DNA from: an uncultured Candidatus Saccharibacteria bacterium | GTDB taxonomy: Bacteria > Patescibacteriota > WWE3 > 2-01-FULL-39-13 | DNA length: 64,000 bases | Direction of reading: 5' to 3' | NCBI GenBank assembly: GCA_964370865.1 | Contig: CAYJKF010000002.1 | Location: 84,719 to 148,718, forward strand | Shown: positions 1 to 64,000 of the stretch, one piece after another | Layout: the number at the start of each line of letters is the position of its first letter | Numbering within the stretch: the first letter of the stretch is position 1 | Program-made: the position numbers and the translations under genes | Notes under the pieces: generated by a model | What the model saw: the letters and a program-made list of their open reading frames with translations, nothing else | Told to the model about the DNA's origin: nothing | Databases searched by the model: none

Positions 1-768
1 ACAACCTTTATTATACTTTCGTGGGTTCTGACAATTATTTATATTTTTTCCGCGCGAAAAGTTCTGTTTAAAAATACTTTAATTGTTAGCAATCTATTTT
101 TTATCGGTTTATATCTTAATGTCCATTACAACTCCTTTTCGCGCGTGAGTAGCTCAGGAGCTACTTTTGAAAAACGTTCGAGATTTATTGATACTATAAT
201 TTTTGACGGTTTACTTGGTGAAAATAAATATTGGATCCTGGGATTTATTCTAGTAGCTATTATTATTTACTTTTATAAAAAAAAGGAAAAATTTAAATTC
301 GAAGCATTTAATGCAGTGATGTTTTTCTTTATATTATTCCCCGCGATTTTCTTGGTGAACTCAGTTCCTCAAATGACACCGACCCCAAGATATCTAATAA
401 TTTGGTGGCCGGCCTTTGCCTTATGTTTTGTTTGGTCAGTAAGCTACATTAATAGGTTACTACCTTATAAACTAGGTTTTATTATTCCTTTTCTATATTT
501 AATGCCAATTCTTCAATCCCAGAGCAAATACTTAACAACTAAAGATCAATCACAATCTAGAATAGTTAATGAGGATATTCAGAAAATAAAATCAGCGGGT
601 CTAAAGTATTGCGTAGGAGATTATTGGGACATAGGTCCAATAATGTATTACAGTCATTTAGAAATAAAATGTTGGACAGATAAGTCAATTCAATCCAGAT
701 GGGATGTTGATTATTTGGATGATTACAAGGAAAAGTATGCGCAAGAGAATTATTATCTTTTAGATTAG
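1..768 (+). CDS. Membrane protein, 5'-partial (the frame is open from window position 1; the ORF track begins at a GTG at 145). Possibly the C-terminal part of a GT-C/ArnT-like glycosyltransferase.
   Basis: No stop codon in frame 1 from nt 1 to 768. Several hydrophobic segments. Lies next to a Dpm1-like GT2. No recognised catalytic motif. Confidence 0.35.
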   Translation, partial: TTFIILSWVLTIIYIFSARKVLFKNTLIVSNLFFIGLYLNVHYNSFSRVSSSGATFEKRSRFIDTIIFDGLLGENKYWILGFILVAIIIYFYKKKEKFKFEAFNAVMFFFILFPAIFLVNSVPQMTPTPRYLIIWWPAFALCFVWSVSYINRLLPYKLGFIIPFLYLMPILQSQSKYLTTKDQSQSRIVNEDIQKIKSAGLKYCVGDYWDIGPIMYYSHLEIKCWTDKSIQSRWDVDYLDDYKEKYAQENYYLLD

Positions 769-774
769 TAGCGC

Positions 775-1650
775 TTACTTATCTTTTTGAAATAATTTCC
801 GAACGATTCCATTAACAATATTAATAATTCTTTGTTTCTCATTTTTCATATTACCGGTGTTGACGTATAAATTTAATTCTTCGTCATATTGTTTAATGCG
901 ATTTCTCCCATCGTTGTAATATCCCAAGATTCTCATTCTGTACCACACTGCTAACGTATCGATGACAAAGTTCCATAATCCATTTTGTGTAAAAACACCT
1001 TTTATAGTAGATTTGCCAAAATCCATATTTACTTCTACCGGAGCTTCGTAAATTTTTCTAAATCCAAGTAAATGAGCCACTGCCAATATTTCAATATCAA
1101 AGGCAAATCGCTTAACCACCAGTTTATCGAGAACCTTCTTTAGTACAGTACTTCTGTACGCTTTAATTCCAGTTTGAGTGTCGTGTATCTTTAATCCGAA
1201 CAATAATTTTACGAATAAAAAGTATCCATAGCTGAGAATTCTTCTTTTGAATGGATATTCGATTAAACTTGCGGGATGCATTTTTGAGCCAATTATTATA
1301 TCCGCGTCGTACCATTTCATATGTTCAAGCAACATAATAAGTCCCTGCGGATTTATATCTCCCCCTGCATCTATAAACATTGTTATGTCACCCTTAGCTT
1401 TTTCCATACCATATCGAACCGCCTGCCCTTTGCCTTTATTTGATTTGTAACCAAATACTTTTATAGATTTATGTTTAGTTTTCTTCGCATTTTCGTATGT
1501 TTTATCCAATGATGTTCCATCAACAACTACTATAATTTCAAATTTGTATGGAGTGGATTTTAAGGATTTATAGATATTTTCAATATCGTTTAGAATATAT
1601 TTTTCTTGTTTATATGCCGGAACGATTACAGATAAGCGTTCAATTTGCAT
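775..1650 (-). CDS. Glycosyltransferase family 2 (polyprenol-phosphate sugar synthase, Dpm1-like)
   Basis: N-terminal SVIVPAYKQEKYI...IIVVVDGTSLDKT...FIDAGGD is typical of the GT2 DXD fold. 291 aa. Confidence 0.75.
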   Translation of the reverse strand: MQIERLSVIVPAYKQEKYILNDIENIYKSLKSTPYKFEIIVVVDGTSLDKTYENAKKTKHKSIKVFGYKSNKGKGQAVRYGMEKAKGDITMFIDAGGDINPQGLIMLLEHMKWYDADIIIGSKMHPASLIEYPFKRRILSYGYFLFVKLLFGLKIHDTQTGIKAYRSTVLKKVLDKLVVKRFAFDIEILAVAHLLGFRKIYEAPVEVNMDFGKSTIKGVFTQNGLWNFVIDTLAVWYRMRILGYYNDGRNRIKQYDEELNLYVNTGNMKNEKQRIINIVNGIVRKLFQKDK

Positions 1651-2926
1651 TGCCTTTATTCCTAATTAAATTAAAGATGTTCGTTGAGATTGCTAATATA
1701 ACTATTATGCACGAAATGATATTTACAACTATTATTTCACGTAATGTATCATGATAAAAAACAATTCCTGCTAATTGAATAATTGGTGTTAAGAAAGTTA
1801 CTGACGCTAATTTAAACTTTGAAATTGAAATCAAAAATATCGTTAAGAGATTTAATAAAGTGAAGAAAATCATATATAAAGCGTATATTCCAAGAAGTGG
1901 AACAGCATCTATATATTTGTTACTAAAAAGAATTTCAACCAAAAATCCTGGGAAGAAGGTATAGACCAAAAAACTTACAAAAGATATCGTAGTAGAAACT
2001 AATACTGCTAGTAAAAATGGCCTAGTAAAATCCAACCCTTTTTTAAAGTTTTGAGCGCAAATTGGTAAAACTATTATGGTTATTGGGGACGCTGCAAAAA
2101 AGATAATCTTTCCAATGACCGAAACTGAACTATAAATTCCGGCTGTCATTTCCGGAAAATAATACTTAACCATAAGTACGTCTACGTTTTGCAATAGACT
2201 GAGACCGGCGACACCAAGAGAGCTATATACTGAATATTTCACTAGCTCACTAAAATCTTCTCTTGCGAAATCGTAATTTTTTATCGTCAGATTTTTTTGT
2301 AACAAAATGAATTGTATATATCCAACTAAAAGTGTTGCTATAAAGAGTCCCCAGAAAATATCCACCAGCCCTAATCCAAGAAGGATAATAAATATGGCTA
2401 CAAGAAATTTTGTAAACGCTGCTAAAAATAGTGACAAAGAATATGCTTTGAATCTAAGCAACCCTTGTAGAAAAGGAACCATAAAGCCAATCAGGTTTCC
2501 TGCGAAAATTGCGAAGGAGAAAGCAAAAATTATTTCTCGATTAGTGATTTTTAAAGTATCACTTATAAATGGGGTAAAAAAGATAATTAAAAGACTAATT
2601 GTTAGCGCAAGAAAAAATTGGACTTTAAAAACTGTTACAAAGAGTGCAGATATACGTACTGGATAATTGTCGTCTTTTATTTCAGCGACTAATTTAGTTA
2701 TGCCTCCAGTAAAAAAAGTTAGTAATGTTAATAAAATTCCACTGAGTGAAAATAATGAAACCAAAATTGAATAGTCTTCAACCGAAAGATATCTTCCCGA
2801 GGCGAGTTGAAAAAGATAAGCGAAAAAATTAGCAAAAAGTGAAGCGGCTATTATGATAAAAGAGCGACTCAGTATGTACTTATCTCCTGACAGTTTATCC
2901 ATTACTAATCGTAATATTTTATTCAT
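1640..2926 (-). CDS. Polysaccharide biosynthesis protein, Wzx-like flippase (MOP superfamily)
   Basis: 428 aa with about 12 predicted TM helices and flippase-like hydrophobic periodicity. Sits in a glycosyltransferase cluster. Confidence 0.6.
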   Translation of the reverse strand: MNKILRLVMDKLSGDKYILSRSFIIIAASLFANFFAYLFQLASGRYLSVEDYSILVSLFSLSGILLTLLTFFTGGITKLVAEIKDDNYPVRISALFVTVFKVQFFLALTISLLIIFFTPFISDTLKITNREIIFAFSFAIFAGNLIGFMVPFLQGLLRFKAYSLSLFLAAFTKFLVAIFIILLGLGLVDIFWGLFIATLLVGYIQFILLQKNLTIKNYDFAREDFSELVKYSVYSSLGVAGLSLLQNVDVLMVKYYFPEMTAGIYSSVSVIGKIIFFAASPITIIVLPICAQNFKKGLDFTRPFLLAVLVSTTISFVSFLVYTFFPGFLVEILFSNKYIDAVPLLGIYALYMIFFTLLNLLTIFLISISKFKLASVTFLTPIIQLAGIVFYHDTLREIIVVNIISCIIVILAISTNIFNLIRNKGNAN

Positions 2927-2996
2927 TTGTATAATTTTATCAATTTTTCGTTAATTTAATACGTGACTATAATTTTCTGATATCGTTTAATAGATT

Positions 2997-3998
2997 ATGA
3001 ACATCACAGTTGTAGGAGGAGGCACGGGTACGTATACCGTCCTAAAGGGTATTAAGGACCTTCCTAATGTAAATATTACAGCGATTGTAACGTCGGCAGA
3101 TAGCGGTGGCAGTACTGGCGTCCTAAGAGATGAATTTGGAATACTTCCAGTAGGAGATTTCAGACAATGCATAGTAGCGTTAGCTGAGGATGGCGCATCA
3201 CCACAGAATGAACATTTACTTCGTGATCTTTTCGAATACAGATTTTCTAAAGGAGGCACCGGATTATCAGGACATAACTTTGGTAATTTATTTATAACTG
3301 CCTTAACCGATATTTTAGGAAGTGAAGAGTTAGCTTTTCGAAAAGTTTCAAAGATTTTAAATATAAAAGGGAAAGTATACCCAGTAACATTCGAAAAAAT
3401 TCAGTTAGTTGCTGAATATGAAGATGGATCAATGTTAATTGGAGAGAAGATGATTGATGAACCTCCTTCAGTACATGATGGAACGATGCGAATAAAAAAG
3501 TTGTGGGTCCAGCCAAATGCAGAAGTATTTCCAAGAGCCAAAGAGTCGATTATGAACTCTGATTTAATTGTATTTGGTCCTGGAGATTTATATTCGAGCA
3601 CAATAGCAAACATTGTCATAGATGATTTTGCTGGAATAATCAGTCATTCTAAAGCTAAAATCGTATTTATAACAAATATGATGACTAAATATTCTCAAAC
3701 ATATGACTTTAAAGTATCTGATTTTATAAAAGAGACTGAAAAATATTTACGTAAACCGGTTGACTATATTTTGGTTAACTCGGCTCCCATTCCAAAGGAT
3801 ATTATTGAAAACTATACCGTTGAGAAGGCAATACCTGTGATAAATGATATGAAAGATGATAAAAGGGTTATAGAGGCTGATTTGATTTCTGAAATTCTAT
3901 ACGAGCAAAAGAATAACGATGTCGTAAAAAGGAGTGTGTTAAGGCACAGTAGTAAAAAGATTGCAGACCAACTGCAGAGAATTTTGGAAATAGTTTAG
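2997..3998 (+). CDS. yvcK: YvcK/CofD-like protein (UPF0052, gluconeogenesis factor family)
   Basis: N-terminus VVGGGTGTYTVLKGIK...TAIVTSADSGGSTGVLRDEFG matches the YvcK/CofD signature. Confidence 0.7.
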   Translation: MNITVVGGGTGTYTVLKGIKDLPNVNITAIVTSADSGGSTGVLRDEFGILPVGDFRQCIVALAEDGASPQNEHLLRDLFEYRFSKGGTGLSGHNFGNLFITALTDILGSEELAFRKVSKILNIKGKVYPVTFEKIQLVAEYEDGSMLIGEKMIDEPPSVHDGTMRIKKLWVQPNAEVFPRAKESIMNSDLIVFGPGDLYSSTIANIVIDDFAGIISHSKAKIVFITNMMTKYSQTYDFKVSDFIKETEKYLRKPVDYILVNSAPIPKDIIENYTVEKAIPVINDMKDDKRVIEADLISEILYEQKNNDVVKRSVLRHSSKKIADQLQRILEIV

Positions 3999-4032
3999 TA
4001 CAATTTATTCCTTTTGTTATACTTTTATTTGT

Positions 4033-5181
4033 ATGAAGATTGGAATTGATGCAAGACTTTATGGTAACTCTGGTATTGGGCGTTATGTTAAAAATTTGAT
4101 TCTTGAACTTGAAAAAATCGATAACACCAACGACTATATTATTTTCGTTACTAAAGAGATAAGTGATGTATACAAACCCCAGAATCCTCGATTTAAAAAA
4201 TGGCTAGTTAATGCCCCTGTTTATTCAATAGAAGAACAAACTACTCTTTGGAAAGAATTTATGAGTGCTAGATTAGGTCTTTTGCATGTTCCACATTTCA
4301 ACGTTCCTTATTTTTATAAGAGAAAATTTATTGCGACGATACATGATTTTACTATGCTTGGACTAAACTTCGATGCTACTTCTAAAAATCAAATGGAATA
4401 TCTAATAAAACATACAGGGCAAAATCTGATTATCAAAAAGGCTATAAAAAAATCTGCAGGTGTATTAGTTCCATCAGAAGTTGTTAAAAAGGATGTACTA
4501 GAAAATTATGGCGTTTCGGAATCTAAAATTAGAGTAACACTCGAAGGCGTTGATGACAGTATTACAAAACATATCCCTACCGATGGTGGAGTGATGAGAT
4601 TAAAATTAGAAAGATACAAAATTAAGAACAAATATTTTCTGTATGTCGGAAACGCTTATCCTCACAAAAATCTAAACAATTTAATAGTCGCTCATAAAGA
4701 GAATTTACAGAATGCAAAAACCACTTCTCAATTAATTATCGCTGGCAAAGTTGACGCTTTCTCTCAAAGACTCGCTGCATTCGTTAATGGACTTAAGTTA
4801 AGCGATAAGATTATATTTGCAGCCAGATATACAGACAATGGCTTTGTGGATGATACAGAGCTCGCCACACTATATAAAGGCGCATTAGCCTATGTTTTTC
4901 CCTCTTTGAATGAAGGTTTTAGTATAACCCCATTAGAAGCCCAAGCTGTTGGTACTCCAGTTCTGCTTTCTGATATTCCGGTCCATAAAGAAGTTTTTGG
5001 TGACTCAGTTTTATACTTTAAAGCAGATAGTAATATCGACCTTTCAACTAAATTACTGGAGATTGAGAATAATGACCAATTGAGGAATGAGTTGATACAA
5101 AAAGGTTATGAGAATATAAAAAAATATTCTTGGGCAAAGATGGCACAGGAAACTTTGGATTTTTATAATAGTTTCGTTTAG
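4033..5181 (+). CDS. Glycosyltransferase family 1 (GT4-type)
   Basis: MKIGIDARLYGNSGIGRY N-terminus. The C-terminal half resembles the GT-B fold (EGFSITPLEAQAVGTPVLLSDIPV). Confidence 0.75.
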   Translation: MKIGIDARLYGNSGIGRYVKNLILELEKIDNTNDYIIFVTKEISDVYKPQNPRFKKWLVNAPVYSIEEQTTLWKEFMSARLGLLHVPHFNVPYFYKRKFIATIHDFTMLGLNFDATSKNQMEYLIKHTGQNLIIKKAIKKSAGVLVPSEVVKKDVLENYGVSESKIRVTLEGVDDSITKHIPTDGGVMRLKLERYKIKNKYFLYVGNAYPHKNLNNLIVAHKENLQNAKTTSQLIIAGKVDAFSQRLAAFVNGLKLSDKIIFAARYTDNGFVDDTELATLYKGALAYVFPSLNEGFSITPLEAQAVGTPVLLSDIPVHKEVFGDSVLYFKADSNIDLSTKLLEIENNDQLRNELIQKGYENIKKYSWAKMAQETLDFYNSFV

Positions 5182-5196
5182 AATTATCACAATCAT

Positions 5197-5868
5197 ATGA
5201 AAACAGAATTTCCCGAATTGGAGAGCAAAAGTGAGTCCTCCTTGTTTTTTGCTTTTTCAAAGCGAGCTATGGATGTCCTTGGCTCCATCGTATTCATGAT
5301 TATTTTTTCCCCCTTTTATATTATTTTTGGGATACTAATTTGGTTTCAAGATTTTCATTCTCCCATTTATGTTCAAAAACGAGTTGGACAATTTAACAAG
5401 ATATTCACGATTCATAAATTCAGATCAATGGTTATTAATGCTGACCTGGTAATGATGCAGGACGCGAATTTATATAACCAATTAAGAAGTGAGAATAATA
5501 AGATACAAGATGACCCGAGAATTACTAAGCTGGGTAAATTTATTAGAAAATATTCTATAGATGAATTTCCTCAAATGTTTGATGTCTTATTAGGTAGTAT
5601 GAGTTTAGTAGGTCCTAGGCCTCTTCGGCCTGATGAGGCACAGTTATATAGAGATCAAAGTGAAGAACATTCAAGACAGCTGGATAAAGTCTTTGAGATG
5701 AAACCAGGAATTACTGGCTTGTGGCAGGTAAGTGGAAGATCTAATATTTCATTTAAGGAACGAATGATTTTAGAAGAGAAATATTCTAGAGCAAGATCGA
5801 TTATGCTTGATATTACAATCTTAGCGAAAACTCCCCTTGCTGCGATTCAGGGTGAGGGAGCGTATTAA
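5197..5868 (+). CDS. Polyprenyl-phosphate sugar phosphotransferase (bacterial sugar transferase, WbaP/WcaJ C-terminal domain type)
   Basis: One N-terminal TM helix, then SLVGPRPLRPDE...KPGITGLWQVSGRS, the hallmark of the Bac_transf family. Confidence 0.8.
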   Translation: MKTEFPELESKSESSLFFAFSKRAMDVLGSIVFMIIFSPFYIIFGILIWFQDFHSPIYVQKRVGQFNKIFTIHKFRSMVINADLVMMQDANLYNQLRSENNKIQDDPRITKLGKFIRKYSIDEFPQMFDVLLGSMSLVGPRPLRPDEAQLYRDQSEEHSRQLDKVFEMKPGITGLWQVSGRSNISFKERMILEEKYSRARSIMLDITILAKTPLAAIQGEGAY

Positions 5869-5935
5869 GTAACCTATATTTATCATATTCGTATGGTAAA
5901 CTAATTGTTTAGTTGTTAGATTGTTTTGGTAAATT

Positions 5936-8020
5936 ATGAAACGTTTAAATTTCTCAAATAAGAATTCAATTAGTAGTTCCTCACCTTCTTTTTCTCCAAG
6001 CGGAAGTGCCTCAAGAGAAAAATATAATTTTTCAAATAAATTCAGATTCCCTAAGATTAGAATAAATGTGAAATGGATTTTGATTACTCTTGGAATATTT
6101 CTCGGTTTAGTTTTAGTAATAGGATTAGCCGGTTATTTTCTAGTTGCTAAACCAGTATTAGCAATTGCAGATGACGCAAAAAAATTAAAAGATTCTACCT
6201 ATGCGATAAATGCAGGCTTAGAAAATCAAGATCTTGAAGAAATAAAAGGTGGCATTGATAACACTAAAAAAGAGCTCGAAAGATTTAAAGGAAATTTAGA
6301 AACTAATTCTAAGTTGTTAAGAAAATTACCAAGAGCAAATATTTATTACGAGGATGGGCAAAATTTAGTAGTAGTGGCCGAAGAAGCATTAAGCTTGGGT
6401 GAATTGACAATTAGTATTATTGAACCTTATGCCTCTGACTTGGGTTTTGCCTCGGGTGACCAAGAAGCAAGAAATATTCCGGCACAGGAGCGTGTTATTA
6501 AACTTATGCGATTAATGCCAGAATTCTCTCCAAAAGTTAATGAGATTTCACAAAGAATGGTGAAGATTAATGATGAATTAAATAAAATTGATGCCTCAAA
6601 TTATCCAACTAAATTACCATGGGTGGTCAAATATGCTGGAGTAGATCCTGAAATGAATTTACAGGAGCAGATATTAGATATTCAGGCTATTACCAAAGAA
6701 ATTGCTCAAAAGGCGCCTCAGTTTGAAGCATTCTTTAATGCAGTGCCAGAATTTATGGGTTTGAATGAGCCAAAAACTTACATGATAGTTATGGCCAATA
6801 ACTATGAATTACGAATGAGCGGTGGATTTAATACATATATAATTTTAGTTACATTTGCAGATGGAATTCCTGATATTACAAATTCCATCGATACATACTT
6901 TATTGACGAAGGCGCTAGAGCTGGCTCTTTTGGAAGACCAGTTAGGGCGGTTCCATACCATTTGAAGAATTACTTATACCTTTCTGGAAACACATTTAGA
7001 TGGTATGCAAGGGATGCAACCAGCAACAATGCTGATTTCCCGCTTGCCGCAGATGATTTAGTGAATCTTCACTGGAAAAACGCAGGTGGCTTAATACAAC
7101 AATTTGATGGAGTTATAAGCATAAATAATGATGTTGCGGTGGATATCTTAAGAGCAGTGGGGCCAGTTATGACTGATAAATATTCAATTAAGAGAGATGA
7201 TAATACGTATGTAACGGTACCAGTCACTGAATTCAATGCAGATAATGTTATTTACGAACTAGAGAATATTGCAGGTGGAAAATTAGCTGAAACTTTGGGA
7301 AGAAAGGAGATTATTAAATTTTTAGCGACTTCTATTTTGACGAAAATTTATACCTCTGAAGCAACAAATCTAGTTCATATAATGAGAGTTGGTCTTGATT
7401 CCTTAAGCAAAAAGGATGTAATGCTATATTCATATGATCCTGAAGTGCAAAAAGCATTTGAAGATTTAGGATATGGAGGGCGGATTGCTTCTGTACCAGA
7501 GGGCTCAGATTATCTTCATGTAAACAGAAGTAACTATGGTTCAGGAAAAGCTGATTGGACACAACCTGGATTTGTATATCAAACTGTAGATAAAAAAGTC
7601 GAAGTTGTTGATGGTAAAAAAATTAGTACAGTAAACGTCACGGTTAAGAATCCAAAGCGTCCGGAGTGGTTCAATATAGATCCATGCTGTTTCTATAATG
7701 CTTATATGAGGGTATATGTACCGATAGGATCAAAAATGATATCTGTAACAACATCCGATGGTCAAGATGCTAAAGGTGCAGAATTTGTAGATGATAAAGT
7801 TCAAAAAACTTATATTGAATCATTTACAAGGCAGCCAAAAGAAACTGATTTAACTATAACGTATGTTTACGAACTTCCAGATAGTGTTAACTTGGATGAT
7901 TACAATCTAGTCCTACAAAGACAGTCAGGTACTACGATCGATGAATATAAAGTTACTGCTAACGGAAAAACGGAAGATATACTTCTAAATTCTGACAAGG
8001 TGATACATATTAGTCGATAA
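5936..8020 (+). CDS. Membrane-anchored extracytoplasmic protein, DUF4012-like
   Basis: N-terminal Ser-rich region plus a single TM helix. Central NNYELRMSGGF motif resembles the conserved NNaExR-tGG motif of DUF4012 proteins, which accompany cell-wall glycopolymer clusters. 694 aa. Confidence 0.5.
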   Translation: MKRLNFSNKNSISSSSPSFSPSGSASREKYNFSNKFRFPKIRINVKWILITLGIFLGLVLVIGLAGYFLVAKPVLAIADDAKKLKDSTYAINAGLENQDLEEIKGGIDNTKKELERFKGNLETNSKLLRKLPRANIYYEDGQNLVVVAEEALSLGELTISIIEPYASDLGFASGDQEARNIPAQERVIKLMRLMPEFSPKVNEISQRMVKINDELNKIDASNYPTKLPWVVKYAGVDPEMNLQEQILDIQAITKEIAQKAPQFEAFFNAVPEFMGLNEPKTYMIVMANNYELRMSGGFNTYIILVTFADGIPDITNSIDTYFIDEGARAGSFGRPVRAVPYHLKNYLYLSGNTFRWYARDATSNNADFPLAADDLVNLHWKNAGGLIQQFDGVISINNDVAVDILRAVGPVMTDKYSIKRDDNTYVTVPVTEFNADNVIYELENIAGGKLAETLGRKEIIKFLATSILTKIYTSEATNLVHIMRVGLDSLSKKDVMLYSYDPEVQKAFEDLGYGGRIASVPEGSDYLHVNRSNYGSGKADWTQPGFVYQTVDKKVEVVDGKKISTVNVTVKNPKRPEWFNIDPCCFYNAYMRVYVPIGSKMISVTTSDGQDAKGAEFVDDKVQKTYIESFTRQPKETDLTITYVYELPDSVNLDDYNLVLQRQSGTTIDEYKVTANGKTEDILLNSDKVIHISR

Positions 8021-8660
8021 TTCCGTAGCTTTTTATAAACAGATCAGTCTTTTCCTTTAAGTATTTAAGGATAGGCTGGTCTGTTTTTTCGAAATACGCA
8101 TCTTCTTTATTCACAATTTCTTCAAAAATAGAATCCTCCAGAAAAAATATCTTTTTCATTAATTCTGGGTTTTTAATATTCATCTGTTCATAGAAATCCA
8201 TAAATTCACTTTTCGTATAAAAACCATTAATCTTCATAAGTTTTACCAAATACCCTAGGACCAATCCTTTAGTCGGAGTTTGATTAAATAGCTCAATAGC
8301 TTTTTTGAGTAATTTAAAGTTAGTAGGATTTGGATCATCATTTGGAATCAATTTATCGGTTATTTCTAAAATGGAGTAAAGATAAAGAGTTACATCATAG
8401 TCAGTAGCCGACAATTTTATGTTATGAATGGAATTAGCTTGCGTTATTAAATATCTGTCATAGGTCTTAATAAGGTAAATCGTAGCTATTGAACCAGGTT
8501 CCAGATGACTACGCTTTTTAGAAGTAATTTTGCGAATTCCTTTAGCCTTGCAGGAAATTTTCCCTAATTCCTGAGTTAAAACGGTAAGTATCTTATCCGC
8601 ATCCTTATAATTTGTTCTTTTTATTACAATTCCTGTAGTCTTTATATAGTCAGACATCAA
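8010..8660 (-). CDS. recO: DNA repair protein RecO
   Basis: N-terminal OB-fold signature GIVIKRTNYKDADKILTVLT..G. Length 216 aa. Confidence 0.7.
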   Translation of the reverse strand: MMSDYIKTTGIVIKRTNYKDADKILTVLTQELGKISCKAKGIRKITSKKRSHLEPGSIATIYLIKTYDRYLITQANSIHNIKLSATDYDVTLYLYSILEITDKLIPNDDPNPTNFKLLKKAIELFNQTPTKGLVLGYLVKLMKINGFYTKSEFMDFYEQMNIKNPELMKKIFFLEDSIFEEIVNKEDAYFEKTDQPILKYLKEKTDLFIKSYGIID

Positions 8661-8683
8661 GAATTATTATAATATACTCACAT

Positions 8684-10015
8684 ATGGATAGAAGCCAAAA
8701 GATTATTTCTCTCGCAAAAAGACGTGGTTTTGTATTTCCCTCATCCGAAATATATGGTGGTTTTAGTTCTACATACGACTACGGTCCTATGGGAGCTCAA
8801 ATGCTCAAGAATATTAGGGATTTGTGGTGGAAATACTTTGTAGAGCTTAGAAGTGATGTAGTAGGGCTAGATGGGGCAATATTTAGTCACCCTAAGACTT
8901 GGGAAGCCAGCGGACATGTTGATTCTTTTAACGATCCATTAGTAGAAGATAAAGTCACTCACATTAGATATAGAGCAGACCATTTAATCGAGGAAAACTT
9001 AAAAATTGATACCGCTAAAATGTCATTTGATGAAATGCAGAAAATCATAAATGACAATAAGATTATAAGTCCGGATGGGAATGAACTTACCGAATTAAAG
9101 TCTTTTAATCTTTTAGTACAAGCCGAACTTGGAAGTACTGATGAAAGCAAAATTAAAGCTTATCTAAGGGGAGAAACCTGCCAGGTTATATTTCTACAGT
9201 ACTTGAATGTACTTCAGTCGATGAGAATGAAAATTCCTTTTGGAATTGCTCAAATTGGTAAAGCATTTCGAAATGAAGTTACCACAAAAGATTTTATATA
9301 TAGAACTAGAGAATTCGAACAAATGGAATTAGAATTTTTCATTCATCCAAATGATGGAGAAAAATGGTATGAGTATTGGAAACAATTTATGCTTAATTGG
9401 TGTGTTGAAGAACTTGGGTTTCCATTGACCAAATTTCGATATAGGGAAATTCCAAAAGAGGAAATGTCTCACTACGCAAAAATACAAAGTGATTTTGAAT
9501 TCGAGTCTTCTTCAGGAAAATGGTTTGAATTATCTCCTCTAAATCACCGTGGTGAATGGGATTTGTCCAGACACCAGCAATATAGTGGAGAGAATTTTGA
9601 GTATAGAGACCCTGAAACAAATGAGAGATTTTTGCCAAATGTTATCGAGATTTCGATGGGAATTAATCGAATTCTTTATGCTTTACTCGATAATGCGTAC
9701 GAAGAAGATGGAGATCGAGTTGTTCTTAAACTTAATGAAAAAGTTGCACCATATCAATATGCGGTTTTCCCATTAGTGAGAAATAAGCCAGAAGTAGTAG
9801 GTAAAGCACGTATGGTTTACGATTTACTTGTTAATAAAGGTTTTAGAGTCAGCTATGACGACCGAGGAAATGTTGGTAAGAGATATTATTCCCAAGACGA
9901 AATCGGTACTCCAAAATGTATAACTATCGATTACCAGACTCTTGAAGACGATACAATTACAGTTAGAGATCGAGATTCAATGGAACAAGTTAGAGTTAAT
10001 ATAAATGACCTTTAA
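8684..10015 (+). CDS. glyQS: Glycine--tRNA ligase (alpha2 homodimeric type)
   Basis: RRGFVFPSSEIYGGFSSTYDYGPMGAQMLKNI N-terminus and class II motifs. 443 aa. Confidence 0.9.
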   Translation: MDRSQKIISLAKRRGFVFPSSEIYGGFSSTYDYGPMGAQMLKNIRDLWWKYFVELRSDVVGLDGAIFSHPKTWEASGHVDSFNDPLVEDKVTHIRYRADHLIEENLKIDTAKMSFDEMQKIINDNKIISPDGNELTELKSFNLLVQAELGSTDESKIKAYLRGETCQVIFLQYLNVLQSMRMKIPFGIAQIGKAFRNEVTTKDFIYRTREFEQMELEFFIHPNDGEKWYEYWKQFMLNWCVEELGFPLTKFRYREIPKEEMSHYAKIQSDFEFESSSGKWFELSPLNHRGEWDLSRHQQYSGENFEYRDPETNERFLPNVIEISMGINRILYALLDNAYEEDGDRVVLKLNEKVAPYQYAVFPLVRNKPEVVGKARMVYDLLVNKGFRVSYDDRGNVGKRYYSQDEIGTPKCITIDYQTLEDDTITVRDRDSMEQVRVNINDL

Positions 10016-10081
10016 CGATTACTAATTTAACCGAAGACCTCTTCGCTAGTATTTTCACTATTTGCGTAATATGATGAAAAG

Positions 10082-10792
10082 ATGCTTGAAAACGAAATCC
10101 AGAAAGAGATACTGTCGATTTGTAGTTTTATTCCTAATGGAGCTAAATACTCAGAGCTAAAACCACAAAGTATAAAAATCGAAAATGATTTGTTTAATTA
10201 CCATCTACAATATCTTGTAAAAAATTCTCTCCTGAAAAAGGAAAATGCTCTATATTTCTTAACAGAAAAAGGTAAATCGCTAGTTACAAATATTGACCAC
10301 GTAAGTAAAACACTTTCTGGAAATTATAAAGTTAGTGTATACGTATGTCCCGTTATCGATAACAAAATACTCTTATATAAAAGATTAAAGCAACCTCAAT
10401 ACGGATATACTGGTTTTATTTCTGGAAAAATTAAATATGGTGATACGATATTGGATACAGCAAAACGTGAATTTAAGGAGGAAACAGATTTAGAGGCAGA
10501 CTTCAAGATCATCGGAAGTATGAGACAGATTAGAAAAAATAGTGAAGGTGAAGTTATTGAGGACGGGATTTTCTATATTTGTTACACAGATAAGATATTT
10601 GGTAATTTAACCGAGAGTAGTAAAGAGGGTGAGTATTTTTGGACAAATGTTAATGAGGTGAGTGCATTGGAAAAAATATTTAAACCAAGTCTTGAAATAG
10701 GAGTTAAGGAAATTGAGAAACGTCTTAATGGAACTACTTCATGGGACAATCAATTCATATATGAGCTTCAGCCTGAACCAGAAGATTATTAA
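10082..10792 (+). CDS. Nudix hydrolase with an N-terminal winged-helix-like domain
   Basis: Nudix box GKIKYGDTILDTAKREFKEETDLE in the C-terminal half. N-terminal ~70 aa (YLVKNSLLKKENALYFLTEKGKSL) resembles a wHTH. Confidence 0.7.
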   Translation: MLENEIQKEILSICSFIPNGAKYSELKPQSIKIENDLFNYHLQYLVKNSLLKKENALYFLTEKGKSLVTNIDHVSKTLSGNYKVSVYVCPVIDNKILLYKRLKQPQYGYTGFISGKIKYGDTILDTAKREFKEETDLEADFKIIGSMRQIRKNSEGEVIEDGIFYICYTDKIFGNLTESSKEGEYFWTNVNEVSALEKIFKPSLEIGVKEIEKRLNGTTSWDNQFIYELQPEPEDY

Positions 10793-10957
10793 ACAATAAG
10801 CATAGAATTCACTAAACAACATTGCCTTCTCACAGCTCTACGGCGTTTTTTCCCATTATTTAAAGCAAATCTACAGTCAGCATAGAATCCTACTAAAGTT
10901 GTTTTCGGGTGTTCTTCGTGTTCACACAATACTCTTATTGCCTTAATATACCTAGTA

Positions 10958-10990
10958 AGTGGTGATGAATGGTGAATAGTGGTGATGAAG
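10958..10990 (+). promoter_or_regulatory. Putative MraZ operator: three direct TGGTGA repeats with exact 10-bp phasing (starts 10960, 10970, 10980) upstream of mraZ
   Basis: Sequence aGTGGTGAtgaaTGGTGAataGTGGTGAtgaag lies 64-96 bp upstream of the mraZ start. MraZ operators in other bacteria are direct GTG-containing repeats at 10-bp spacing. Confidence 0.5.
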
Positions 10991-11053
10991 CACATTTAAA
11001 TTAACACAACGATTAGAAACCACGCAAGTATTTAGGTTTCCTGCCAATTTCGC

Positions 11054-11494
11054 ATGATTATAGGCGAGCATAAACAAAAAATAGGGGATAAAAATAGGAT
11101 CGCTTTCCCTAAAAAATTTAGAGAAGAGCTAGGAAACAAGCTAATAATAACTCGTGGTTACGAAGGGTGTCTCATAGTCATGTCACCTGCCCAGTGGGAG
11201 GAGATGACCCAAGATTCAATCAAGGGTCCATTCGTCTCTTCATTGATTAGAGACACCCGACGTTTTCTATTCGCCGGAGCAAGCGAAATCGAGCTTGATT
11301 CACAAGGACGTTTTGTAATTCCACCTTTTTTAATGGATTATTCAAATTTATCCCAAGAAGGAGTTTTTCTAGGACTCGGTAGATGGGTAGAACTTTGGAA
11401 TTCCGATAACTGGAATGCAAAACTAAAAGATATTGGTGACTCAAGTGGTGATGTAGCAGATCGTCTTGCCAAAACTGGAGATCAAGATGTATAA
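11054..11494 (+). CDS. mraZ: Transcriptional regulator MraZ
   Basis: MIIGEHKQKIGDKNRIAFPKKFREEL plus a second DXXXR-type repeat (LDSQGRFVIPPFL). First gene of the dcw cluster. Confidence 0.9.
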   Translation: MIIGEHKQKIGDKNRIAFPKKFREELGNKLIITRGYEGCLIVMSPAQWEEMTQDSIKGPFVSSLIRDTRRFLFAGASEIELDSQGRFVIPPFLMDYSNLSQEGVFLGLGRWVELWNSDNWNAKLKDIGDSSGDVADRLAKTGDQDV

Positions 11495-12350
11495 AACGGA
11501 TCATTTTCCAGTCATGTATAAAGAAGCATTGGATGCACTGAACGTTCAAGCAAATGAGCTTTATATTGATTGTAATTTGGGTCTTGGTGGACATACTTCT
11601 CTACTTTTGGAAAGAGGAGCAAGAGTAATTGGGATTGATGCCGATCATGAAGCAATTGAACATTGTAGAAAAAGATTTGAGAAGGAATTAGCAAGTGGCA
11701 CATTAAAAATTCTTCATATGAATTTCAGTAAAATAAATGAAATTCCTCTAGAAGACAAAGTAGCAGGAATTTTATATGATCTTGGATTAAACCTAGGTCA
11801 GCTTAAAGATTCTGAGCGTGGCTTTAGCTTTCATGACACTGGTGAACTCGATATGAGAATGGATACAACACTTGGCGTGAAGGCAATCGATCTAATAAGA
11901 TTGCTGAATGAAGATCAATTAAGCAAATTAATCTTTGAATACGGCGAAGATCCACAAGCCAGAATTTTCTCAAAAGCGATAAAATTTGCTGTAAAAAATG
12001 GAAAAATCCGAACTCCTTCGGATTTAGCAGAGGTAATTAGAAAAGCCTCAAAATATCCTTCCAGTAAATTACATCCTGCTACAAGAACATTTCAAGCATT
12101 ACGAATTGCAGTTAATAGTGAACTTGATTCTTTGCGAGAATCACTAGCTAATGCGATTCCGCTACTAAAACCGAGTGGCCGGCTAGTAATCATCAGTTTT
12201 CATTCACTCGAAGATGAGATATCAAAATCATTGGCGGAATCGCAGCAGCTTATATCAATAACAAAGAAGCCAGTAGAAGCGTCGCTTGATGAAGTCGAAA
12301 AAAATCCTCCATCAAGAAGCGCAAAAATGAGAGTCTATGAAAAACAATAA
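11487..12350 (+). CDS. rsmH: 16S rRNA (cytosine1402-N4)-methyltransferase RsmH (MraW)
   Basis: HFPVMYKEALDAL...YIDCNLGLGGHTS...GIDADHEA. Start chosen at the ATG overlapping the mraZ stop (ATGTATAAA). The ORF track gives an upstream alternative at 11466. Confidence 0.85.
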   Translation: MYKTDHFPVMYKEALDALNVQANELYIDCNLGLGGHTSLLLERGARVIGIDADHEAIEHCRKRFEKELASGTLKILHMNFSKINEIPLEDKVAGILYDLGLNLGQLKDSERGFSFHDTGELDMRMDTTLGVKAIDLIRLLNEDQLSKLIFEYGEDPQARIFSKAIKFAVKNGKIRTPSDLAEVIRKASKYPSSKLHPATRTFQALRIAVNSELDSLRESLANAIPLLKPSGRLVIISFHSLEDEISKSLAESQQLISITKKPVEASLDEVEKNPPSRSAKMRVYEKQ

Positions 12351-12621
12351 TTATCTAAAAATCTTAAATATATTACTCTTTATTGGATTAGTCCTAAGTT
12401 TTGCAGGAAGCCTGTATATGACAGATAAAGTCGCCTTAGCAGGAGCTAATTTAGGCAATATCGAAAGTAAAATTGATGATCAAGAAAAATATAATTATTA
12501 TCTAACAACCGAATTAAATCGATTAAATTCTACTGCAGTTTTATATGATAGAATCCAAACAGCTCAGTTTGTTAAAGCAAGCGTAGACTATATGGATGTT
12601 CCAGAATACGCATATAGGTAA
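12337..12621 (+). CDS. ftsL: FtsL-like cell division protein (septum formation initiator family)
   Basis: 94 aa with a single N-terminal TM helix and a coiled-coil. Lies in the conserved position between rsmH and ftsI. Confidence 0.55.
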   Translation: MKNNNYLKILNILLFIGLVLSFAGSLYMTDKVALAGANLGNIESKIDDQEKYNYYLTTELNRLNSTAVLYDRIQTAQFVKASVDYMDVPEYAYR

Positions 12622-12629
12622 AACCCTTT

Positions 12630-14333
12630 ATGAGGAAATTCAGCGACAGTACAAATTTTCGATTGGCACTGCCAAAATACTTCCTATATTTCGCAACTCT
12701 ATTTATTATTTTCAGACTTTTTCAAATCCAAGTACTAAATACTTCAAGATACAGAGCAGAAGCAAAGCAACAACAATGGAAGGGAAATACAATCCCTTCG
12801 AAAAGAGGCACAATCTATTCTTCTGACAAGTACCCGATTACTCAAAGTATTCAAAAGTACGATTTATATTACGAAGCCTCTGAGAAAACAGATGAAACTG
12901 AACTAATCGCTGGTCTTGATACAGTAATCGAATATGATAGGAATGAGGTTAGAAATATTCTCTTGAAGGAAACTCGAAGAGCCAAATTATTAACAAATCT
13001 TGATTACCAGCAAAAAACAATAATAGAAGGGCTTAAAATCCCAGGAGTAATAATCGAGCCTTACTACGTTAGGGAATATCCAGAAGATGATATGTTAGCC
13101 CATTTGCTTGGATTTGTCGGAAAAGACAAATATGGATCCGATGTAGGATACTACGGATTAGAGCAATACTATGATGGGGATTTATCTGGTACGCCTGGCA
13201 ATAAATTCCAAGAACAATCTGCATCAGGCAACATAATTCTATGGGGAAATACAGAAATTATTGAACCCGTTAATGGAAGTGATTTACATATCACTATCGA
13301 TCGTAATGTTCAGTTCTTAGCCGAGCAGAAAATAAAACATGGGGTTGATATATATAATGCAAAATCAGGAAGCGTTATAGTAGTCGAGCCTAATACAGGA
13401 AAAATTCTCGCGATGGCAAATTATCCCGTGTTTGACCTAGATAAATATGCGGATTTTGTCGATGAGAAAAATTTATTAAGAAATTCTGCAATAGGAACCG
13501 TTTACGAGGCGGGTTCTGTCATTAAACCAATTACTATGTCTTCAGCGATGGATGCAGGAAGTATTAGCATGAATTCTGTATATAACGATACTGGTCCAAA
13601 GATTTATTCAGGTCATAAGATAGACAATTGGGATGGTAAACACCATGGTGAAGAAACGATGACCGAGATTCTTCAGCACTCAAATAATATGGGAATGGCG
13701 TGGATTGGGACCCAAATTGGAGATAAGGCTTTGCTGGACTATTTTGCCAATTTTTATTTAGGGAAGAAATTATCAATTGATCTTGATGGAGAAGAGCGTG
13801 GATTAGTTTATTCGAATCCTCCACTTAAGGAAATTGAATTAGCAAATGCGTCATTTGGGCAAGGTATTTCGGTAACACCGCTCCAAGTTGCAATGTCATT
13901 CTCAGCAATAGCAAATAAAGGTTACTTGATGAAGCCGTATGTTGTGGAAGAAGTATCGGGTCCGGGTGGTTCCACTAAAACTGAGCCTGAAATTTTATCT
14001 AGACCGATTAGTACACAGACCGCGGATGAGATGGTGGGAATGTTAACAGAGGCTGTATCTGGCGGTGAGGCTAAGTTTTTTGTATCAAAAAAATACCAAA
14101 TCGCCGGAAAAACAGGAACAGCTCAAGTTCCTGTTTCTGGTGGTTACGATCCTAGTAGAACTAACGCGACTTTTGTTGGATTTTTCCCCTCATATAGAAA
14201 TTTTGTAATGTTAATTAGACTTGAAGAACCATCATCACCAAGTGGCTATGCAGCAGAGACCGCGGTACCTCTTTGGATGTCTTTAGCTGAAGAATTAGCA
14301 AACTACTACAATTTGCGACCTGATAAAGAATAA
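12630..14333 (+). CDS. ftsI: Peptidoglycan D,D-transpeptidase FtsI (class B PBP)
   Basis: N-terminal TM anchor. Transpeptidase motifs SVIKP (SxxK), HSNN (SxN) and KTGTA (KTG). 567 aa. Confidence 0.9.
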   Translation: MRKFSDSTNFRLALPKYFLYFATLFIIFRLFQIQVLNTSRYRAEAKQQQWKGNTIPSKRGTIYSSDKYPITQSIQKYDLYYEASEKTDETELIAGLDTVIEYDRNEVRNILLKETRRAKLLTNLDYQQKTIIEGLKIPGVIIEPYYVREYPEDDMLAHLLGFVGKDKYGSDVGYYGLEQYYDGDLSGTPGNKFQEQSASGNIILWGNTEIIEPVNGSDLHITIDRNVQFLAEQKIKHGVDIYNAKSGSVIVVEPNTGKILAMANYPVFDLDKYADFVDEKNLLRNSAIGTVYEAGSVIKPITMSSAMDAGSISMNSVYNDTGPKIYSGHKIDNWDGKHHGEETMTEILQHSNNMGMAWIGTQIGDKALLDYFANFYLGKKLSIDLDGEERGLVYSNPPLKEIELANASFGQGISVTPLQVAMSFSAIANKGYLMKPYVVEEVSGPGGSTKTEPEILSRPISTQTADEMVGMLTEAVSGGEAKFFVSKKYQIAGKTGTAQVPVSGGYDPSRTNATFVGFFPSYRNFVMLIRLEEPSSPSGYAAETAVPLWMSLAEELANYYNLRPDKE

Positions 14334-14349
14334 TTTAGTATTACACTGT

Positions 14350-15552
14350 ATGGATTTAGCTTCTACATATTTAATAAAGGGCGGTTGGTCTGCGCATGGG
14401 GATGTTGAGGTGTCTGGCGATACAAATTCCGCCATTGCAAATACATGCTTAGCATTACTTACTGGCGAAAAGAAAATCATTATAAATGCTCCTCGAACAA
14501 ATATTTTTTTAGCGTTTTTGAAGAACTTAGAATTATTAGGTGTTGAAATTAAATGGATTTCAATTTCTCAGATTAGTGTTGATGTTGATTGGAATGTATT
14601 TGATCCTGATTTTGTTCAATATTTGCCTGATTTAGTTCCCACTTTTTCAGAGATATTTATAAACCTAGTATTAGCAAAAAAATATTCAGTAAAAGTTCCG
14701 CTAAAATTTAGGACCCATTTACCAAGATATAAACGATTGGGTTGTATTGTCGAATTCTCTGATGATAATTATTTCTTAATTCAGGCACCAATACATAACA
14801 ACGTAGCTTTGCCCAAATATCATATACATTCTTTTCAAAAAGATTTCTACGCTTTATTGAATTATTCTCTATTAAAATATATTTATCCTAAAATACATAT
14901 TGATTTTGATAATAAGCCACACCCACTTAGGATTTTTAGCGACCAAGAATATATGAAGCAAGATAAATATAGCGTATCCGCAAATGTTTCAGAGGTGAAT
15001 TTTTATGCGATGCTTGCAGTATTAACTGATGGCGAATTAAATATTAAAGGGGTAGATTTAGAGCTTTCATTAGGTTTTCTAATGGATTTAGATGAGATAG
15101 GGGCGACTTATGAAGTAAAATCGAAAGTATTGAAAATCTGGCAAGACTTAAAGTTTTTAAAGCCAAAGTATAACTATATATCCTCAAATCCAGATGAATT
15201 AGGATATCTTTTACTATTTCATACTCTATACGGCGAGAAAAAAATTAGTATCACTTGTAGGGATTCTTTTGATATTAGAGATTTAATTAAAACGTTGAAT
15301 ATAATGGGTTGTTATATCAGTTATGAGCAACTACAGGATAAAATATTAGAATTAACAGTTAAGCCATCTGTTTTAGTCTCATTTAAATTGCCAATTCCTA
15401 ATGGTAGATGGGGAGGAGTCGTTTTAGCCGCAGCTATCGCTTACATTGGAAACAGCATAGTAACTGATATTGAGAGAATTTCTGACTACATTCCATTCTT
15501 AGAAGAAACACTTGAAAATCTTGATCTAAAATTAATTCCTAGAGCAAGTTAA
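14350..15552 (+). CDS. Divergent MurA/AroA (enolpyruvyl transferase, EPT) fold protein, probably non-catalytic
   Basis: The N-terminus (LIKGGWSAHGDVEVSGDTNSAIANTCLALLTGEKKIIINAPRTNIFLAFLKNLELLGVEIKW) aligns position-for-position with the MurA N-terminus (L.GeV.iSGaKNaaLpil.AaLLae.pv.i.NvP.l.Dv......L..LGa.v). Thr replaces MurA Lys22. No PGGC(T)IG Cys115 loop was found. Confidence 0.45.
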   Translation: MDLASTYLIKGGWSAHGDVEVSGDTNSAIANTCLALLTGEKKIIINAPRTNIFLAFLKNLELLGVEIKWISISQISVDVDWNVFDPDFVQYLPDLVPTFSEIFINLVLAKKYSVKVPLKFRTHLPRYKRLGCIVEFSDDNYFLIQAPIHNNVALPKYHIHSFQKDFYALLNYSLLKYIYPKIHIDFDNKPHPLRIFSDQEYMKQDKYSVSANVSEVNFYAMLAVLTDGELNIKGVDLELSLGFLMDLDEIGATYEVKSKVLKIWQDLKFLKPKYNYISSNPDELGYLLLFHTLYGEKKISITCRDSFDIRDLIKTLNIMGCYISYEQLQDKILELTVKPSVLVSFKLPIPNGRWGGVVLAAAIAYIGNSIVTDIERISDYIPFLEETLENLDLKLIPRAS

Positions 15553-16073
15553 ATATCCCGTAATTTAGTAATTGCCCTGTTTATAATAGTTCCAATGTTT
15601 GTTTCACTAATACTCAGAACTTCTGCAATTTTCTTATTTGAGTAGCCTTCATAAAATTTTAGTTTGATTATTACCTGTTCTCTATCTTTCAAATTCGTTA
15701 ATAAATTTTTCAAAGTAATCGAAGTTTCATCTTCAATTAACCGGTCTTCGATTGATTCTTTAGCGTCGGGAATAACATGTTCTATATCTATCTCAACGGT
15801 ATTCTTTAAAGTTCTCAAATAATCTACATATGTATTGTATGCAATTTTATATATCCACGCGGAGAAAGAGGTACCTTGCCATTTATAACCTGAAATATTC
15901 TTGAGTGCCTTTTCAAAAGTGGTGGATGCCAGGTCCTCGGCAGTATGTAAATTTCCATTCACTTTATGTTGCAAATATCTAACTACCTTTGGCCAGTAAT
16001 ATTCATATAATTTCCCAAAAGCCTTTTTGTCCTTTTTTGCCTTATTTATAAGTTTTTCTTCATTTTCAAGCAT
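15549..16073 (-). CDS. RNA polymerase sigma-70 factor, ECF subfamily
   Basis: Region 2 (YEYYWPKVVRYLQHKV...FSAWIYKIAYNTYVDYLR) and region 4 (LKFYEGYSNKKIAEVLSISETNIGTIINRAITKLR). Start chosen at ATGCTTGA, which overlaps the upstream gene's stop. The ORF track extends it to 16136. Confidence 0.85.
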   Translation of the reverse strand: MLENEEKLINKAKKDKKAFGKLYEYYWPKVVRYLQHKVNGNLHTAEDLASTTFEKALKNISGYKWQGTSFSAWIYKIAYNTYVDYLRTLKNTVEIDIEHVIPDAKESIEDRLIEDETSITLKNLLTNLKDREQVIIKLKFYEGYSNKKIAEVLSISETNIGTIINRAITKLRDI

Positions 16074-16908
16074 ATGCGTGAAGATAATTTTCAATAAAAG
16101 CTTTGATTTTAGGTTCGAAATCCCGTTTTCTTCCATAAAATATATAAGTTGTATTTGGTTTGTTTTCTATTGAATTAATTTTAGTAGGATTAGTAATTAA
16201 TATTTTGTTTTCAGGGAACATTTCTAATATGCTATTTAGGGGGATTGGATGAAAAAAATAGCAAGCGTCAACGACCATTGAACCATCTGGCAAATTAGTA
16301 AAGCGTATTCTAGGTATCGGAATGCTATTATTTCTGTCTATTTGGTTATTATTTTCGTGAAAATATTTATCAATATAAGCTAGAAGAATTGATTCATTTC
16401 CTTTGGAAATTTCCTTTATATCCTGGCTAGTTATAATTTCCGTGTTTTTTGAATATTTCTTTAGAGTTTCCATTTTTGCACTAGATTCGTCGATTAAGGA
16501 TAGAAATGGTTTAAGTATCGATATCCAGTAATTGAATATAAAAGGATTTTCATGATTTAAATCCAAAATCAACGTATGGGGGTATGGTCTAATGTAAATT
16601 AATCGCATAATCGAGATTGCAAGAAATTGAATCCAAGAGAGCATGTCACGTGGATAATATTTTTCTCCTAATATAAATAATCCAGTCGAGAATTCATTCC
16701 TTGTGGATTCTATATTACGACGTGGGTTTAAGGAAGGTGACAGATTGTTATACAAGGATTCCCGTATAAGTGTTGGAATTCTATCAGAAACAATGACTAC
16801 GATGGTTGTTTTGTGCTTTTTGATAGTAAATTGCACAATTGTTCCAATTGTCACCCTAGCAATAGTATGTTTAATATCTTTTAAACTCATAAAGTATAAT
16901 AACGTCAT
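16066..16908 (-). CDS. Hypothetical protein, translationally coupled upstream of the ECF sigma factor
   Basis: 280-aa ORF with no recognisable motif. Its stop TGA overlaps the sigma ATG within ATGCTTGA. No clear TM helix, so it does not look like a classical anti-sigma factor. Confidence 0.45.
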   Translation of the reverse strand: MTLLYFMSLKDIKHTIARVTIGTIVQFTIKKHKTTIVVIVSDRIPTLIRESLYNNLSPSLNPRRNIESTRNEFSTGLFILGEKYYPRDMLSWIQFLAISIMRLIYIRPYPHTLILDLNHENPFIFNYWISILKPFLSLIDESSAKMETLKKYSKNTEIITSQDIKEISKGNESILLAYIDKYFHENNNQIDRNNSIPIPRIRFTNLPDGSMVVDACYFFHPIPLNSILEMFPENKILITNPTKINSIENKPNTTYIFYGRKRDFEPKIKAFIENYLHAYA

Positions 16909-16957
16909 TCAACCCAACATATCACGTAGAGTTGCTATATGATTAAATTAATAGGAT

Positions 16958-18175
16958 ATGCTAAATTTACGAAAAAGAAACACCTTAAAAACAAATAAAA
17001 CTGGCCCAAACTACCTACTTATAATTAATATCCTTGTTCTAATACTTATTGGAATTCTAATGGTATATGAAGCTTCACTTGTATATGCTACCCAGCGCTT
17101 TGGGAATCGATACCATTTTTTATTTCTGCAGAGTGCTTGGATGATCGCAGGTTTGTCTGTTGGATATCTAATTTCTAGAGTTAATTTAGAAATATTAAAA
17201 AAGTTTGCCTTTTACTTGTGGATTGCGAATATTTTATTTTTGATTTTTGTTTTACTGCCCACACCTTTTTCTCCTGAAGTGTATGGAGCGAAACGTTGGA
17301 TATATTTGAATCCCGAGGGATTATTACCAGCTTTACCGTTTTTAGGACGCCTATCCTTTCAACCAAGTGAATTAGTTAAGTTTACTTCACTGTTATATTG
17401 CAGTACTTTCCTGACTTCTTCAAAAACTACATCAATTAATGATTTTAAATTTTTACTGAAATATCTTGGTATAGTTGGTGTGACAGTTGGTTTGGTCTTT
17501 TTGCAACCTAATTTTTCAACAGCAACCATTATTGGCTCAATATTAATTGCTTTATACTTTTTTGCCGGTGGTAGGCTTTATTATTTCTTAATTGGTTTAC
17601 CAACTTTAATCGGTCTTGCCTCTGCATATGTATTTTCTTCCGAATATAGGCGATTAAGAATAATGACACTATTTGAACCGGATTCAATTGATAAAAGCAG
17701 TACGGGATATCATATTAACCAAATTATGATAGCCCTAGGTTCTGGAGGATTATTTGGACTCGGCCTTGGAAAGTCTCGGCAGAAATATTCATATTTACCA
17801 GAAGTCACTGCGGATTCGCTCTTTGCCGTTATTGGCGAAGAATTAGGATTTATCGGAGCTACTTTTGTAGTTTTGTTACTTGTTGGGTTAATTTGGCAAT
17901 GTTTTGATTTGGCAGCAAAAAGTACGACTCGCTTTAACATTTTAATATGCAGCGGGGTTGGAACTTGGTTAGCTGTTCAAACATTAATTAATCTTGGTGC
18001 GATTGTTAGAGTTATACCATTAACAGGAATTCCCTTACCTTTAATCTCGTATGGGGGATCGTCAGCAATATTCCTTTTAATGGCGCTTGGTTTAGTTGTG
18101 AATATTTCCGCCGACAATAATTCACCAGATACTAACGTCTCAAAAAAAGTTAAACTGCGTACTAGTGTAAAATAA
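16958..18175 (+). CDS. ftsW: Peptidoglycan glycosyltransferase / lipid II flippase FtsW (SEDS family)
   Basis: About 10 TM helices. SEDS-like segments GYHINQIMIALGSGGLFGLGLGKS and PEVTADSLFAVIGEELGFIG. Lies in the dcw cluster. Confidence 0.85.
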   Translation: MLNLRKRNTLKTNKTGPNYLLIINILVLILIGILMVYEASLVYATQRFGNRYHFLFLQSAWMIAGLSVGYLISRVNLEILKKFAFYLWIANILFLIFVLLPTPFSPEVYGAKRWIYLNPEGLLPALPFLGRLSFQPSELVKFTSLLYCSTFLTSSKTTSINDFKFLLKYLGIVGVTVGLVFLQPNFSTATIIGSILIALYFFAGGRLYYFLIGLPTLIGLASAYVFSSEYRRLRIMTLFEPDSIDKSSTGYHINQIMIALGSGGLFGLGLGKSRQKYSYLPEVTADSLFAVIGEELGFIGATFVVLLLVGLIWQCFDLAAKSTTRFNILICSGVGTWLAVQTLINLGAIVRVIPLTGIPLPLISYGGSSAIFLLMALGLVVNISADNNSPDTNVSKKVKLRTSVK

Positions 18176-18179
18176 TTGC

Positions 18180-19310
18180 ATGGTAAAAATTGTATTTACT
18201 GGAGGTCATCATAATTCAGCACTTGTTACTCTTGATGCATTACATGAGGAATTGAATCAAGAAGGAAAAAGTCATGCTTTTTTTTGGTTAGGTAAGAAAT
18301 ACATAGACAAGGAATGCACAGTCTTATCCCCTGAATTCATTGAAGTTACAAAACGCAAAGTCGATTTTATCGAATTTAGTGCCGGAAAACTATTTCGAAC
18401 ACACTCCATTTTATACATATGGAAAGTCATAATAAATTTGGCCAAAATTCCTTTGGGTTTTATTAAAGCCTATAATATTCTAGCCCAAATAAAGCCGAAT
18501 ATTATAGTTTCGTTTGGTGGTTACCTTGCAGTTCCCGTAGCTATTATAGGAAAACTTAAAGGGATTAAAGTAGTAAGCCACGAGCAAACTGCAACCTTTG
18601 GTTTAGCAAATAAAATTATTGGTTTTGTAGCAGATGAAATCTATGTGACTTGGAAGAAGGAAATATACCCCCAATATTTTAAGAAAAAAATAATCGAAAC
18701 AGGTTTACCAACCCGAATTATCGGGCAGACTGGTGAGAAATATGCCTTTAAAAATTTAAAACCCGTTTTATATGTCTCCGGTGGAAAACTCGGATCAGAT
18801 GTAATCAATACTACGATTTTTCAATCCCTTGATACTTTATTAACAAAGGTAAACATAATTTGGTCGATAGGTTCGAATTTTGTATCTTTTTCAGAAGAAC
18901 TATTGATAGAATATTTAACAAGACACCCCAATTATCAAGGATCAATAATTTATAGTAGATACTTTAACGAACTTGAAGTCGAGAAAATCTATAGGTCATT
19001 TCATTTCGGATTATCAAGAGCAGGAGCCCATACCACATACGAGTATGCGTATTATGCAAAACCATCCATTTTGATTCCGATACCATGGTCATCAAACCAG
19101 GAACAATTGAAAAATGCACAAATGTTAGCATCTCTTGGATTAGCAGAAATCATACTTGAGGAGAACTTCAATTCCACCAAATTGGTCGAAACAATCGATA
19201 TTGTTTTAGATAAATCTAATAGAGATATGTATCCAAAATCCGTTAAGATAGAACGTGAAGGTACAAAAAAAATCTGCCATGAAATTATTAAATATATTCA
19301 AAAAGCGTAA
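18180..19310 (+). CDS. murG: Undecaprenyldiphospho-muramoylpentapeptide beta-N-acetylglucosaminyltransferase MurG
   Basis: IVFTGGHHNSALVTLDAL N-terminus (MurG G-loop-like). GT-B length of 376 aa. Position after ftsW. Divergent from canonical MurG. Confidence 0.65.
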   Translation: MVKIVFTGGHHNSALVTLDALHEELNQEGKSHAFFWLGKKYIDKECTVLSPEFIEVTKRKVDFIEFSAGKLFRTHSILYIWKVIINLAKIPLGFIKAYNILAQIKPNIIVSFGGYLAVPVAIIGKLKGIKVVSHEQTATFGLANKIIGFVADEIYVTWKKEIYPQYFKKKIIETGLPTRIIGQTGEKYAFKNLKPVLYVSGGKLGSDVINTTIFQSLDTLLTKVNIIWSIGSNFVSFSEELLIEYLTRHPNYQGSIIYSRYFNELEVEKIYRSFHFGLSRAGAHTTYEYAYYAKPSILIPIPWSSNQEQLKNAQMLASLGLAEIILEENFNSTKLVETIDIVLDKSNRDMYPKSVKIEREGTKKICHEIIKYIQKA

Positions 19311-19962
19311 ATTTATTTTTATATTAGTTAGTCTTTTTGTTGCTATTTTTCTAATCCTATTCCTATATGTTTTTAGGGTTAATTCACTCGAAGTTGTATC
19401 GAACAGTGCCGAAGCTAATGCTGATTTCATCACGGCAAAAGAATCTTTACAAACAAAGTATATTGGTCAGAGCATGTTTTTTGTCGACAATATTGATGTG
19501 TCGGCATATTTATCAAGTTTCGTTTTTTCACATAAATTATCACACATTGTTAAAACCTATCCTTCACACATATCAGTCGTTGTAGAGCCCAGACAACCAA
19601 AGTATATTATTAAGGCACCAAATGGATTGTTCACTATTGATGCTGATTACTATGTGATTGAAAGTACGGAGGAGGGGAACGCTCAGATTGAATATCAGTC
19701 TGATTTGCTTGTAAGACGCCACATTGAAGATCAAAAATTAATTGCAGGGTTGAAATATTCTACTTTAGATGCCAAAGTGATAGTAGGTAATGAGATATCA
19801 ATAACATTTGAAGATGGATCAAAAGTTATTCTTCCTGAAGATCAGAATGCTGAAATAATATTAGATATATTGAAAAAGATTCGTCAAAAGTATACGATTG
19901 AAAACAGGGCTATCGAATTAATTGATTTAAGATACTCAAAGCCTATAATTAAATTTAAGTAA
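19279..19962 (+). CDS. ftsQ: Cell division protein FtsQ/DivIB-like (POTRA-containing)
   Basis: N-terminal TM helix followed by an extracytoplasmic domain. Lies between murG and ftsA. Start ambiguous: the ORF track gives 19255, overlapping the murG 3' end. Confidence 0.6.
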   Translation: MKLLNIFKKRKFIFILVSLFVAIFLILFLYVFRVNSLEVVSNSAEANADFITAKESLQTKYIGQSMFFVDNIDVSAYLSSFVFSHKLSHIVKTYPSHISVVVEPRQPKYIIKAPNGLFTIDADYYVIESTEEGNAQIEYQSDLLVRRHIEDQKLIAGLKYSTLDAKVIVGNEISITFEDGSKVILPEDQNAEIILDILKKIRQKYTIENRAIELIDLRYSKPIIKFK

Positions 19963-19963
19963 A

Positions 19964-21235
19964 ATGTCGAAAGATCAATTTGTAGTAGCATTAGATATAG
20001 GTTCCTCAAAAATTTCATGTGTTGTAGCTAATCTTGATGGTTCAAGAATTTCCGTAATAGGTGCGCATACAGGAGAGTCAAAAGGAATTAAATCTGGTGT
20101 AGTTAATAACATCGATAAGGCCGTTAGTAGCATTAATGATGTTATCAATAAAGCTGAGATGATGTCTGGGCAGGCTATTTCAAGAGTTGTTGTAACCATT
20201 AGTGGTACACATATTGAGTCGCTAAATTCACGAGGTGTAGTAGCTGTATCTGGTCAGAATTCAGAAATCAACGCAGATGACATAAGCAGAGTCAATGATG
20301 CTGCACAAGCCCTCTCACTCCCATCGTCACGTGAAATAATACATGTCTTGCCAAGAGAGTATGTAGTAGATCGTCAAAGAGGAATTTCCGACCCAAGTGG
20401 GATGACTGGAATCCGTTTAGAGGTCGAGGCAAACATAATTCACGGTAGTACGACAGCCATTAAAAATCTAGTTAAGTGTGTTCAACAAATAGGAATTGAA
20501 GTTGATCAGTTAGCATATTCAGGTCTATCGTCCGCCGAAGCAGTTTTAACTGATACAGAAAAGGAACTTGGTACAATTTTGATTGATATTGGCGGCGGGA
20601 CTATGGATTTAATTATTTACAGTAGTGGTAGACCAGCATATTCTGCGGTACTTCCAATAGGCGGTCAGGATATTACAAATGATTTGGCGATTGGACTAAG
20701 GGCATTATTAGAAGATGCCGAAAAAGTTAAAGTTAGACTCTCAGATCATGAGGAGTTTTCATCGAAAGCTGTGATTATAGATAAGAATGGTAGAGAAGCA
20801 AAAATTCCCAAAGGAGAGCTGTATGTCGGCGATTTGAATTTCGGAATGGATAGTGTGCCAATTGCTGTCCTAAACGAGATTATATACAAAAGGTTAGAAG
20901 AGGCATTTAAATTCGTAAAAATCTATGTTAAGAAAGCAGGGTTTGCAGATAAATTGCCTGCTGGAGTTGTCTTAACTGGTGGTACCTCTATGATTCCAGG
21001 AATTGAGAATATTGCTGAAGATATTTTTAAACTACCGGTAAGGGTTGGTAAGCCATCCGGAATAATTGGACTAGCAGATCAGATACAAACGCCATCTCAT
21101 TCGGCGGTTATTGGCGCATTAAAATACATCTCAAGCACTATACAAGAAACTGGTAGAACAAATGGTAGAAGAAGTGGTACTATAATGGGGATTAACGAGA
21201 GAATAAAAAGTTTTTTCAAATCGTTTCTGCCTTAA
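19964..21235 (+). CDS. ftsA: Cell division protein FtsA (actin-like ATPase)
   Basis: VVALDIGSSKISCVVA phosphate-1 motif and DIGGGTMDL phosphate-2 motif. 423 aa. Immediately upstream of ftsZ. Confidence 0.9.
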   Translation: MSKDQFVVALDIGSSKISCVVANLDGSRISVIGAHTGESKGIKSGVVNNIDKAVSSINDVINKAEMMSGQAISRVVVTISGTHIESLNSRGVVAVSGQNSEINADDISRVNDAAQALSLPSSREIIHVLPREYVVDRQRGISDPSGMTGIRLEVEANIIHGSTTAIKNLVKCVQQIGIEVDQLAYSGLSSAEAVLTDTEKELGTILIDIGGGTMDLIIYSSGRPAYSAVLPIGGQDITNDLAIGLRALLEDAEKVKVRLSDHEEFSSKAVIIDKNGREAKIPKGELYVGDLNFGMDSVPIAVLNEIIYKRLEEAFKFVKIYVKKAGFADKLPAGVVLTGGTSMIPGIENIAEDIFKLPVRVGKPSGIIGLADQIQTPSHSAVIGALKYISSTIQETGRTNGRRSGTIMGINERIKSFFKSFLP

Positions 21236-21239
21236 AAAT

Positions 21240-22562
21240 ATGCCATTTATAGCGCCAAAGAGCGAAAATCCTGCAAAAATAAAAGTAATTGGAGTTGGGG
21301 GTGGAGGTCAGAATGCCATCAACACTATGGTTAACCTAGGAGAGACATACGGTGTTGAGTATATTGCTATGAATACCGACCTTCAGGCCTTGAATTCATG
21401 CGAAGCACCAACAAAGCTACAGCTTGGTCCTGGACGTACTCATGGTTTAGGTTCTGGAGCAGATCCATCCGTTGGACAAGATGCGGCATTTGAATCAGTT
21501 GAAGATGTTAAAAAATTATTAGAGGGCGCAAACATGGTGTTTGTCGCGGCTGGTTTAGGTGGAGGCACTGGAACCGGAGCTAGTCCCGTTGTGGCCCAAA
21601 TTGCTAAAGAACTTGGGATTTTGACGGTTGGAGTTGTCACAAAACCATTTGTATTCGAAGGAAAAAGAAGAATGGCTCAAGCCGATCAAGGTATAAAAGA
21701 TTTGAAAAGCAGAGTGGATGCACTTATTGTAATTCCAAATGAAAAATTATTAGAAGTTGTTGAAGAAAAAACTTCTATGCAAGATGCGTTTAAGGTTGTT
21801 GATAGGGTTGTTGGAAATGCTGTCAAAGGAATTTCTGATTTAATTACATCGGCTGGACTAATCAATGTAGACTTTGCTGATATTGAAACTGTTATGAGTA
21901 ATGCTGGATCCGCCTTAATGGGTATAGGTAAGGCAAATGGTGAGAATAGAGCGGAGAAGGCCGCCAAAATGGCTATTAATTCCCCACTGCTCGGCATTGA
22001 TATAAAAGGATCAACGGGTATTTTATTAAATATTGTTGGAGACTCAACAATGACAATGCACGAGGTTAACACAGCTGCTAAATTAGTATCAGAGTCAGCA
22101 AATGAAAACGCTAATATAATATTTGGAGCCAATATCGATCCTACAATTGATGGTGTTCAGGTTACCGTTATCGCGACAGGTTTTGATTCAGATTTTAAAG
22201 ATATTTCTATTCCAAATAATTCAACCGGGATTAGCGATAGAGACGTAATTGAACAAATAGATTCAAGATATGACAACATTAAAAAGAAACCAGTTGTTGT
22301 AGAAGATGAGATTGAAGAATTAGAAGAGAAGGTAGAACAACAAAAAGATAGGGATTTTAGTTTTAGCGAAATAGATTCGACTCCAAAAGATGATACAGAT
22401 GTATTAAAGAATTTACGAAAAGAAGTAGAGGAAATGGAAAAAAAGGAAAAACCTTCAACTGATAAATCACCATTTGATTCAGAAGATGATGATTCTGATC
22501 AGGATAGCTCTGATGATACCAAGAGCAACTTTTGGAATTTTATGAAGGATCGAAAGAAATAA
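21240..22562 (+). CDS. ftsZ: Cell division GTPase FtsZ
   Basis: IKVIGVGGGGQNAINTM and the tubulin signature GGGTGTGASPVVAQIAKE. Acidic Asp/Glu/Ser-rich C-terminal tail. Confidence 0.95.
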   Translation: MPFIAPKSENPAKIKVIGVGGGGQNAINTMVNLGETYGVEYIAMNTDLQALNSCEAPTKLQLGPGRTHGLGSGADPSVGQDAAFESVEDVKKLLEGANMVFVAAGLGGGTGTGASPVVAQIAKELGILTVGVVTKPFVFEGKRRMAQADQGIKDLKSRVDALIVIPNEKLLEVVEEKTSMQDAFKVVDRVVGNAVKGISDLITSAGLINVDFADIETVMSNAGSALMGIGKANGENRAEKAAKMAINSPLLGIDIKGSTGILLNIVGDSTMTMHEVNTAAKLVSESANENANIIFGANIDPTIDGVQVTVIATGFDSDFKDISIPNNSTGISDRDVIEQIDSRYDNIKKKPVVVEDEIEELEEKVEQQKDRDFSFSEIDSTPKDDTDVLKNLRKEVEEMEKKEKPSTDKSPFDSEDDDSDQDSSDDTKSNFWNFMKDRKK

Positions 22563-22566
22563 TTTC

Positions 22567-22749
22567 ATGCCAAGTAATGCCACTAAAAAAGAACTTTTCG
22601 TGTTTTTTTTTCTTATTTTCTGTGGGTTAATTGCCATTGCGTATTACTTTTACAAAGCTACTTTTAGATTCGATCCATATTATAGATTTAAAAGTGAGGA
22701 ACAAGCAAAGCAATTGATAAAATCCCCAAAAATTCTAATTGACCGTTGA
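22567..22749 (+). CDS. Small hypothetical membrane protein (60 aa, one TM helix)
   Basis: Short ORF directly after ftsZ with a hydrophobic N-terminus. No homology signal. Confidence 0.3.
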   Translation: MPSNATKKELFVFFFLIFCGLIAIAYYFYKATFRFDPYYRFKSEEQAKQLIKSPKILIDR

Positions 22750-23997
22750 TCCTTTTCCAATAATATTACGATTTATATTGATTGCATAAGTTAGAGGCGA
22801 AATACAAGCTAAACATAAAAACAAATATTGCCAATTATTAAATGACCATATAAAAACTACAGCAAAAATCATTCCCAGCAACACCGCCAGTTCAATAATA
22901 TAAGTTCTGTAGATAACGAAATCTGTCTCATGTTTTCCAAGTTTTGCATGCATATACATAGAACTTAAAAATGGTATCGAAAAGAAACTATTGTTTAATC
23001 GATCTAAAAAATCAGCGGAATAAATAATCGAAGGGGTTGAAGCAAAAGCGCGAATGACATATAAAGTTGTGTTCAATGAAACTCCAATCTTGTGTAATAA
23101 GTAGGGGCCGCTACTATCCACGGCTTTCCCGATTTTAAACGATAGAACTGTAGATAATGCCATTGAAAAAGAAGTAATAATTCCAATTACAGTAATATCA
23201 CTTGATATAAAAAAGATTAGAAGCGGAGACATAATAGCAAAAAATACATTTTCAACACCCATTGCGGCAAAAGCAATAGAATCGTTTACTAGACTGTTAT
23301 TTTTAATGTATTTAAAAAATATCTGCTTGGCATTATGTTTACCATGCTTATGTTCTTCGTTGCTAAATACCAGAGGAAGACCCGCAAATAGCAATATCAC
23401 CAGTCCTACAAGAAATAATGATTCAAAACCTGAAAAAGAAATTAGCATGGCTCCTATAAGAGGTCCTGTCATTGATGCAATCCTAGATAAGAGGAGTCTG
23501 AATCCTATATTCTTCCCGTATCTTCCTTCTGTGGAGGCTGATTTTCGTATGAAATAGGTATGATAGGGAATCCAATATAAAATGCTATTTACACTTAGCA
23601 AAGTTATAGAAATCGGCAGAAATAGAAAGAGATTTATTGGTGCAAGATAAAGGGAGAATAGCCCAACTCCTAATAGAATATTGCCCACAACAATCGAACC
23701 TTTAAAGTTTAATTTGCCAAATATTAGATTCACCATACTAGGCAGTAAGATTAATGCGACAAGAGATTTTAATCCATAAAAAAGAAATATATTGATTACT
23801 CCTCTAGAAATTTCATTTGATATTCCTAATGGGTTTAGGTGAATACTTTGATAAATAAAAATCGGTATATAGATTCCCATTACAGCTTCGGCAAAAGATC
23901 TTAGTGTATTAGTGATATATAAAGCTTTGGATTCAGTAAAATAGTGTTCTCCAAGTATATAGGCTGAATAGTTTTTTGCGGCAGGATTATGTTGCAT
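22735..23997 (-). CDS. Integral membrane transporter, probably major facilitator superfamily
   Basis: 420 aa with about 12 TM helices. No catalytic motifs. Confidence 0.5.
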   Translation of the reverse strand: MQHNPAAKNYSAYILGEHYFTESKALYITNTLRSFAEAVMGIYIPIFIYQSIHLNPLGISNEISRGVINIFLFYGLKSLVALILLPSMVNLIFGKLNFKGSIVVGNILLGVGLFSLYLAPINLFLFLPISITLLSVNSILYWIPYHTYFIRKSASTEGRYGKNIGFRLLLSRIASMTGPLIGAMLISFSGFESLFLVGLVILLFAGLPLVFSNEEHKHGKHNAKQIFFKYIKNNSLVNDSIAFAAMGVENVFFAIMSPLLIFFISSDITVIGIITSFSMALSTVLSFKIGKAVDSSGPYLLHKIGVSLNTTLYVIRAFASTPSIIYSADFLDRLNNSFFSIPFLSSMYMHAKLGKHETDFVIYRTYIIELAVLLGMIFAVVFIWSFNNWQYLFLCLACISPLTYAININRNIIGKGSTVN

Positions 23998-24039
23998 GCT
24001 ACTAGAAGTCTAGCAAAAATATTGACTTGAGTTCGCCCA

Positions 24040-26934
24040 GTGTTAACCTTTCTTACATATATGAAAACGAAATTTAATGAGGTTCCAGTACAGTTAAATT
24101 TACCCGAAATAGAGTTAAAAATTCTAAAAGCCTGGAAAGACAATAATATCTACGAGAAAGTTAAAGAAAAATATAAAGATGCACCTGAAAAGGTTTATTA
24201 TGATGGTCCTATTACGGCAAATGCTATGCCGCACTATGGTCATATCATACCTTGGACTGCTAAGGATGTTATACCAAGATATTGGACCATGACTGGCAAT
24301 TTTGTTTCAAGAAATATTGGTTGGGATTGCCAAGGTCTTCCTGTCGAAATGGAAGTCGAGAAGAGGTTAGGATTCAAATCAAAAAAGGAAGTTGAAACAT
24401 TTGGAATCGAGAAATTTAATCAGGAATGTAAAAATTCGGTAATGGAATACAGGGATGCTATGTGGAGGTACGAAGAACGAATTGGAAGATGGATAGAACC
24501 TACTGACACATACGAGACGATGTCGCCAAAGTATATTGAAAGCGTCTGGTGGTCTCTAAAAGAGTTGTACAACAAAGATCTATTATATGAAGGCCTAAAA
24601 GTTGTTCCATATTCAGCAAGAGCTGGCACTCCATTGTCTAATTCTGAGGTAGCCATGGGTGGATATAAAGAAGTCGTCGATCCAGCCGTTACAATAAAAT
24701 TCAAGGTAAAAGGAAAAAATGAATTCCTACTAGCATGGACAACTACTCCTTGGACGCTGCCTGGTAACTTAATGCTCTCAGTGGGGCGAAAAATCACTTA
24801 CTGTAAGGTTAGTTCAAATAATGAAGTTTTTATCCTAGCAAAGGATTGCGTAGAGAGAATATTCAAAGATCAAGAGGTTGCAATTATTGAGGAATTTTCC
24901 GCTGAAAAATTAATTGGTATGGAATATGAACCACTTTTTGATTACTTTGAAACAAAAAGAGATGAAGGATGTTTTAAGGTTATTTATGCAGACCATGTTA
25001 CAACCGAAGACGGAACTGGAATTGTTCATCTTGCGCCATACGGAGCAGAAGATTTCGATATATTTATGAAGCTTGGTATTAAGATATTTGATTATCTAGA
25101 CTCAAATGCCGCATTTAACAATTTAATACCAGAGTTTGAGGGGAAATTTTACAAGAAGGCGAACCCAATCATAATTTCACAATTAACTGAAAAAGGCCTC
25201 TTATTTAAACTCGAAGATTACTCGCACCAAATGCCAATGTGTTGGCGTACTGATACTCCTTTGATATATAAACCTGTAAAGAGTTGGTATGTTGCCGTTA
25301 CTAAAATAAAGGATCAATTACTTTCAGAAAATGAAAAAATAAAATGGGTTCCAGATAATATAAAAAATGGAAGATTCGGTGTATGGCTCGAAAACGCTAG
25401 AGATTGGGCACTTAGCAGAAATCGATATTGGGGAACCCCGCTTCCTGTATGGATTAATGATAAGACTGGTGAAGTGGTTGTAATTGGATCATTTGAAGAA
25501 TTAAGTCGGCTAAGTAATAAGGAACTTCCTGCTGATTTTGATCCACATATGCCTTTTGTTGATGAAATAACCTGGCAAGATAAAAACGGAGGAACTTACA
25601 GACGAGTAAAGGAGGTTATCGATGTTTGGTATGACTCAGGAGCAATGCCATTTGCTAGGCACCATTATCCTTTTGAGAATGTAGAAGATTTTAAACGTAC
25701 CTTTCCATCTGAATACATAGCCGAAGGAGTTGACCAAACTAGAGGATGGTTTTACTCACTATTAGTTATTAATGTAGCTCTTTTTGCCAAGACCCCATAT
25801 GAGTCTTGTTTGGTAATCGGAATGCTCGGAGATGAACACGGTAAGAAATTAAGTAAGAGCAAGAAAAATTACCCTCCTGTAGATGAAGCTTTAACAAAAT
25901 ATGGTTCAGAGGCGCTTCGTTATTATATTTTGTCATCACCAATTGTCGAGAACGGCACTGCAAAATTTAGCTACCGTCTTCTTGAAGAATCTAAGAGAGA
26001 ATTTTTCCCAACAATATGGAATTCATTTAGATATTTTGTAACTTACGCAAATTTAAAAGGTTTTGAAATAAAAAACTTATCGGAGCTAGATGATAGGTTT
26101 ACAATTCTTGATAAATGGATATTAACTAGAATGAATCAGGTTAAACAAAAAGTGAATTCTGATTTGGTAAATCTTAGATTGGTAGATGCTACAAGAGAAT
26201 TTACTGTATTTTTAGATGACCTATCCAACTGGTACATCAGAAGATCTCGTGATCGCTTATCTGAAGGTGACGAAGTTTCTATGAATGTATTATTTTCTGT
26301 ACTTTACGATTTTTCGAAATTAATAGCACCTTTTATGCCGCTATTTTCCGAAGAATTATATAAAAATTTATCAGTGGCATCTGAACAGGCTCTAGAATCT
26401 GTCCATTTGGAAAAGTATCCAACAAGCGAGATTACTATAGATGACAATTTAATTGATCAGATGGTATTTGCAAGGCAACTTGCATCGGTCGCAAGTGCTA
26501 TTAGAAAAGAAAACAATCTACCTATTAGGCAGCCATTAAGCGTTTTAGAAGTTATGTTATATCAAGAGAAAACGGCTTTGTCAGAAGAAATCTTAGAAAT
26601 TGTGAAAGATGAGATAAACGTAAAAAATATTGTTTTTGTTACAGAATTTATGTTATCTGAAGGAAATTGGATAAATAAAGAAGATAATGGGGTTGAAATA
26701 CGATTAAACACCGATATCACAGAAGAATTGAAGCTTGAAGGTATTCTCAGAGAATTTATTCGCGAAATTCAGAAATTACGTAAAGAGGCGAATGTTGAGT
26801 GGGACAAATTGGTTGATGTAACATATCCGGAGATCGAAGGTTATTCAGATGTATTGGCTAAATATGAGTATCAAATCAAGCAAAAAACGTTAGTTAAATC
26901 CTTTATAAAGGGTGGAGAATTTAAGCTAAATTAG
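24040..26934 (+). CDS. ileS: Isoleucine--tRNA ligase
   Basis: Class I HIGH motif (PHYGH) and KMSKS motif (KLSKS). GWDCQGLPVE matches the IleRS GWDCHGLPIE. 964 aa. The true start may be the ATG at 24061 (MKTKF...). Confidence 0.8.
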   Translation: MLTFLTYMKTKFNEVPVQLNLPEIELKILKAWKDNNIYEKVKEKYKDAPEKVYYDGPITANAMPHYGHIIPWTAKDVIPRYWTMTGNFVSRNIGWDCQGLPVEMEVEKRLGFKSKKEVETFGIEKFNQECKNSVMEYRDAMWRYEERIGRWIEPTDTYETMSPKYIESVWWSLKELYNKDLLYEGLKVVPYSARAGTPLSNSEVAMGGYKEVVDPAVTIKFKVKGKNEFLLAWTTTPWTLPGNLMLSVGRKITYCKVSSNNEVFILAKDCVERIFKDQEVAIIEEFSAEKLIGMEYEPLFDYFETKRDEGCFKVIYADHVTTEDGTGIVHLAPYGAEDFDIFMKLGIKIFDYLDSNAAFNNLIPEFEGKFYKKANPIIISQLTEKGLLFKLEDYSHQMPMCWRTDTPLIYKPVKSWYVAVTKIKDQLLSENEKIKWVPDNIKNGRFGVWLENARDWALSRNRYWGTPLPVWINDKTGEVVVIGSFEELSRLSNKELPADFDPHMPFVDEITWQDKNGGTYRRVKEVIDVWYDSGAMPFARHHYPFENVEDFKRTFPSEYIAEGVDQTRGWFYSLLVINVALFAKTPYESCLVIGMLGDEHGKKLSKSKKNYPPVDEALTKYGSEALRYYILSSPIVENGTAKFSYRLLEESKREFFPTIWNSFRYFVTYANLKGFEIKNLSELDDRFTILDKWILTRMNQVKQKVNSDLVNLRLVDATREFTVFLDDLSNWYIRRSRDRLSEGDEVSMNVLFSVLYDFSKLIAPFMPLFSEELYKNLSVASEQALESVHLEKYPTSEITIDDNLIDQMVFARQLASVASAIRKENNLPIRQPLSVLEVMLYQEKTALSEEILEIVKDEINVKNIVFVTEFMLSEGNWINKEDNGVEIRLNTDITEELKLEGILREFIREIQKLRKEANVEWDKLVDVTYPEIEGYSDVLAKYEYQIKQKTLVKSFIKGGEFKLN

Positions 26935-26993
26935 GGTTTCTTGCTCTTAAATGCAAGTTTAGCTAAACTATGTCGGAATAATAGTTAATTTAT

Positions 26994-27070
26994 GGGCTTG
27001 TAGCTCAGTTGGTTAGAGCGCCTCAATGGCATTGAGGAGGCAAGGGGTTCGAATCCCCTCAAGTCCACCA
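26994..27070 (+). tRNA. tRNA-Ala (anticodon GGC), CCA encoded
   Basis: Cloverleaf by hand: acceptor GGGCTTG/CAAGTCC with the G3:U70 Ala identity pair. D-arm GCTC-AGTTGGTT-AGAGC. Anticodon loop ATGGCAT. T-arm AGGGG-TTCGAAT-CCCCT. Confidence 0.9.
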
Positions 27071-27126
27071 GGTAATGGTTTATTGCTATAATTCGCTAGT
27101 TTTGGTAATATTTCCTACGTACATAT

Positions 27127-27567
27127 ATGGATTTTGCAGTAATAAAGCTTAACGGCAAACAATTTATAGTAAAGAAAGGTGACTTATTGACAGTTGACCG
27201 AGTCACGTTAGAAACACCTGTACAGGTGTTAGCTTTTGCGACTGATTCAGCAGTAGAGCTTGATTTAGAGAAATTAACGAAAATAGGTCTCGAACTTGAA
27301 GTTATGTCAGATTTTAGAACAGCAAAGATTCAAGTTAGAAGATATAAGAGCAAATCCAGATATAGAAAGAATAAAACCCATAGGCAACCATTAACAATGT
27401 TAAAAGTTATAGATTTATCACCAAAAGGTGGAATAAAAATAGTCGAAAATAAAGGTAAAACTCCACAACCTACTCAAGAAGAAGAAACACAGGTGAAAGC
27501 TAAACCATCAAAGATAAAAGCCGAACCTGAGTCAAAGAATAAGAAAGTAGTAAAAGCAAAGGAATAA
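27127..27567 (+). CDS. rplU: 50S ribosomal protein L21 with a Lys-rich C-terminal extension
   Basis: MDFAVIKLNGKQFIVKKGDLL is an L21 N-terminus. Followed directly by rpmA. Confidence 0.85.
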   Translation: MDFAVIKLNGKQFIVKKGDLLTVDRVTLETPVQVLAFATDSAVELDLEKLTKIGLELEVMSDFRTAKIQVRRYKSKSRYRKNKTHRQPLTMLKVIDLSPKGGIKIVENKGKTPQPTQEEETQVKAKPSKIKAEPESKNKKVVKAKE

Positions 27568-27570
27568 AAT

Positions 27571-27834
27571 ATGGCACATAAGAAAGCAACAGCAGCAAAT
27601 GCATCACAAAAAGGAAATCGACAAGGTAAACATAGAGGATTAAAAAGAGGAGATGGGGAATACGTATTGGGTGGAACAATCTTAGTTAGACAAGTTGGCT
27701 CTGTTTATTTGGCAGGTGAAAATGTAATGATGGGTAAGGATTTCACACTATTCGCATCAAAAGATGGATACGTAAAATTTACAAACTACAGTAAAGAGAA
27801 AAAGTGTGTAAATATCGTTTCTACAGACGATTAA
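27571..27834 (+). CDS. rpmA: 50S ribosomal protein L27
   Basis: MAHKKATAANASQKGNRQGKHRGLKRGDGEYVLGGTILVRQVGS matches the L27 signature. Confidence 0.9.
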   Translation: MAHKKATAANASQKGNRQGKHRGLKRGDGEYVLGGTILVRQVGSVYLAGENVMMGKDFTLFASKDGYVKFTNYSKEKKCVNIVSTDD

Positions 27835-27848
27835 TTAATCCTCATTTT

Positions 27849-28490
27849 TTATTCAGTAGCATTATATTTTGGAAGTTTTATGAGACCAATTTCATTTGTT
27901 GGCCAATAACGGAAGTAGCTTCTACCAACAATATCTGTCTTTGGTACAAATCCCCAAGTTCGAGAATCTGAACTATCAGGCCTGTTATCTCCCATGACGA
28001 TATATGAATTGTCTGGAATTGTTATTTTTTCACCTTCCTTAAGAAATGCTTTGGATTCAGTAATAACCTTGCTTGATAGATATTCACCCTCGTCCAGGAT
28101 AAAACCAGCCGGATTTTCTGAGTTATAAATATAGATTTTATTATCTTTGAGCATAATCTCCTCACCAGGAAGTGCAATTATTCGTTTAATATAGTCTGAA
28201 TTCTTCTTAAGGGGATATTTAAATACTATTATTTCTCCTCTGTGTGGCTCTCTAAATTTATAGGTTAATTTATCAGTAAGGATATATTGCCCTTGATGAA
28301 AATTCGCAACTCCGTCCATTGAAGAACCAACAACTTCATGTGGTTGAAACGCAAAAAGATATGTAATAACAAAGAATGCTAGTCCGATAATCAGGCTTTC
28401 TAGAAAGTCTAATAAAATCGAGCCAGCATATGAGAAGAAAGTTCGAGCCATACCAGAGTAGTATAACAAGAATAATGGTAAAATTAACAA
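27849..28490 (-). CDS. lepB: Signal peptidase I
   Basis: Catalytic Ser box VVGSSMDG. KRIIALPGEEI (Lys box). C-terminal VMGDNRPDSSDSRTWGFV. Confidence 0.85.
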   Translation of the reverse strand: MLILPLFLLYYSGMARTFFSYAGSILLDFLESLIIGLAFFVITYLFAFQPHEVVGSSMDGVANFHQGQYILTDKLTYKFREPHRGEIIVFKYPLKKNSDYIKRIIALPGEEIMLKDNKIYIYNSENPAGFILDEGEYLSSKVITESKAFLKEGEKITIPDNSYIVMGDNRPDSSDSRTWGFVPKTDIVGRSYFRYWPTNEIGLIKLPKYNATE

Positions 28491-28501
28491 ATAATTTATT
28501 A

Positions 28502-28578
28502 GAGTCTGTAGCTCAGTTGGTTAGAGCGCTTCGTTCACATCGAAGAGGTCAGTGGTTCGAGTCCACTCCGACTCACCA
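28502..28578 (+). tRNA. tRNA-Val (anticodon CAC), CCA encoded. One U6:C67 mismatch in the acceptor stem.
   Basis: Cloverleaf by hand: acceptor GAGTCTG/CCGACTC. D-arm GCTC-AGTTGGTT-AGAGC. Anticodon stem CTTCG/CGAAG with loop TTCACAT. T-arm AGTGG-TTCGAGT-CCACT. Confidence 0.8.
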
Positions 28579-28596
28579 TTGATTTTGCCATTGTCT

Positions 28597-29844
28597 ATGA
28601 ATAGAAAAAAGCTTGTTGCTGTAAATACTTTTTATCAATTAGTAGTACGATTCTCATCTGGAATATTCACATTAATTACAACAATATATGTTGCAAGGTA
28701 CGCTGGGATTCCACTTTTAGCTCAATATTCTACTGTTATAGCTTTTGTTGTTATTTTTGTAGCCTTATCAGATCTTGGTATAAATACTCGTACTCTTAAA
28801 TTTTTCGATACAGAAGCGAAGTTGAGAGAGAATTTTAAAAAACTACTTGGTCTTAGAATTCTTATCTCGCTTCTTTCGCTTATTTTGGGTTTAATATTGC
28901 TATATATTATTGGATATTCGAAGGAATTATATATCCCAATTTTGTTTGGTCTTTTTGCAGTTTTGATCAATGCTTTTCTAAAATCATTTACAGTTATTTT
29001 TCAAGTTAAGTCAGACTATTCAAGTTTTGCAAAAATAAGCTTCGTAGTATATTTGACTGCTCTAGCATATATCGGTGTATCCTCGGTTAATTCAGTTTTA
29101 AGTATTTTTGAGTTAATTGCAGTTTATTTGCTTGTCCAACTTATAATCGCGGCAGGACTGTCTTATGTCTACAGAAGTTACCTGGTTTTAAAGGGTAAAA
29201 TATTTGATTTTGCCTTCAGTAAATCAATACTTTCTGATATATGGGTTTTTGCAGTAATAATGCTTGTGAATTTACTTATGTTAAATTTGGACAGATTATT
29301 ATTAGCTAAACTTTCAGATGATGCAAATGTTTCAGTGTACAATACCTCCTATCGAATCTTTGAATTTGCTTTAATTATTCCCACCTATATTATGAATACC
29401 TATTTTCCAATGCTAGTGTTGGAGGAGGGGTCGAATGCTATGACTCGATTAGCAGGCACTATGAAATCTATCCGTTATTTATTGATTATATCAATCTGCG
29501 TTATGGTAGGGCTGATAGGGGTTTCATATTTAATACCTTTTATATGGGGGAAAGAATTAGTGAATGGTGTTCGAGCTTTACAGATGCTTGCTTTAGGAAT
29601 TCCTTTTTTCTATATAACATCTCCTCTAAACTGGTTATATGCTACCGAAAAGCAATATAAAATTATGCTTTTGGCTTATTTTGTTGCACTGATAGTAAAC
29701 GTTATTGGAAATATTAGCTTTATAGGATCTATTGGCTATGTTTCGCCGATTATTTTCAAAATTATTTCTGAACTTATCGTTCTAAGTGTGTTTTTATACC
29801 CATTGTTAAGCCGAAGCCTTATGACAAAGCCTGTCACAAAATGA
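28597..29844 (+). CDS. Polysaccharide biosynthesis protein / oligosaccharide flippase (MOP superfamily, Wzx/MurJ-like)
   Basis: About 12 TM helices. Start moved to the MNRKK ATG because the ORF-track start (28552) lies inside tRNA-Val. Confidence 0.55.
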   Translation: MNRKKLVAVNTFYQLVVRFSSGIFTLITTIYVARYAGIPLLAQYSTVIAFVVIFVALSDLGINTRTLKFFDTEAKLRENFKKLLGLRILISLLSLILGLILLYIIGYSKELYIPILFGLFAVLINAFLKSFTVIFQVKSDYSSFAKISFVVYLTALAYIGVSSVNSVLSIFELIAVYLLVQLIIAAGLSYVYRSYLVLKGKIFDFAFSKSILSDIWVFAVIMLVNLLMLNLDRLLLAKLSDDANVSVYNTSYRIFEFALIIPTYIMNTYFPMLVLEEGSNAMTRLAGTMKSIRYLLIISICVMVGLIGVSYLIPFIWGKELVNGVRALQMLALGIPFFYITSPLNWLYATEKQYKIMLLAYFVALIVNVIGNISFIGSIGYVSPIIFKIISELIVLSVFLYPLLSRSLMTKPVTK

Positions 29845-30168
29845 GATATGTTGATGAGACGTGGGTAAGTTTTATTAATCGACTTTAATTTGTATTCATA
29901 ATATAGTATGAAAGGGTTGTCTGTAAAGGATGAATACAGGCTATCAAATAACTGCGTCAAAGTGATAATTCATGGGGAACCTTAACGTTTTTCCCTTTCT
30001 GTCGACCAATTCTAACTAGTTGAAAGGTCTTAATACTAATTTTCTAAACTTGACATTTGATTTCTATAAAATGAATGGGAGGCTATAGGTTCTATTTCGT
30101 ATTGAGCAATTATTGCCGATAAGTTGGGCAAAGATATTCGAAGTCTGATAGTAATAGTTATAGGTTCT

Positions 30169-30879
30169 TTACTGAATCTTTTCAAATGTAACGAAGACTT
30201 TCTTCTCCGTTTCATTACCTGCCTTATCAATTGCTTTGATGTTGATTTCATTACCGCCATCATCTAGAGAGACTTGAGCAGTAAATTCACCTTCTGAATT
30301 TAATATCGCTGATTGATCTTCAACCAATACATTTATACCTGGTTCAGTTTTTCCTGTAACAGCGTAAGTACGTTCGGTCGCTTTATAAGTTTCGCCAGAT
30401 TTTGGAGTTACTATTTCAAATTCAGGTGCTGTGATATCGCGGACTATGCTATAGGATTTAGAGTCATTGCTCTTATTTCCACTATTATCTTCGGCAATAA
30501 CCTTAATATTTGATATAGCATACCCTATTGGGATGTCTGAGAAACTGAAGCCACCCTCATTATCTGTTATTGTTTCCGATTGTTTTGCATTATCAATATA
30601 CAGTATGATTTTGATACCTGGTTCCGATTTTCCATATATTGTAGTCTTATCATCTTTTGTAGCCTCTGGAATGGGTTCTAGATATGGTGAAACTGGTGCA
30701 ATATTGTCTTTTACTTCATATATGTCTTTGTTTCGGAATAAATCCCAAAACGAATTAACACTTGCTAGAAAGAACACCATCCAAAGATAGGTAAATATTA
30801 CAATTCCGAGGGAGCCTAAGTTTAAAAGTAATATTCTTTTAATTAGATATTTTTTTACGTTTTTCTTTTTATTTATCAT
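30169..30879 (-). CDS. Membrane-anchored surface protein with bacterial Ig-like repeats
   Basis: N-terminal TM helix, then two repeated modules (…GKSEPGIKI… and …GKTEPGINV…) with beta-sandwich-like composition. Start moved to MINKKK because the ORF-track start overlaps tRNA-Thr. Confidence 0.45.
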   Translation of the reverse strand: MINKKKNVKKYLIKRILLLNLGSLGIVIFTYLWMVFFLASVNSFWDLFRNKDIYEVKDNIAPVSPYLEPIPEATKDDKTTIYGKSEPGIKIILYIDNAKQSETITDNEGGFSFSDIPIGYAISNIKVIAEDNSGNKSNDSKSYSIVRDITAPEFEIVTPKSGETYKATERTYAVTGKTEPGINVLVEDQSAILNSEGEFTAQVSLDDGGNEINIKAIDKAGNETEKKVFVTFEKIQ

Positions 30880-30885
30880 AAATAA

Positions 30886-30961
30886 TGGAGCCACCCGGCG
30901 GAATTGAACCGTCAACCTACGGTTTACGATACCGTTGCTCTACCAATTGAGCTAGGGTGGC
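30886..30961 (-). tRNA. tRNA-Thr (anticodon CGT), CCA encoded
   Basis: Reverse complement folds as acceptor GCCACCC/GGGTGGC. D-arm GCTC-AATTGGT-AGAGC. Anticodon stem ACGGT/ACCGT with loop ATCGTAA. T-arm GACGG-TTCAATT-CCGCC. Discriminator U. Confidence 0.85.
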
Positions 30962-31033
30962 ATAACTAAAATAACCTTAACAAATTATATACTAATTGTG
31001 CTAACCTAATTATGTATATTATTTATTTAATCC

Positions 31034-31768
31034 ATGCCCAAAAAACTAGTCAAACAAGAACAACTAACACAAGCAAATTTAAAGAGTTTACAGGAAACTT
31101 TTATAGCGATTACCTCACATAAATTTCTTTCACCTATTACTGTTATTAAGTGGAATCTTGAACTATTAATGGAATCAAGCAGTGCATTATCTGAGAAGGA
31201 CAAAGAAAAACTTTTAGATATCAAAAATAATGTGCAGCGTTTAGATGATATTACTAAATTATTGCTTCGTATTTATGAAGTTGCAACTAGTCCAAGTGTT
31301 GGATCATTTAAAAATTATTCTCCAGGACTAATAGTAGATCAGATTTTGCAGGAGTATTCACTTCTAATAAAACAAAACCGACTTACCATCATCAATAATG
31401 TTAAAAACGAAGATTCGTACCACTTGCCAGGCTCTGAATACTTTATGAGAGAAATTTTAAGATCTGTTATAGATAATGCAGTTAACTACAACGTGAAAGA
31501 AGGCAAAATACAAATCGACCTAACCTCAAGTGCTAAGGCTGTCAAAATTTCTCTCCAGGATACTGGAATTGGAATTCCTGAAAAAGATCAAAATCTAATT
31601 TTTAATCCGTTTTATCGTGCTTCAAATGTCATGAAAATGTCATTCAATGGAAATGGTTTGGGGTTATATATGTCGAAAATGGGTTTAAATTTAGTTGGCG
31701 GGGATATTCGTTTTTCCTCCAACCCTGGTGTTGGGTCGAAATTCGAGTTGGTTTTTCCAATATTATAG
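31034..31768 (+). CDS. Sensor histidine kinase, soluble: HisKA + HATPase_c only, with no TM or sensor domain
   Basis: H-box ITSHKFLSPIT. N, G1 and G2 boxes (DNAVNYN, QDTGIGIP, GNGLGLYM). Confidence 0.8.
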   Translation: MPKKLVKQEQLTQANLKSLQETFIAITSHKFLSPITVIKWNLELLMESSSALSEKDKEKLLDIKNNVQRLDDITKLLLRIYEVATSPSVGSFKNYSPGLIVDQILQEYSLLIKQNRLTIINNVKNEDSYHLPGSEYFMREILRSVIDNAVNYNVKEGKIQIDLTSSAKAVKISLQDTGIGIPEKDQNLIFNPFYRASNVMKMSFNGNGLGLYMSKMGLNLVGGDIRFSSNPGVGSKFELVFPIL

Positions 31769-31781
31769 TTCTCAACAACAT

Positions 31782-32180
31782 ATGGGTGAATTACGCAAAG
31801 TAAAAAGAATCTTAATAGTGGATGATAATGAGTTCTTCGCTAAAGTTATTAAAAGTGAATTACTAAATCATGGTTATGAAGTCGATATCGTATATAACGG
31901 TGAACAAGCAATAGATTTTTTAAAACATACTAAAGTAGATTTAATCTTGCTGGATATAATTATGCCAATCAAGGATGGTTTCGAGACTATGGAAGAAATA
32001 AAGAAAAATGAACTCACAAAAGATATTAGTGTAGTTTTCTTTTCAAATTTAGGGCAGGCTGAAGATATTCAGAAAGCAATGGATCTTGGGGCACAATCAT
32101 ATATTGTAAAAAAAGATTTTTCTCTGAAAGAGGTGATGAATAATATAGAAATGCATATCAGAAAATCCGATAGCTTGTAA
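31782..32180 (+). CDS. Response regulator, stand-alone receiver domain (CheY-like)
   Basis: ILIVDDNEFF...DLILLDIIMP...K conserved Asp/Lys positions. No output domain. The ORF-track start (31695) overlaps the kinase, so MGELRK was used. Confidence 0.8.
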   Translation: MGELRKVKRILIVDDNEFFAKVIKSELLNHGYEVDIVYNGEQAIDFLKHTKVDLILLDIIMPIKDGFETMEEIKKNELTKDISVVFFSNLGQAEDIQKAMDLGAQSYIVKKDFSLKEVMNNIEMHIRKSDSL

Positions 32181-32246
32181 ACTATTTTTTGGTAATGTAT
32201 ATTTTAAGTGTAAATATAGTTTATTTTTATTTTTGAAAGGAACTTA

Positions 32247-32720
32247 ATGTTTACTCCTGATAATAGAAAGAAAAAAGGATTCACGTTAATTGAGTTATTA
32301 GTTGTCATTGCTATTATTGCTACCTTGGCAGTTGTTGCTTTTGTAGCCTTAGATCCTGTAAGAAGAATTCGAGATGCTCAAAATGCTACTCGAAGGACTG
32401 ATGTGGAAAATATCTCACAGGCTATTGCTTTACAAACAATAGATGATGCTGGAGTTTTACCAGTAGGACTTGTGGCTGATGGTTTGACATACCAGATAGG
32501 AACCTGCGCAGCGGGTGCAGATACACTTTGTCCAGGTGCACAAGCCGCTTGTGTAGACTTGTCAACAGTATTAGCCCAGAAGCTTAACCCAATCCCAACA
32601 GATCCGGATTCAGGTACGGCAGCTACAACAGGATATTCGGTATCGGTTGATGCTAACAATATCGTAACTGTAACCTCATGTGGTGCAGAAGGTGTAGATC
32701 CAATCTATACATCTAAGTAA
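32247..32720 (+). CDS. pilA: Type IV pilin (major pilin candidate) with class III signal peptide
   Basis: Prepilin leader/cleavage site KKKGFTLIELLVVIAIIATLAVVAF. Four Cys in the C-terminal region. Followed by a strong intrinsic terminator. Confidence 0.85.
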   Translation: MFTPDNRKKKGFTLIELLVVIAIIATLAVVAFVALDPVRRIRDAQNATRRTDVENISQAIALQTIDDAGVLPVGLVADGLTYQIGTCAAGADTLCPGAQAACVDLSTVLAQKLNPIPTDPDSGTAATTGYSVSVDANNIVTVTSCGAEGVDPIYTSK

Positions 32721-32738
32721 GTACAAGTTTAGATACAT

Positions 32739-32774
32739 GGCGCTTTCCCGCAAATGCGGGAAAGCGCTTTTTTG
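32739..32774 (+). terminator. Rho-independent terminator downstream of the pilin gene
   Basis: GGCGCTTTCCCGC-AAAT-GCGGGAAAGCGC, a perfect 13-bp GC-rich stem, followed by TTTTTTG. Confidence 0.85.
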
Positions 32775-32828
32775 TTCTTCTTTTTGTTGTTAAACGACTC
32801 CATTTCATATAAGATTTAGTTACTGCCC

Positions 32829-34520
32829 ATGCAAATTACTGATGAAATTCTAAAAACGATTTTGTTGGATACCCAATTGATATCCGATAAACAATTTGAA
32901 TTAGCTATTAAGAGTGCTAAGGCTCAAGGCACGACTCTTTACCATTATTTTGTTGATTCCAACACAATAAAAGATACTGATTTAGGTCAGTTAATCGCAA
33001 ATCACTTCAAACTTCCATACATTGATTTAAGCCGAGTGGCAATTCCAGATAACGTGTTGAGAATAATTCCCGAAGATACGGCGCGAAAGAGAAAATTTAT
33101 AAGCTTTTTAGACGAAAAGGATATTTTACATGTTGCAACTCCGAGTCCGGAGGATGTAGAGATGATAAGTTTTCTTGAAAAAAAAATAAATAAAAAAATT
33201 CTAGTACATTACACAACTGATAGAAATATTAAAGATACTCTAAATAGCTATGCAAAGAATGTAACTTTGGCTTTCGAAGATATCCTTGCTGAAAATATAA
33301 AACAAATAAAAAATTCTTTTACCGGAACATCCGAGCCACCAATTATTAAAATCGTAGATACTATTATTGAATATGCGTTCAAAAATAAAGCTTCGGATGT
33401 ACATCTTGAGCCCGTAGATACGTATTCATTACTTAGATTTAGAGTTGATGGTTTGTTAAAGGATATTGTTAAATTGCCAAAAGAGTTACATGATCGCTTA
33501 GTCACAAGAATAAAAGTTATGAGTGACTTAAGAACTGACGTTAGGCAGGCTCCACAAGATGGAAAAATCCACATTAAATTAAGTGAGGAGACCTTAAATC
33601 TTAGGGTTTCAATTGTTCCTGTTCTTGGTGGTGAAAAAGTTGTACTTAGAGTCCTAGCGGAAAAAAATAAAGGACTTGGTTTGGTTGAATTAGGTTTTAG
33701 AGATGAATCGTTAAAGAGAATCGAAGAATCATATAGAAAACCCTACGGAATGATTTTAACCACAGGTCCGACTGGTTCTGGAAAAACAACAACCCTATAT
33801 GCAATTCTGAAAGAAATCAATACTCGTGAAATTAATATTATGACAATCGAAAATCCTGTTGAGTATGAAATTGAAGGGATAAGCCAAATTCAAGTAAACC
33901 CAAAAGCAGGATTAACCTTTGCTACTGGACTTAGATCAATTGTTAGACAAGATCCAGATGTAGTACTAGTTGGAGAAATAAGAGATGAGGAAACCGCCAA
34001 AATTGCTATAAATGCCGCTATGACCGGGCATCTCGTTCTATCGACTTTACATACAAATGATGCCGCAACAACCATTCCTAGACTATTTGATATGGGAATT
34101 GAGCCTTTTCTTGTTGCTTCCTCTACGAATGTAATAGTTGGGCAAAGACTTGTGAGAAAAATTTGTGAACAATGTAGAGTTACTGAAGTTCATGATAGAA
34201 AAAATTGGGAAGAATCCACTCAATTATTTCCAAAAGAAATGATTAAGAAAGTCTTTGGAGATAAAAATGAAATACATACGTACGTGGGAAAGGGTTGTGA
34301 TATTTGTAACCATTCTGGCTATAAGGGTAGAGTCGGAATCTATGAAGTCATGTACGTAAGTGAGGAAATTAGGAGGGCAATAGTAAGTAAAGAAAACGCA
34401 GCGACGATTGCTGAAATTGCAAAAAAAGAGGGAATGATAACGATGTTTGAAGACGGTCTTGAAAAGGTAAAAATGGGAACTACAACACTTGCAGAGGTAA
34501 TTCGTGGAACGAAAGAATAA
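32829..34520 (+). CDS. pilB: Type IV pilus assembly ATPase PilB (GspE family)
   Basis: N-terminal GSPII_E_N-like domain. Walker A LTTGPTGSGKTTT. Asp box and Walker B. His box. Tetracysteine motif CEQC...CDIC. 563 aa. Confidence 0.9.
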   Translation: MQITDEILKTILLDTQLISDKQFELAIKSAKAQGTTLYHYFVDSNTIKDTDLGQLIANHFKLPYIDLSRVAIPDNVLRIIPEDTARKRKFISFLDEKDILHVATPSPEDVEMISFLEKKINKKILVHYTTDRNIKDTLNSYAKNVTLAFEDILAENIKQIKNSFTGTSEPPIIKIVDTIIEYAFKNKASDVHLEPVDTYSLLRFRVDGLLKDIVKLPKELHDRLVTRIKVMSDLRTDVRQAPQDGKIHIKLSEETLNLRVSIVPVLGGEKVVLRVLAEKNKGLGLVELGFRDESLKRIEESYRKPYGMILTTGPTGSGKTTTLYAILKEINTREINIMTIENPVEYEIEGISQIQVNPKAGLTFATGLRSIVRQDPDVVLVGEIRDEETAKIAINAAMTGHLVLSTLHTNDAATTIPRLFDMGIEPFLVASSTNVIVGQRLVRKICEQCRVTEVHDRKNWEESTQLFPKEMIKKVFGDKNEIHTYVGKGCDICNHSGYKGRVGIYEVMYVSEEIRRAIVSKENAATIAEIAKKEGMITMFEDGLEKVKMGTTTLAEVIRGTKE

Positions 34521-34521
34521 A

Positions 34522-35574
34522 ATGATTTTGCTTAAACGGGTATCCTTTTTAGATAAGCTAATGTTTACAAAACATTTAGCGATAATGATTAAATCCGGTG
34601 TTCCAATATTTGAGGCTATAGAATCTTTGGCAGCTAATAGCGAGAGTGAGTATTTCAAATTTGTATTAAAAGATGTTTTAGTTGGTATTGAAAACGGTAA
34701 GTCCTTATGTGATGCGTTTAAAAAATATCCGAAAATATTCGATGATTTTTATACAAGCTTGATAAAAGTTAGCGAGGATTCTGGAACTTTAGAAGAGACT
34801 TTAGAATTTTTAAGCGAGCAGCTCGCCAAAGACTACGCACTACGAAAAAAAATCCAGGGAGCTATGTTTTACCCAGCGATAATTATGGTCACCGGAGTTG
34901 GAATAGCGGGTTTCATTTCTCTTTTTATCTTGCCCCAATTAGTAGGGTTTTTCACATCTCTTGATATAGAATTGCCTCTTCCAACAAAAATCTTATTATT
35001 CATCGCGAACATAATGAAGGACCACGGTGTTTTGATATTTGGCGGAGGCGCAATATTTTTTATCTTCTTAAGATGGTTCTTTAATACAAAATATTTTAAA
35101 CCGGTATGGCATAAAATATTATTACGCATTCCAATTTTTGGCAAATTACTAAAATATGGTCAGTTGGCTCGTTTTAGTCGCAATTTAGCTACTTTGGTAA
35201 AGAGTGGTGTTCCAATTGCGGAGGGATTAAGGACTGCTTCAAACACAATGTCCAATGTTGTTTATAGAAATTACTTACTAATAGTTAGGGAGGATTTGAT
35301 TAAAGGAAAAAGTATTAGTGTTTCACTTGAAGCAAGAAAATTTTCTGAAATTCCTGCAATGTTAACTAAAATGATTGGTGTTGGTGAAAAAACAGGTAAT
35401 CTCGAAGAAGTTCTATTGTATTTAAGCGAATTCTATGAAGAAGAAGTTGACGATATGGCGAAAAATTTAACCACTATGCTTGAGCCAATTCTATTGGTGG
35501 GAATTGGTGGGATGGTAGCATTCATAGCATTAGCAATTATTGGACCAATTTACAAAGTTACCAGTAGTTTTTAA
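34522..35574 (+). CDS. pilC: Type IV pilus platform protein PilC (GspF family)
   Basis: Two repeated GspF domains and three TM segments. Start ambiguous: 34504 or 34522. Confidence 0.85.
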   Translation: MILLKRVSFLDKLMFTKHLAIMIKSGVPIFEAIESLAANSESEYFKFVLKDVLVGIENGKSLCDAFKKYPKIFDDFYTSLIKVSEDSGTLEETLEFLSEQLAKDYALRKKIQGAMFYPAIIMVTGVGIAGFISLFILPQLVGFFTSLDIELPLPTKILLFIANIMKDHGVLIFGGGAIFFIFLRWFFNTKYFKPVWHKILLRIPIFGKLLKYGQLARFSRNLATLVKSGVPIAEGLRTASNTMSNVVYRNYLLIVREDLIKGKSISVSLEARKFSEIPAMLTKMIGVGEKTGNLEEVLLYLSEFYEEEVDDMAKNLTTMLEPILLVGIGGMVAFIALAIIGPIYKVTSSF

Positions 35575-36018
35575 ATGAAATCTATAACAAATAGAATATA
35601 TAAAGCATTTTCTTATAATGAACTGTTGCTAAGTGTCACGATTATAGCAATCCTCTCTGCTATGGCAGGACCTTATTTATTGAATTCCTTAACGTCAAAT
35701 CAAGTGGAACAGACATCTCGAATCATAATTTCGCTACTTAGATCATCTCAACAGTATTCAATTGATAGGATTGAAAATGCCAACTGGGGAGTTTGTATGG
35801 TTGATGGTGAGATTATGCAGTATAAAAACTCATGTACTTCAGAAAATATACAGAAAACTTATATACCAGAGCCAAATATATCAATTAACGGATTAAACAA
35901 TGTTTTCTTCGAAAGTTATACGGGTGAACTGTCTTCTACTATAAGTATTTCCATAACAGATGGAATCGAGAGTCGATTAATTGAAATTAATGAGATCGGA
36001 GGATATGAAATCAATTAA
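35575..36018 (+). CDS. Pseudopilin / minor pilin-like protein (degenerate prepilin N-terminus)
   Basis: N-terminus KAFSYNELLLSVTIIAILSAMA resembles a class III signal peptide and has Glu+5, but has Ala instead of Gly at the cleavage site. Confidence 0.5.
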   Translation: MKSITNRIYKAFSYNELLLSVTIIAILSAMAGPYLLNSLTSNQVEQTSRIIISLLRSSQQYSIDRIENANWGVCMVDGEIMQYKNSCTSENIQKTYIPEPNISINGLNNVFFESYTGELSSTISISITDGIESRLIEINEIGGYEIN

Positions 36019-37783
36019 GAAAGCTTTTTCACTTGTAGAGTTGTTAGTAGCTCTTGGCGTTTTCACAATTGTGATATCTAGCGGTGCTGGATTTATCACT
36101 TCCAGTTACAAACTTACGACTATGAGTGAACAAAACACTAAAGCCAGACAATTGGTAAATGAAGGGTTAGAGGTTACTAAATATTTGAAAAGGAAAAGTT
36201 GGGACAGTTTAGTTAACGGACAGTGGGGAATTAATTATAATAATCAGTCACTAGACTGGGAATACATTCCTAACCTAGACATTACAGATAGTAAATATTC
36301 GCGAGTAGTTACTATCTCAGATATTTATCGGGAAGAAGATGGAACAATCGTTACAAATAGCCCAACAAGCGCATTGGATTTATTTTCGAAAAAAGTTAGT
36401 GTAACTGTTACTTGGGATAATGCAAATAATAACGATCGTACAATAACTCAATCATTTCTAATTACGAATTGGGAAAGGGAAGTTCCTGGAGGTGGTTCTG
36501 GCATGTTGGTTTATGCAGATTATTCTGGTTCAGATGATATTATACGGTACAGATTTTTATATGAGGATGGTACTTGGTCGGCCCAGTATACTATTCCAGA
36601 CGCAGGAGTGCCCGCTAATCGAGATACTCGGCGTATTGAGCTCTATGCATCAGATACAAGGGATGAATATGTTCTTATGTCAAAACATACCGAGGATGGT
36701 CAATTTATATTTGCTCACGTTTGGGATGGTTCTCGTTGGATAGAACCAATACAGTTGGTTGGGTATGGTGATAACACTAATCCGAATACAAGAAATTTTA
36801 GTGGTACTTACTTAGAGGATGGAAGATTTTTAGCGGTCTTTGATGATTTTACATTCACACCAAAATATAGAATTTGGAATGGTACAAGTTGGGGTTCAGA
36901 AGGATCTATTGGGAACTTGGGTTTTCTAAGCTACCCAGTCTGGATGGAAGTGGAGGCTAGACCAGGTAGTAATAGGGCTATTTTTGTTGTAAGAGATTGG
37001 TTACAGAAAACAACAACTTATGTTTGGGATGGTTCAAGCTGGGGAAGCCGTGTTACTCATGGTAGTTCATCAACTGGTTCATCAATTGAAAACATTTCAC
37101 TCCAGTGGAATCGATTTTCTGGTTCAAGATTAGCGTTAATGTTTAATGAAGCCAACGATAATAATCCAAATATTAAAATATGGAATGACTCAACAAACAG
37201 CTGGAGTAGTAATGTGGAAAATGTAGCCTTACCAGGTTATGCACGTATTTTTGAAATTAGTGATAATCCACAGAGGGATCAGTTTGTAGGGTGTGCGAAA
37301 GATTCTGTTCGCGGAATTAGTTGCCTTACAACTACGTATACTCCATCTTGGACAAATGCAACACAAATTGCTACCCGTACTCACGGGAATGCTGAGAGAA
37401 GCTTTAGTGTAGGATACGAAAATAGTGGAGATGACGCTCTCGTAGTTTACAGTAACGGACCAACCGATGCGGATTTGAGAGAACCGAAATTTAGAACCTT
37501 TAATGCGAGTAGTTTGAGTTGGTCAGGTGAGCAAAAAATAGATGAACTAGGGCCGACTTCTTCATATGCTCTTACTACGACTAGGGTTTTGCCATCACAT
37601 AATTCCAATGACGTTATGGTAGTAATGGGGGATCAATCTAAAAGGATTCATACCATAGTTTGGGATGGTGATAATAATCAATTTTATGATTCAGTCGGGC
37701 TTCAACTTACTAAACAAGGTGATTTTGGGTCATATAATGAAGATTTTTGGTATGCATTTTCTTGGAGGGAATATGAAGAATAA
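36005..37783 (+). CDS. Large pilin-like protein (~592 aa) with a C-terminal predicted 7-bladed beta-propeller. Candidate pilus-tip adhesin.
   Basis: Prepilin-like N-terminus KKAFSLVELLVALGVFTIV. Seven spaced repeats of the form (aromatic)x(V/I)W(D/N)GxxW: YEDGTWS, VWDGSRW, IWNGTSWG, VWDGSSWG, IWNDSTNSW, SLSWSG, VWDGDNN. Each repeat is preceded by a short hydrophobic strand. Confidence 0.6.
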   Translation: MKSIKKAFSLVELLVALGVFTIVISSGAGFITSSYKLTTMSEQNTKARQLVNEGLEVTKYLKRKSWDSLVNGQWGINYNNQSLDWEYIPNLDITDSKYSRVVTISDIYREEDGTIVTNSPTSALDLFSKKVSVTVTWDNANNNDRTITQSFLITNWEREVPGGGSGMLVYADYSGSDDIIRYRFLYEDGTWSAQYTIPDAGVPANRDTRRIELYASDTRDEYVLMSKHTEDGQFIFAHVWDGSRWIEPIQLVGYGDNTNPNTRNFSGTYLEDGRFLAVFDDFTFTPKYRIWNGTSWGSEGSIGNLGFLSYPVWMEVEARPGSNRAIFVVRDWLQKTTTYVWDGSSWGSRVTHGSSSTGSSIENISLQWNRFSGSRLALMFNEANDNNPNIKIWNDSTNSWSSNVENVALPGYARIFEISDNPQRDQFVGCAKDSVRGISCLTTTYTPSWTNATQIATRTHGNAERSFSVGYENSGDDALVVYSNGPTDADLREPKFRTFNASSLSWSGEQKIDELGPTSSYALTTTRVLPSHNSNDVMVVMGDQSKRIHTIVWDGDNNQFYDSVGLQLTKQGDFGSYNEDFWYAFSWREYEE

Positions 37784-38279
37784 AAAAGGAATGACATTAG
37801 TTGAAGTAGTCCTTTATGTTGCCATTTTGGTCATGTTTATGACTGCCCTCATGTCGTATGTATTTATGATTATGAATGGTCGTGCAAAATCTAAGGTACA
37901 AGAAGAGGTTCAGGATAATTTAGAATTAGTAATTAACAAATTAGAGTATGAACTCAAGAATGCCTCAGCAGTGTCTTCCACTTCCAATTCACTGTCTATC
38001 ACGAGTAGTCAGCTAGCTAGAGGTAATTCAATTTATAGAGTCGAGGCAGAAGCTGTTTTATTTGGAGTTGGAGATTCTGGTTCATGCAGTGTAGCTAGTC
38101 CTTGTTTCCTAACTAGCAATTTAGTTCAAGTTACAAATTTTGAAGTGACTCAAACGACAAGTACTGATGCGAACTCTATTATTCATTTCGAGATTACAAT
38201 TCAATATAAAGATAATAATAATGAAAAGTTAAGATATAGCGAAACGCAAAGTGGGTCAGTTTACATTAGAACAACATGA
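37773..38279 (+). CDS. Pseudopilin / minor pilin
   Basis: MKNKKGMTLVEVVLYVAILVMFM class III signal peptide with Gly at -1 and Glu+5. Start moved from the ORF-track 37665 to this Met. Confidence 0.6.
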   Translation: MKNKKGMTLVEVVLYVAILVMFMTALMSYVFMIMNGRAKSKVQEEVQDNLELVINKLEYELKNASAVSSTSNSLSITSSQLARGNSIYRVEAEAVLFGVGDSGSCSVASPCFLTSNLVQVTNFEVTQTTSTDANSIIHFEITIQYKDNNNEKLRYSETQSGSVYIRTT

Positions 38280-38656
38280 ATAATACAAATTTAAATGGCT
38301 ATATTGCCTTAGTTTCTGTATTGATTCTTTCAGCAGTGATTATGTCAATTTTAGTAACAGTTTCAATTACCTCAGCTTATAGAATTAACGGAATTCTAAA
38401 TGAACAAGGCGTAAATAATATTAAATTAGTAGCGGAGTCTTGCGCAGATGATGTTCTGTTAAAATTAAATCACGATAATCTACTTCCGAGTACCGTGACA
38501 GTGGATGGTGTTACGTGCAACGTCGTTCAAAATAGTCAGTTAGGTACTTTATGGGATTTTGATATCAGTGTAAGTTTATCTCAAATGGTCCACACAATAA
38601 ATATTGTTGCTGACAGAACTGATAAAATATACATTATAAGTTGGAATAATAAATAA
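38276..38656 (+). CDS. Pseudopilin-like small membrane protein (PilX-like?)
   Basis: N-terminus NGYIALVSVLILSAVIMSIL is a hydrophobic pilin-like helix. Start overlaps the previous stop by 4 nt. Confidence 0.45.
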   Translation: MNNTNLNGYIALVSVLILSAVIMSILVTVSITSAYRINGILNEQGVNNIKLVAESCADDVLLKLNHDNLLPSTVTVDGVTCNVVQNSQLGTLWDFDISVSLSQMVHTINIVADRTDKIYIISWNNK

Positions 38657-40116
38657 TGAACCACAATTTGCTATTAATAACAAAAGATAAGATTTATTTG
38701 TATTCACATACTGATAATAAAATTTTAAATATTCAGGAACCGGTGATGTGGGTTGAGTCAAATTTAGAGCAAGTAATTGCTCAATTATTGGCTAAATTTA
38801 AATCTAAGAATTGGGGTGTGCTTTTAAATAATGACTTGAATTACGTTATTTCTTTTACTATAGATAAACCTCAAAAACCTAACGAAGAAAAGAGTTTAAT
38901 TAGGCAGAAAGTTATTGAAAAGATACCAGAATATTCTGACAAACTAGTTTGGGACTATAAAATTTTGAGAGATAAAGGTTTTTCTACAGTTCAAATTGCG
39001 GCCTCAGAAAAGTCTCTTATCGAACATATTTACCGAGCTTTTGAGATTTCCAAGATTTCCAAGATGGCTCTTTCATTCATTGAGCCTATGTCTTATTTCC
39101 TTGCACAAGGGGTATCAAAACAAGATAAATATTACGTAATTTTGTATACGTCTCCACTTGAATCAATTATTGCTCTCGCAAATAACGGTTTCATTAGTAT
39201 GGTCACTACTTTAAATAATGAAGATTTAGAGTCACAACTTAATAAATTTTTCGAATTCATTAAGATAAAGATTCCAATGTCATTCCCAATTGAGATGTTA
39301 GTTTCTGATAATAATAATGTGCTTACTGAGCAACTTGTATCAGTACTAGAGAAATCCAATGCCAAAATTACAGCTTTAGATTTGACGCCATTTTTATTCA
39401 AGGATTATGCTGAAATCAAAAGCCGGAACGACGAAGCTAAACTAAATTTAAATAATGATAACAGTTTTGTTGCCGAGGTTGCTCAACAGAGAAATGAGTC
39501 ACCACAAGATTCTCAAAAACCATCAAAGCATAAGAAATGGATTTCCATAATTGCAATTGTAACGATGTTTTTAGTTATGGCTGGAGCATTAACTTATTAT
39601 TTTACAAAAGATGAGGAAACGGAAGAGAACGTTACTGACGTTAAATTAGTTTCGCCAACACCCACACCGGCATCAGAAGTTTTAAACGAAAGCGAAATTG
39701 ACGAAAAAGAGCAAGAGACAATTGATAGTAAGGTTGTCGAAAGGCCAAAAGCACTTGAGAACTTTAAAGGATATAGACTGGAGATTTTAAATGGGTCAGG
39801 AATTCCCGGGGAAGCAGATAAAATGAGAGATCTAGTTGTACCTTTACAATTTGATAGGGTTAATGTAGGTAATGCAGATAAATTTGATTATTTGGACACG
39901 ACAATTCAATTTAGATCTGAAGAAGTTAAACTTGGACAGGATTTATTGCAAGACTTACTGGACAATTATTCTGTAGTTGTTTCTGAGGAATATTTGCCTG
40001 CTTCATCGATTTATGATGTGCAAATTCTAATAGGATCGACGAGGAATCCACAGACATCATCAATAAAGGGGGATTCAGAAAGTCTTAATGGTGGAGTACA
40101 GGGAATCGAGCCATAG
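38656..40116 (+). CDS. Pilus assembly protein: PilM-like cytoplasmic N-domain, TM helix, and C-terminal LytR_C domain
   Basis: Central TM helix WISIIAIVTMFLVMAGALTYYF. C-terminus YRLEILNGSGIPGEADKMRDLVVPLQFDRVNVGNADKFDYLDTTIQF matches the LytR_C pattern (V.V.NGsg..G.A......L...Gf.v..vgna......t.I.y). The N-terminal 290 aa has weak PilM-like character. Confidence 0.45.
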   Translation: MNHNLLLITKDKIYLYSHTDNKILNIQEPVMWVESNLEQVIAQLLAKFKSKNWGVLLNNDLNYVISFTIDKPQKPNEEKSLIRQKVIEKIPEYSDKLVWDYKILRDKGFSTVQIAASEKSLIEHIYRAFEISKISKMALSFIEPMSYFLAQGVSKQDKYYVILYTSPLESIIALANNGFISMVTTLNNEDLESQLNKFFEFIKIKIPMSFPIEMLVSDNNNVLTEQLVSVLEKSNAKITALDLTPFLFKDYAEIKSRNDEAKLNLNNDNSFVAEVAQQRNESPQDSQKPSKHKKWISIIAIVTMFLVMAGALTYYFTKDEETEENVTDVKLVSPTPTPASEVLNESEIDEKEQETIDSKVVERPKALENFKGYRLEILNGSGIPGEADKMRDLVVPLQFDRVNVGNADKFDYLDTTIQFRSEEVKLGQDLLQDLLDNYSVVVSEEYLPASSIYDVQILIGSTRNPQTSSIKGDSESLNGGVQGIEP

Positions 40117-40125
40117 CTATATTAT

Positions 40126-40200
40126 TGGAGCGACCGAAGGGATTTGAACCCTCGGTCTCTTCCTTGGGAAGGAAGCATGTTACCACTACACCACGGTCGC
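40126..40200 (-). tRNA. tRNA-Gly (anticodon CCC), CCA encoded
   Basis: Reverse complement folds as acceptor GCGACCG/CGGTCGC. D-arm GTGT-AGTGGTA-ACAT. Anticodon stem CTTCC/GGAAG with loop TTCCCAA. T-arm GAGGG-TTCAAAT-CCCTT. Discriminator U. Confidence 0.85.
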
Positions 40201-40228
40201 ACTTTCCTATATTATAACTCACACCAGC

Positions 40229-40861
40229 TTATGGTAGTTGAAGATTAGTTCCAGGTATTATAAGTGGATTACCGTTTTGCAAATATCCAACTTTATTAAT
40301 ATCAGCTATTTTTTTCCATTGCTTTCCTTCGCCGTATTTTCCTTCTGAAATTTCCCAAAGTGTATCGCCTCTTATTACTAAGTGAGTGTTACCAGTTATG
40401 TCTCCTGGATTATAATTAACTGCTACCCAAACACCTGGTGCGACTTTCACATTTTTAGTTAGGTTTGAATCAGTTGATGTGCTAACTATTCCACTGGGCT
40501 TATTTGTTGTTGGAGTAGGAGTTGCAATATTTCCACCTTTTTGACTTCCAACATTATTACCTCCAGCAAAACCAAGTACTTTATCGGACACAGGTTGATT
40601 GACATTTGGTGTTGCCAAAGTAGGAGCTTTACTTGGGGTTGGCAACGAATCGTCTAATGCCACATCTTGAGAAGACTCTGATGGTTCGCCAGTTTCCACT
40701 GTTGCTAAAGGAATTTCATTATTATCTCCAGCTTCTTTGAAGTATCGATACATAAAAACAATAATCGTACTGACAATGAGAAGGCCAATTACCAAAAAGA
40801 TGATAGCAACTTTGCCTGTATGTTTACTTTCGTTTACGGTTGTATTTATTTCATCTGCCAT
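40229..40861 (-). CDS. LysM domain peptidoglycan-binding membrane protein
   Basis: N-terminal TM helix, a Pro/Thr/Ser-rich linker, and a C-terminal LysM domain (GDTLWEISEGKYGEGKQWKKIADINKV...IIPGTNLQLP). Confidence 0.75.
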   Translation of the reverse strand: MADEINTTVNESKHTGKVAIIFLVIGLLIVSTIIVFMYRYFKEAGDNNEIPLATVETGEPSESSQDVALDDSLPTPSKAPTLATPNVNQPVSDKVLGFAGGNNVGSQKGGNIATPTPTTNKPSGIVSTSTDSNLTKNVKVAPGVWVAVNYNPGDITGNTHLVIRGDTLWEISEGKYGEGKQWKKIADINKVGYLQNGNPLIIPGTNLQLP

Positions 40862-40934
40862 ATTTATATTTTCTGGGCAGGGAAATTATTAGTGAGTGTA
40901 TTATAGGATATAAACCTCACAGACTCAACTTGTG

Positions 40935-41351
40935 CTAGAAAACCGTATTTTGAAGTTCAGAGTCAGCTGAGTCAAAATCAAGCTTATCAAGAGACTCATT
41001 CATCGAATCGGTGCTTTCATCTAGAGAATCAGTACTTCCATCAATTTCCATAATTAAGGAGTCAGAATCCAATTCGTTTTCTTCAACTGGGGTTGGAGTT
41101 ACTACTGGAGTAGCCTCTGCTGTTGGTGTTGGTACTATTGCTTCCTCATTCGTAGCTATCTTATCGTTTGGAAGCATTTCTAAAAAATAATATAGAGCTC
41201 CTGCAATTAGCAATAGAAATACTATTCCGACCGCAACGTATAAAGGTAATTTACTCCTACCTTTTTCAGGTGTTTCGGTCAGGTTTGTGTTAGAAGTTTG
41301 GTTAATTTGAGTTGTATCTGGTTGGGGTTGAATCGTTTGTATATTTTCCAT
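40935..41351 (-). CDS. Hypothetical membrane protein with an acidic Asp/Ser-rich C-terminus
   Basis: One TM helix (LPLYVAVGIVFLLLIAGALYYF). The C-terminus is rich in D/E/S. No homology signal. Confidence 0.4.
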   Translation of the reverse strand: MENIQTIQPQPDTTQINQTSNTNLTETPEKGRSKLPLYVAVGIVFLLLIAGALYYFLEMLPNDKIATNEEAIVPTPTAEATPVVTPTPVEENELDSDSLIMEIDGSTDSLDESTDSMNESLDKLDFDSADSELQNTVF

Positions 41352-41354
41352 TGA

Positions 41355-41957
41355 TTATTCTAAACTAGAAATTACTTCTCTTAAATCCGTTTTTATTGTT
41401 TTCAATCGACTAATTATACTTCTAGTATCTTCTTTTATTTCCGTTAACTTTGCTTTAATTTCCTCAACTTCTAATTCCTCAATGTTTTCATATTTTACTG
41501 TAAGTTCAGAAATTTCTACTTCTAATTGGTCAATTTCTGTTTGAATTGCAACAAGCTTAGCTGTTGCTACATCGTTTTCGAAGCCACTATCTACGATTCT
41601 TTTTTGAATTCGCTCTACTATTTCAGTTAACTTTTCTGTTACCTTCAATAGTCTTGCTTGTGATTTAGCGGTATGTTCTTTGATAAGTGAAAGTCTTGCC
41701 TGCTGTTGATCAGAGAATTTTCCTTTGAGATTTTCTACTCTTAACTCAGTTCTTTCTTTGAATGCCTTTCGAAATTCCTCGTATTTTTCCATCCTTTGAG
41801 GAGTGGTTTCAGGTTGTCGTTCCAGCCTTTCACGACCGGGGTCAACTTGTAACTGATTCTGTACACCATTTGGGACTTCCCGTTGGGCTATTGAATTAGC
41901 TGGGAAACATAGTAAGGCAAGTGAAATCAAAAAAAGAGGTATATATATACTTTTCAT
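41355..41957 (-). CDS. Secreted coiled-coil protein, hypothetical
   Basis: N-terminal signal peptide (MKSIYIPLFLISLALLCFPANSIA). The remainder is a charged heptad-like coiled-coil. Confidence 0.4.
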   Translation of the reverse strand: MKSIYIPLFLISLALLCFPANSIAQREVPNGVQNQLQVDPGRERLERQPETTPQRMEKYEEFRKAFKERTELRVENLKGKFSDQQQARLSLIKEHTAKSQARLLKVTEKLTEIVERIQKRIVDSGFENDVATAKLVAIQTEIDQLEVEISELTVKYENIEELEVEEIKAKLTEIKEDTRSIISRLKTIKTDLREVISSLE

Positions 41958-42003
41958 ACAAGTAATCTATATAAAATCAGTGTGAATGTAAAGGAATTTA
42001 TTA

Positions 42004-42079
42004 TGGCGGGAGTGACGGGATTCGAACCCGCAACCTCTTCCGTGACAGGGAAGCGCTCTAACCGTTGAGCTACACCCCC
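42004..42079 (-). tRNA. tRNA-Asp (anticodon GTC), CCA encoded
   Basis: Reverse complement folds as acceptor GGGGGTG/CACTCCC. D-arm GCTC-AACGGTT-AGAGC. Anticodon stem CTTCC/GGAAG with loop CTGTCAC. T-arm GCGGG-TTCGAAT-CCCGT. Discriminator G73 (Asp identity). Confidence 0.85.
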
Positions 42080-42181
42080 TTACAGAAGGGGTAACAGAAG
42101 AATTATAGTGAAGTTTAGGCTAGAAAACAATAAATAGAGTTTATCCCTGGTTCGTAATGGGTGATATAATCGGTAAGAAAT

Positions 42182-43369
42182 ATGGTTAGCAAATTTTTAA
42201 ATAAAGACGATTTAGCCAAATTAAAATCCGAAACACCAACTACTAAGAAAATTGTTTTTACCTATGGGACTTTTGATCTAATACACAGCGGTCATGCAGC
42301 ATATTTAGTTGAAGCGAAAAACTTAGGTGATGTGTTAATCGTTGGCGTTACGACTAATAAATCTCGTAGAGAAATGAGAGGAAAAGGATTTCCTCTAGTT
42401 GATCAAAAAAACCGCGCGGAGTTACTAACATATTTTGATTTTGTGGATGGAGTTATATACGTTGATGACCGAAATTTACTTCAACAACTAAAAATACTTA
42501 AACCTGATATTTTTTTTACACACTCTTTAGATTGGAAAAGCCATTTAAGAAAACCTGCAGAAGAAAAGTTTGTTGAGGGATATGGTGGACAGGTCTATAA
42601 ACGAAAACCACAGGGACCATTTGTTTCCTCTTCTATGATTGTAGAATTAGTTGCCGATTTAAAAATAAAAGAAGTTGTCGAATATTTCTTTGGAAAAATA
42701 AAGATTGACCTAACGGATGGTAATTGGAAAGTTGGAGCGTTCTCTGGATTAAAAACGAAAATTAGAACAGAATCATTAGTTTTTCCAGAGCACTTAATGT
42801 CACTTGGATTATTTGGGAGTAAATTCGGAAGAAAAATTATCCCTAAAAATAAATTAAGCATTATCGTTAAAAAATTGAAAAAAGATTCCAAGAAAGTCGT
42901 TCTGTCAGCAGGTTCTTGTGATTTACTTCACGTGGGACATGTTCGTTTCTTTTCCAAAGCCAAGGAAGAGGGCGATATTCTGATACTTGGTATACCAACG
43001 GATAAAATAATTAAAAAGCAAAAGGGTAGAGGACGTCCAATCATAAATGAAAATTCTAGAGCAGAACTTATGTCGTTTTTCCCTTTTATTGATTATATTT
43101 TTCTATTCGATGATGAAAGTATTTTGCAACCTATTATTGATTTACAGCCTGATGTTTTTTTTACGGTCAAAGAAGAATGGAATAATATCGAAAATTCATC
43201 TATATCTGATAATATTAAAAAGTGGGGAGGACGAATTGTTACCGCTCCTCCACAAGCAGATGGACTTTCTTCTAGTAAATTAATTAAACGAGCTGCGGGT
43301 ATTCGTGTAAGAGAACTTTTTAAAGAAGTCCTACATGAAGCCGAGAAACTTACTAGTCTTAAAGATTGA
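42182..43369 (+). CDS. Tandem cytidylyltransferase-domain protein: two HxGH nucleotidyltransferase modules, Pcyt2/TagD-like
   Basis: First module VFTYGTFDLIHSGHAAYLVEAK. Second module SAGSCDLLHVGHVRFFSKAKEEGDILILGI. Both carry the HxGH motif of the CTP-transferase family. 395 aa. Confidence 0.65.
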   Translation: MVSKFLNKDDLAKLKSETPTTKKIVFTYGTFDLIHSGHAAYLVEAKNLGDVLIVGVTTNKSRREMRGKGFPLVDQKNRAELLTYFDFVDGVIYVDDRNLLQQLKILKPDIFFTHSLDWKSHLRKPAEEKFVEGYGGQVYKRKPQGPFVSSSMIVELVADLKIKEVVEYFFGKIKIDLTDGNWKVGAFSGLKTKIRTESLVFPEHLMSLGLFGSKFGRKIIPKNKLSIIVKKLKKDSKKVVLSAGSCDLLHVGHVRFFSKAKEEGDILILGIPTDKIIKKQKGRGRPIINENSRAELMSFFPFIDYIFLFDDESILQPIIDLQPDVFFTVKEEWNNIENSSISDNIKKWGGRIVTAPPQADGLSSSKLIKRAAGIRVRELFKEVLHEAEKLTSLKD

Positions 43370-43851
43370 TGACTATGCATACTGATTATTCTAATTTTAA
43401 AGCACGACAAAATGGAGAGTACGAAAAAGCATGGCAGTCTACCGGTAAATGTGTGTTTTGTGACTTGAGAGATAAATATATTATTTATGAGAAAAATGGA
43501 GTGGTCCTTACAACAAATTTATTTCCATACATCGATGGGCATTTAATGGTAATTCCACGTCGTCATTCTGAAACTATTCAAGAGGTTACGGAGGAGGAAT
43601 GGGTTGAGTTCAAACATATTATCGAACTGGGCTCTGAGTTGCTAAAAAAAACTCTAAAAATAAAGGATGTCTGGGTTTTATATCGAATTGGAGAAGGCTA
43701 TAGGGCTGGAAAATCCGTCGTTCATAGTCATCTCCACTTGATTCCATATTCACTTGATTTAATTAAAATGGAGTATCAAGAATTAAATATTTCACCGCAG
43801 GAACTAGCAGAGAAATTACGAAAAAGTATCAAGAAAAATGAAACTCAATAA
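43366..43851 (+). CDS. HIT (histidine triad) family nucleotide hydrolase/transferase
   Basis: Histidine triad VVHSHLHLIPY near the C-terminus. N-terminal CVFCD. 161 aa. Confidence 0.75.
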   Translation: MMTMHTDYSNFKARQNGEYEKAWQSTGKCVFCDLRDKYIIYEKNGVVLTTNLFPYIDGHLMVIPRRHSETIQEVTEEEWVEFKHIIELGSELLKKTLKIKDVWVLYRIGEGYRAGKSVVHSHLHLIPYSLDLIKMEYQELNISPQELAEKLRKSIKKNETQ

Positions 43852-44362
43852 CCACCAGAAAAATGATTTTATAAAGAAGGCCGCATTTATTGCCGACAAA
43901 TCATCATGTTTATATAAAGTTGGTTGTGTTGGTGTTATTGAAGATGTTGGACAGACTATTCCATCAAGCGCTCTAAAAGATTTATCATATAGAAAAAAGG
44001 ACGGTTTTATATATCTTAAAAGTTGGAATGAAACTTTACATGGCGAAATTTTTTGCCAAGAATGTGATGACAAAGGAAATAAAGTTTGTATCCGGCAAGT
44101 TGAAAATTTAAAAGGTAGAGATTTCCAGAAAGTATGTTCAATTCATGCTGAATCCAACTTAATAGCTAAATTCGCAAGATATGGAATTTCTACAGAAGGG
44201 ATGGTTTTGTTTATAACAAATACGCCGTGTTATGTATGCGCAAAAAATCTAATTCAAGCTGGGGTTTCTAAGGTTTATTATCTAGCTGAGCATACTGACA
44301 CAACAGGAATGGATATACTTAGGACAAACGGAATAATTTCAGAGAAAATTTCATTTAACTAG
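43838..44362 (+). CDS. dCMP (deoxycytidylate) deaminase, ComEB-like
   Basis: Zinc-binding deaminase motifs HAESNLIAKFA and PCYVCAKNLIQAG. dCMP-deaminase-type insertion carrying extra Cys/His (CQECDDKGNKVC). Confidence 0.75.
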   Translation: MKLNNHQKNDFIKKAAFIADKSSCLYKVGCVGVIEDVGQTIPSSALKDLSYRKKDGFIYLKSWNETLHGEIFCQECDDKGNKVCIRQVENLKGRDFQKVCSIHAESNLIAKFARYGISTEGMVLFITNTPCYVCAKNLIQAGVSKVYYLAEHTDTTGMDILRTNGIISEKISFN

Positions 44363-46114
44363 AGTTTGATACAAGCCTGTGGTTTTAAAGCCATTCTTTT
44401 TATAATATTCTCTCGTTCCAACTGAAGATATTACTGCAAGTTTTTGAAAATTATTTTCTTTTGAAATCTCTAAGGACTTTGCAATTAATGTCTTTCCCAA
44501 ACCTAAATGTTGGGTTTTAGCCTTTTCACCTATATTTAGGCTTTCTCCATAAATGTGAATTTCACGAATAATCGCGGCTCCATCCAATTCCTCGATAAAA
44601 TGTGGTGAATCCAGATTAGGCAAAGATAAACGTAAAAATCCTGCAATTTGATTTTCGTTTGTAACAAATTCCAAGAACTTTTCAGAAGAGACAGATGTTT
44701 CATATTCCAAAATTTTTAATTTAAGATCTCCTAATTCGACTTTTTTACCGCGAATTTCTCTATATCTGATTTCCTGTATATCAGCTTTTTGATTTTTGAT
44801 ATTTATTTCAACTGTTTGACGTAGATTAGTTTTTTTATTTCCAACTACAATATCTTGAGATCCAATATCCCTAATCATTCGAGTAATCCTGCAGTATGCT
44901 GGTGTTAATTTATAAGCTTCCTCTAGAACGTGAGTTAGTTCTTCATAAGTATATGGTTTCCATAAACCTTTTTTATAATATTGCATTAACTCTGCGCTAG
45001 CGATTAGTGAACATGGATAAATTTTTATTTCATCGGGCCTAAATTTAGGATCACTAAAGACTTTCTTGTAATCCTCAATATCTTTTTGTGGTGTTGAACC
45101 ATATAAGTTTGGCATCCAGTGCGCGTGAATTTTAAATCCTGCTTTCCTTAATATCGCGACTGCATTTGCAGTAACAGAAGAATCATGTCCTCTCTTATTA
45201 AGCATCAAGACTTTATCATTCAAGCTTTGAAAACCAATTTGTACCTTTGTAGCTCCAAGTTTTCGAATACGAATAACTTCGGTTTCTGTTATTTCATCTG
45301 GTCTTGTCTCTATAACAAGTCCAATACAGCGAGTTTCTGCTAATTCATTCTGTGAGTGAACCGTAAATAATTCGTCCCATGTTGCATGTTCGGTTTCAGA
45401 TTGTGGTTTTTTTGGAAGTATCGCCATCGAAACGATTTGATTATAAGTTTTATTAAACTGTGTTCCATCAATTTCTTCTAATAACTTATCTTCGAATGGA
45501 ATCTCCATTTTCGTTTCAACAGGAGTTGGCAACGTAAAAGTATCGAAATCATTCATAGCATCGAAGCATCTTTTAACAAACCATATCTGATAAGGTTCGG
45601 GGTATGAGGTCCAGGTTCCACCAAGAATAATTAATTCAATTTTATCTGTTGAATGGCCAAGTGCTTTATATGCAACTAGCCTGTTAAAAGTTTGTGCATA
45701 CGGGTCGAATTTATTTCTAGTCGCTCTTTGTGCTCCAGGTTCATCTGATAAATAGCTTTTTGGCATTCGAACATCATTTGGACAAAAAATACATTTTCCA
45801 GGACATGGAAATGGCTTGGTAAGTACGGTAACTGGAGTTACTCCTGAGATAGATCTTACTTCTTTGGATTTCAAATTTTGTCTCAAAGTTTTAAGTTCGG
45901 TAGGAGTAAGGGTTATTTCATCAGTCTTCAAAAATTCAATTAGTGATACTGTTAGATCGCTTTTTTTGAAAATTCCTTTATCTCCCTTTGGAAACTGCCT
46001 AAATGCTGTCTGAATGTCTTTATCATCAGCCTTTTCCATTTTAGCCAGCTTGTAGATTAGCGGTATTGTCTGATTTTTATTCTTATTTATGTCAAAATGA
46101 TAGCTATTATTCAT
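44351..46114 (-). CDS. elp3: Elp3-like tRNA wobble-uridine modification enzyme (radical SAM + GNAT acetyltransferase domains)
   Basis: RSISGVTPVTVLTKPFPCPGKCIFCPN reproduces the Elp3 radical-SAM signature (R.ISG...V.V..KP..CP....C.YCP). C-terminal GNAT motif GLGKTLIAKSLEISKENNFQKLAVISSVGTREYYKKNGF. 587 aa. The start may be the internal Met at 46039. Confidence 0.8.
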   Translation of the reverse strand: MNNSYHFDINKNKNQTIPLIYKLAKMEKADDKDIQTAFRQFPKGDKGIFKKSDLTVSLIEFLKTDEITLTPTELKTLRQNLKSKEVRSISGVTPVTVLTKPFPCPGKCIFCPNDVRMPKSYLSDEPGAQRATRNKFDPYAQTFNRLVAYKALGHSTDKIELIILGGTWTSYPEPYQIWFVKRCFDAMNDFDTFTLPTPVETKMEIPFEDKLLEEIDGTQFNKTYNQIVSMAILPKKPQSETEHATWDELFTVHSQNELAETRCIGLVIETRPDEITETEVIRIRKLGATKVQIGFQSLNDKVLMLNKRGHDSSVTANAVAILRKAGFKIHAHWMPNLYGSTPQKDIEDYKKVFSDPKFRPDEIKIYPCSLIASAELMQYYKKGLWKPYTYEELTHVLEEAYKLTPAYCRITRMIRDIGSQDIVVGNKKTNLRQTVEINIKNQKADIQEIRYREIRGKKVELGDLKLKILEYETSVSSEKFLEFVTNENQIAGFLRLSLPNLDSPHFIEELDGAAIIREIHIYGESLNIGEKAKTQHLGLGKTLIAKSLEISKENNFQKLAVISSVGTREYYKKNGFKTTGLYQTLVK

Positions 46115-46819
46115 ATGAATGCCGAAACGATAGACTCCATTATAAGGTTAAACAACAACTTCTACAAAAAGGTTGCTCAAAGTTTTTCGAATACAAGACA
46201 ACATCCTTGGGATGGATGGAAACGTGTTCTGACTTATATTGAGGAAAATCACGTACAAACTATACTAGATTTTGCATGCGGAAACGGTCGTTTTCTGGAT
46301 TACCTAATTTCTCAAAATATTGAACCTAAATATACTGGGGTGGATTCAAATGAGGACTTGCTAGGCATTGCAGAGAAACATCATCAAAGACACCGATTCT
46401 TTAATCGTGATTTGTTAAATGAAGGATTACCCGGTCGAGAGAAATATGACATGATTGTTTCTTTTGGATTTATGCATCATGTTCCAACGGAGGAAATTCG
46501 AGAGCAGGTTATTTCCAAACTTTTTGATTTACTTAATGAGAAGGGAATTTTAATTCTAACTTTCTGGAGTAATCCAAATCGAAGAGGAATAATTCCACTT
46601 GATAAATTAACAGGCGAAGCTCTTAGGTTAAATAGTGAAATGGGTGAGAATGATTTCTTTTTTGGATGGGAAGGAGATTATGAAACACCGAGGTTTTGTC
46701 ACTTATTCGATGAAGAAGAAGTGATAAAACTCTTAGATAAATATAAACAATTTGAATTATTTAAATCCGATGGACGTACCTCGCAAGATAACATATATGC
46801 TGTATTATTTAATAGATGA
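46097..46819 (+). CDS. trm9: Trm9-like SAM-dependent methyltransferase (tRNA carboxymethyluridine methyltransferase family)
   Basis: FYKKVAQSFSNTRQHPWDGW and ILDFACGNGRFL match yeast Trm9 (VHKVYNEIAPHFSQTRYKPWP and GIDVGCGNGKYL). VSFGFMHHVPTEEIREQVISKLFDLLNEKGILILTFWS matches Trm9 ISIAVVHHWSTRERRVEVIRHVLSKLRQGGQALIYCWA. The start could be the Met at 46115. Confidence 0.7.
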   Translation: MIAIIHMNAETIDSIIRLNNNFYKKVAQSFSNTRQHPWDGWKRVLTYIEENHVQTILDFACGNGRFLDYLISQNIEPKYTGVDSNEDLLGIAEKHHQRHRFFNRDLLNEGLPGREKYDMIVSFGFMHHVPTEEIREQVISKLFDLLNEKGILILTFWSNPNRRGIIPLDKLTGEALRLNSEMGENDFFFGWEGDYETPRFCHLFDEEEVIKLLDKYKQFELFKSDGRTSQDNIYAVLFNR

Positions 46820-48363
46820 GTGAATGGCCCGTATACTTTAAAGACAGACTAACTATTTCGAATTTAAATAGTGCTAACGCTATTGCATGCCTTTGGACTC
46901 CAAAAGAAACAATTGAAAAACTCACTATTCCAGAAGCATATTGCGTTCTAGGCCAGTTGTATACAAAAAAGGGAATCAACTATCTATTAAGAAATATTTT
47001 AGCCAATCCATTTATTAAAAATATTTACTTGGTTGGAAACGACTTAATGGAAAGCGGCGAAGCTCTAGTTAAGTTTTTTGAAAATGGAATCGATGAAAAT
47101 TATAAAATAATTGGTGATGACTCTGCAGTAATAGATAAGGAAATTTCAATAGAAAAAATAAATATCTTGAGAGAAAAAGTTTCATTGGTGGATTTACGTG
47201 GAGCTGATAAATTAACTTCACTAAAAACTGCGATAAAACCCAACGAAGACATTTCATTATGGTCTGAGCCCGAGATGTTCGAAGAACCACCAGCTCCAGA
47301 TATTTCCACATTTCCATCAGAAGTAGATTTAATGAGAATTCGTCGTCCGCTAATATCCGAAGCCTATTTATCAGTACTTAAACACGTGATGCAGTTTGGT
47401 TTGGAGTCGGAGCCAGTTATGAATTATGTTTCAGATACATCCAAATCAATGAAGGAATTATTAAATCTTTCAGTAATTATTACTGATGAGGAGGTGGACT
47501 CCCCAAATGTTCCTGGCTATATGCCATTTAGTGCAACTGACTTGCAAAATTACTACAATGGTTTTTTTAATCCAGATAAAATGACAGAGGATTATACCTA
47601 TGGTGAAAGACTCTTTAATTTCGCAAATGATGAAATTAATGAACTAAAGAAAATATACCCTCATCTCAATATCGATAGATTTCAAAAATATTTTCCAGAG
47701 GGAGGAATCGACCAAGTTGCAATCTCCATCATTCGTAAGCTACAAGGTTTTAAACATGATAAAGGAGCAATTGCCCTTCTTGGAAATCCCTTTACAGATG
47801 TTTTTCCACAACGACCTTCAAAAAAAATACCATGTCTGTTTTTGATCCAATGTCAGATATATCAGGATAAATTAAATATGACTGCCTACTTTAGAAGTAA
47901 CGATATGTACAATGCATGGCCATTGAATGCATTTGCTTTAAGAAAGCTACAGAAGGAGATTGCTGAAAAACTTGATTCAAAACTAGGTTCACTAATAACA
48001 ATTTCAAATATGGCACATATATATGAACATAATTATTCTGATGCCAAAAAAATAATAGATGAAAACTATAAAGGTAATTGTGAATGGGATCCAAGAGGAA
48101 ATATTATTGTTGAAGTTATTAATAAAGAAATCGTAGCCAAATTAATTTCACCAGAAGGAACCGTAGAATTGCGAGAATGGAAAATTGATGGGACGTTACC
48201 TCATGCAGCCAGAGAGTTATCATTTCTAATTGATAAAGATTTAGCAGTTTCAACTTTTGGTAATGCTTTATATTTGGGTAGACAATTTGAAAGAGCCGAG
48301 ACCGCAATAAAACTGAAATTAGAATTTAAACAGGATAACCCACTTGATTTCGAGAAAGTCTAA
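46816..48363 (+). CDS. Thymidylate synthase (ThyA) family protein with a ~180-aa N-terminal extension of unknown fold
   Basis: The C-terminal ~330 aa align with ThyA. [27 protein letters not shown] matches DQI..v...L..dP.SRR.ivsAWNp. [36 protein letters not shown] matches [48 protein letters not shown] matches GGDTHLYSNH. The catalytic Cys is present. Confidence 0.6.
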   Translation: [515 protein letters not shown]

Positions 48364-48547
48364 TTAGCAAAGACCGATTGGTACGCTATTACAAGTAACA
48401 ATGAACTTACTGCAACGAGAACACCCTGAGCGACAATATCTTTAACTTTCTTGTGATGTAGATTTTTGGCAGGCATAGTAGGTAAATTGTATACTAAAAA
48501 TCTTCTAAAAGGTATAATCTTTAGTAAGTAAATAATTATTAAAAAAT

Positions 48548-49114
48548 ATGGATCTAATATACTTTTTGTTAATACCAATTGCCTTAGCAGCTTTTGTTTG
48601 GTTTTCGTATAACTCATTAGTTAAATTAAGAATACGTGTAAAAGAAGCATGGGCTGATATAGATGTCCAATTGAAAAAAAGATATGATTTGTTACCTGAT
48701 TTGATTGAAACAGTAAGAAAAGCCACAGCAGTAGACGAACAAATTTTAACCAAGATTACAGAACTTAGATCAAAGGCAATGGAAGACTCTGCTAAAGGAG
48801 TTAATTTACAGGAAAGAGCTCAAGTTGAGAACCAACTATCGAGTATGATGAGGGATGTAAAAGTTCAGGTTGAAGCATACCCTGAAATTAGATCTCACCA
48901 AGAATTAACAAGTTTAATGGACAAAGTAACTGAAATTGAGGAAAAAATTGCTTATTCTAGAAGGTTTTATAACGCAAATGTTAAGGATTACAACACGCAA
49001 GTCGCAATGTTCCCAAGTAATATTATCGCTGGAGTTTTTAACTTTTCTTCAGAACAGTTTTTCGCAGCAAATGAAACTGAAAGAGAAGATATAAAAGTAT
49101 CATTCGATAAGTAA
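48548..49114 (+). CDS. lemA: LemA family protein
   Basis: N-terminal TM helix plus the conserved LemA core (LVKLRIRVKEAWADIDVQLKKRYDLLPDLIETV). Adjacent to htpX, as is usual. Confidence 0.85.
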   Translation: MDLIYFLLIPIALAAFVWFSYNSLVKLRIRVKEAWADIDVQLKKRYDLLPDLIETVRKATAVDEQILTKITELRSKAMEDSAKGVNLQERAQVENQLSSMMRDVKVQVEAYPEIRSHQELTSLMDKVTEIEEKIAYSRRFYNANVKDYNTQVAMFPSNIIAGVFNFSSEQFFAANETEREDIKVSFDK

Positions 49115-49126
49115 TTTAAAACCGTA

Positions 49127-50026
49127 ATGACCATATATTCGCAGATAAATTCTAATAAGCGTAAAACCGCATTTATTATTGTAGTGTTCATGCTTTTTAT
49201 TTCTTTCTTAGGATACGTTTTAGGTGAATATTACTTTGGATACGGAATGGGACTTGGTGTGATGGGTATGGCATTTGTATTTTCTGCGATTAGTGCGTTA
49301 TCGAGTTATTTCTATTCAGATAAAATGGTTTTAGGTATTTCAGGTGCGAAAAAGGCAGATCCTGTACGTGATTCGAATTTATATGGAATACTTGAAAATC
49401 TTTCAATTGGTTCAGGATTACCAAAAACACCTGATTTATATATCATTAATGATTCTGCTCCAAACGCTTTTGCGACTGGACGTGATACTAAACATTCCGC
49501 AATCGCCGTAACAACTGGTTTGGCCCAAAAACTGAACAAACGTCAAATTGAAGCTGTATTAGCGCATGAAATATCACATGTAAAAAATTACGATATATTA
49601 TTAATGACGATAGTTGTAGTACTAGTTGGATCAGTAACAATGCTCGCTAATTTTCTTTTTCGAGGTAGAATGTTCAGCTCGAGTGATAATAATCGTGGAG
49701 GTGGAGGAATTATCTTGTTAGTCGGTCTGGCTTTAGCAATAGTAAGCCCTATAATAGCTCAGCTAATTAAACTTGCGGTTTCACGAAGTAGAGAGTATTT
49801 GGCAGATGCATCCGCTTCTCTTCTTACTAGAGATCCTGATGGGCTTGCCGAAGCACTAGCAATTATTGCCAATGATCCAGAACCCCTTGAAGTTGCAAAT
49901 GAAGCGACAGCCCATCTATATATATCAAATCCTTTGAAAAAAGGAGTTAACGCTGACTGGTTTGCAAATTTGTTTAGTACACATCCTCCGGTACAAGAAA
50001 GGATTGCTAGGTTAAGGGCAATGTAG
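49127..50026 (+). CDS. htpX: Zinc metalloprotease HtpX (M48 family)
   Basis: HEISHVKNYD is the HExxH motif. Four TM helices. The C-terminal third metal-ligand region is present. Confidence 0.85.
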   Translation: MTIYSQINSNKRKTAFIIVVFMLFISFLGYVLGEYYFGYGMGLGVMGMAFVFSAISALSSYFYSDKMVLGISGAKKADPVRDSNLYGILENLSIGSGLPKTPDLYIINDSAPNAFATGRDTKHSAIAVTTGLAQKLNKRQIEAVLAHEISHVKNYDILLMTIVVVLVGSVTMLANFLFRGRMFSSSDNNRGGGGIILLVGLALAIVSPIIAQLIKLAVSRSREYLADASASLLTRDPDGLAEALAIIANDPEPLEVANEATAHLYISNPLKKGVNADWFANLFSTHPPVQERIARLRAM

Positions 50027-50029
50027 TTT

Positions 50030-50311
50030 ATGGTTACAAAAGAACAAGTTTTAAAAATCGCGAAATTGGCTAATTTAGAATTAACTGAAGCCGAAGTCGA
50101 TTCATTTACTCCACAGATTTCTAATATAATTGGGTATTTAAATAAACTAAGTGAAGTTGATGTCAGCTCTGTCGAGCAGGATTTTACCGTTTTAAAAGAC
50201 TCAAAAAATCGTTTTCAAGAAGGTGAAAGTAATACTATAGAAAGAAAAGAAGCGTTGAAAAATTCTAAAGATCATACTGATAAGTATTTTTCAACGGACC
50301 CTGTTTTATGA
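50030..50311 (+). CDS. gatC: Asp/Glu-tRNA(Asn/Gln) amidotransferase subunit C
   Basis: 93 aa. VLKIAKLANLELTEAEVDSFTPQISNIIGYLNKLSEVDV is the GatC signature. Overlaps the gatA start by 4 nt. Confidence 0.85.
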   Translation: MVTKEQVLKIAKLANLELTEAEVDSFTPQISNIIGYLNKLSEVDVSSVEQDFTVLKDSKNRFQEGESNTIERKEALKNSKDHTDKYFSTDPVL

Positions 50312-51726
50312 TAATCATTAAAGATTTTCACAATAAAATATTCAATAAAGAGAAAACTGTAGTTGAATTAATTTCAGAATATTTGGAAAATATTCAAACG
50401 ACTAATCCGAAATTGAATTCTTTTATTACAATCACAAAGGAAAGTGCATTACAAAAAGCCAGATTACTGGATGAAGAGTTATCAAAAACTTCACCAGAAG
50501 AAATTCTAAAGACTAAGCCACTTTTTGGAATTCCAATTGCTCATAAAGATATTTTTTCAACAAAAGGAGTTGAGACAACAGCAGCTTCTAATATATTAAG
50601 AGGTTATATTCCACCTTATGATGCAACTGTAGTGAAAAGGTTAGAAAATGCTGGATGCATAATGCTGGGTAAATTAAATTGTGATGCATTTGCTCATGGC
50701 GCTTCAGGAGTGAATAGCGATTTCGGAAATACATTGAATCCCTATGATTTTAATCGTATTCCAGGTGGTTCCTCTAGTGGTTCAGGTGTTGCGGTAGCGA
50801 CAAATCAAGTCTGTGTGGCAACTGGATCAGATACAGGTGGCTCAGTTAGAAATCCTGCTTCATTTACAAACACAGTTGGCTTAAAACCAACATATGGTAG
50901 AGTTTCAAGGTATGGAGTGTATGCAATGGCGTCATCTTTGGATTCAATTGGTCATATTACAAATACGGTTGAGGATAATGCGAAAATTTTAAATGTAACA
51001 GCAGGATTTGACGAGAATGATGCCACCTCATCTAAAATTGCTACAGAAGACTATACGCAGGATTTAAATCTTGGAGTTAAGGGATTAAAAATCGGAATTC
51101 CTAAAGAATACTTTACAAACGAGTTAGATCCTCAAGTAAAAAAATCAATCGAAAATTCAATCCAAATCTACACAAAACTTGGAGCAGAGATAGTTGATAT
51201 CTCCCTTCCTCATACAGAATACGCTCTTGCGGTATATTACACGTTGACACCAAGTGAAGTTTCATCCAATTTGGGACGTCTAGATGGAATTCGTTATGGT
51301 CAAGATCGTACAAAATTTGGAGCAGAAGCTAAGAGAAGAATTATGATTGGTACATATGTTTTATCTGCTGGATATTACGATGCATATTATTTAAAAGCAT
51401 TAAAAGTTAGAGCCTTAATAAAGAAAAATTTCGAGGAGGCTTTTAAAAAGGTTGATCTTATTTTGGCACCAGTTGCTCCATGCTTGCCGCTAAGGTTTGA
51501 CGAAGATTTAACGGATCCTATGAAACTTTATTTAACCGACATCCTTACAGTTACGGCTAATTTAGCTGGTATTCCAGCACTTGCTCTACCATCAGGATTC
51601 AGTGAAGAAGGTTTACCAATTGGTATGCAGTTAATGGGTAATTACTTTGAGGAAAAGCTCCTTTTCAGAGTAGCAAATGCTTACGAGCAAGAAACAAAAT
51701 TATATGAAAGGAGACCAAGCTTATGA
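50308..51726 (+). CDS. gatA: Asp/Glu-tRNA(Asn/Gln) amidotransferase subunit A (amidase)
   Basis: Amidase signature GGSSSGSGVAVATNQVCVATGSDTGGSVRNPASF. 472 aa. Confidence 0.9.
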   Translation: MIIIKDFHNKIFNKEKTVVELISEYLENIQTTNPKLNSFITITKESALQKARLLDEELSKTSPEEILKTKPLFGIPIAHKDIFSTKGVETTAASNILRGYIPPYDATVVKRLENAGCIMLGKLNCDAFAHGASGVNSDFGNTLNPYDFNRIPGGSSSGSGVAVATNQVCVATGSDTGGSVRNPASFTNTVGLKPTYGRVSRYGVYAMASSLDSIGHITNTVEDNAKILNVTAGFDENDATSSKIATEDYTQDLNLGVKGLKIGIPKEYFTNELDPQVKKSIENSIQIYTKLGAEIVDISLPHTEYALAVYYTLTPSEVSSNLGRLDGIRYGQDRTKFGAEAKRRIMIGTYVLSAGYYDAYYLKALKVRALIKKNFEEAFKKVDLILAPVAPCLPLRFDEDLTDPMKLYLTDILTVTANLAGIPALALPSGFSEEGLPIGMQLMGNYFEEKLLFRVANAYEQETKLYERRPSL

Positions 51727-53045
51727 GCGACATTAATTCAAAATACGAATTAGTTCTTGGGATGGAAATTCATATGCAGCTTTCGACTGGACGAAAGATG
51801 TTCTGTAAATGTAAAAGTGATTCGTTTGATAGCGAACCAAATGTAAATGTTTGTCCTGTTTGTTTGGGTTTACCAGGAGCCATGCCGGTTCCAAATTTAG
51901 ATGCAATCAAAAAATCTCAGCTTATGGCAAATGCCCTTGGAAGTAAACTAAATTCAAGAGTTATATTTGAGCGAAAAAACTATTTTTATCCAGATTTACC
52001 AAAAGGTTTTCAATTAACTTGTCCTCACTATCCAATTAGTACTGGTGGAGAAATGGATTTGTCTCATCTTGGATTAAAAGGTCCTTTTAGATGGAGGGAA
52101 ATTCACCTTGAAGAGGACACTGGAAAATCAATGCACACAGATAAAACATATTTAGATTTCAATAAATCAGGTATTCCACTTTTAGAGATGGTAACCGAAC
52201 CTGATTTTCGTTCGATTGATGATGCAGTAATATTTTGTACGGAGATACAATCGATAGCTAAAACGTTAAAAATAAGTGACGCGGATATGGAAAAAGGTAA
52301 ATTAAGATTGGAGGCTAATATTTCAGTCAGGCCAGTTGGTCAAACAAATCTTCCAAATTATAGAGTTGAACTTAAAAATATAAACTCATTTAAATTTATG
52401 AAGAAGGCTTTAACATTCGAATTCAGAAGACAAATTGGCGAATTAGAAAATGGAAGCACTTTATATCAAGAGACCCGAGGATTTAATGAAGACAAAAATG
52501 AAACGTTCGTGCAAAGATCAAAAGAAGAAGCTAATGATTACAGATATTTTCCTGAACCAGATATTCCACCAATTGAGTTTACGGATCCTGAATTAGATTC
52601 AATTTCGAACATAGAGTTAAGTTTACCGAAAGATAAATTCAAATTATTGAATGATTTAGGTGTTCCAACTAACTATATAAATATATTAATTGGAGATGAA
52701 ACTTTGTATAAAAATGTTATTTCCTTAATAAACGAATATAAATATGAACCCAAAAAAGCTGTATCCATTTATATTGATAAGCCATCAAATAGAAATTTGA
52801 CTCCGGCAGAAATCGTGAATGCAGAAAAAAAGAATACAGATAATAAAATAACGGATGCAAACAAAATTAAAGAGATAATTGCGACTGTCCTTGCAGAAAA
52901 TCCTAAAGCGATTCAGGATTATAAAGATGGAAAAGAGAATTCAATCCAATTTTTAATAGGACAGGTCATGCGTAGTAGTAAAGGAATGGTTGATGTTACA
53001 ACAGCAAAAGAAATTTTATTGACTAAACTCCAAAACAGTATATAA
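51723..53045 (+). CDS. gatB: Asp/Glu-tRNA(Asn/Gln) amidotransferase subunit B
   Basis: YELVLGMEIHMQLSTGRKMFC N-terminus. Partial C-terminal GatB_Yqey-like region. 440 aa. Overlaps the gatA stop by 4 nt. Confidence 0.85.
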   Translation: MSDINSKYELVLGMEIHMQLSTGRKMFCKCKSDSFDSEPNVNVCPVCLGLPGAMPVPNLDAIKKSQLMANALGSKLNSRVIFERKNYFYPDLPKGFQLTCPHYPISTGGEMDLSHLGLKGPFRWREIHLEEDTGKSMHTDKTYLDFNKSGIPLLEMVTEPDFRSIDDAVIFCTEIQSIAKTLKISDADMEKGKLRLEANISVRPVGQTNLPNYRVELKNINSFKFMKKALTFEFRRQIGELENGSTLYQETRGFNEDKNETFVQRSKEEANDYRYFPEPDIPPIEFTDPELDSISNIELSLPKDKFKLLNDLGVPTNYINILIGDETLYKNVISLINEYKYEPKKAVSIYIDKPSNRNLTPAEIVNAEKKNTDNKITDANKIKEIIATVLAENPKAIQDYKDGKENSIQFLIGQVMRSSKGMVDVTTAKEILLTKLQNSI

Positions 53046-53053
53046 AGTTCTTT

Positions 53054-54778
53054 ATGCCAAGTTACAACAGGTTACAAACTTCTAGTGCCTGGCAAAAACC
53101 CCCAAAAAACACTTCACCAAAATTTATTTTCGTTTCAGGCGGAGTTATGAGTGCGCTTGGTAAAGGGATTACTGCTGCCAGTATATCCATGTTGCTAAAA
53201 AAACATGGTTACATTGTATGTCCAATTAAATGTGAAAATAATCTTAATGTAGATTTTGGAACAATTAATCCAATTGAACATGGTGATCCTTTTCTTTGTC
53301 ACGATGGTCTAGAAGCTGATGTGGATTTAGGTAATTACGAAAGATTCTTAAATCAACCTGTTGGGACAGATAACTTCATGACCATGGGACAGTTATATTC
53401 AACTGTAATCAATAATGAAAGATTGCTTAAATATCATGGTGAAGATGTAGAACCAATTCCACATATTGTTGATGAAATAATCGAGAGATACAAGTTAGCA
53501 GCTAAATCTCACAAAGCAGATTATGTTGTTATCGAACTTGGTGGAACTGTTGGCGAATATGAAAATAATAATGGCTTATATTACGAGGCTGCTAGAAGGT
53601 TAGCTTTTCAATATCCCGTTGCACATGTACATGTAACTTATGTCCCGGTTCCTCCACATGTAGGTGAACCAAAAACAAAACCTGCACAATTTGGAATTAA
53701 AGAGCTAATGAGCATGGGGATTTATCCAGATTTTATTGTAGTAAGAAGCGAAATCCCATTAGATGACCAACGCAAATATAAATTTGCTATGAAATTTAAT
53801 ATTGATCCAAATAATGTTTTTTCTAACGAAAACTTGAAAAGTTCAGATGAAGTGCCTGTTCATCTTCATAAACAAAAAATTGATGAAAGAATTCTAAGTT
53901 TATTTGGCGACAAATCAAAGAAAATCGATATTGATGAATGGACTAGCTATGTTAACAAGCTAGTTAAAAATAAAACTAAAATAGTCAAAATAGGCATTGT
54001 CGGAAAGTACTTAGCATCAGGACAGTCTCAATCAATCGATTCTTATTATGCTCTGGTAAAGGCTTTAGAGCATGCAGCAACTAATCAAAATAGTAATTTA
54101 GAAATCCAATTTGTTAATTCTGAAACAGATGAGAAAAATATGAAAAGCGCCTTAAAAAATGTAGACGGTATCATTGTCCCAATCGGATGGGGTTCCAGAG
54201 GTGTTGAGGGAAAAATAAATGCAATTACTTTTGCGAGGGAAAATAAGATTCCTTACCTCGGACTTTGTTATGGTATGCAACTAGCTTGCGTAGAATTCGC
54301 AAGAAATGTTGTCGGTTTAACTGGTGCAAATTCAATAGAAGTAAATCCAAAGACAAAATATCCAATTATTCATAGTATTCCATTCGACCCACAATATCAG
54401 GTGATAAAAGCCGAAGGATCTTCAATGAGACTTGGAACTTATAAATGTGTCCTTAAAAAAGGTTCCTTAGCCGAGAAAGTTTATAATCTACATGTTTATA
54501 TGGATGACAAAGAGAATCGAATCGTAAGTGAGCGTCATAGACACAGATTTGAATTCAATAATGAATATAGAGAAGAGTTAGAAAAAGCAGGGCTAATTAT
54601 ATCCGGAACCTCCCCGGATAATTTTTTTGTAGAGTTTATTGAACTTGATAAAAAGGACCATCCATTTTTCATTGCAACGCAAGGTCATCCAGAATATAAA
54701 TCAACGCCTCTTATTCCACATCCTTTATTTGTGGAATTTGTTAAAGCATCGATAAAGTCAACAGCGCATAAAAAGTAG
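53054..54778 (+). CDS. pyrG: CTP synthase
   Basis: FIFVSGGVMSALGKGITAASI synthetase N-terminus. C-terminal class I glutamine amidotransferase domain (GLCYGMQLACVEFARNV, HPE triad). Has a ~20-aa N-terminal extension or an alternative start. Confidence 0.9.
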   Translation: MPSYNRLQTSSAWQKPPKNTSPKFIFVSGGVMSALGKGITAASISMLLKKHGYIVCPIKCENNLNVDFGTINPIEHGDPFLCHDGLEADVDLGNYERFLNQPVGTDNFMTMGQLYSTVINNERLLKYHGEDVEPIPHIVDEIIERYKLAAKSHKADYVVIELGGTVGEYENNNGLYYEAARRLAFQYPVAHVHVTYVPVPPHVGEPKTKPAQFGIKELMSMGIYPDFIVVRSEIPLDDQRKYKFAMKFNIDPNNVFSNENLKSSDEVPVHLHKQKIDERILSLFGDKSKKIDIDEWTSYVNKLVKNKTKIVKIGIVGKYLASGQSQSIDSYYALVKALEHAATNQNSNLEIQFVNSETDEKNMKSALKNVDGIIVPIGWGSRGVEGKINAITFARENKIPYLGLCYGMQLACVEFARNVVGLTGANSIEVNPKTKYPIIHSIPFDPQYQVIKAEGSSMRLGTYKCVLKKGSLAEKVYNLHVYMDDKENRIVSERHRHRFEFNNEYREELEKAGLIISGTSPDNFFVEFIELDKKDHPFFIATQGHPEYKSTPLIPHPLFVEFVKASIKSTAHKK

Positions 54779-54798
54779 TTTTATAGTATAAAAAGAGT

Positions 54799-57700
54799 AT
54801 GGAAGTAGATCCTATTATAAATCCTGTCAGTGGGAAATTTGTTCATTTGCATGTACATAGCGAATATTCAATGCTAGATGGAATTAACCGAATTCCCGAA
54901 GTGGTTAAGAAAATAAAAGATGACGGAATGTCGTCTCTAGCTTTAACTGATCATGGAGTGCTTTATGGCGTTTATGATTTTTATAAAGCATGCAAGTCAG
55001 CAGAAGTAAAACCGATAATCGGGTGTGAAATATATTTATCGCCTGGAAAAAAAGAAATCAAAGAAGAGATTGATGGAATAAAATATTATCACCTATTATT
55101 ACTTGCTAAGAATGAAATTGGTTACCACAACCTGATAAAGATAATTTCAAGGTCGCATTTAGAAGGATTTTACTACAGGCCAAGAGCTGATAAAGAGTTA
55201 CTGGAGGAGTTTTCTGAAGGAATTATCTGTTCATCAGCATGTGCGGTCGGACCACTAAGTAGACACATTTTGAGAAATGAAGATCCAAAGGCAATAGATT
55301 GGTTAAATTTTCTAAAGAAAAATTATAAAGATGATTTTTATCTCGAGCTACAAAGACCTGGATTCGCGGGAACAGATAATCCCAAAGAAATCAATTTTTC
55401 AGGATTTTCTGAGGAGCACGTTAATCTGCTAAAAGAGCAGACTAAAATAAATACTAAGTTGAGAGAGTGGAGTGACAAATATCAAATTCCTTTAATTGGA
55501 ACCACCGACGCTCATTATCTAAATGCTGATGATGAGTTTACACAAGAAGTCGCCTTTGCAATAAAAGATGGAAAACGGTTAAGTGATCCAACTAGAAGAC
55601 TTGCATATACCCATACATATATAAAAACCCAAAACGAGATGGCTGAGGTTTATAAGGACTTGCCAGAAGTCCTGGAAAACACAGTAAAACTTGCCGAGAA
55701 GGTTGAAACATATCCAATTGGTTATGATCGTTTACAACCCAAATTTAGCGGATTGCCAGATGGAAAAACTGCTAGAAGTTATCTAAAAGAATTATCGATG
55801 GACGGTGCAAACCTAAAATATAAAAATCTTACAGAAGATCTAATTGCAAGAATTGACATGGAATTAGACGTCATACATGACAAAGGTTATGACGATTACT
55901 TTTTAGTAGTCGCAGATATTATGCGCTGGTCTAAAGAGCAGGACATTTTAGTTGGTGTGAGGGGTTCTGTTGCAGGTAGCGTTGTTGCTTATGCTTTAAA
56001 TATAACCACAATTGATCCGATTAAATGGGAACTTTATTTCGAAAGATTTCTAAATCCGCAGAGGCCAAGTCCACCGGATATTGATATGGATATACAAGAC
56101 TCGAGAAGAGATGAAGTTCTAAAATACGTTCAAGATAAATTCGGAGAAGATTGTGTTGCTGCAATTTCTGCATTCGGACGATTAAGAACAAGAGCAGCAA
56201 TTAGAGATGTATCAAGAGTTATGGAAATCGATTTAAAGGTTGCCGATGAATTATCAAAGATGGTTCATGTAAAGTTTGGAAGAGTCAAAGCAATTAAGGG
56301 GATGCTTGCCGATGATAAACAATTTGCCTCAAGGGTTAATGAGAATCCCAATTTGTCAAAGATGGCAGAAGTCGTATCGAAAATTGAAGGACTATGTAGG
56401 CATGTGTCGACACATGCTTGTGGGTATTTAATTACTCCAACACCAATTCAAGATTTAACTCCTCTTCAATATGAAACAGGGTCTAGTGAAAAAGTTATTA
56501 CTCAGCTCGAATCCAAGCCACTCGAAGAATTGGGATTCATGAAGTTTGATTTTTTAGGACTTAAGAATTTAACAATAATTGATAAAGCTATTAAGTTGGT
56601 TAAAGAATTACATAACGTAGATGTTGATATTTACACAATCCCTGAGGACGATAAGAAAACTTTTAAATTATTCCAGGCAGCAAACACAACTTCTGTATTC
56701 CAGTTTGAATCAGAAGGAATGAAAAAATATTTAAAGGATTTAAAACCAGAGGATTTGGAAGATATCTGCTTTATGGTAGCGGCTTACAGACCAGGACCTA
56801 TGAAACTTATTCCTGAATATATTGCCTGTAAACATGGCGAAAAAGACCCGGAGTATTTGATACCAGAACTAGAACCAATATTATCCAACACTTATGGCTT
56901 TGCTATATACCAGGAACAAGTTATCAGAATAGCAGTTGAAATTGCAGGATATACAATGGGTGAAGCGGATTTACTTAGAAGAGCCATGGGTAAAAAGATT
57001 CCGGAATTAATGAAGGCCGAAGAAGCTAGATTTGTTGATGGCTGTGTAAAAGGAGGTTTTTCAAAAGATATTGGTAAAAAACTTTTTGAATACATGATGC
57101 CATTTGCAGATTATGGATTCAATAAAGCCCACGCTGCTGGCTATGCAATGCTCGCATATTGGACTGCATATCTCAAAGCACACTATCCTCTAGAATTTAT
57201 GTGTGCACGTTTAACAGCAGATATGGGAGCTGGAGACAAGCTAACAATAGCACTAGAAGAAGCAAGGCATTTAAACTTAGAGCTATTACCTCCTGATATC
57301 AATTTAAGTTATGCGGATTTTACTGCCGAAGGTAAAAATGGTATTCGATTTGGTTTTAATGGAATCAAAAACTTAGGGAGCAATGTAGTTGATGAAATTA
57401 TTTCTGCAAGAGGTTTATCAGGAGATTTCTCTAATTTAGATGAGTTAATTGACAGAGTTCCATCAATTAACTCCAGGGGACTTGAATCATTAATAAAGGT
57501 AAACGGATTATCTTCTTTTGGTCCAATCGAAGGCTTATTATCTATTTATCCTCAGCTATTAGCAAATAAATCCAAATATAATAAAAGGGACGTAAACCAA
57601 ATTGGATTCTTTGATGCTAAAAATGCTGATAGTGGACCAAAAGTTATTAGTGCTACTCCTATTCCTAATTTGAATAACATTACTGACAATCAAAAACTTC

Positions 57701-58341
57701 AATGGGAGAAGGAATTATTAGGAATTTATTTCACGTCAAATCCTTTGATTGAAATAATTAATAAATATCCAGATAAAAACTTTAAGACAATTTCAGCAAA
57801 TGATTTAAAAGAAGGTGCGGATATTTCTGGTATAGCAATAATTCACAGAATAAAAAATATTACTACTAGAAAAGGCGATCCGATGGCGTTCTTAACATTG
57901 GAAGACACATCGGGTACTTATGATGGCGTTGTATTTCCCAAAGATTATAAAGTCTTTAAAGATTATTTAATAGATGGTTCAGTAATATTTATAAACGGAA
58001 AAGTAAATTTGAGAGATGATCAGGTAAGTATCATTATAAATAAAGTCAAAAATTTAACTTTGGCTATAGAAAATGATGAAGAGATGTCTGATTTGATGTC
58101 TTCTATTGCAACTAAAAAAGAAGAACTATGTACAGTATATGTTCATGAGTCTGCAACATTAGAAGATTTATCTCAATTGAGAGATATTTTTTCAGAGAAT
58201 CTTGGAGAAATAATGGTTATTATTGTTATTCATGATGACGATGAGATTAAGCGTTTTAAGGTTAGAAATAAGGTTGATATTAAAATACTTCAGGAAATTG
58301 TGGCGAAGATGTCTATGGTAGAGAAGGTTGTATTTAAGTAG
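54799..58341 (+). CDS. dnaE: DNA polymerase III alpha subunit
   Basis: N-terminal PHP domain FVHLHVHSEYSMLDGI. Polymerase core of 1180 aa. C-terminal OB-fold region. Confidence 0.9.
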   Translation: MEVDPIINPVSGKFVHLHVHSEYSMLDGINRIPEVVKKIKDDGMSSLALTDHGVLYGVYDFYKACKSAEVKPIIGCEIYLSPGKKEIKEEIDGIKYYHLLLLAKNEIGYHNLIKIISRSHLEGFYYRPRADKELLEEFSEGIICSSACAVGPLSRHILRNEDPKAIDWLNFLKKNYKDDFYLELQRPGFAGTDNPKEINFSGFSEEHVNLLKEQTKINTKLREWSDKYQIPLIGTTDAHYLNADDEFTQEVAFAIKDGKRLSDPTRRLAYTHTYIKTQNEMAEVYKDLPEVLENTVKLAEKVETYPIGYDRLQPKFSGLPDGKTARSYLKELSMDGANLKYKNLTEDLIARIDMELDVIHDKGYDDYFLVVADIMRWSKEQDILVGVRGSVAGSVVAYALNITTIDPIKWELYFERFLNPQRPSPPDIDMDIQDSRRDEVLKYVQDKFGEDCVAAISAFGRLRTRAAIRDVSRVMEIDLKVADELSKMVHVKFGRVKAIKGMLADDKQFASRVNENPNLSKMAEVVSKIEGLCRHVSTHACGYLITPTPIQDLTPLQYETGSSEKVITQLESKPLEELGFMKFDFLGLKNLTIIDKAIKLVKELHNVDVDIYTIPEDDKKTFKLFQAANTTSVFQFESEGMKKYLKDLKPEDLEDICFMVAAYRPGPMKLIPEYIACKHGEKDPEYLIPELEPILSNTYGFAIYQEQVIRIAVEIAGYTMGEADLLRRAMGKKIPELMKAEEARFVDGCVKGGFSKDIGKKLFEYMMPFADYGFNKAHAAGYAMLAYWTAYLKAHYPLEFMCARLTADMGAGDKLTIALEEARHLNLELLPPDINLSYADFTAEGKNGIRFGFNGIKNLGSNVVDEIISARGLSGDFSNLDELIDRVPSINSRGLESLIKVNGLSSFGPIEGLLSIYPQLLANKSKYNKRDVNQIGFFDAKNADSGPKVISATPIPNLNNITDNQKLQWEKELLGIYFTSNPLIEIINKYPDKNFKTISANDLKEGADISGIAIIHRIKNITTRKGDPMAFLTLEDTSGTYDGVVFPKDYKVFKDYLIDGSVIFINGKVNLRDDQVSIIINKVKNLTLAIENDEEMSDLMSSIATKKEELCTVYVHESATLEDLSQLRDIFSENLGEIMVIIVIHDDDEIKRFKVRNKVDIKILQEIVAKMSMVEKVVFK

Positions 58342-58375
58342 AATAAAAAGCCGCAGATACTAGCAAACTAGCCCC

Positions 58376-60532
58376 TTGAGTGATAAAATATCTCTGTTAT
58401 ATTGTTATTTACTTATGGTTATTTGTTCAAATTGTAGAAAAAGAGAAGCACAACACCAAACTGCCGTTAATGTTGACGGAAGATTGGTTTACATGTCACT
58501 TTGTGAAGAGTGCCTTTTGAAGTTGCAAAAAAAGTCACAAGAAACTACTTCATTGGATCAGTTTAGCCGTGACCTAACAGAACTTGCAAAAGATGGAAAG
58601 CTAGATCCGGTTATTGGGCGTGATTCGCAGATAGATAGATTGGTTCATATACTTTGCAGACGTACAAAGAATAATCCTGTGTTGATTGGTGAACCTGGAG
58701 TTGGTAAGACAGCAATAGTTGAAGGTTTGGCCCAGAAAATTGTAGACAATATGGTTCCCGAGCCAATGCGAAAAAAAAGATTAGTATCGCTAGATCTCGC
58801 TGCTTTAATAGCCGGTACTGTGCATAGAGGAGCTTTTGAAAAAAGACTTAAAGAGGTTATTGATGAAGTTACAAAAACAAAAGGTCAGGTAATTCTATTT
58901 CTAGACGAGGTTCATACAATAGTAGGTGCTGGCAGTGCTCAAGGATCAATGGATGCAGCAAATATTCTTAAGCCATACCTTTCTAGAGGAGAAATGCAGT
59001 TAATTGGTGCTACAACTATTAAGGAATATAAGATAGTTGAGAAAGATGCTGCTCTCGAAAGAAGATTCCAGCAGGTTCAGGTGGACGAACCAAATTCAGA
59101 GCAGACAAAAAAGATATTAAACGGCTTGAAGAAAAGATATGAAGAGCATCATAAAATTATTATTTCTCAAGAGGCTATTGATGCTGCAGTGAAATTATCC
59201 GACAGATACATATCTGATAAATTTCAACCAGATAAGGCTATTGATTTAATCGATGAATCCGGAGCAGCACTAAGATTAGAATTATCCTCTCAAGAACCAA
59301 CAAATCTGAAACAAGTTCTGGAGGAAATAGACTCAATTGAAACAGCCGCATTTGATGAACAGGATTCAAAGAAACAAGAAAAAATACAATCAAAACTTGA
59401 TGAATTAAATCGAGTCAAAAAAGAACTTACGGATCTTTGGGTTCAGACAAAGCTCGATAACACACCAATCTTAAAAGAAGAGCATGTCGCAAAAGTTATA
59501 TCTAAAATGACAGGTATTTCCTTATCGGAATTAACCCAAGACGAAAGAGATAAACTTAAACATTTAAAGGAATCGTTAGGTGCCAAGGTAGTTGGACAGT
59601 CTGATGCTGTAGAGGTCATGAGCCAATCAATTCTAAGGGCTAGAGCAGGTGTAAAACCAGTAAATAGACCAGTTGGAGTATTTATGTTCTTAGGTCCAAC
59701 AGGGGTCGGTAAAACGCAATTAGCAAAAAGCTTATCAGAAGTTTTATATGGAAATGAAGAACACTTAATACGAGTAGATATGAGTGAGTTTGGAGAGAAG
59801 CATAATGTTGCAAGGCTTATTGGATCTCCTCCAGGATATATCGGTTACGAAGAGGGAGGTACTTTAACTGAAAAAGTTAGACGAAAACCGTTTAGTATTA
59901 TTCTGTTTGACGAGATTGAGAAGGCTCACTCAGATGTTTTTAATGTGTTACTTCAAGTCATGGATGACGGAAGGCTAACAGATGGTCAAGGAAGAACTGT
60001 TGATTTCAGAAATGCAATTATTATAATGACTTCAAATGTTGGTTCGGAATATTTACAAAGAGAGCATATAGGTTTTACCGAAGTAAATTTGGACGATACA
60101 TCTAGAGAGCAAAATGAGAAGGAAGACGCACATCTTCGTATAAAGGAGAGAATTAACGAGTCCCTTAAAAATACTTTTAAACCTGAGTTTCTAAACAGAA
60201 TAGATGACATTATCATATTTCATCCTCTTGGACATGGTGAGATAGCCAAAATTGTGGATATTCAAATTGCAGAACTTAACAAACTTTTGTCAGAATCAGG
60301 AATAAAGGTTAATTTAAGTGAATCAGCCAAAAATCATATGATTAAAGAAGGATATAATTTAGAACTCGGTGCTAGACCACTTAAGAGACTTATACAAAAA
60401 GAGATTGAAAATCCAATTTCATTAATGATTATTGATGGGGAAATTGCAGGAGATACCGAAGTAAAAATTAGTGCAGGAGAAGACAAACTTAAGATTAAAG
60501 TGGCAGACATGCAGAAGGCAAAAGTAACTTAG
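58376..60532 (+). CDS. clpC: ClpC-like double-ring AAA+ unfoldase with an N-terminal C4 zinc ribbon in place of the Clp_N domain
   Basis: D1 Walker A GEPGVGKTAIVEGLA. D2 Walker A GPTGVGKTQLAKSLS. Short middle coiled-coil (ClpC-type). EHIGF tripeptide after IMTSNVG is the ClpP-docking IGF loop. N-terminus CSNCRKRE...(21 aa)...CEEC is a C-x2-C...C-x2-C zinc ribbon like the ClpX ZBD. Confidence 0.75.
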   Translation: MSDKISLLYCYLLMVICSNCRKREAQHQTAVNVDGRLVYMSLCEECLLKLQKKSQETTSLDQFSRDLTELAKDGKLDPVIGRDSQIDRLVHILCRRTKNNPVLIGEPGVGKTAIVEGLAQKIVDNMVPEPMRKKRLVSLDLAALIAGTVHRGAFEKRLKEVIDEVTKTKGQVILFLDEVHTIVGAGSAQGSMDAANILKPYLSRGEMQLIGATTIKEYKIVEKDAALERRFQQVQVDEPNSEQTKKILNGLKKRYEEHHKIIISQEAIDAAVKLSDRYISDKFQPDKAIDLIDESGAALRLELSSQEPTNLKQVLEEIDSIETAAFDEQDSKKQEKIQSKLDELNRVKKELTDLWVQTKLDNTPILKEEHVAKVISKMTGISLSELTQDERDKLKHLKESLGAKVVGQSDAVEVMSQSILRARAGVKPVNRPVGVFMFLGPTGVGKTQLAKSLSEVLYGNEEHLIRVDMSEFGEKHNVARLIGSPPGYIGYEEGGTLTEKVRRKPFSIILFDEIEKAHSDVFNVLLQVMDDGRLTDGQGRTVDFRNAIIIMTSNVGSEYLQREHIGFTEVNLDDTSREQNEKEDAHLRIKERINESLKNTFKPEFLNRIDDIIIFHPLGHGEIAKIVDIQIAELNKLLSESGIKVNLSESAKNHMIKEGYNLELGARPLKRLIQKEIENPISLMIIDGEIAGDTEVKISAGEDKLKIKVADMQKAKVT

Positions 60533-60574
60533 TTGTAGCATATTCCTCTAGAATACGTTAAAATATTCCAGCAT

Positions 60575-60982
60575 ATGGCAGATGAAAAAGCTACAACTCC
60601 AATAGAACAAGAAGGACAAAATATCGATATTCCGGTTGATACAACAACTGATACTGTTGTAACGGATTCTTCAAAATTGGCCAAACCAAACTTTAAAGTT
60701 GGTGATACTGTTATTGTAAATTATAAGATAAAAGAAGGGGAAAAGGCTAGAATTCAACCTTTTCAGGGCATCGTAATTTCCTTAAAAGGCTCCCAAATCT
60801 CAAAGACATTCACGGTTAGAAGAATTGCAGCTGGAAGCATTGGCGTAGAGAGAATTTTCCCTTTATTTTCACCAAATATTGATTCAATAGTAGTTAAAAC
60901 ACCTGGAAAAGTTAAAAAAGCGAAACTTTACTATCTAAGAAAACGAGTTGGCAAAGCAGCTCTCAAAGTAAAAGCAGGATAA
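60575..60982 (+). CDS. rplS: 50S ribosomal protein L19 with a ~35-aa N-terminal extension
   Basis: [61 protein letters not shown] is the L19 core. Confidence 0.85.
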
Positions 60983-61031
60983 TTCATTTATATTTCAATA
61001 CTTTTTAATAACAATTAATTAATATTATTAT

Positions 61032-61379
61032 GTGAATAATATATTAGTTGGCAATCGGTCGGAAGAATACGTATTACGACATTATAGAAGAGAGGGGTGG
61101 TTATGCTTACTTCATAATTACCAATTTAATAAAAAGGCTGAATTGGATTTTGTTTTCATTAAAAACAAGACAATAAGATTTGTTGAAGTTCGTACCCTAT
61201 CCGCAAAATATCATCCTTACAATTCTGTGACATTACGGAAGAAGAATAAAATTAGATATATGGCAAGTATGTTAATTGCTAATATGCCACAATATGAAAA
61301 TTATCGAAAAGAGATTTTTTTGGAAATTGTGGATTTGAATAAACCTAACCTAATCCAATCAATTAATTTATTAAGCTAG
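61032..61379 (+). CDS. yraN: YraN family (UPF0102) putative endonuclease
   Basis: GNRSEEYVLRHYRREGWLCLLHNYQFNKKAELDFVFIKNKTIRFVEVRT matches the YraN pattern (GE..A..yL...Gy.il.rN.r...GEiDli.......vFVEVKtR). Downstream of rplS, as is commonly conserved. Confidence 0.65.
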   Translation: MNNILVGNRSEEYVLRHYRREGWLCLLHNYQFNKKAELDFVFIKNKTIRFVEVRTLSAKYHPYNSVTLRKKNKIRYMASMLIANMPQYENYRKEIFLEIVDLNKPNLIQSINLLS

Positions 61380-61389
61380 AATTGGTTAG

Positions 61390-62148
61390 TTATTTAACCA
61401 ATATCATTAGTAAAGTTCCAGCTATAAAAATCGCGATTGTAATCCAAGCCTTTGGTTTATTATTCTCTTGTTTCATTTCCGGTAGAAGGTCAGAGGTTGA
61501 AAGATACAAAAAACCACCGGCGGCAAAAGCTGTGATATAGGCTGTAGCTGATGTCGTAATATCGATGTACAAAAAACCAATAATTCCACCAATAATTGAT
61601 AAAAGAGAGACTACAAAATTTGATAAGATTGCTTTTTTAATACTCATTCCAGAGTGCAACATAACTCCAAAATCTCCTATTTCTTGAGGTATTTCATGCA
61701 AAATGACTGCAAAAGTTGTTAACACTCCCAATGAAGGATCCGTGTAAAACGCGGCTGCAATAATTAAACCATCGAGAAAATTATGGAATGCGTCTGCGAC
61801 TAAGTTTATCGTTCCAATTGTATGTTTATCATTTATTTCATGATGATGGTGCCAGTGTAAAGTTCTTTCCAGAATAAAGAAGGCTACAAAGGCTCCAATT
61901 ACAATAAGGTTAGTTGAATAAATTCCAATAGTGCTTGATGACTCAGGTATAAGGTGAAAAAATGCGGTTCCAAGCATAGTTCCTGCCGCCAGCGCAACGA
62001 GAAATATTAAAATATCCTTAAGTAGCTTCTTATTAAATAGCAAAGTGATTGTGCCAACTAGCGAAATTAATCCCATGGCTGAGGTTGCAACTAGTATGTA
62101 TAACAAGATGGGTGATAACTGTTCCATTATGTGGATATTATAAACCAT
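61390..62148 (-). CDS. zupT: ZIP family zinc/metal permease (ZupT-like)
   Basis: Histidine-rich loop HWHHHHEINDKH. ZIP signature HEIPQEIGDFGVMLHSG. Eight TM helices. Confidence 0.8.
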   Translation of the reverse strand: MVYNIHIMEQLSPILLYILVATSAMGLISLVGTITLLFNKKLLKDILIFLVALAAGTMLGTAFFHLIPESSSTIGIYSTNLIVIGAFVAFFILERTLHWHHHHEINDKHTIGTINLVADAFHNFLDGLIIAAAFYTDPSLGVLTTFAVILHEIPQEIGDFGVMLHSGMSIKKAILSNFVVSLLSIIGGIIGFLYIDITTSATAYITAFAAGGFLYLSTSDLLPEMKQENNKPKAWITIAIFIAGTLLMILVK

Positions 62149-62171
62149 TAGAAAAAGTTACAATATAACAG

Positions 62172-63542
62172 ATGGACTTAAACGAGAAATGTGGAGTTGT
62201 TGGAATTTATGGTACCGAAAGTGATGCCAGTCGTTTAGCCTACTATGGTCTCTGGACTCTGCAACACCGGGGACAGGAGAACTCTGGAATAGCCTGTTCA
62301 AACGGTAAAAGAATCCTAGCTCACAAAGGAAAAGGTTTAGTAGCTCATGTTTATACAGAAGCGGATATCAAAAAACTAACTGGTCACATCGCAATTGGAC
62401 ATAATAGGTATTCGACTTTTGGAAAATCAGTTGTTGATCACTCTCAGCCTGTGTTTCATAGCTCACTAGCTTTAGTTCATAATGGAAATTTGCCAAGAGT
62501 AAATAAGATTAAAAGATTTTTAACTACTAAGGGCATATCATCTGAAGGATTAAATGACTCTGAAATGATGCATGCTGCAATTAAGTACTGGTATATAAAA
62601 GGTAAATCAATACAAGATTCAATTAGAAACTGTTATCCACTTTTTACTGGAGCATTTAGTGCGCTAATAATGGATAAAAAAACTTTAGTGGCAGTAAGAG
62701 ATCCGTTTGGAATTCGGCCACTCTCAATTGGAAGGGTAAATGGTACTTTCATATTTTCTTCTGAAACATGTACATTTGATACCTTAGGAGCCAGTTTTGT
62801 TAGGGATGTTATGCCAGGTGAAATGGTGTGGGTTGATAGTACTGGATTACATTCAGAGGTAATTGTTGAGGGGACTACTAATCTAGATGTATTTGAGTTT
62901 ATATATTTCGCAAGACCTGATTCAATGCTGCTTGGTAAGAGCATTTACGAAGTTAGAAAAAATTTAGGTATACAATTAGCTAAGGAATCAAAAATCAAAG
63001 CGGATATTGTAATTGCCGTGCCTGACTCGGGGATTCCATCTGCAATAGGTTATTCAGAGTATTCAGGTATACCGATAGAGTTATCTTTGATAAAGAATCG
63101 ATATATACATAGAACATTTATAAAGCCAGCGCAAAAACAACGACAGTCTGGAGTTAGCATGAAACTTAACTTAATTCCTCATACAGTAAAAGGGAAAAGA
63201 GTAATAATAATTGATGATTCAATAGTTAGAGGAACGACTTCTAAAAAGTTAGCGGAACTAGTACGGTCATGTGGACCCAAATCAATTCACTTTTTAATTA
63301 CTTCTCCTCCAGTTAAGTACCCAGACTTTTATGGTATAGATACACCTAATCAGTCTGAGTTAATTTCTTCAAGACTTAATGAAAAAGAATTAGCACAGTA
63401 CATTGGAGTTGATTCAGTGTCGTTTCTGTCATTTGAAGGAATGGTAGATGCTATCGGTGTTAGAAAAGATCAATTATGTACTTCATGTTTCAATGGAAAG
63501 TATCCAATAGACATAGGTAAAAAAAACATTAAGCATATTTAA
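62172..63542 (+). CDS. purF: Amidophosphoribosyltransferase
   Basis: N-terminal Ntn glutaminase with the catalytic Cys after a short propeptide (MDLNEKCGVVGIYG). C-terminal PRTase motif VIIIDDSIVRGTTSKK. Confidence 0.8.
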   Translation: MDLNEKCGVVGIYGTESDASRLAYYGLWTLQHRGQENSGIACSNGKRILAHKGKGLVAHVYTEADIKKLTGHIAIGHNRYSTFGKSVVDHSQPVFHSSLALVHNGNLPRVNKIKRFLTTKGISSEGLNDSEMMHAAIKYWYIKGKSIQDSIRNCYPLFTGAFSALIMDKKTLVAVRDPFGIRPLSIGRVNGTFIFSSETCTFDTLGASFVRDVMPGEMVWVDSTGLHSEVIVEGTTNLDVFEFIYFARPDSMLLGKSIYEVRKNLGIQLAKESKIKADIVIAVPDSGIPSAIGYSEYSGIPIELSLIKNRYIHRTFIKPAQKQRQSGVSMKLNLIPHTVKGKRVIIIDDSIVRGTTSKKLAELVRSCGPKSIHFLITSPPVKYPDFYGIDTPNQSELISSRLNEKELAQYIGVDSVSFLSFEGMVDAIGVRKDQLCTSCFNGKYPIDIGKKNIKHI

Positions 63543-63546
63543 AATT

Positions 63547-64000
63547 ATGGAAGAAATCCAATTATCAAAAATTGCGAAAGTTGAGAATTTACTAAACAGA
63601 TATTGCTGTGAAGGTGATGAACTTGAAATGATAGACACAACCTTAGCTAGGACCTTTTATTCTAAAATAGACAAAAAATCTATCGCGGATAATTTGTGTT
63701 TTGATATTGCTTATTCCTTGTTAACAAAAAAGACAGACCGCTATTTTATAAATAAGGACAATAAAATCGAAATCGATAATTTATCAGTGAAATGGTCCCC
63801 GAAATTCTATAAAACGTGGAATGGAATTGAAACTTTGAAACTATATCTTTCTGGAAAGAATATTATTGATCCTTTTGCTGGAAGTGGAATATTTTCTTAC
63901 TATCTTCTATCTAGTGGAATAGTAAACAGCTTAACTCTTAATGATATTTCATATCCATTTAATAAATCTATAATGCATAAGGGAAATTATTATGAACCAA
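63547..64000 (+). CDS. Putative class I SAM-dependent methyltransferase, 3'-partial at window end
   Basis: Motif I-like IIDPFAGSGIFSYYL, then LTLNDIS (acidic residue at the end of beta-2). ORF continues past the window. Confidence 0.4.
   Translation, partial: MEEIQLSKIAKVENLLNRYCCEGDELEMIDTTLARTFYSKIDKKSIADNLCFDIAYSLLTKKTDRYFINKDNKIEIDNLSVKWSPKFYKTWNGIETLKLYLSGKNIIDPFAGSGIFSYYLLSSGIVNSLTLNDISYPFNKSIMHKGNYYEP

Follow-up and report, generated by a model that had tools for sequence, protein, structure and literature searches.

The wobble uridines mcm5U34 and mcm5s2U34 of eukaryotes are produced by Elongator together with Trm9–Trm112, the same two catalytic families, acting in the same order, that we propose here for a bacterial gene pair. 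The pair lies in a 64-kb window, the whole stretch of DNA that was analysed. Eukaryotic Elp3 shares the Fe-S and KAT acetyl-CoA motifs with the window Elp3, and the two are also alike in their long N-terminal extension and in the missing Zn-binding Cys triad. Likewise, the eukaryotic Trm9 residues R29, D72, H115, H116, W145, W168, R241 and N271 all have counterparts in the window enzyme, which differs, however, by a Cys at the position of Tyr243, by a 6-aa insertion before the N271 counterpart and by an identity to the fungal enzymes of 22–24%. Further differences are the Elp1/2/4/5/6 subunits of Elongator, none of which is expected in a bacterial system, the requirement of Trm9 for Trm112, whereas none was detected near the bacterial pair (weak single-sequence phmmer), and the head-to-head pairing, which is found in the bacterial locus and not for the eukaryotic genes.

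In archaea, as here, Elp3 has no further Elongator subunits beside it. Haloferax volcanii produces mcm5U with its Trm9 homologue (HVO_1032), as shown both in vivo and in vitro, the archaeal HvoTrm9–Trm112 complex converting cm5U to mcm5U (PMC6144793), and clustering of the Elp3 and Trm9 genes was noted in S. solfataricus in 2008 (PMC2584109). Archaeal Trm9 is Trm112-dependent and archaeal Elp3 retains the Zn triad, whereas the pair described here has a bacterial host and its Elp3 clade lacks the triad. DmcElp3, the bacterial Elp3 of known structure, shares the Cx3Cx2C Fe-S and KAT motifs; unlike the window Elp3 it has no N-terminal extension, carries a CxCxxC zinc site and lacks an insertion at aa 190–254. 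A comparable combination serves the Bacillus-type route to mnm5s2U34: MnmL (YtqA) is a radical SAM relative of Elp3, MnmM (YtqB) modifies the C5 side chain of U34 as a SAM-dependent methyltransferase, and ytqA is paired with ytqB. The window proteins differ from these in that the radical SAM protein scores 457.6 bits with ELP3 versus 59.1 with TIGR01212 and has a GNAT domain, and the methyltransferase does not match the MnmM model.

Head-to-head arrangement of the two genes

Both ORFs were present as the earlier note gave them, the Elp3 gene at 44351–46114 on the minus strand (587 aa) and the methyltransferase gene at 46115–46819 on the plus strand (234 aa). The window contains a dcw cluster with FtsZ/FtsA/FtsW/MurG and further bacterial-type genes, indicating a bacterial host, and the host genome belongs to the Patescibacteria (WWE3-like).

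The two genes meet at the junction ATTCAT/ATGAAT (46109–46120, unstranded), where the Elp3 start codon (46112–46114, minus) and the methyltransferase start codon (46115–46117) are separated by 0 bp (CAT/ATG), and the public gene calls abut likewise. The start sites had been regarded as ambiguous. For the methyltransferase the suggested internal Met at 46115 is indeed the start, as the family profile has its position 1 there and the protein is 234 aa long in the public gene call. Elp3, in contrast, starts at 46114 and not at 46039, since residues 1–25 are alignable in homologues of other phyla, which have an ATG at the equivalent position. The shared divergent promoter region that had also been assumed does not exist: with abutting starts, the promoter and 5′ leader of each gene must sit inside the opposite gene, an arrangement that would favour coupled expression of Elp3 and the methyltransferase. 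Four neighbouring genes encode a dCMP deaminase, Elp3, the methyltransferase and a thymidylate-synthase-like fusion. The start of this last, ThyA-like gene overlaps the methyltransferase stop codon (ATGA), which points to co-transcription, in this genome, with an unrelated function.

Domain composition of the Elp3 protein

The ELP3 score of 457.6 bits (NCBIfam TIGR01211, cutoff 350) covers model positions 43–517 of 522, and the public gene call likewise gives 587 aa. The Pfam models Radical_SAM and Radical_SAM_C exceeded their cutoffs, whereas the GNAT models Acetyltransf_10 and Acetyltransf_1 stayed slightly below theirs (22.2 versus 23.6 and 18.7 versus 20.7 bits, respectively). The best solved relative in a phmmer search of the PDB was D. 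mccartyi Elp3 (5L7J, 9.9e-96), with M. infernus Elp3 at ~1e-92, and both alignments cover the Fe-S motif PCPGKCIFCP and the acetyl-CoA motif QHLGLG. Together, profile, structural relatives and motifs confirm the earlier reading of this ORF (44351–46114, minus) as Elp3, and by its sequence it is a full-length member of the family, with a predicted function as tRNA U34 C5-carboxymethyl (cm5U) synthase.

The protein begins with a Lys-rich N-terminal extension (aa 1–85; 45860–46114, minus); the alignment to DmcElp3 starts at residue 85 and that to M. infernus Elp3 (MinElp3) at residue 70. In the archaeal and eukaryotic proteins tRNA is bound by this region, which DmcElp3 lacks (PMC6367351). The radical SAM domain carries the Fe-S motif C104-x3-C108-x2-C111 (PCPGKCIFCP; 45782–45805, minus), aligned with PCPGKCIYCP of DmcElp3, and the pattern CPGxCIFC is kept in the 118 clade members examined. 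Furthermore, this domain contains a clade-specific insertion (aa 190–254; 45353–45547, minus) that is skipped by the two-stretch PDB alignments and is not found in the Dmc, Min or eukaryotic Elp3 structures; the equivalent segment measures 57–94 aa in most of the 118 homologues.

The linker QKADIQEIRYREI (aa 442–454; 44753–44791, minus) takes the place of the CxCxxC zinc triad of the Dmc and Min proteins, the Zn motif of Elp3 being described in PMC6367351. It aligns with HQKCRCIRCREY of DmcElp3 and LRCRCIRCREV of MinElp3, so that DIQEIRYRE stands where the Cys triad would be, and the triad was absent from all 40 most frequent linker variants printed for the 118 clade members. The missing triad does not exclude membership in the Elp3 family, because eukaryotic Elp3 is also without it. 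At the C-terminus, a GNAT/KAT domain (aa ~465–582; 44369–44722, minus) is delineated by full-length alignment to the KAT domains of the Dmc and Min proteins. Its acetyl-CoA motif QHLGLG (aa 535–540; 44495–44512, minus) matches QHRGLG of DmcElp3 in an alignment that reaches the C-terminus, and QHxGLG is conserved across the clade.

The methyltransferase and its active site

Pfam and NCBIfam yielded only generic methyltransferase matches for the plus-strand ORF. As a single sequence it matched Yarrowia Trm9 (5CM2_Z) at 2.3e-6, from NTRxxPW onward, and a family profile of 41 sequences placed the same structure at the top of the PDB (7.9e-18, 67.8 bits, profile positions 26–223), the runner-up following at 54 bits, 14 below. 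5CM2_Z was also the sole PDB match in this search to span the substrate-binding elements at the N-terminus as well as at the C-terminus. Comparison of the family profile with fungal Trm9 by hhalign gave a probability of 99.7% (E 4.9e-26, 200 columns). In the reverse direction, the fungal Trm9 HMM scored 63.3 bits on the window methyltransferase and found every one of the 128 family ORFs across the loci, with a median of 43 and a maximum of 117 bits; at E <= 0.01 it picked up four non-family ORFs besides, none above 23.7 bits. The AF2 model of the methyltransferase reached a pLDDT of 89.3, and fold searches ranked Trm9 among many unrelated methyltransferases. A further bacterial subtype retains the canonical RYYH motif; it, too, adjoins Elp3 and forms a bridge to the eukaryotic enzymes. 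The ORF at 46115–46819 (plus) is assigned, based on the profile comparisons, to the class I, SAM-dependent methyltransferases of the Trm9 family, and the protein is predicted to convert cm5U34 to mcm5U34 by methylating the carboxyl group.

The three Trm9 blocks pointed out earlier were reproduced in the single-sequence, profile, hhalign and MAFFT alignments, except that motif I reads DFACGNG and not D.GCGNG. Ten active-site residues of Trm9 were considered, of which nine (Y18 and eight of the nine tested by mutagenesis) are near-invariant in the family, the exception being ScY243. Mutation of R29, D72, H116, W145, W168, R241 or N271 abolishes or cripples ScTrm9 activity (PMC4678810); their respective counterparts R28, D77, H122, W151, W185, R193 and N226 are near-invariant among 120 members, and their columns are invariant in the joint bacterial–fungal MAFFT alignment, from which the identity to fungal Trm9 given above was taken.

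R28, the counterpart of the catalytic R29 (role of R29: PMC4678810), lies in the aligned motif FSNTRQHPW (aa 24–32; 46184–46210, plus) and occurs in 120/120 members, Y17, the counterpart of ScY18, in 119/120. SAM-binding motif I, LDFACGNG (aa 51–58; 46265–46288, plus), was located by Pfam Methyltransf_12/23/25/31/11; its CGNG columns are invariant in alignment A1 and in the bacterial–fungal alignment A4, and N57 and G58 are near-invariant in A2. The dyad H121-H122 (46475–46480, plus; hhalign, MAFFT) corresponds to ScTrm9 H115/H116, which take part in recognition of the carboxylate and of uracil-O4 (PMC4678810), and each His is present in 118 of 120 members. For the two tryptophans, W151 is found in 119/120 and W185 in 111/120, with Phe in eight more. 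The motif R193-F-C195-H196 (46691–46702, plus) corresponds to R241-Y-Y243-H of Trm9 in the profile, hhalign and MAFFT alignments. Within it, R193 is kept in 118/120 members, and the ScY243 position, C195 in the window, carries Cys in 91/120 and Tyr in 4/120; the change of Y243 to Ala costs ScTrm9 ~90% of its activity, leaving it about 10-fold less active. N226 (46790–46792, plus; hhalign, MAFFT) is the counterpart of N271, the proposed reader of uracil O2/N3. It sits six residues farther from a conserved Asp than in Trm9, owing to the six-residue insertion seen by hhalign, and 109 of the 112 members without a gap at this position have Asn.

With the E. coli YcaR sequence as query, which itself scored as Pfam Trm112p at 60.6 bits, weak single-sequence phmmer searches detected no Trm112-like ORF in the window (64 kb), and no match recurred among the loci. 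As read off the hhalign alignment, the hydrophobic Trm112-interface residues of YlTrm9 (PMC4678810) are kept at F96 and Y111, and T49 and K72 are polar here.

Recurrence of the pair and the proposed pathway

The methyltransferase gene lies within 6 kb upstream in 45 of 80 bacterial Elp3 loci, divergent every time and mostly abutting, with pairing in Patescibacteria (18/18), Acidobacteriota (3/3) and many Anaerolineae. The remaining 35 loci have no methyltransferase nearby, and some methyltransferase genes do not adjoin Elp3. In the opposite search direction, Elp3 was present in 45 of 51 assessable metagenome loci located via the methyltransferase motif, and in 43 of those the genes were divergent and <=600 bp apart. 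The start-to-start gap, obtained for 35 loci, had a median of 37 bp and was 0 or negative in nine. This pairing extends across at least three bacterial phyla in both search directions, recurs in hundreds of bacterial genomes and is far above chance. No third co-conserved gene family was found in the loci: among ~160 of them Elp3 was common to 138 and the methyltransferase to 126, with ThyA-like and deaminase neighbours in at most nine. Bacterial Elp3 had been called rare, which is overstated for uncultivated lineages, as Elp3 relatives are encoded by >533 stretches of GTDB species representatives and the methyltransferase family comprises ~2,000 clusters.

The conserved divergent adjacency indicates a functional linkage of Elp3 and the methyltransferase, and does not by itself indicate activity. 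Profile matches, active-site conservation and the two-way linkage nevertheless support the proposal of the earlier note that Elp3 and a Trm9-type carboxyl methyltransferase form a functional unit predicting an mcm5U34 pathway. We consider it probable that the locus is a two-gene, archaeal/eukaryotic-type module for tRNA wobble-uridine modification, in which Elp3 would form cm5U34 and the Trm9-like enzyme subsequently mcm5U34. From its family membership, Elp3 would bind tRNA through the Lys-rich N-terminal extension and a basic cleft, cleave SAM at its [4Fe-4S] cluster and, using KAT-bound acetyl-CoA, carboxymethylate U34 at C5. Based on active-site conservation and gene linkage, the Trm9-family methyltransferase would then O-methylate the carboxylate of cm5U34 with SAM. 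In this step R28, H121/H122 and R193 may position the carboxylate, W151 and W185 may stack on bases and N226 may read the uracil; the mcm5U34 formed may be 2-thiolated elsewhere to mcm5s2U. The recurrence of the pair across bacterial genomes predicts a tRNA modification, mcm5U, not yet demonstrated in bacteria. Speaking against the proposal are the Cys at the ScY243 position, the insertion before N226, the merely generic library matches of the methyltransferase, the lack of a Trm112 hit in window and loci by weak single-sequence phmmer, the Elp3 loci and methyltransferase genes that are unpaired, and the overlap with the ThyA-like gene. According to a 2020 review, moreover, xcm5U34 lacks direct evidence in bacteria (PMC7663514).

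The evidence may also be read as a pair that is linked and acts on tRNA U34, with a methyltransferase that is a sister of Trm9 and catalyses a step other than the canonical one, perhaps using only a thiolated or otherwise derivatised Elp3 product, or yielding an end product other than mcm5U. This appears unlikely to us. The Cys in place of Tyr243 in 91/120 members, the six-residue insertion before the uracil-reading Asn, the low identity to fungal Trm9 (just 22–24%) and the lack of a Trm112 hit in window and loci by weak single-sequence phmmer would fit it, as would the atypical partner clade of Elp3, with its large radical SAM insertion and without the Zn triad, and the observation that the U34 products of Haloferax are not wholly identical to the eukaryotic ones (PMC6144793). 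Yet R28, H121/H122, R193 and N226, the full set of residues proposed to bind the carboxylate and the uracil, are kept, and in other bacteria the canonical RYYH subtype is arranged with Elp3 in the same way.

The gene neighbourhood itself might suggest a cluster in which the dCMP deaminase, Elp3, the methyltransferase and the thymidylate-synthase-like fusion act on (deoxy)uridine nucleotides or DNA instead of tRNA, as all four adjacent genes concern uracil or its C5 position and the methyltransferase and ThyA-like genes overlap at ATGA. We judge this very improbable: the ThyA-like and deaminase genes accompany the conserved pair in at most nine of ~160 loci, the four-gene arrangement was observed to be absent outside close relatives, acetyl-CoA hydrolysis by Elp3 is triggered by tRNA and not by the other nucleic acids assayed (PMC6367351), and dCMP deaminase and ThyA alone constitute an ordinary dTMP route. 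Scarcely credible, finally, is a generic class I methyltransferase (UbiE/BioC-like, or a CmoM/MnmM analogue) that owes its place beside Elp3 to chance, the genome being compact, or belongs to a variant of MnmL(YtqA)/MnmM(YtqB). The generic or sub-threshold Pfam and NCBIfam matches (BioC at 37.7 bits versus a cutoff of 185, UbiG, CmoB and others), the unrelated methyltransferases returned alongside Trm9 by the fold searches and the weak match of the radical SAM core to the MnmL/YtqA model would agree with it. Against this, the adjacency is kept across phyla in both directions, the motifs specific to Trm9 at both termini are present together with its catalytic residues, the TIGR01212 score of 59.1 bits falls far under the cutoff of 180 in a protein that passes the ELP3 cutoff and has a GNAT domain, and NF053511, the model for MnmM, does not match the methyltransferase at E <= 0.01. 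The two-way linkage and the Trm9 profile matches in both directions largely refute the generic, chance and MnmL–MnmM readings. When checked, neither of the outcomes named in advance as speaking against the Elp3–Trm9 reading was found, i.e. another radical-SAM family without GNAT for the one protein, or an unrelated methyltransferase with the Trm9 blocks not reproduced for the other.

Going beyond the two-gene mcm5U34 module, it is conceivable, if doubtful, that the bacterial family represents a Trm112-independent Trm9 with Cys for Tyr which, together with a zinc-less, insertion-bearing Elp3, forms a mobile module replacing MnmE/MnmG in Patescibacteria and other lineages. If so, mcm5U-type wobble chemistry would be regular across a large part of the bacteria and not an archaeal/eukaryotic hallmark. 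The bacterial Elp3–Trm9 pair is a new variant, the pathway itself being known. Our literature search found no published description of the bacterial pair, in line with its having been called undescribed; that label does not extend to the archaeal gene cluster reported in 2008 (PMC2584109) or to the family as such, as several members of the methyltransferase family are already annotated TRM9 by JGI/IMG.

Elp3 identity and distinctive traits

The 587-aa protein encoded on the minus strand at 44351–46114 was matched by TIGR01211 ELP3 (NCBIfam) with 457.6 bits against a cutoff of 350, covering nearly the whole model, and Pfam detected the Radical_SAM and Radical_SAM_C domains, with the GNAT models slightly below their thresholds. 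Among solved structures the best match was Elp3 of D. mccartyi (DmcElp3; 9.9e-96), followed by M. infernus Elp3 (~1e-92) and the eukaryotic Elp3 structures (~1e-71 to 1e-73). Both the Fe-S motif (PCPGKCIFCP) and the acetyl-CoA motif (QHLGLG) have aligned counterparts in solved Elp3, in agreement with the Elp3 assignment made in the earlier note.

Three features set the protein apart from DmcElp3. It carries an 85-residue Lys-rich N-terminal extension without counterpart in DmcElp3, as well as an insertion at aa 190–254 (~64 residues; window 45353–45547) that is missing there, whereas the CxCxxC zinc triad of DmcElp3 is absent from aa 442–454 (window 44753–44791), where the alignment places KCRCIRCRE opposite QKADIQEIRYREI of the window protein. 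Of 118 homologues examined, most share the radical SAM insertion, with a length of 57–94 aa, and the zinc triad was found in none of the 40 most frequent linker-segment variants of this set. The clade comprising the window protein and those of the related loci L003–L082 combines the radical SAM insertion with the full N-terminal extension. In its N-terminal extension, a region of Elp3 that drives tRNA binding (PMC6367351), and its lack of the zinc triad, this clade is nearer to eukaryotic Elp3 than DmcElp3 is, and with such traits it could model the disease-relevant human enzyme more simply.

Trm9 affinity of the adjoining methyltransferase

The plus-strand ORF extends over 46097–46819 from its first ATG (240 aa; 234 aa in the public gene call). 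Generic libraries proved unsuitable as an arbiter, as Pfam and NCBIfam gave the 240-aa ORF unspecific class I or sub-threshold methyltransferase names that speak neither for nor against Trm9. A PDB search with the single sequence placed Yarrowia Trm9 (5CM2_Z) second at 2.3e-6, with an alignment beginning at NTRxxPW. We built a 41-member family alignment from protein-database homologues together with those whose genes neighbour Elp3, and its profile retrieved Trm9 as the top PDB match (7.9e-18, 67.8 bits, profile positions 26–223), with the runners-up at ≤54 bits. Profile–profile comparison with an alignment of 15 fungal Trm9 sequences yielded a probability of 99.7% (E 4.9e-26, 200 aligned columns). 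Conversely, an HMM of fungal Trm9 matched 128/128 family ORFs in the fetched loci, including the window ORF with 63.3 bits; non-family ORFs matched at E ≤ 0.01 numbered only four, each at ≤23.7 bits. The observation of the earlier note, an Elp3 ORF and a Trm9-like ORF side by side on opposite strands, is confirmed.

Activity of yeast Trm9 (ScTrm9) needs R29, D72, H116, W145, W168, R241, Y243 and N271, and roles have been proposed for H115 and Y18 (Létoquart et al., PMC4678810). Counterparts were taken from the bacterial–fungal alignments and their conservation was counted in 120 family members. R29 corresponds to R28 of the window protein (120/120), D72 to D77 (117/120), H115 and H116 to H121 and H122 (118/120 each), W145 to W151 (119/120), W168 to W185 (111/120, with a further 8 Phe), R241 to R193 (118/120), Y18 to Y17 (119/120) and N271 to N226 (109/112 ungapped), the last being preceded by a 6-residue insertion. 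The sole exception is Y243, which is replaced by C195, with Cys in most members (91/120) and Tyr in 4/120.

The family comprises 2,009 clusters at 90% identity (E ≤ 1e-10); at 50% identity and E ≤ 1e-30 the number is 1,958. Several members are labelled TRM9 by the automatic JGI/IMG annotation and class I SAM-dependent methyltransferases by NCBI. About 2,000 protein clusters bearing the latter name could receive a specific predicted role. Members without an adjoining Elp3 occur at 5001–5927 of loci L165/L166 (protein P0020; NCBI name 'MAG: ... Eggerthellaceae bacterium') and at 5001–5714 of L163, one of them with a low-complexity insertion of ~60 aa. A search with E. coli YcaR (phmmer), a weak single-sequence test, gave no credible match to a Trm112-like ORF in the window or the fetched loci; a marginal match in locus L100 (E 0.027) was discarded as it is isolated and overlaps the methyltransferase 5' end. 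The family is a naturally occurring collection of Trm9 enzymes, possibly a subfamily that functions independently of Trm112.

Gene starts and conservation of the pair

Position 1 of the family profile and the public gene call both place the methyltransferase start at 46115 rather than 46097, in line with the expectation that one of the two starts is internal. Elp3 residues 1–25 align with homologues of ~52% identity in which an ATG occupies the corresponding site. With the starts so placed, the two start codons abut in the palindrome ATTCAT|ATGAAT (46109–46120), and the single divergent promoter region that had been proposed for the pair is therefore absent: promoters and leaders must sit within the coding sequence of the partner. 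A consensus scan for promoters and terminators around the junction returned sites no more often than in shuffled sequence. No Shine-Dalgarno motif at the junction helped to place the starts, which hence rest on homology. Homology allowed both starts to be positioned in 35 loci; the start-to-start gap there had a median of 37 bp, with 0 bp or overlap in 9.

More than 533 stretches from GTDB species representatives matched the Elp3, a number at odds with the rarity assumed for bacterial Elp3 in the earlier note. The 80 closest loci were fetched, and 45 of these carry a member of the methyltransferase family ≤6 kb upstream of Elp3, in each case encoded on the other strand and, as a rule, abutting it. 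By record label, the methyltransferase accompanies Elp3 within these 80 loci in 18/18 Patescibacteria, 3/3 Acidobacteriota and ~22 Chloroflexota. In the reverse direction, 80 metagenome loci were fetched by the methyltransferase motif LDxGCGNGRF; Elp3 was present in 45 of the 51 with ≥1 kb of upstream sequence, and in 43 of these 45 it was divergent and within ≤600 bp. Unlinked cases of either gene exist too. All-against-all ORF clustering of ~160 loci revealed no third co-conserved gene family, and the large extra clusters arise from GC-rich genomes, as shadow ORFs of Elp3.

A second type of bacterial pair was observed at 2209–5714 of L160 and in L148, L152, L153, L154 and L157. The methyltransferase of this type resembles eukaryotic Trm9 far more closely, with an RYYH motif and 79–117 bits against the fungal Trm9 HMM, and the accompanying Elp3 is of a more canonical form (542–582 bits with TIGR01211). 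MurF and a bacterial TrpRS are neighbours of the pair in L160. This RYYH subtype bridges the window methyltransferase family and Trm9.

The methyltransferase stop codon is overlapped (ATGA) by the start of a ThyA-like gene at 46816–48363 (+), encoding a 515-aa fusion of three parts: an MtrA-like domain (aa 2–141), a methanogen-type thymidylate synthase core (132 bits with TIGR03283, whose cutoff is 174.55) and, at the C terminus, a PterinBD-DUF4346 domain. A dCMP-deaminase-like gene (43838–44362) converges on Elp3. Together these two neighbours suggest an unusual route to dTMP, possibly independent of folate. A uracil-C5 cluster linking them to the pair was rejected, their association being confined to ≤9 loci from close relatives.

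Predicted wobble chemistry and chromosomal setting

Modification of xm5U34 is usually taught as a divide between domains, with MnmE/MnmG on the bacterial side and Elongator/Elp3 together with Trm9 on that of archaea and eukaryotes, and bacterial Elp3 has so far been treated as a rarity, studied chiefly as a crystallisation surrogate. The two-step pathway through cm5U to mcm5U is established in eukaryotes and Haloferax (PMC6144793), and the Elp3–methyltransferase pair is a variant of this already known pathway. Alongside the observed family assignments, residue conservation and gene linkage, the most likely mechanism, which we consider probable, is that Elp3 would use acetyl-CoA and SAM to form cm5U34, which the Trm9-family enzyme would then methyl-esterify to mcm5U34.

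The interpretation given in the earlier note is supported, with its claims to rarity and novelty toned down. Bacterial Elp3 was called rare or Dehalococcoides-confined in 2019–2020, and was placed in 'numerous bacteria' in 2026. For the bacterial unit, regarded as undescribed in the earlier note, our full-text literature search, with some key subscription papers outside its scope, found no paper on mcm5U in bacteria or on a Trm9 that accompanies Elp3 in them; however, clustering of the Elp3 and Trm9 genes in S. solfataricus was noted in 2008 (PMC2584109), and IMG already applies the TRM9 label. Searches on wobble modification in CPR returned nothing relevant. According to a 2020 review, direct evidence for xcm5U in bacteria is absent (PMC7663514). 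The pair in Patescibacteria, Chloroflexota and Acidobacteriota makes this question testable, and its value lies in predicting mcm5U-type nucleosides at the wobble position across several bacterial phyla.

The window is a housekeeping chromosome stretch of low GC content (~34%), and the genomes closest to it are MAGs of Patescibacteria that carry the label WWE3 or 'Patescibacteria group'. It contains a dcw cluster (RsmH, PBP, FtsW, MurG, FtsA, FtsZ) besides genes for GlyRS, IleRS, PilB/PilC, GatCAB, PyrG, DnaE, ClpB and PurF. Family-model searches detected no MnmE, MnmG or MnmA within these 64 kb, and Rfam reported five tRNAs only, none with U34. NCBIfam gave zero matches for several large ORFs (420–694 aa) at 1640–2926 (−), 5936–8020 (+), 22735–23997 (−), 35981–37783 (+) and 38656–40116 (+), the last of which has a weak LytR_C Pfam match alone in the public record. 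Within the dcw cluster, a 400-aa ORF at 14350–15552 (+) weakly matches MurA/AroA enolpyruvyl transferases (~44 bits against cutoffs of 297–393) and may be a very divergent MurA. The gene at 42182–43369 (+) encodes 395 aa with two tandem cytidylyltransferase-like domains of the RfaE domain II type (TIGR02199, 201.9 bits), and its 3' end is overlapped by a HIT-family gene (43366–43851, +). Finally, in a 236-aa protein encoded at 10082–10792 (+), the N-terminal 67 residues give a weak match to Sso10a, a family of archaeal chromatin proteins (31 bits; cutoff 60).

Follow-up and report, generated by a model that had tools for sequence, protein, structure and literature searches.

Thymidylate synthesis, a classic drug target, is indispensable and is known to have only two solutions, ThyA and ThyX. 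Canonical ThyA (EC 2.1.1.45, PF00303) is exemplified by the enzymes of E. coli and L. casei. The short archaeal or methanogen-type ThyA (TIGR03283), of which we take M. jannaschii MJ0757 to be an example, is a stand-alone enzyme of about 200 aa with no flanking domains. The cofactor specificity of archaeal-type ThyA is itself unsettled (PMC9012536). Among thymidylate synthase (TS) models, TIGR03283 gives the protein described here its best score, and the two share a minimal core that has neither the insert by which bacterial ThyA contacts folate nor its C-terminal tail. In contrast to the stand-alone enzymes, its core is embedded between a domain resembling the corrinoid protein MtrA and a DUF4346 domain.

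A three-domain thymidylate synthase

We analysed a 64-kb stretch of DNA from a CPR bacterium (the window), in which an open reading frame had been predicted to encode a TS-family enzyme with an extra N-terminal domain. The TS homology is borne out by PF00303 (E=9e-13), and the additional domain is real and conserved. The frame is single and uninterrupted (515 aa plus stop), and its ATG overlaps the stop codon of the upstream methyltransferase gene, as ATGA. A Pfam scan of the protein finds three domains, each exceeding its own gathering threshold (Table 1). The AF2 model of the whole protein has a mean pLDDT of 92.6 and a pTM of 0.72, and the inter-domain geometry is therefore only moderately certain. 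A frameshift or two-ORF artefact, named in the original prediction as something that would count against the N-domain, is ruled out because more than 100 full-length homologues share the identical architecture, continuous across the same span.

The three-domain layout is standard across hundreds of ultra-small bacteria and archaea. It is found in at least 224 species representatives, from Patescibacteria, DPANN archaea and a few Chloroflexota, and its sequences form about 1,100 clusters at 50% identity. In one Nanoarchaeota locus a second TS-like paralogue adjoins the three-domain gene. A literature search returned no relevant paper on the MtrA-ThyA-DUF4346 architecture, or on MtrA together with thymidylate synthase, and nothing relevant on DUF4346/PF14251, PF04208, slr0651, MJ0107 or TIGR03283; published work on CPR folate metabolism and archaeal ThyA does not mention the fusion.

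Table 1 Features of the three-domain TS gene and its neighbours (positions in the window)
Feature	Position	Strand	Basis
Three-domain thymidylate synthase (MtrA-like, ThyA core, DUF4346)	46816..48363	+	ORF, translation, Pfam, AF2
MtrA-family Rossmann-type domain, residues 1-142	46816..47241	+	PF04208 E=7e-9; MtrA-structure profile; beta-alpha repeat
Conserved N-domain loops, residues 46-80 (GQLYTKKG...RN...P...G.D...S)	46951..47055	+	Translation; MtrA mapping
Linker, residues 143-172	47242..47331	+	AF2 coil, lower pLDDT 67-86; conservation among relatives
Short archaeal-type ThyA core, residues 173-417	47332..48066	+	TIGR03283, PF00303, Foldseek, HMM/HHalign vs E. coli ThyA
Variable ~26-aa helical insertion within residues 268-298	47617..47709	+	Comparison of 117 relatives
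Codon of catalytic nucleophile Cys340 (E. coli C146)	47833..47835	+	'IPCLF'; aligned with C146
PterinBD-DUF4346 domain, residues 418-515	48067..48360	+	PF14251 E=1e-7; AF2
Tandem nucleotidyltransferase, two RfaE-domain-II-like halves	42182..43369	+	PF01467 twice; TIGR02199; conserved in ~40 loci
HIT-family protein	43366..43851	+	PF01230; position conserved in ~39 loci
dCMP deaminase	43838..44362	+	PF00383; ComEB-like match
Elp3-type radical-SAM/GNAT enzyme, divergent from methyltransferase	44351..46114	-	TIGR01211 457.6 bits vs cutoff 350
Class-I SAM methyltransferase, translationally coupled to TS	46097..46819	+	Generic SAM-methyltransferase families

The ThyA core and its diagnostic residues

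The best-scoring TS model for the core is TIGR03283, which matches residues 175-409 over model positions 3-200 of 201 at 132.1 bits, below its trusted cutoff of 174.55; PF00303 matches residues 269-416 (48.4 bits against a cutoff of 24.3). The fold is that of canonical ThyA. Foldseek gives ThyA, DHFR-TS and MilA as best matches at E~1e-12, and a phage dCMP hydroxylase, 9iqu and 9iqc are also among its matches, the similarity to the last two being explained by the shared short TS fold.

Identity to canonical ThyA is about 17%, yet the catalytic residues are largely held in common. The nucleophile proposed in the original prediction is confirmed as Cys340, with P339-C340 aligned to the Pro-Cys motif of E. 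coli (P145-C146); it is invariant in 117/117 relatives and present in 261/264 of a wider set. Also common to both are the residues R360, S361, D363, N371, Y262 and Y403 (E. coli R166, S167, D169, N177, Y94 and Y209), each at least 95% conserved, position 361 being Ser or Asn. Of the two arginines that the partner subunit contributes, R126 has K316 at its position in the query and R or K across the family. The R127 position is G317, a Gly in the query's clade (Arg in 73/264 relatives), and the H147 position is Leu.

HHalign against E. coli ThyA leaves two stretches with no counterpart in the core, the W80/W83 folate-contacting segment (E. coli ~67-82) and the 38 C-terminal residues (227-264) that close over the cofactor. 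DUF4346 starts where this tail would stand. Only some 245 aa (~173-417) align with ThyA, rather than the roughly 330 aa first assigned to it, and the last 98 aa are a PF14251 domain that the earlier two-domain view had overlooked. The helical insertion of about 26 aa follows the Tyr94-equivalent loop and precedes the 'IDQ' motif; it is present in 55/117 relatives and cut to 5-7 residues in most others. Canonical ThyAs also differ in length at this site (L. casei small domain).

Published rules relate substrate and product to particular positions of TS-fold enzymes (PMC13326640). Asn177 denotes dUMP, Asp169 denotes the folate type, and the product is a methyl one where the L143 position is not acidic; Asp at the N177 position denotes cytosine substrates, an acidic residue at the L143 position a hydroxymethylase, and Asn at D169 plus Asp at N177 the flavin-dependent 5-hydroxy-dCMP synthases. 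In this family the uracil-selecting N371 (N177 position) is Asn in 258/264 sequences and D363 (D169 position) is Asp in 259/264. The query has Lys at residue 337 (L143 position), where 225/264 sequences carry K, R, N, S or H and acidic residues are a small minority at most (Glu in 6/117 of the closer set). These three features point to dUMP as substrate, a donor of folate type and a methylated product. The core does not possess the Asp at N177 and the acidic L143 position of T4 gp42/MilA-type dCMP or dUMP hydroxymethylases, and has Asp at D169 rather than the Asn of RB69 gp48/HY126 AfhB-type flavin-dependent 5-hydroxy-dCMP synthases. It carries no marker for dCMP use, hydroxymethylation or hydroxylation, and a hydroxymethylase, hydroxylase or dCMP-specific paralogue was rejected on the residues at the N177, D169 and L143 positions.

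The MtrA-like and DUF4346 domains

MtrA is the corrinoid subunit of methyl-H4MPT:CoM methyltransferase and has cytoplasmic homologues (5laa, 5l8x, 8q3v; PMC4915002). The N-domain of the TS, for which the original prediction saw no counterpart in canonical ThyA, belongs to this family. PF04208 matches it at 35.9 bits (cutoff 25, E=7e-9), a single-sequence search finds PDB 5laa at E=6e-7, and a family profile gives E=5e-18 to 1e-13 against the three MtrA structures, with the 5laa match (E=5e-18) spanning the entire domain. The secondary structure in the AF2 model is a series of beta-alpha repeats, consistent with the MtrA fold and its Rossmann-type topology. There is a likeness to protozoan DHFR-TS, which also has an alpha/beta N-terminal domain of about 160 aa and a similar total length and is listed in the whole-chain Foldseek search; however, TM-scores are ~0.3 and the rmsd is ~25 A over the full length. 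With no DHFR family match and an MtrA-like fold instead, the domain is ruled out as a DHFR. The earlier statement that it is not DHFR stands, whereas the description of it as novel does not.

In contrast to MtrA, the N-domain is fused to a TS and occurs in non-methanogens. The C-terminal transmembrane helix of membrane MtrA is absent, the domain running into a soluble linker (conserved segments 'W.EP..F.EP' and 'PSE') and the TS core. Its subtype has 1129 representatives; among the best 150 nearly all are ~450-570 aa long with the domain at the N-terminus, and the subtype is essentially limited to the TS architecture. The original prediction had set against itself the case that the domain is the known N-terminal region of long archaeal-type ThyA enzymes with no additional function. 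The first half of this nearly describes what was found, as long TS enzymes of archaeal type make up a large family in which the N-domain is the usual N-terminus.

The roles of MtrA residues in cobalamin binding, among them His84 as cobalt ligand and Glu54 in a hydrogen-bond relay, are described (PMC4915002). In the profile alignment, the loops conserved in the N-domain fall on those with which MtrA binds cobalamin. Residues around the nucleotide tail of cobalamin, Asp17, Thr53, Gly57 and Asn64, are kept as D10, T50 (T or S in 251/264 sequences), G53 and N60. The His84 and Glu54 relay of the base-off/His-on state is missing. His84 aligns, with a two-residue deletion, to S80, which is S or T in 254/264 sequences and His in none; Glu54 aligns to K51 and Asn55 to K/R52. 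Among relatives (up to 264 sequences) the domain has no conserved His anywhere. Tyr18, which sandwiches dimethylbenzimidazole in MtrA, is Leu, and MtrA's conserved meander motif GAIPF(Y/F)xEN is absent, the aligned segment being 'SAVIDKEI' (family consensus 'A.IDKEI'). The pocket has gained basic residues (K51, R/K52, R59). The replacement of His84 by Ser/Thr and of Glu54 by Lys rules out a functional His-on corrinoid binder.

A corrinoid could still be held base-off and His-off, making the protein a B12-assisted thymidylate synthase in which the corrinoid takes part in C1 transfer or reduction. The clear full-length homology to MtrA and the conserved tail pocket fit such a scheme, some corrinoid proteins (e.g. 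CFeSP) function without a protein His ligand, and the MtrH-MtrA pairing is echoed in the association of both DUF4346 and MtrA-like domains with proteins that bind pterin. We nevertheless regard it as very improbable. No sequence has His at the ligand position, the residues that hold His and corrin (Glu54, Asn55) are replaced by Lys and Arg, the sandwich Tyr is lost and the hosts are ultra-reduced symbionts. In addition, ThyA chemistry requires methylene transfer and a hydride, not methyl-cobalt chemistry.

The C-terminal domain is matched by PF14251 over residues 425-507 (32.7 bits against a cutoff of 29.6) and is found in most relatives. It consists of three strands followed by two helices (AF2 domain model, pLDDT 88); the isolated model had no match at E<=0.001 in Foldseek against the PDB. 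It shows weak similarity to the C-termini of NF002128 ('tetrahydromethanopterin S-methyltransferase subunit A', a 390-aa model; E=0.0018) and of TIGR00284 (E=0.11), a DHPS-like pterin protein family that also ends in DUF4346. In the NF002128 model an MtrA-like region (142-268) is followed by a DUF4346-like end (320-369), placing the two side by side in at least one other family. NF002128 and TIGR00284 have the same accessory domains but no TS core, and both match far below the family cutoffs.

This co-occurrence bears on whether the N-domain acts allosterically or as a regulator, binding a nucleotide such as dTTP, dCTP or dTMP in the pocket retained from MtrA and tuning the TS, with DUF4346 in a structural role. 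The original prediction had offered this option as a plain dTMP route with a novel regulatory domain. The MtrA residues that line the nucleotide moiety are conserved and basic ones have been added, and the operon of the TS is one of nucleotide metabolism, including dCMP deaminase, an enzyme classically regulated by dCTP and dTTP. However, the presence of MtrA-like and DUF4346 domains together in NF002128, outside TS, speaks against regulation specific to TS and for a role in common that has to do with a cofactor. We know of no ThyA under allosteric control by such a domain. Regulation of this kind seems unlikely to us.

Operon context and proposed role

The neighbours of the TS gene are as originally described, comprising the tandem cytidylyltransferase-like protein, a HIT protein, dCMP deaminase, Elp3 and a class-I methyltransferase. 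The label 'Trm9' for the last is unestablished, the protein matching only generic SAM-methyltransferase families. In Patescibacteria some 40 loci, at identities as low as 34%, keep the order nucleotidyltransferase, HIT, dCMP deaminase, TS, with TS as the last gene and dCMP deaminase immediately upstream of it. The tandem nucleotidyltransferase matches TIGR02199 at 201.9 bits (cutoff 181.5). The Elp3 and methyltransferase pair occurs in loci L001-L009 only, a clade-specific insertion, and its two genes are for that reason rejected as members of the conserved module. One relative (P0226) is a natural fusion of TS and dCMP deaminase, and thymidylate kinase (Tmk) is encoded near TS in 7 loci.

The conserved operon order, the fusion and the nearby Tmk all point the same way and favour dTMP synthesis. 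Of the two functions offered in the original prediction, the plain dTMP route gains from them as well as from the dUMP-type residues, whereas a pyrimidine-modifying or hypermodification module finds no support, the locus being an ordinary housekeeping region of a CPR chromosome. In such a module the enzyme would be a hydroxymethylase or a hydroxylase, or would act on dCMP, CMP or UMP, and the nucleotidyltransferase and HIT protein would complete a modification pathway. In its favour, activities of this kind are known from paralogues with the TS fold (the structural matches include MilA and the phage dCMP hydroxylase), the role of the two neighbours is unexplained, and one Nanoarchaeota locus has the adjoining paralogue. 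The N177, D169 and L143 positions argue otherwise, the upstream dCMP deaminase consumes dCMP instead of supplying it, Tmk lies close by, and CPR and DPANN organisms widely carry the family on their chromosomes as a housekeeping gene. We give such a pathway very little credence.

The flanking domains may instead form a redox module using NAD(P)H or flavin, an analogue of DHFR-TS or ThyX that regenerates the pterin, or reduces the methylene without folate oxidation, and makes DHFR unnecessary. The Rossmann-type fold of the N-domain with its conserved basic nucleotide pocket is compatible with this, flavin use by TS-fold enzymes exists (9iqu and 9iqc among the matches; PMC13326640), and the operon nucleotidyltransferase has weak FAD-synthetase-like matches. 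No FolA, GlyA, FolD or ThyX was found in the window, and phmmer with E. coli FolA found no FolA within 10 kb of the TS gene in 80 loci, but absence from a flank of about 20 kb says little; CPR genomes usually carry folA, glyA and/or folD (PMC11974145). The protein has no dinucleotide-binding Gly-rich motif, flavin signature or Pfam redox family, its D169 position is the Asp of the folate type and not the Asn of the flavin-dependent branch, and the FAD-synthetase matches are below threshold, with RfaE-II far better. A redox module is in our judgement quite unlikely.

With the domain identities, residue patterns, distribution and operon established, we infer dTMP as the product, folate as the donor and an accessory role for the flanking domains. 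The gene reads as that of a genuine dTMP synthase, in a variant architecture that is present in databases. We lean, by a little, towards a housekeeping TS of the CPR bacterium in which a stripped-down core is assisted at the cofactor site by the MtrA-like and DUF4346 domains. dCMP deaminase from the same operon would supply dUMP, and Cys340 would attack its C6. The methylene group would then be moved from a reduced pterin C1 carrier, in CPR bacteria most likely 5,10-methylene-tetrahydrofolate, and reduced to give dTMP. The MtrA-like domain no longer ligates cobalt, with Ser for His and Lys for Glu, and has kept the pocket, now more basic, that takes the phosphate-ribose-base tail of cobalamin in MtrA. 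Paired with DUF4346, it may form an accessory module that binds a moiety of anionic or nucleotide-like character. The non-pterin tail of the C1 cofactor is the most plausible candidate, and binding it would compensate for the missing W80 segment and C-terminal 38 residues. A nucleotide acting allosterically or a redox cofactor would suit the conserved basic pocket just as well.

The module might also hold a non-folate or tail-bearing cofactor, such as a His-less corrinoid, a flavin, a nicotinamide nucleotide or an H4MPT-like pterin. That it confers chemistry beyond canonical ThyA, allowing dTMP to be made without a separate dihydrofolate reductase, strikes us as quite unlikely; if true, it would be a third solution to thymidylate synthesis, in CPR bacteria and DPANN archaea. 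If the domains only bind a cofactor tail or regulate, the result refines the annotation in a useful way but is not a discovery.

A large share of CPR bacteria and DPANN archaea appear to have the three-domain architecture as their thymidylate synthase. In it a minimal TS core of archaeal type is joined to a pterin-associated domain and to a relative, now de-metallated, of a corrinoid protein from methanogenesis. The ligands of the flanking domains would reveal how so reduced a core keeps hold of its C1 cofactor and would bear on the cofactor specificity of archaeal ThyA. They would also provide a first functional handle on DUF4346 and the non-methanogen MtrA homologues, and would clarify the dependence of ultra-small symbionts on host folates.

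Domain layout of the probable thymidylate synthase

The thymidylate synthase (TS) gene is a single ORF of 515 codons with no interruption. Its ATG overlaps the stop codon (TGA) of the methyltransferase gene before it, giving ATGA, and translation of the two is therefore probably coupled. The ORF contains three Pfam domains, every one over its curated threshold. The short archaeal type of TS (TIGR03283, 'methanogen-type', NCBIfam) is nearest to the core and widens it to residues 175-409, with a score of 132 bits that lies under the equivalog cutoff of 174.55. The final 98 aa form the third domain, DUF4346. The full-length AlphaFold2 model, built from 117 homologues, is confident (mean pLDDT 92.6, pTM 0.72). 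Along the chain it shows an N-domain of the beta-alpha Rossmann type, a linker in coil, the TS core and, last, a C-domain of three strands and two helices.

PF00303 and the uninterrupted ORF bear out the original prediction of a thymidylate-synthase-like protein with additional N-terminal sequence. That prediction had assigned about 330 aa to ThyA; since the TIGR03283 core spans residues 175-409 and DUF4346 is separate, the ThyA-like stretch is about 245 aa, and the last 98 aa had been mistaken for ThyA. The N-domain, described then as uncharacterised, falls in a known family, MtrA (PF04208).

Features of the window, of the TS protein and of selected loci of relatives (L numbers; MAG, metagenome-assembled genome)
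Feature	Position	Strand	Remark
CofD/YvcK-family protein	2997-3998	+	PF01933, E=7e-78
Three successive ORFs (210, 138, 200 aa)	40229-41957	-	between pilus-like cluster and nucleotide operon
Tandem nucleotidyltransferase-HIT-dCMP deaminase	42182-44362	+	also loci L002, L008-L051
Elp3-type radical-SAM/GNAT enzyme, full-length	44351-46114	-	TIGR01211, 457 bits
Class-I SAM methyltransferase	46097-46819	+	divergent from Elp3, 18-nt overlap
Three-domain TS	46816-48363	+	
MtrA (PF04208)	residues 2-141		Pfam
Helical insertion, variable, ~26 aa	within residues 268-298 (47617-47709)		
Thymidylat_synt (PF00303)	residues 269-416		Pfam
PterinBD-DUF4346 (PF14251)	residues 425-507		Pfam
E. coli Y94	Y262		
E. 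coli R126	K316		R or K family-wide
E. coli P145-C146	P339-C340		nucleophile
E. coli R166	R360		
E. coli S167	S361		
E. coli D169	D363		
E. coli N177	N371		
E. coli Y209	Y403		
TS divided into two adjacent ORFs	L026 7445-7876, 7886-8923		Saccharibacteria-labelled MAG
TS-core-only paralogue, 402 aa	L078 486-1694	+	Nanoarchaeota MAG
Kinase-like ORF, ~287 aa	L030 2598-3461	-	immediately downstream of TS

Active site and flanking domains

The TS core was mapped by the family HMM and by HHalign against an E. coli ThyA sequence whose numbering was verified at known catalytic positions. The mapped positions are 95-100% conserved in both sets of relatives, the 117 close ones and the 264 broader ones. 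The core is minimal: neither the W80 stretch of E. coli ThyA nor its C-terminal 38 residues, both of which contact folate, has a counterpart in this alignment. The helical insertion is present in 55 of the 117 relatives and nearly absent from the others. Foldseek matched ThyA, DHFR-TS, MilA and short phage TS-like hydroxylases, each at E~1e-12; full-length alignments to DHFR-TS were poor (TM about 0.3, rmsd about 25 A).

In TS-fold paralogues Asn177 goes with dUMP and Asp177 with dCMP, a hydrophobic residue at the L143 position leads to methylation and an acidic residue to hydroxymethylation, and position 169 is Asp in folate enzymes and Asn in flavin-dependent 5-hydroxy-dCMP synthases (PMC13326640). 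Here position 177 is Asn in 258/264 relatives and position 169 is Asp in 259/264; the L143 equivalent is K, R, N, S or H in 225/264, with Glu in just 6 of the 117 closer ones. The catalytic signature is of the dUMP type, and as judged from these residues it fits a dUMP methylase and neither modifying branch. The suggestion of a pyrimidine-modifying module finds no support at the three positions among the 264 relatives under the published rules, and a modifying enzyme with a product other than dTMP is very improbable.

A profile built from 18 N-domains matched MtrA crystal structures over the whole domain (5laa, E=5e-18). In MtrA, the corrinoid subunit of methyl-H4MPT:CoM methyltransferase, the cobalt ligand His84 is hydrogen-bonded by Glu54, Asn55 contacts the corrin, Asp17, Lys52-N, Thr53, Gly57 and Asn64 hold the nucleotide tail, dimethylbenzimidazole is sandwiched between Tyr18 and Val61, and the meander motif reads GAIPF(Y/F)xEN (Wagner et al., PMC4915002). 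In the profile alignment S80 replaces His84 and is followed by a two-residue deletion; this position is Ser or Thr in 254/264 relatives and His in none. Glu54 becomes K51 and Asn55 becomes K/R52, and nowhere in the N-domain is a His conserved. Binding of a corrinoid in the His-off state would dispense with this ligand, and we regard it as most improbable.

The tail-binding residues D10, T50 (Thr or Ser in 251/264), G53 and N60 (95%) are retained, R59 (94% conserved) adds a positive charge to the site, and the best-conserved N-domain residues map exactly to the loops that form the MtrA ligand site. The cobalt ligands are lost and the nucleotide-type pocket is kept. With its cobalt and corrin contacts substituted and its tail-binding residues intact, the N-domain is a de-metallated MtrA relative, in which the phosphate-ribose-base part of the MtrA ligand site is kept and is now more basic. 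Such a pocket could serve as an allosteric nucleotide site, a reading we hold to be unlikely. Searching 1.84 billion representative proteins with the profile gave 1129 matches at E<=1e-3. The best 150 of these are nearly all 450-570 aa long with the domain N-terminal, as in the three-domain TS; those that are shorter seem to be fragmentary. The N-domain subtype is thus essentially TS-specific.

DUF4346 modelled in isolation is confident (pLDDT 88), and no solved structural relative of this model was found at E<=0.001. The domain weakly matches the C-terminal end of NF002128 (model positions 320-369 of 390), where an MtrA-like region (142-268) directly precedes it, and the C-terminal end of TIGR00284, a dihydropteroate-synthase-like (pterin-binding) protein. 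On these weak matches, MtrA-like and DUF4346 domains are neighbours in other proteins too, and DUF4346 associates with pterin-binding enzymes. In the three-domain TS, unlike NF002128, the TS core sits between the two. No paper was found on DUF4346, on the NF002128 or TIGR00284 models, or on the TS fusion.

Genomic setting and distribution

The window is a stretch of ordinary chromosome from a Candidate Phyla Radiation (CPR) bacterium. It carries a dcw cluster (MraZ, MraW, FtsW, MurG, FtsA, FtsZ), RecO, type-IV-pilin-like proteins, LemA, HtpX, GatCAB, PyrG, DnaE and ClpB, and its nearest relative locus, L001 from a Patescibacteria MAG, is syntenic at 92% identity. The CofD/YvcK-family protein lies among glycosyltransferase genes and is probably a cell-envelope factor of the YvcK type, not an enzyme of F420 biosynthesis. 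The three successive ORFs are low-complexity or coiled-coil-like with signal or transmembrane-like N-termini; the 210-aa ORF, the one scanned, had no Pfam match.

In Patescibacteria the TS gene is the last of a co-directional operon, its genes often overlapping, that runs from a tandem nucleotidyltransferase (two RfaE-domain-II-like halves) through HIT and dCMP deaminase. About 40 of 80 loci, with identities as low as 34%, show this order, which links the TS to dUMP supply. Some loci have the first genes fused into ORFs of ~725-745 aa (L036, L049, L055), and in some the HIT or deaminase ORF is about double the usual length. The Elp3 and methyltransferase pair does adjoin the TS gene here, as first noted, but it is confined to the window's own clade (L001-L009), inserted between deaminase and TS; it might perform eukaryote- or archaea-style (m)cm5U34 tRNA modification. 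In 21 Patescibacteria loci a ~287-aa ORF on the opposite strand adjoins the TS gene. It is absent from the window, has no NCBIfam match, and from its motifs was judged to be an aminoglycoside-phosphotransferase/choline-kinase-like kinase that could act in nucleoside or deoxynucleoside salvage.

The protein search gave 434 significant matches, the best 120 of which nearly all have the same three Pfam domains; where named, their source annotation is 'thymidylate synthase'. Scanning one genome for each GTDB species turned up relatives in 224 species, and nearly all of the 80 retained loci span the query end to end. The hosts include Patescibacteria (WWE3, 'Saccharibacteria', Dojka-, Shapiro-, Collier- and Wolfebacteria), DPANN archaea (Woese-, Aenigm- and Nanoarchaeota) and a few Chloroflexota. 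Two relatives, P0194 (862 aa) and P0218 (625 aa), are lengthened at the N-terminus by a further ~255 and ~155 aa that match no Pfam family. The divided TS of L026 could reflect a true split, a frameshift or an error in sequencing. In L078 two TS-family genes stand in tandem, the upstream paralogue (TIGR03283, 69.7 bits) keeping the PC and RS.D motifs and having neither MtrA nor DUF4346.

Proposed function and standing among known families

We propose that the three-domain TS, which is likely a dTMP synthase, is the organism's own thymidylate synthase. The operon dCMP deaminase would provide dUMP, Cys340 would add to its C6, and the methylene of a reduced pterin would be moved and reduced to give dTMP. 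This pathway is supported by relative P0226 (733 aa), a natural fusion of MtrA-like, TS and DUF4346 domains with a C-terminal dCMP deaminase, and by a thymidylate kinase close by in 7 loci. The C1 carrier is probably methylene-THF, since folA, glyA and/or folD are usually present in CPR genomes (PMC11974145); for archaeal-type ThyA the literature leaves the cofactor specificity open (PMC9012536, PMC9931769). FolA, GlyA, FolD and ThyX are absent from the 64 kb, which has little bearing on the whole genome. Were the flanking domains a reductant-binding module, DHFR would be unnecessary, a reading we consider distinctly unlikely.

The MtrA-like and DUF4346 domains may instead form an accessory module that binds the anionic, non-pterin portion of the C1 cofactor. 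This reading is the most economical because the core lacks the folate-holding elements and the flanking domains travel with pterin enzymes. As a specific role it is tentative; the combined statement, a dTMP synthase with an accessory cofactor-binding module, is plausible on balance.

By family match the three-domain TS is a member of the ThyA superfamily, and it passes the Pfam thresholds for MtrA and DUF4346, although without the His84/Glu54 corrinoid ligation that defines MtrA. It also lacks the features that functionally define DHFR-TS, the hydroxymethylases and the flavin-dependent hydroxylases. The architecture is already in databases, auto-annotated as plain 'thymidylate synthase', the window holds one further member, and the domains are immediately visible to a specialist using InterPro. 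A TS with a de-metallated MtrA domain on one side and DUF4346 on the other is biochemically undescribed in the literature searched. What the flanking domains do in the thymidylate synthase that a large share of CPR and DPANN organisms carry is a real and directly testable question.
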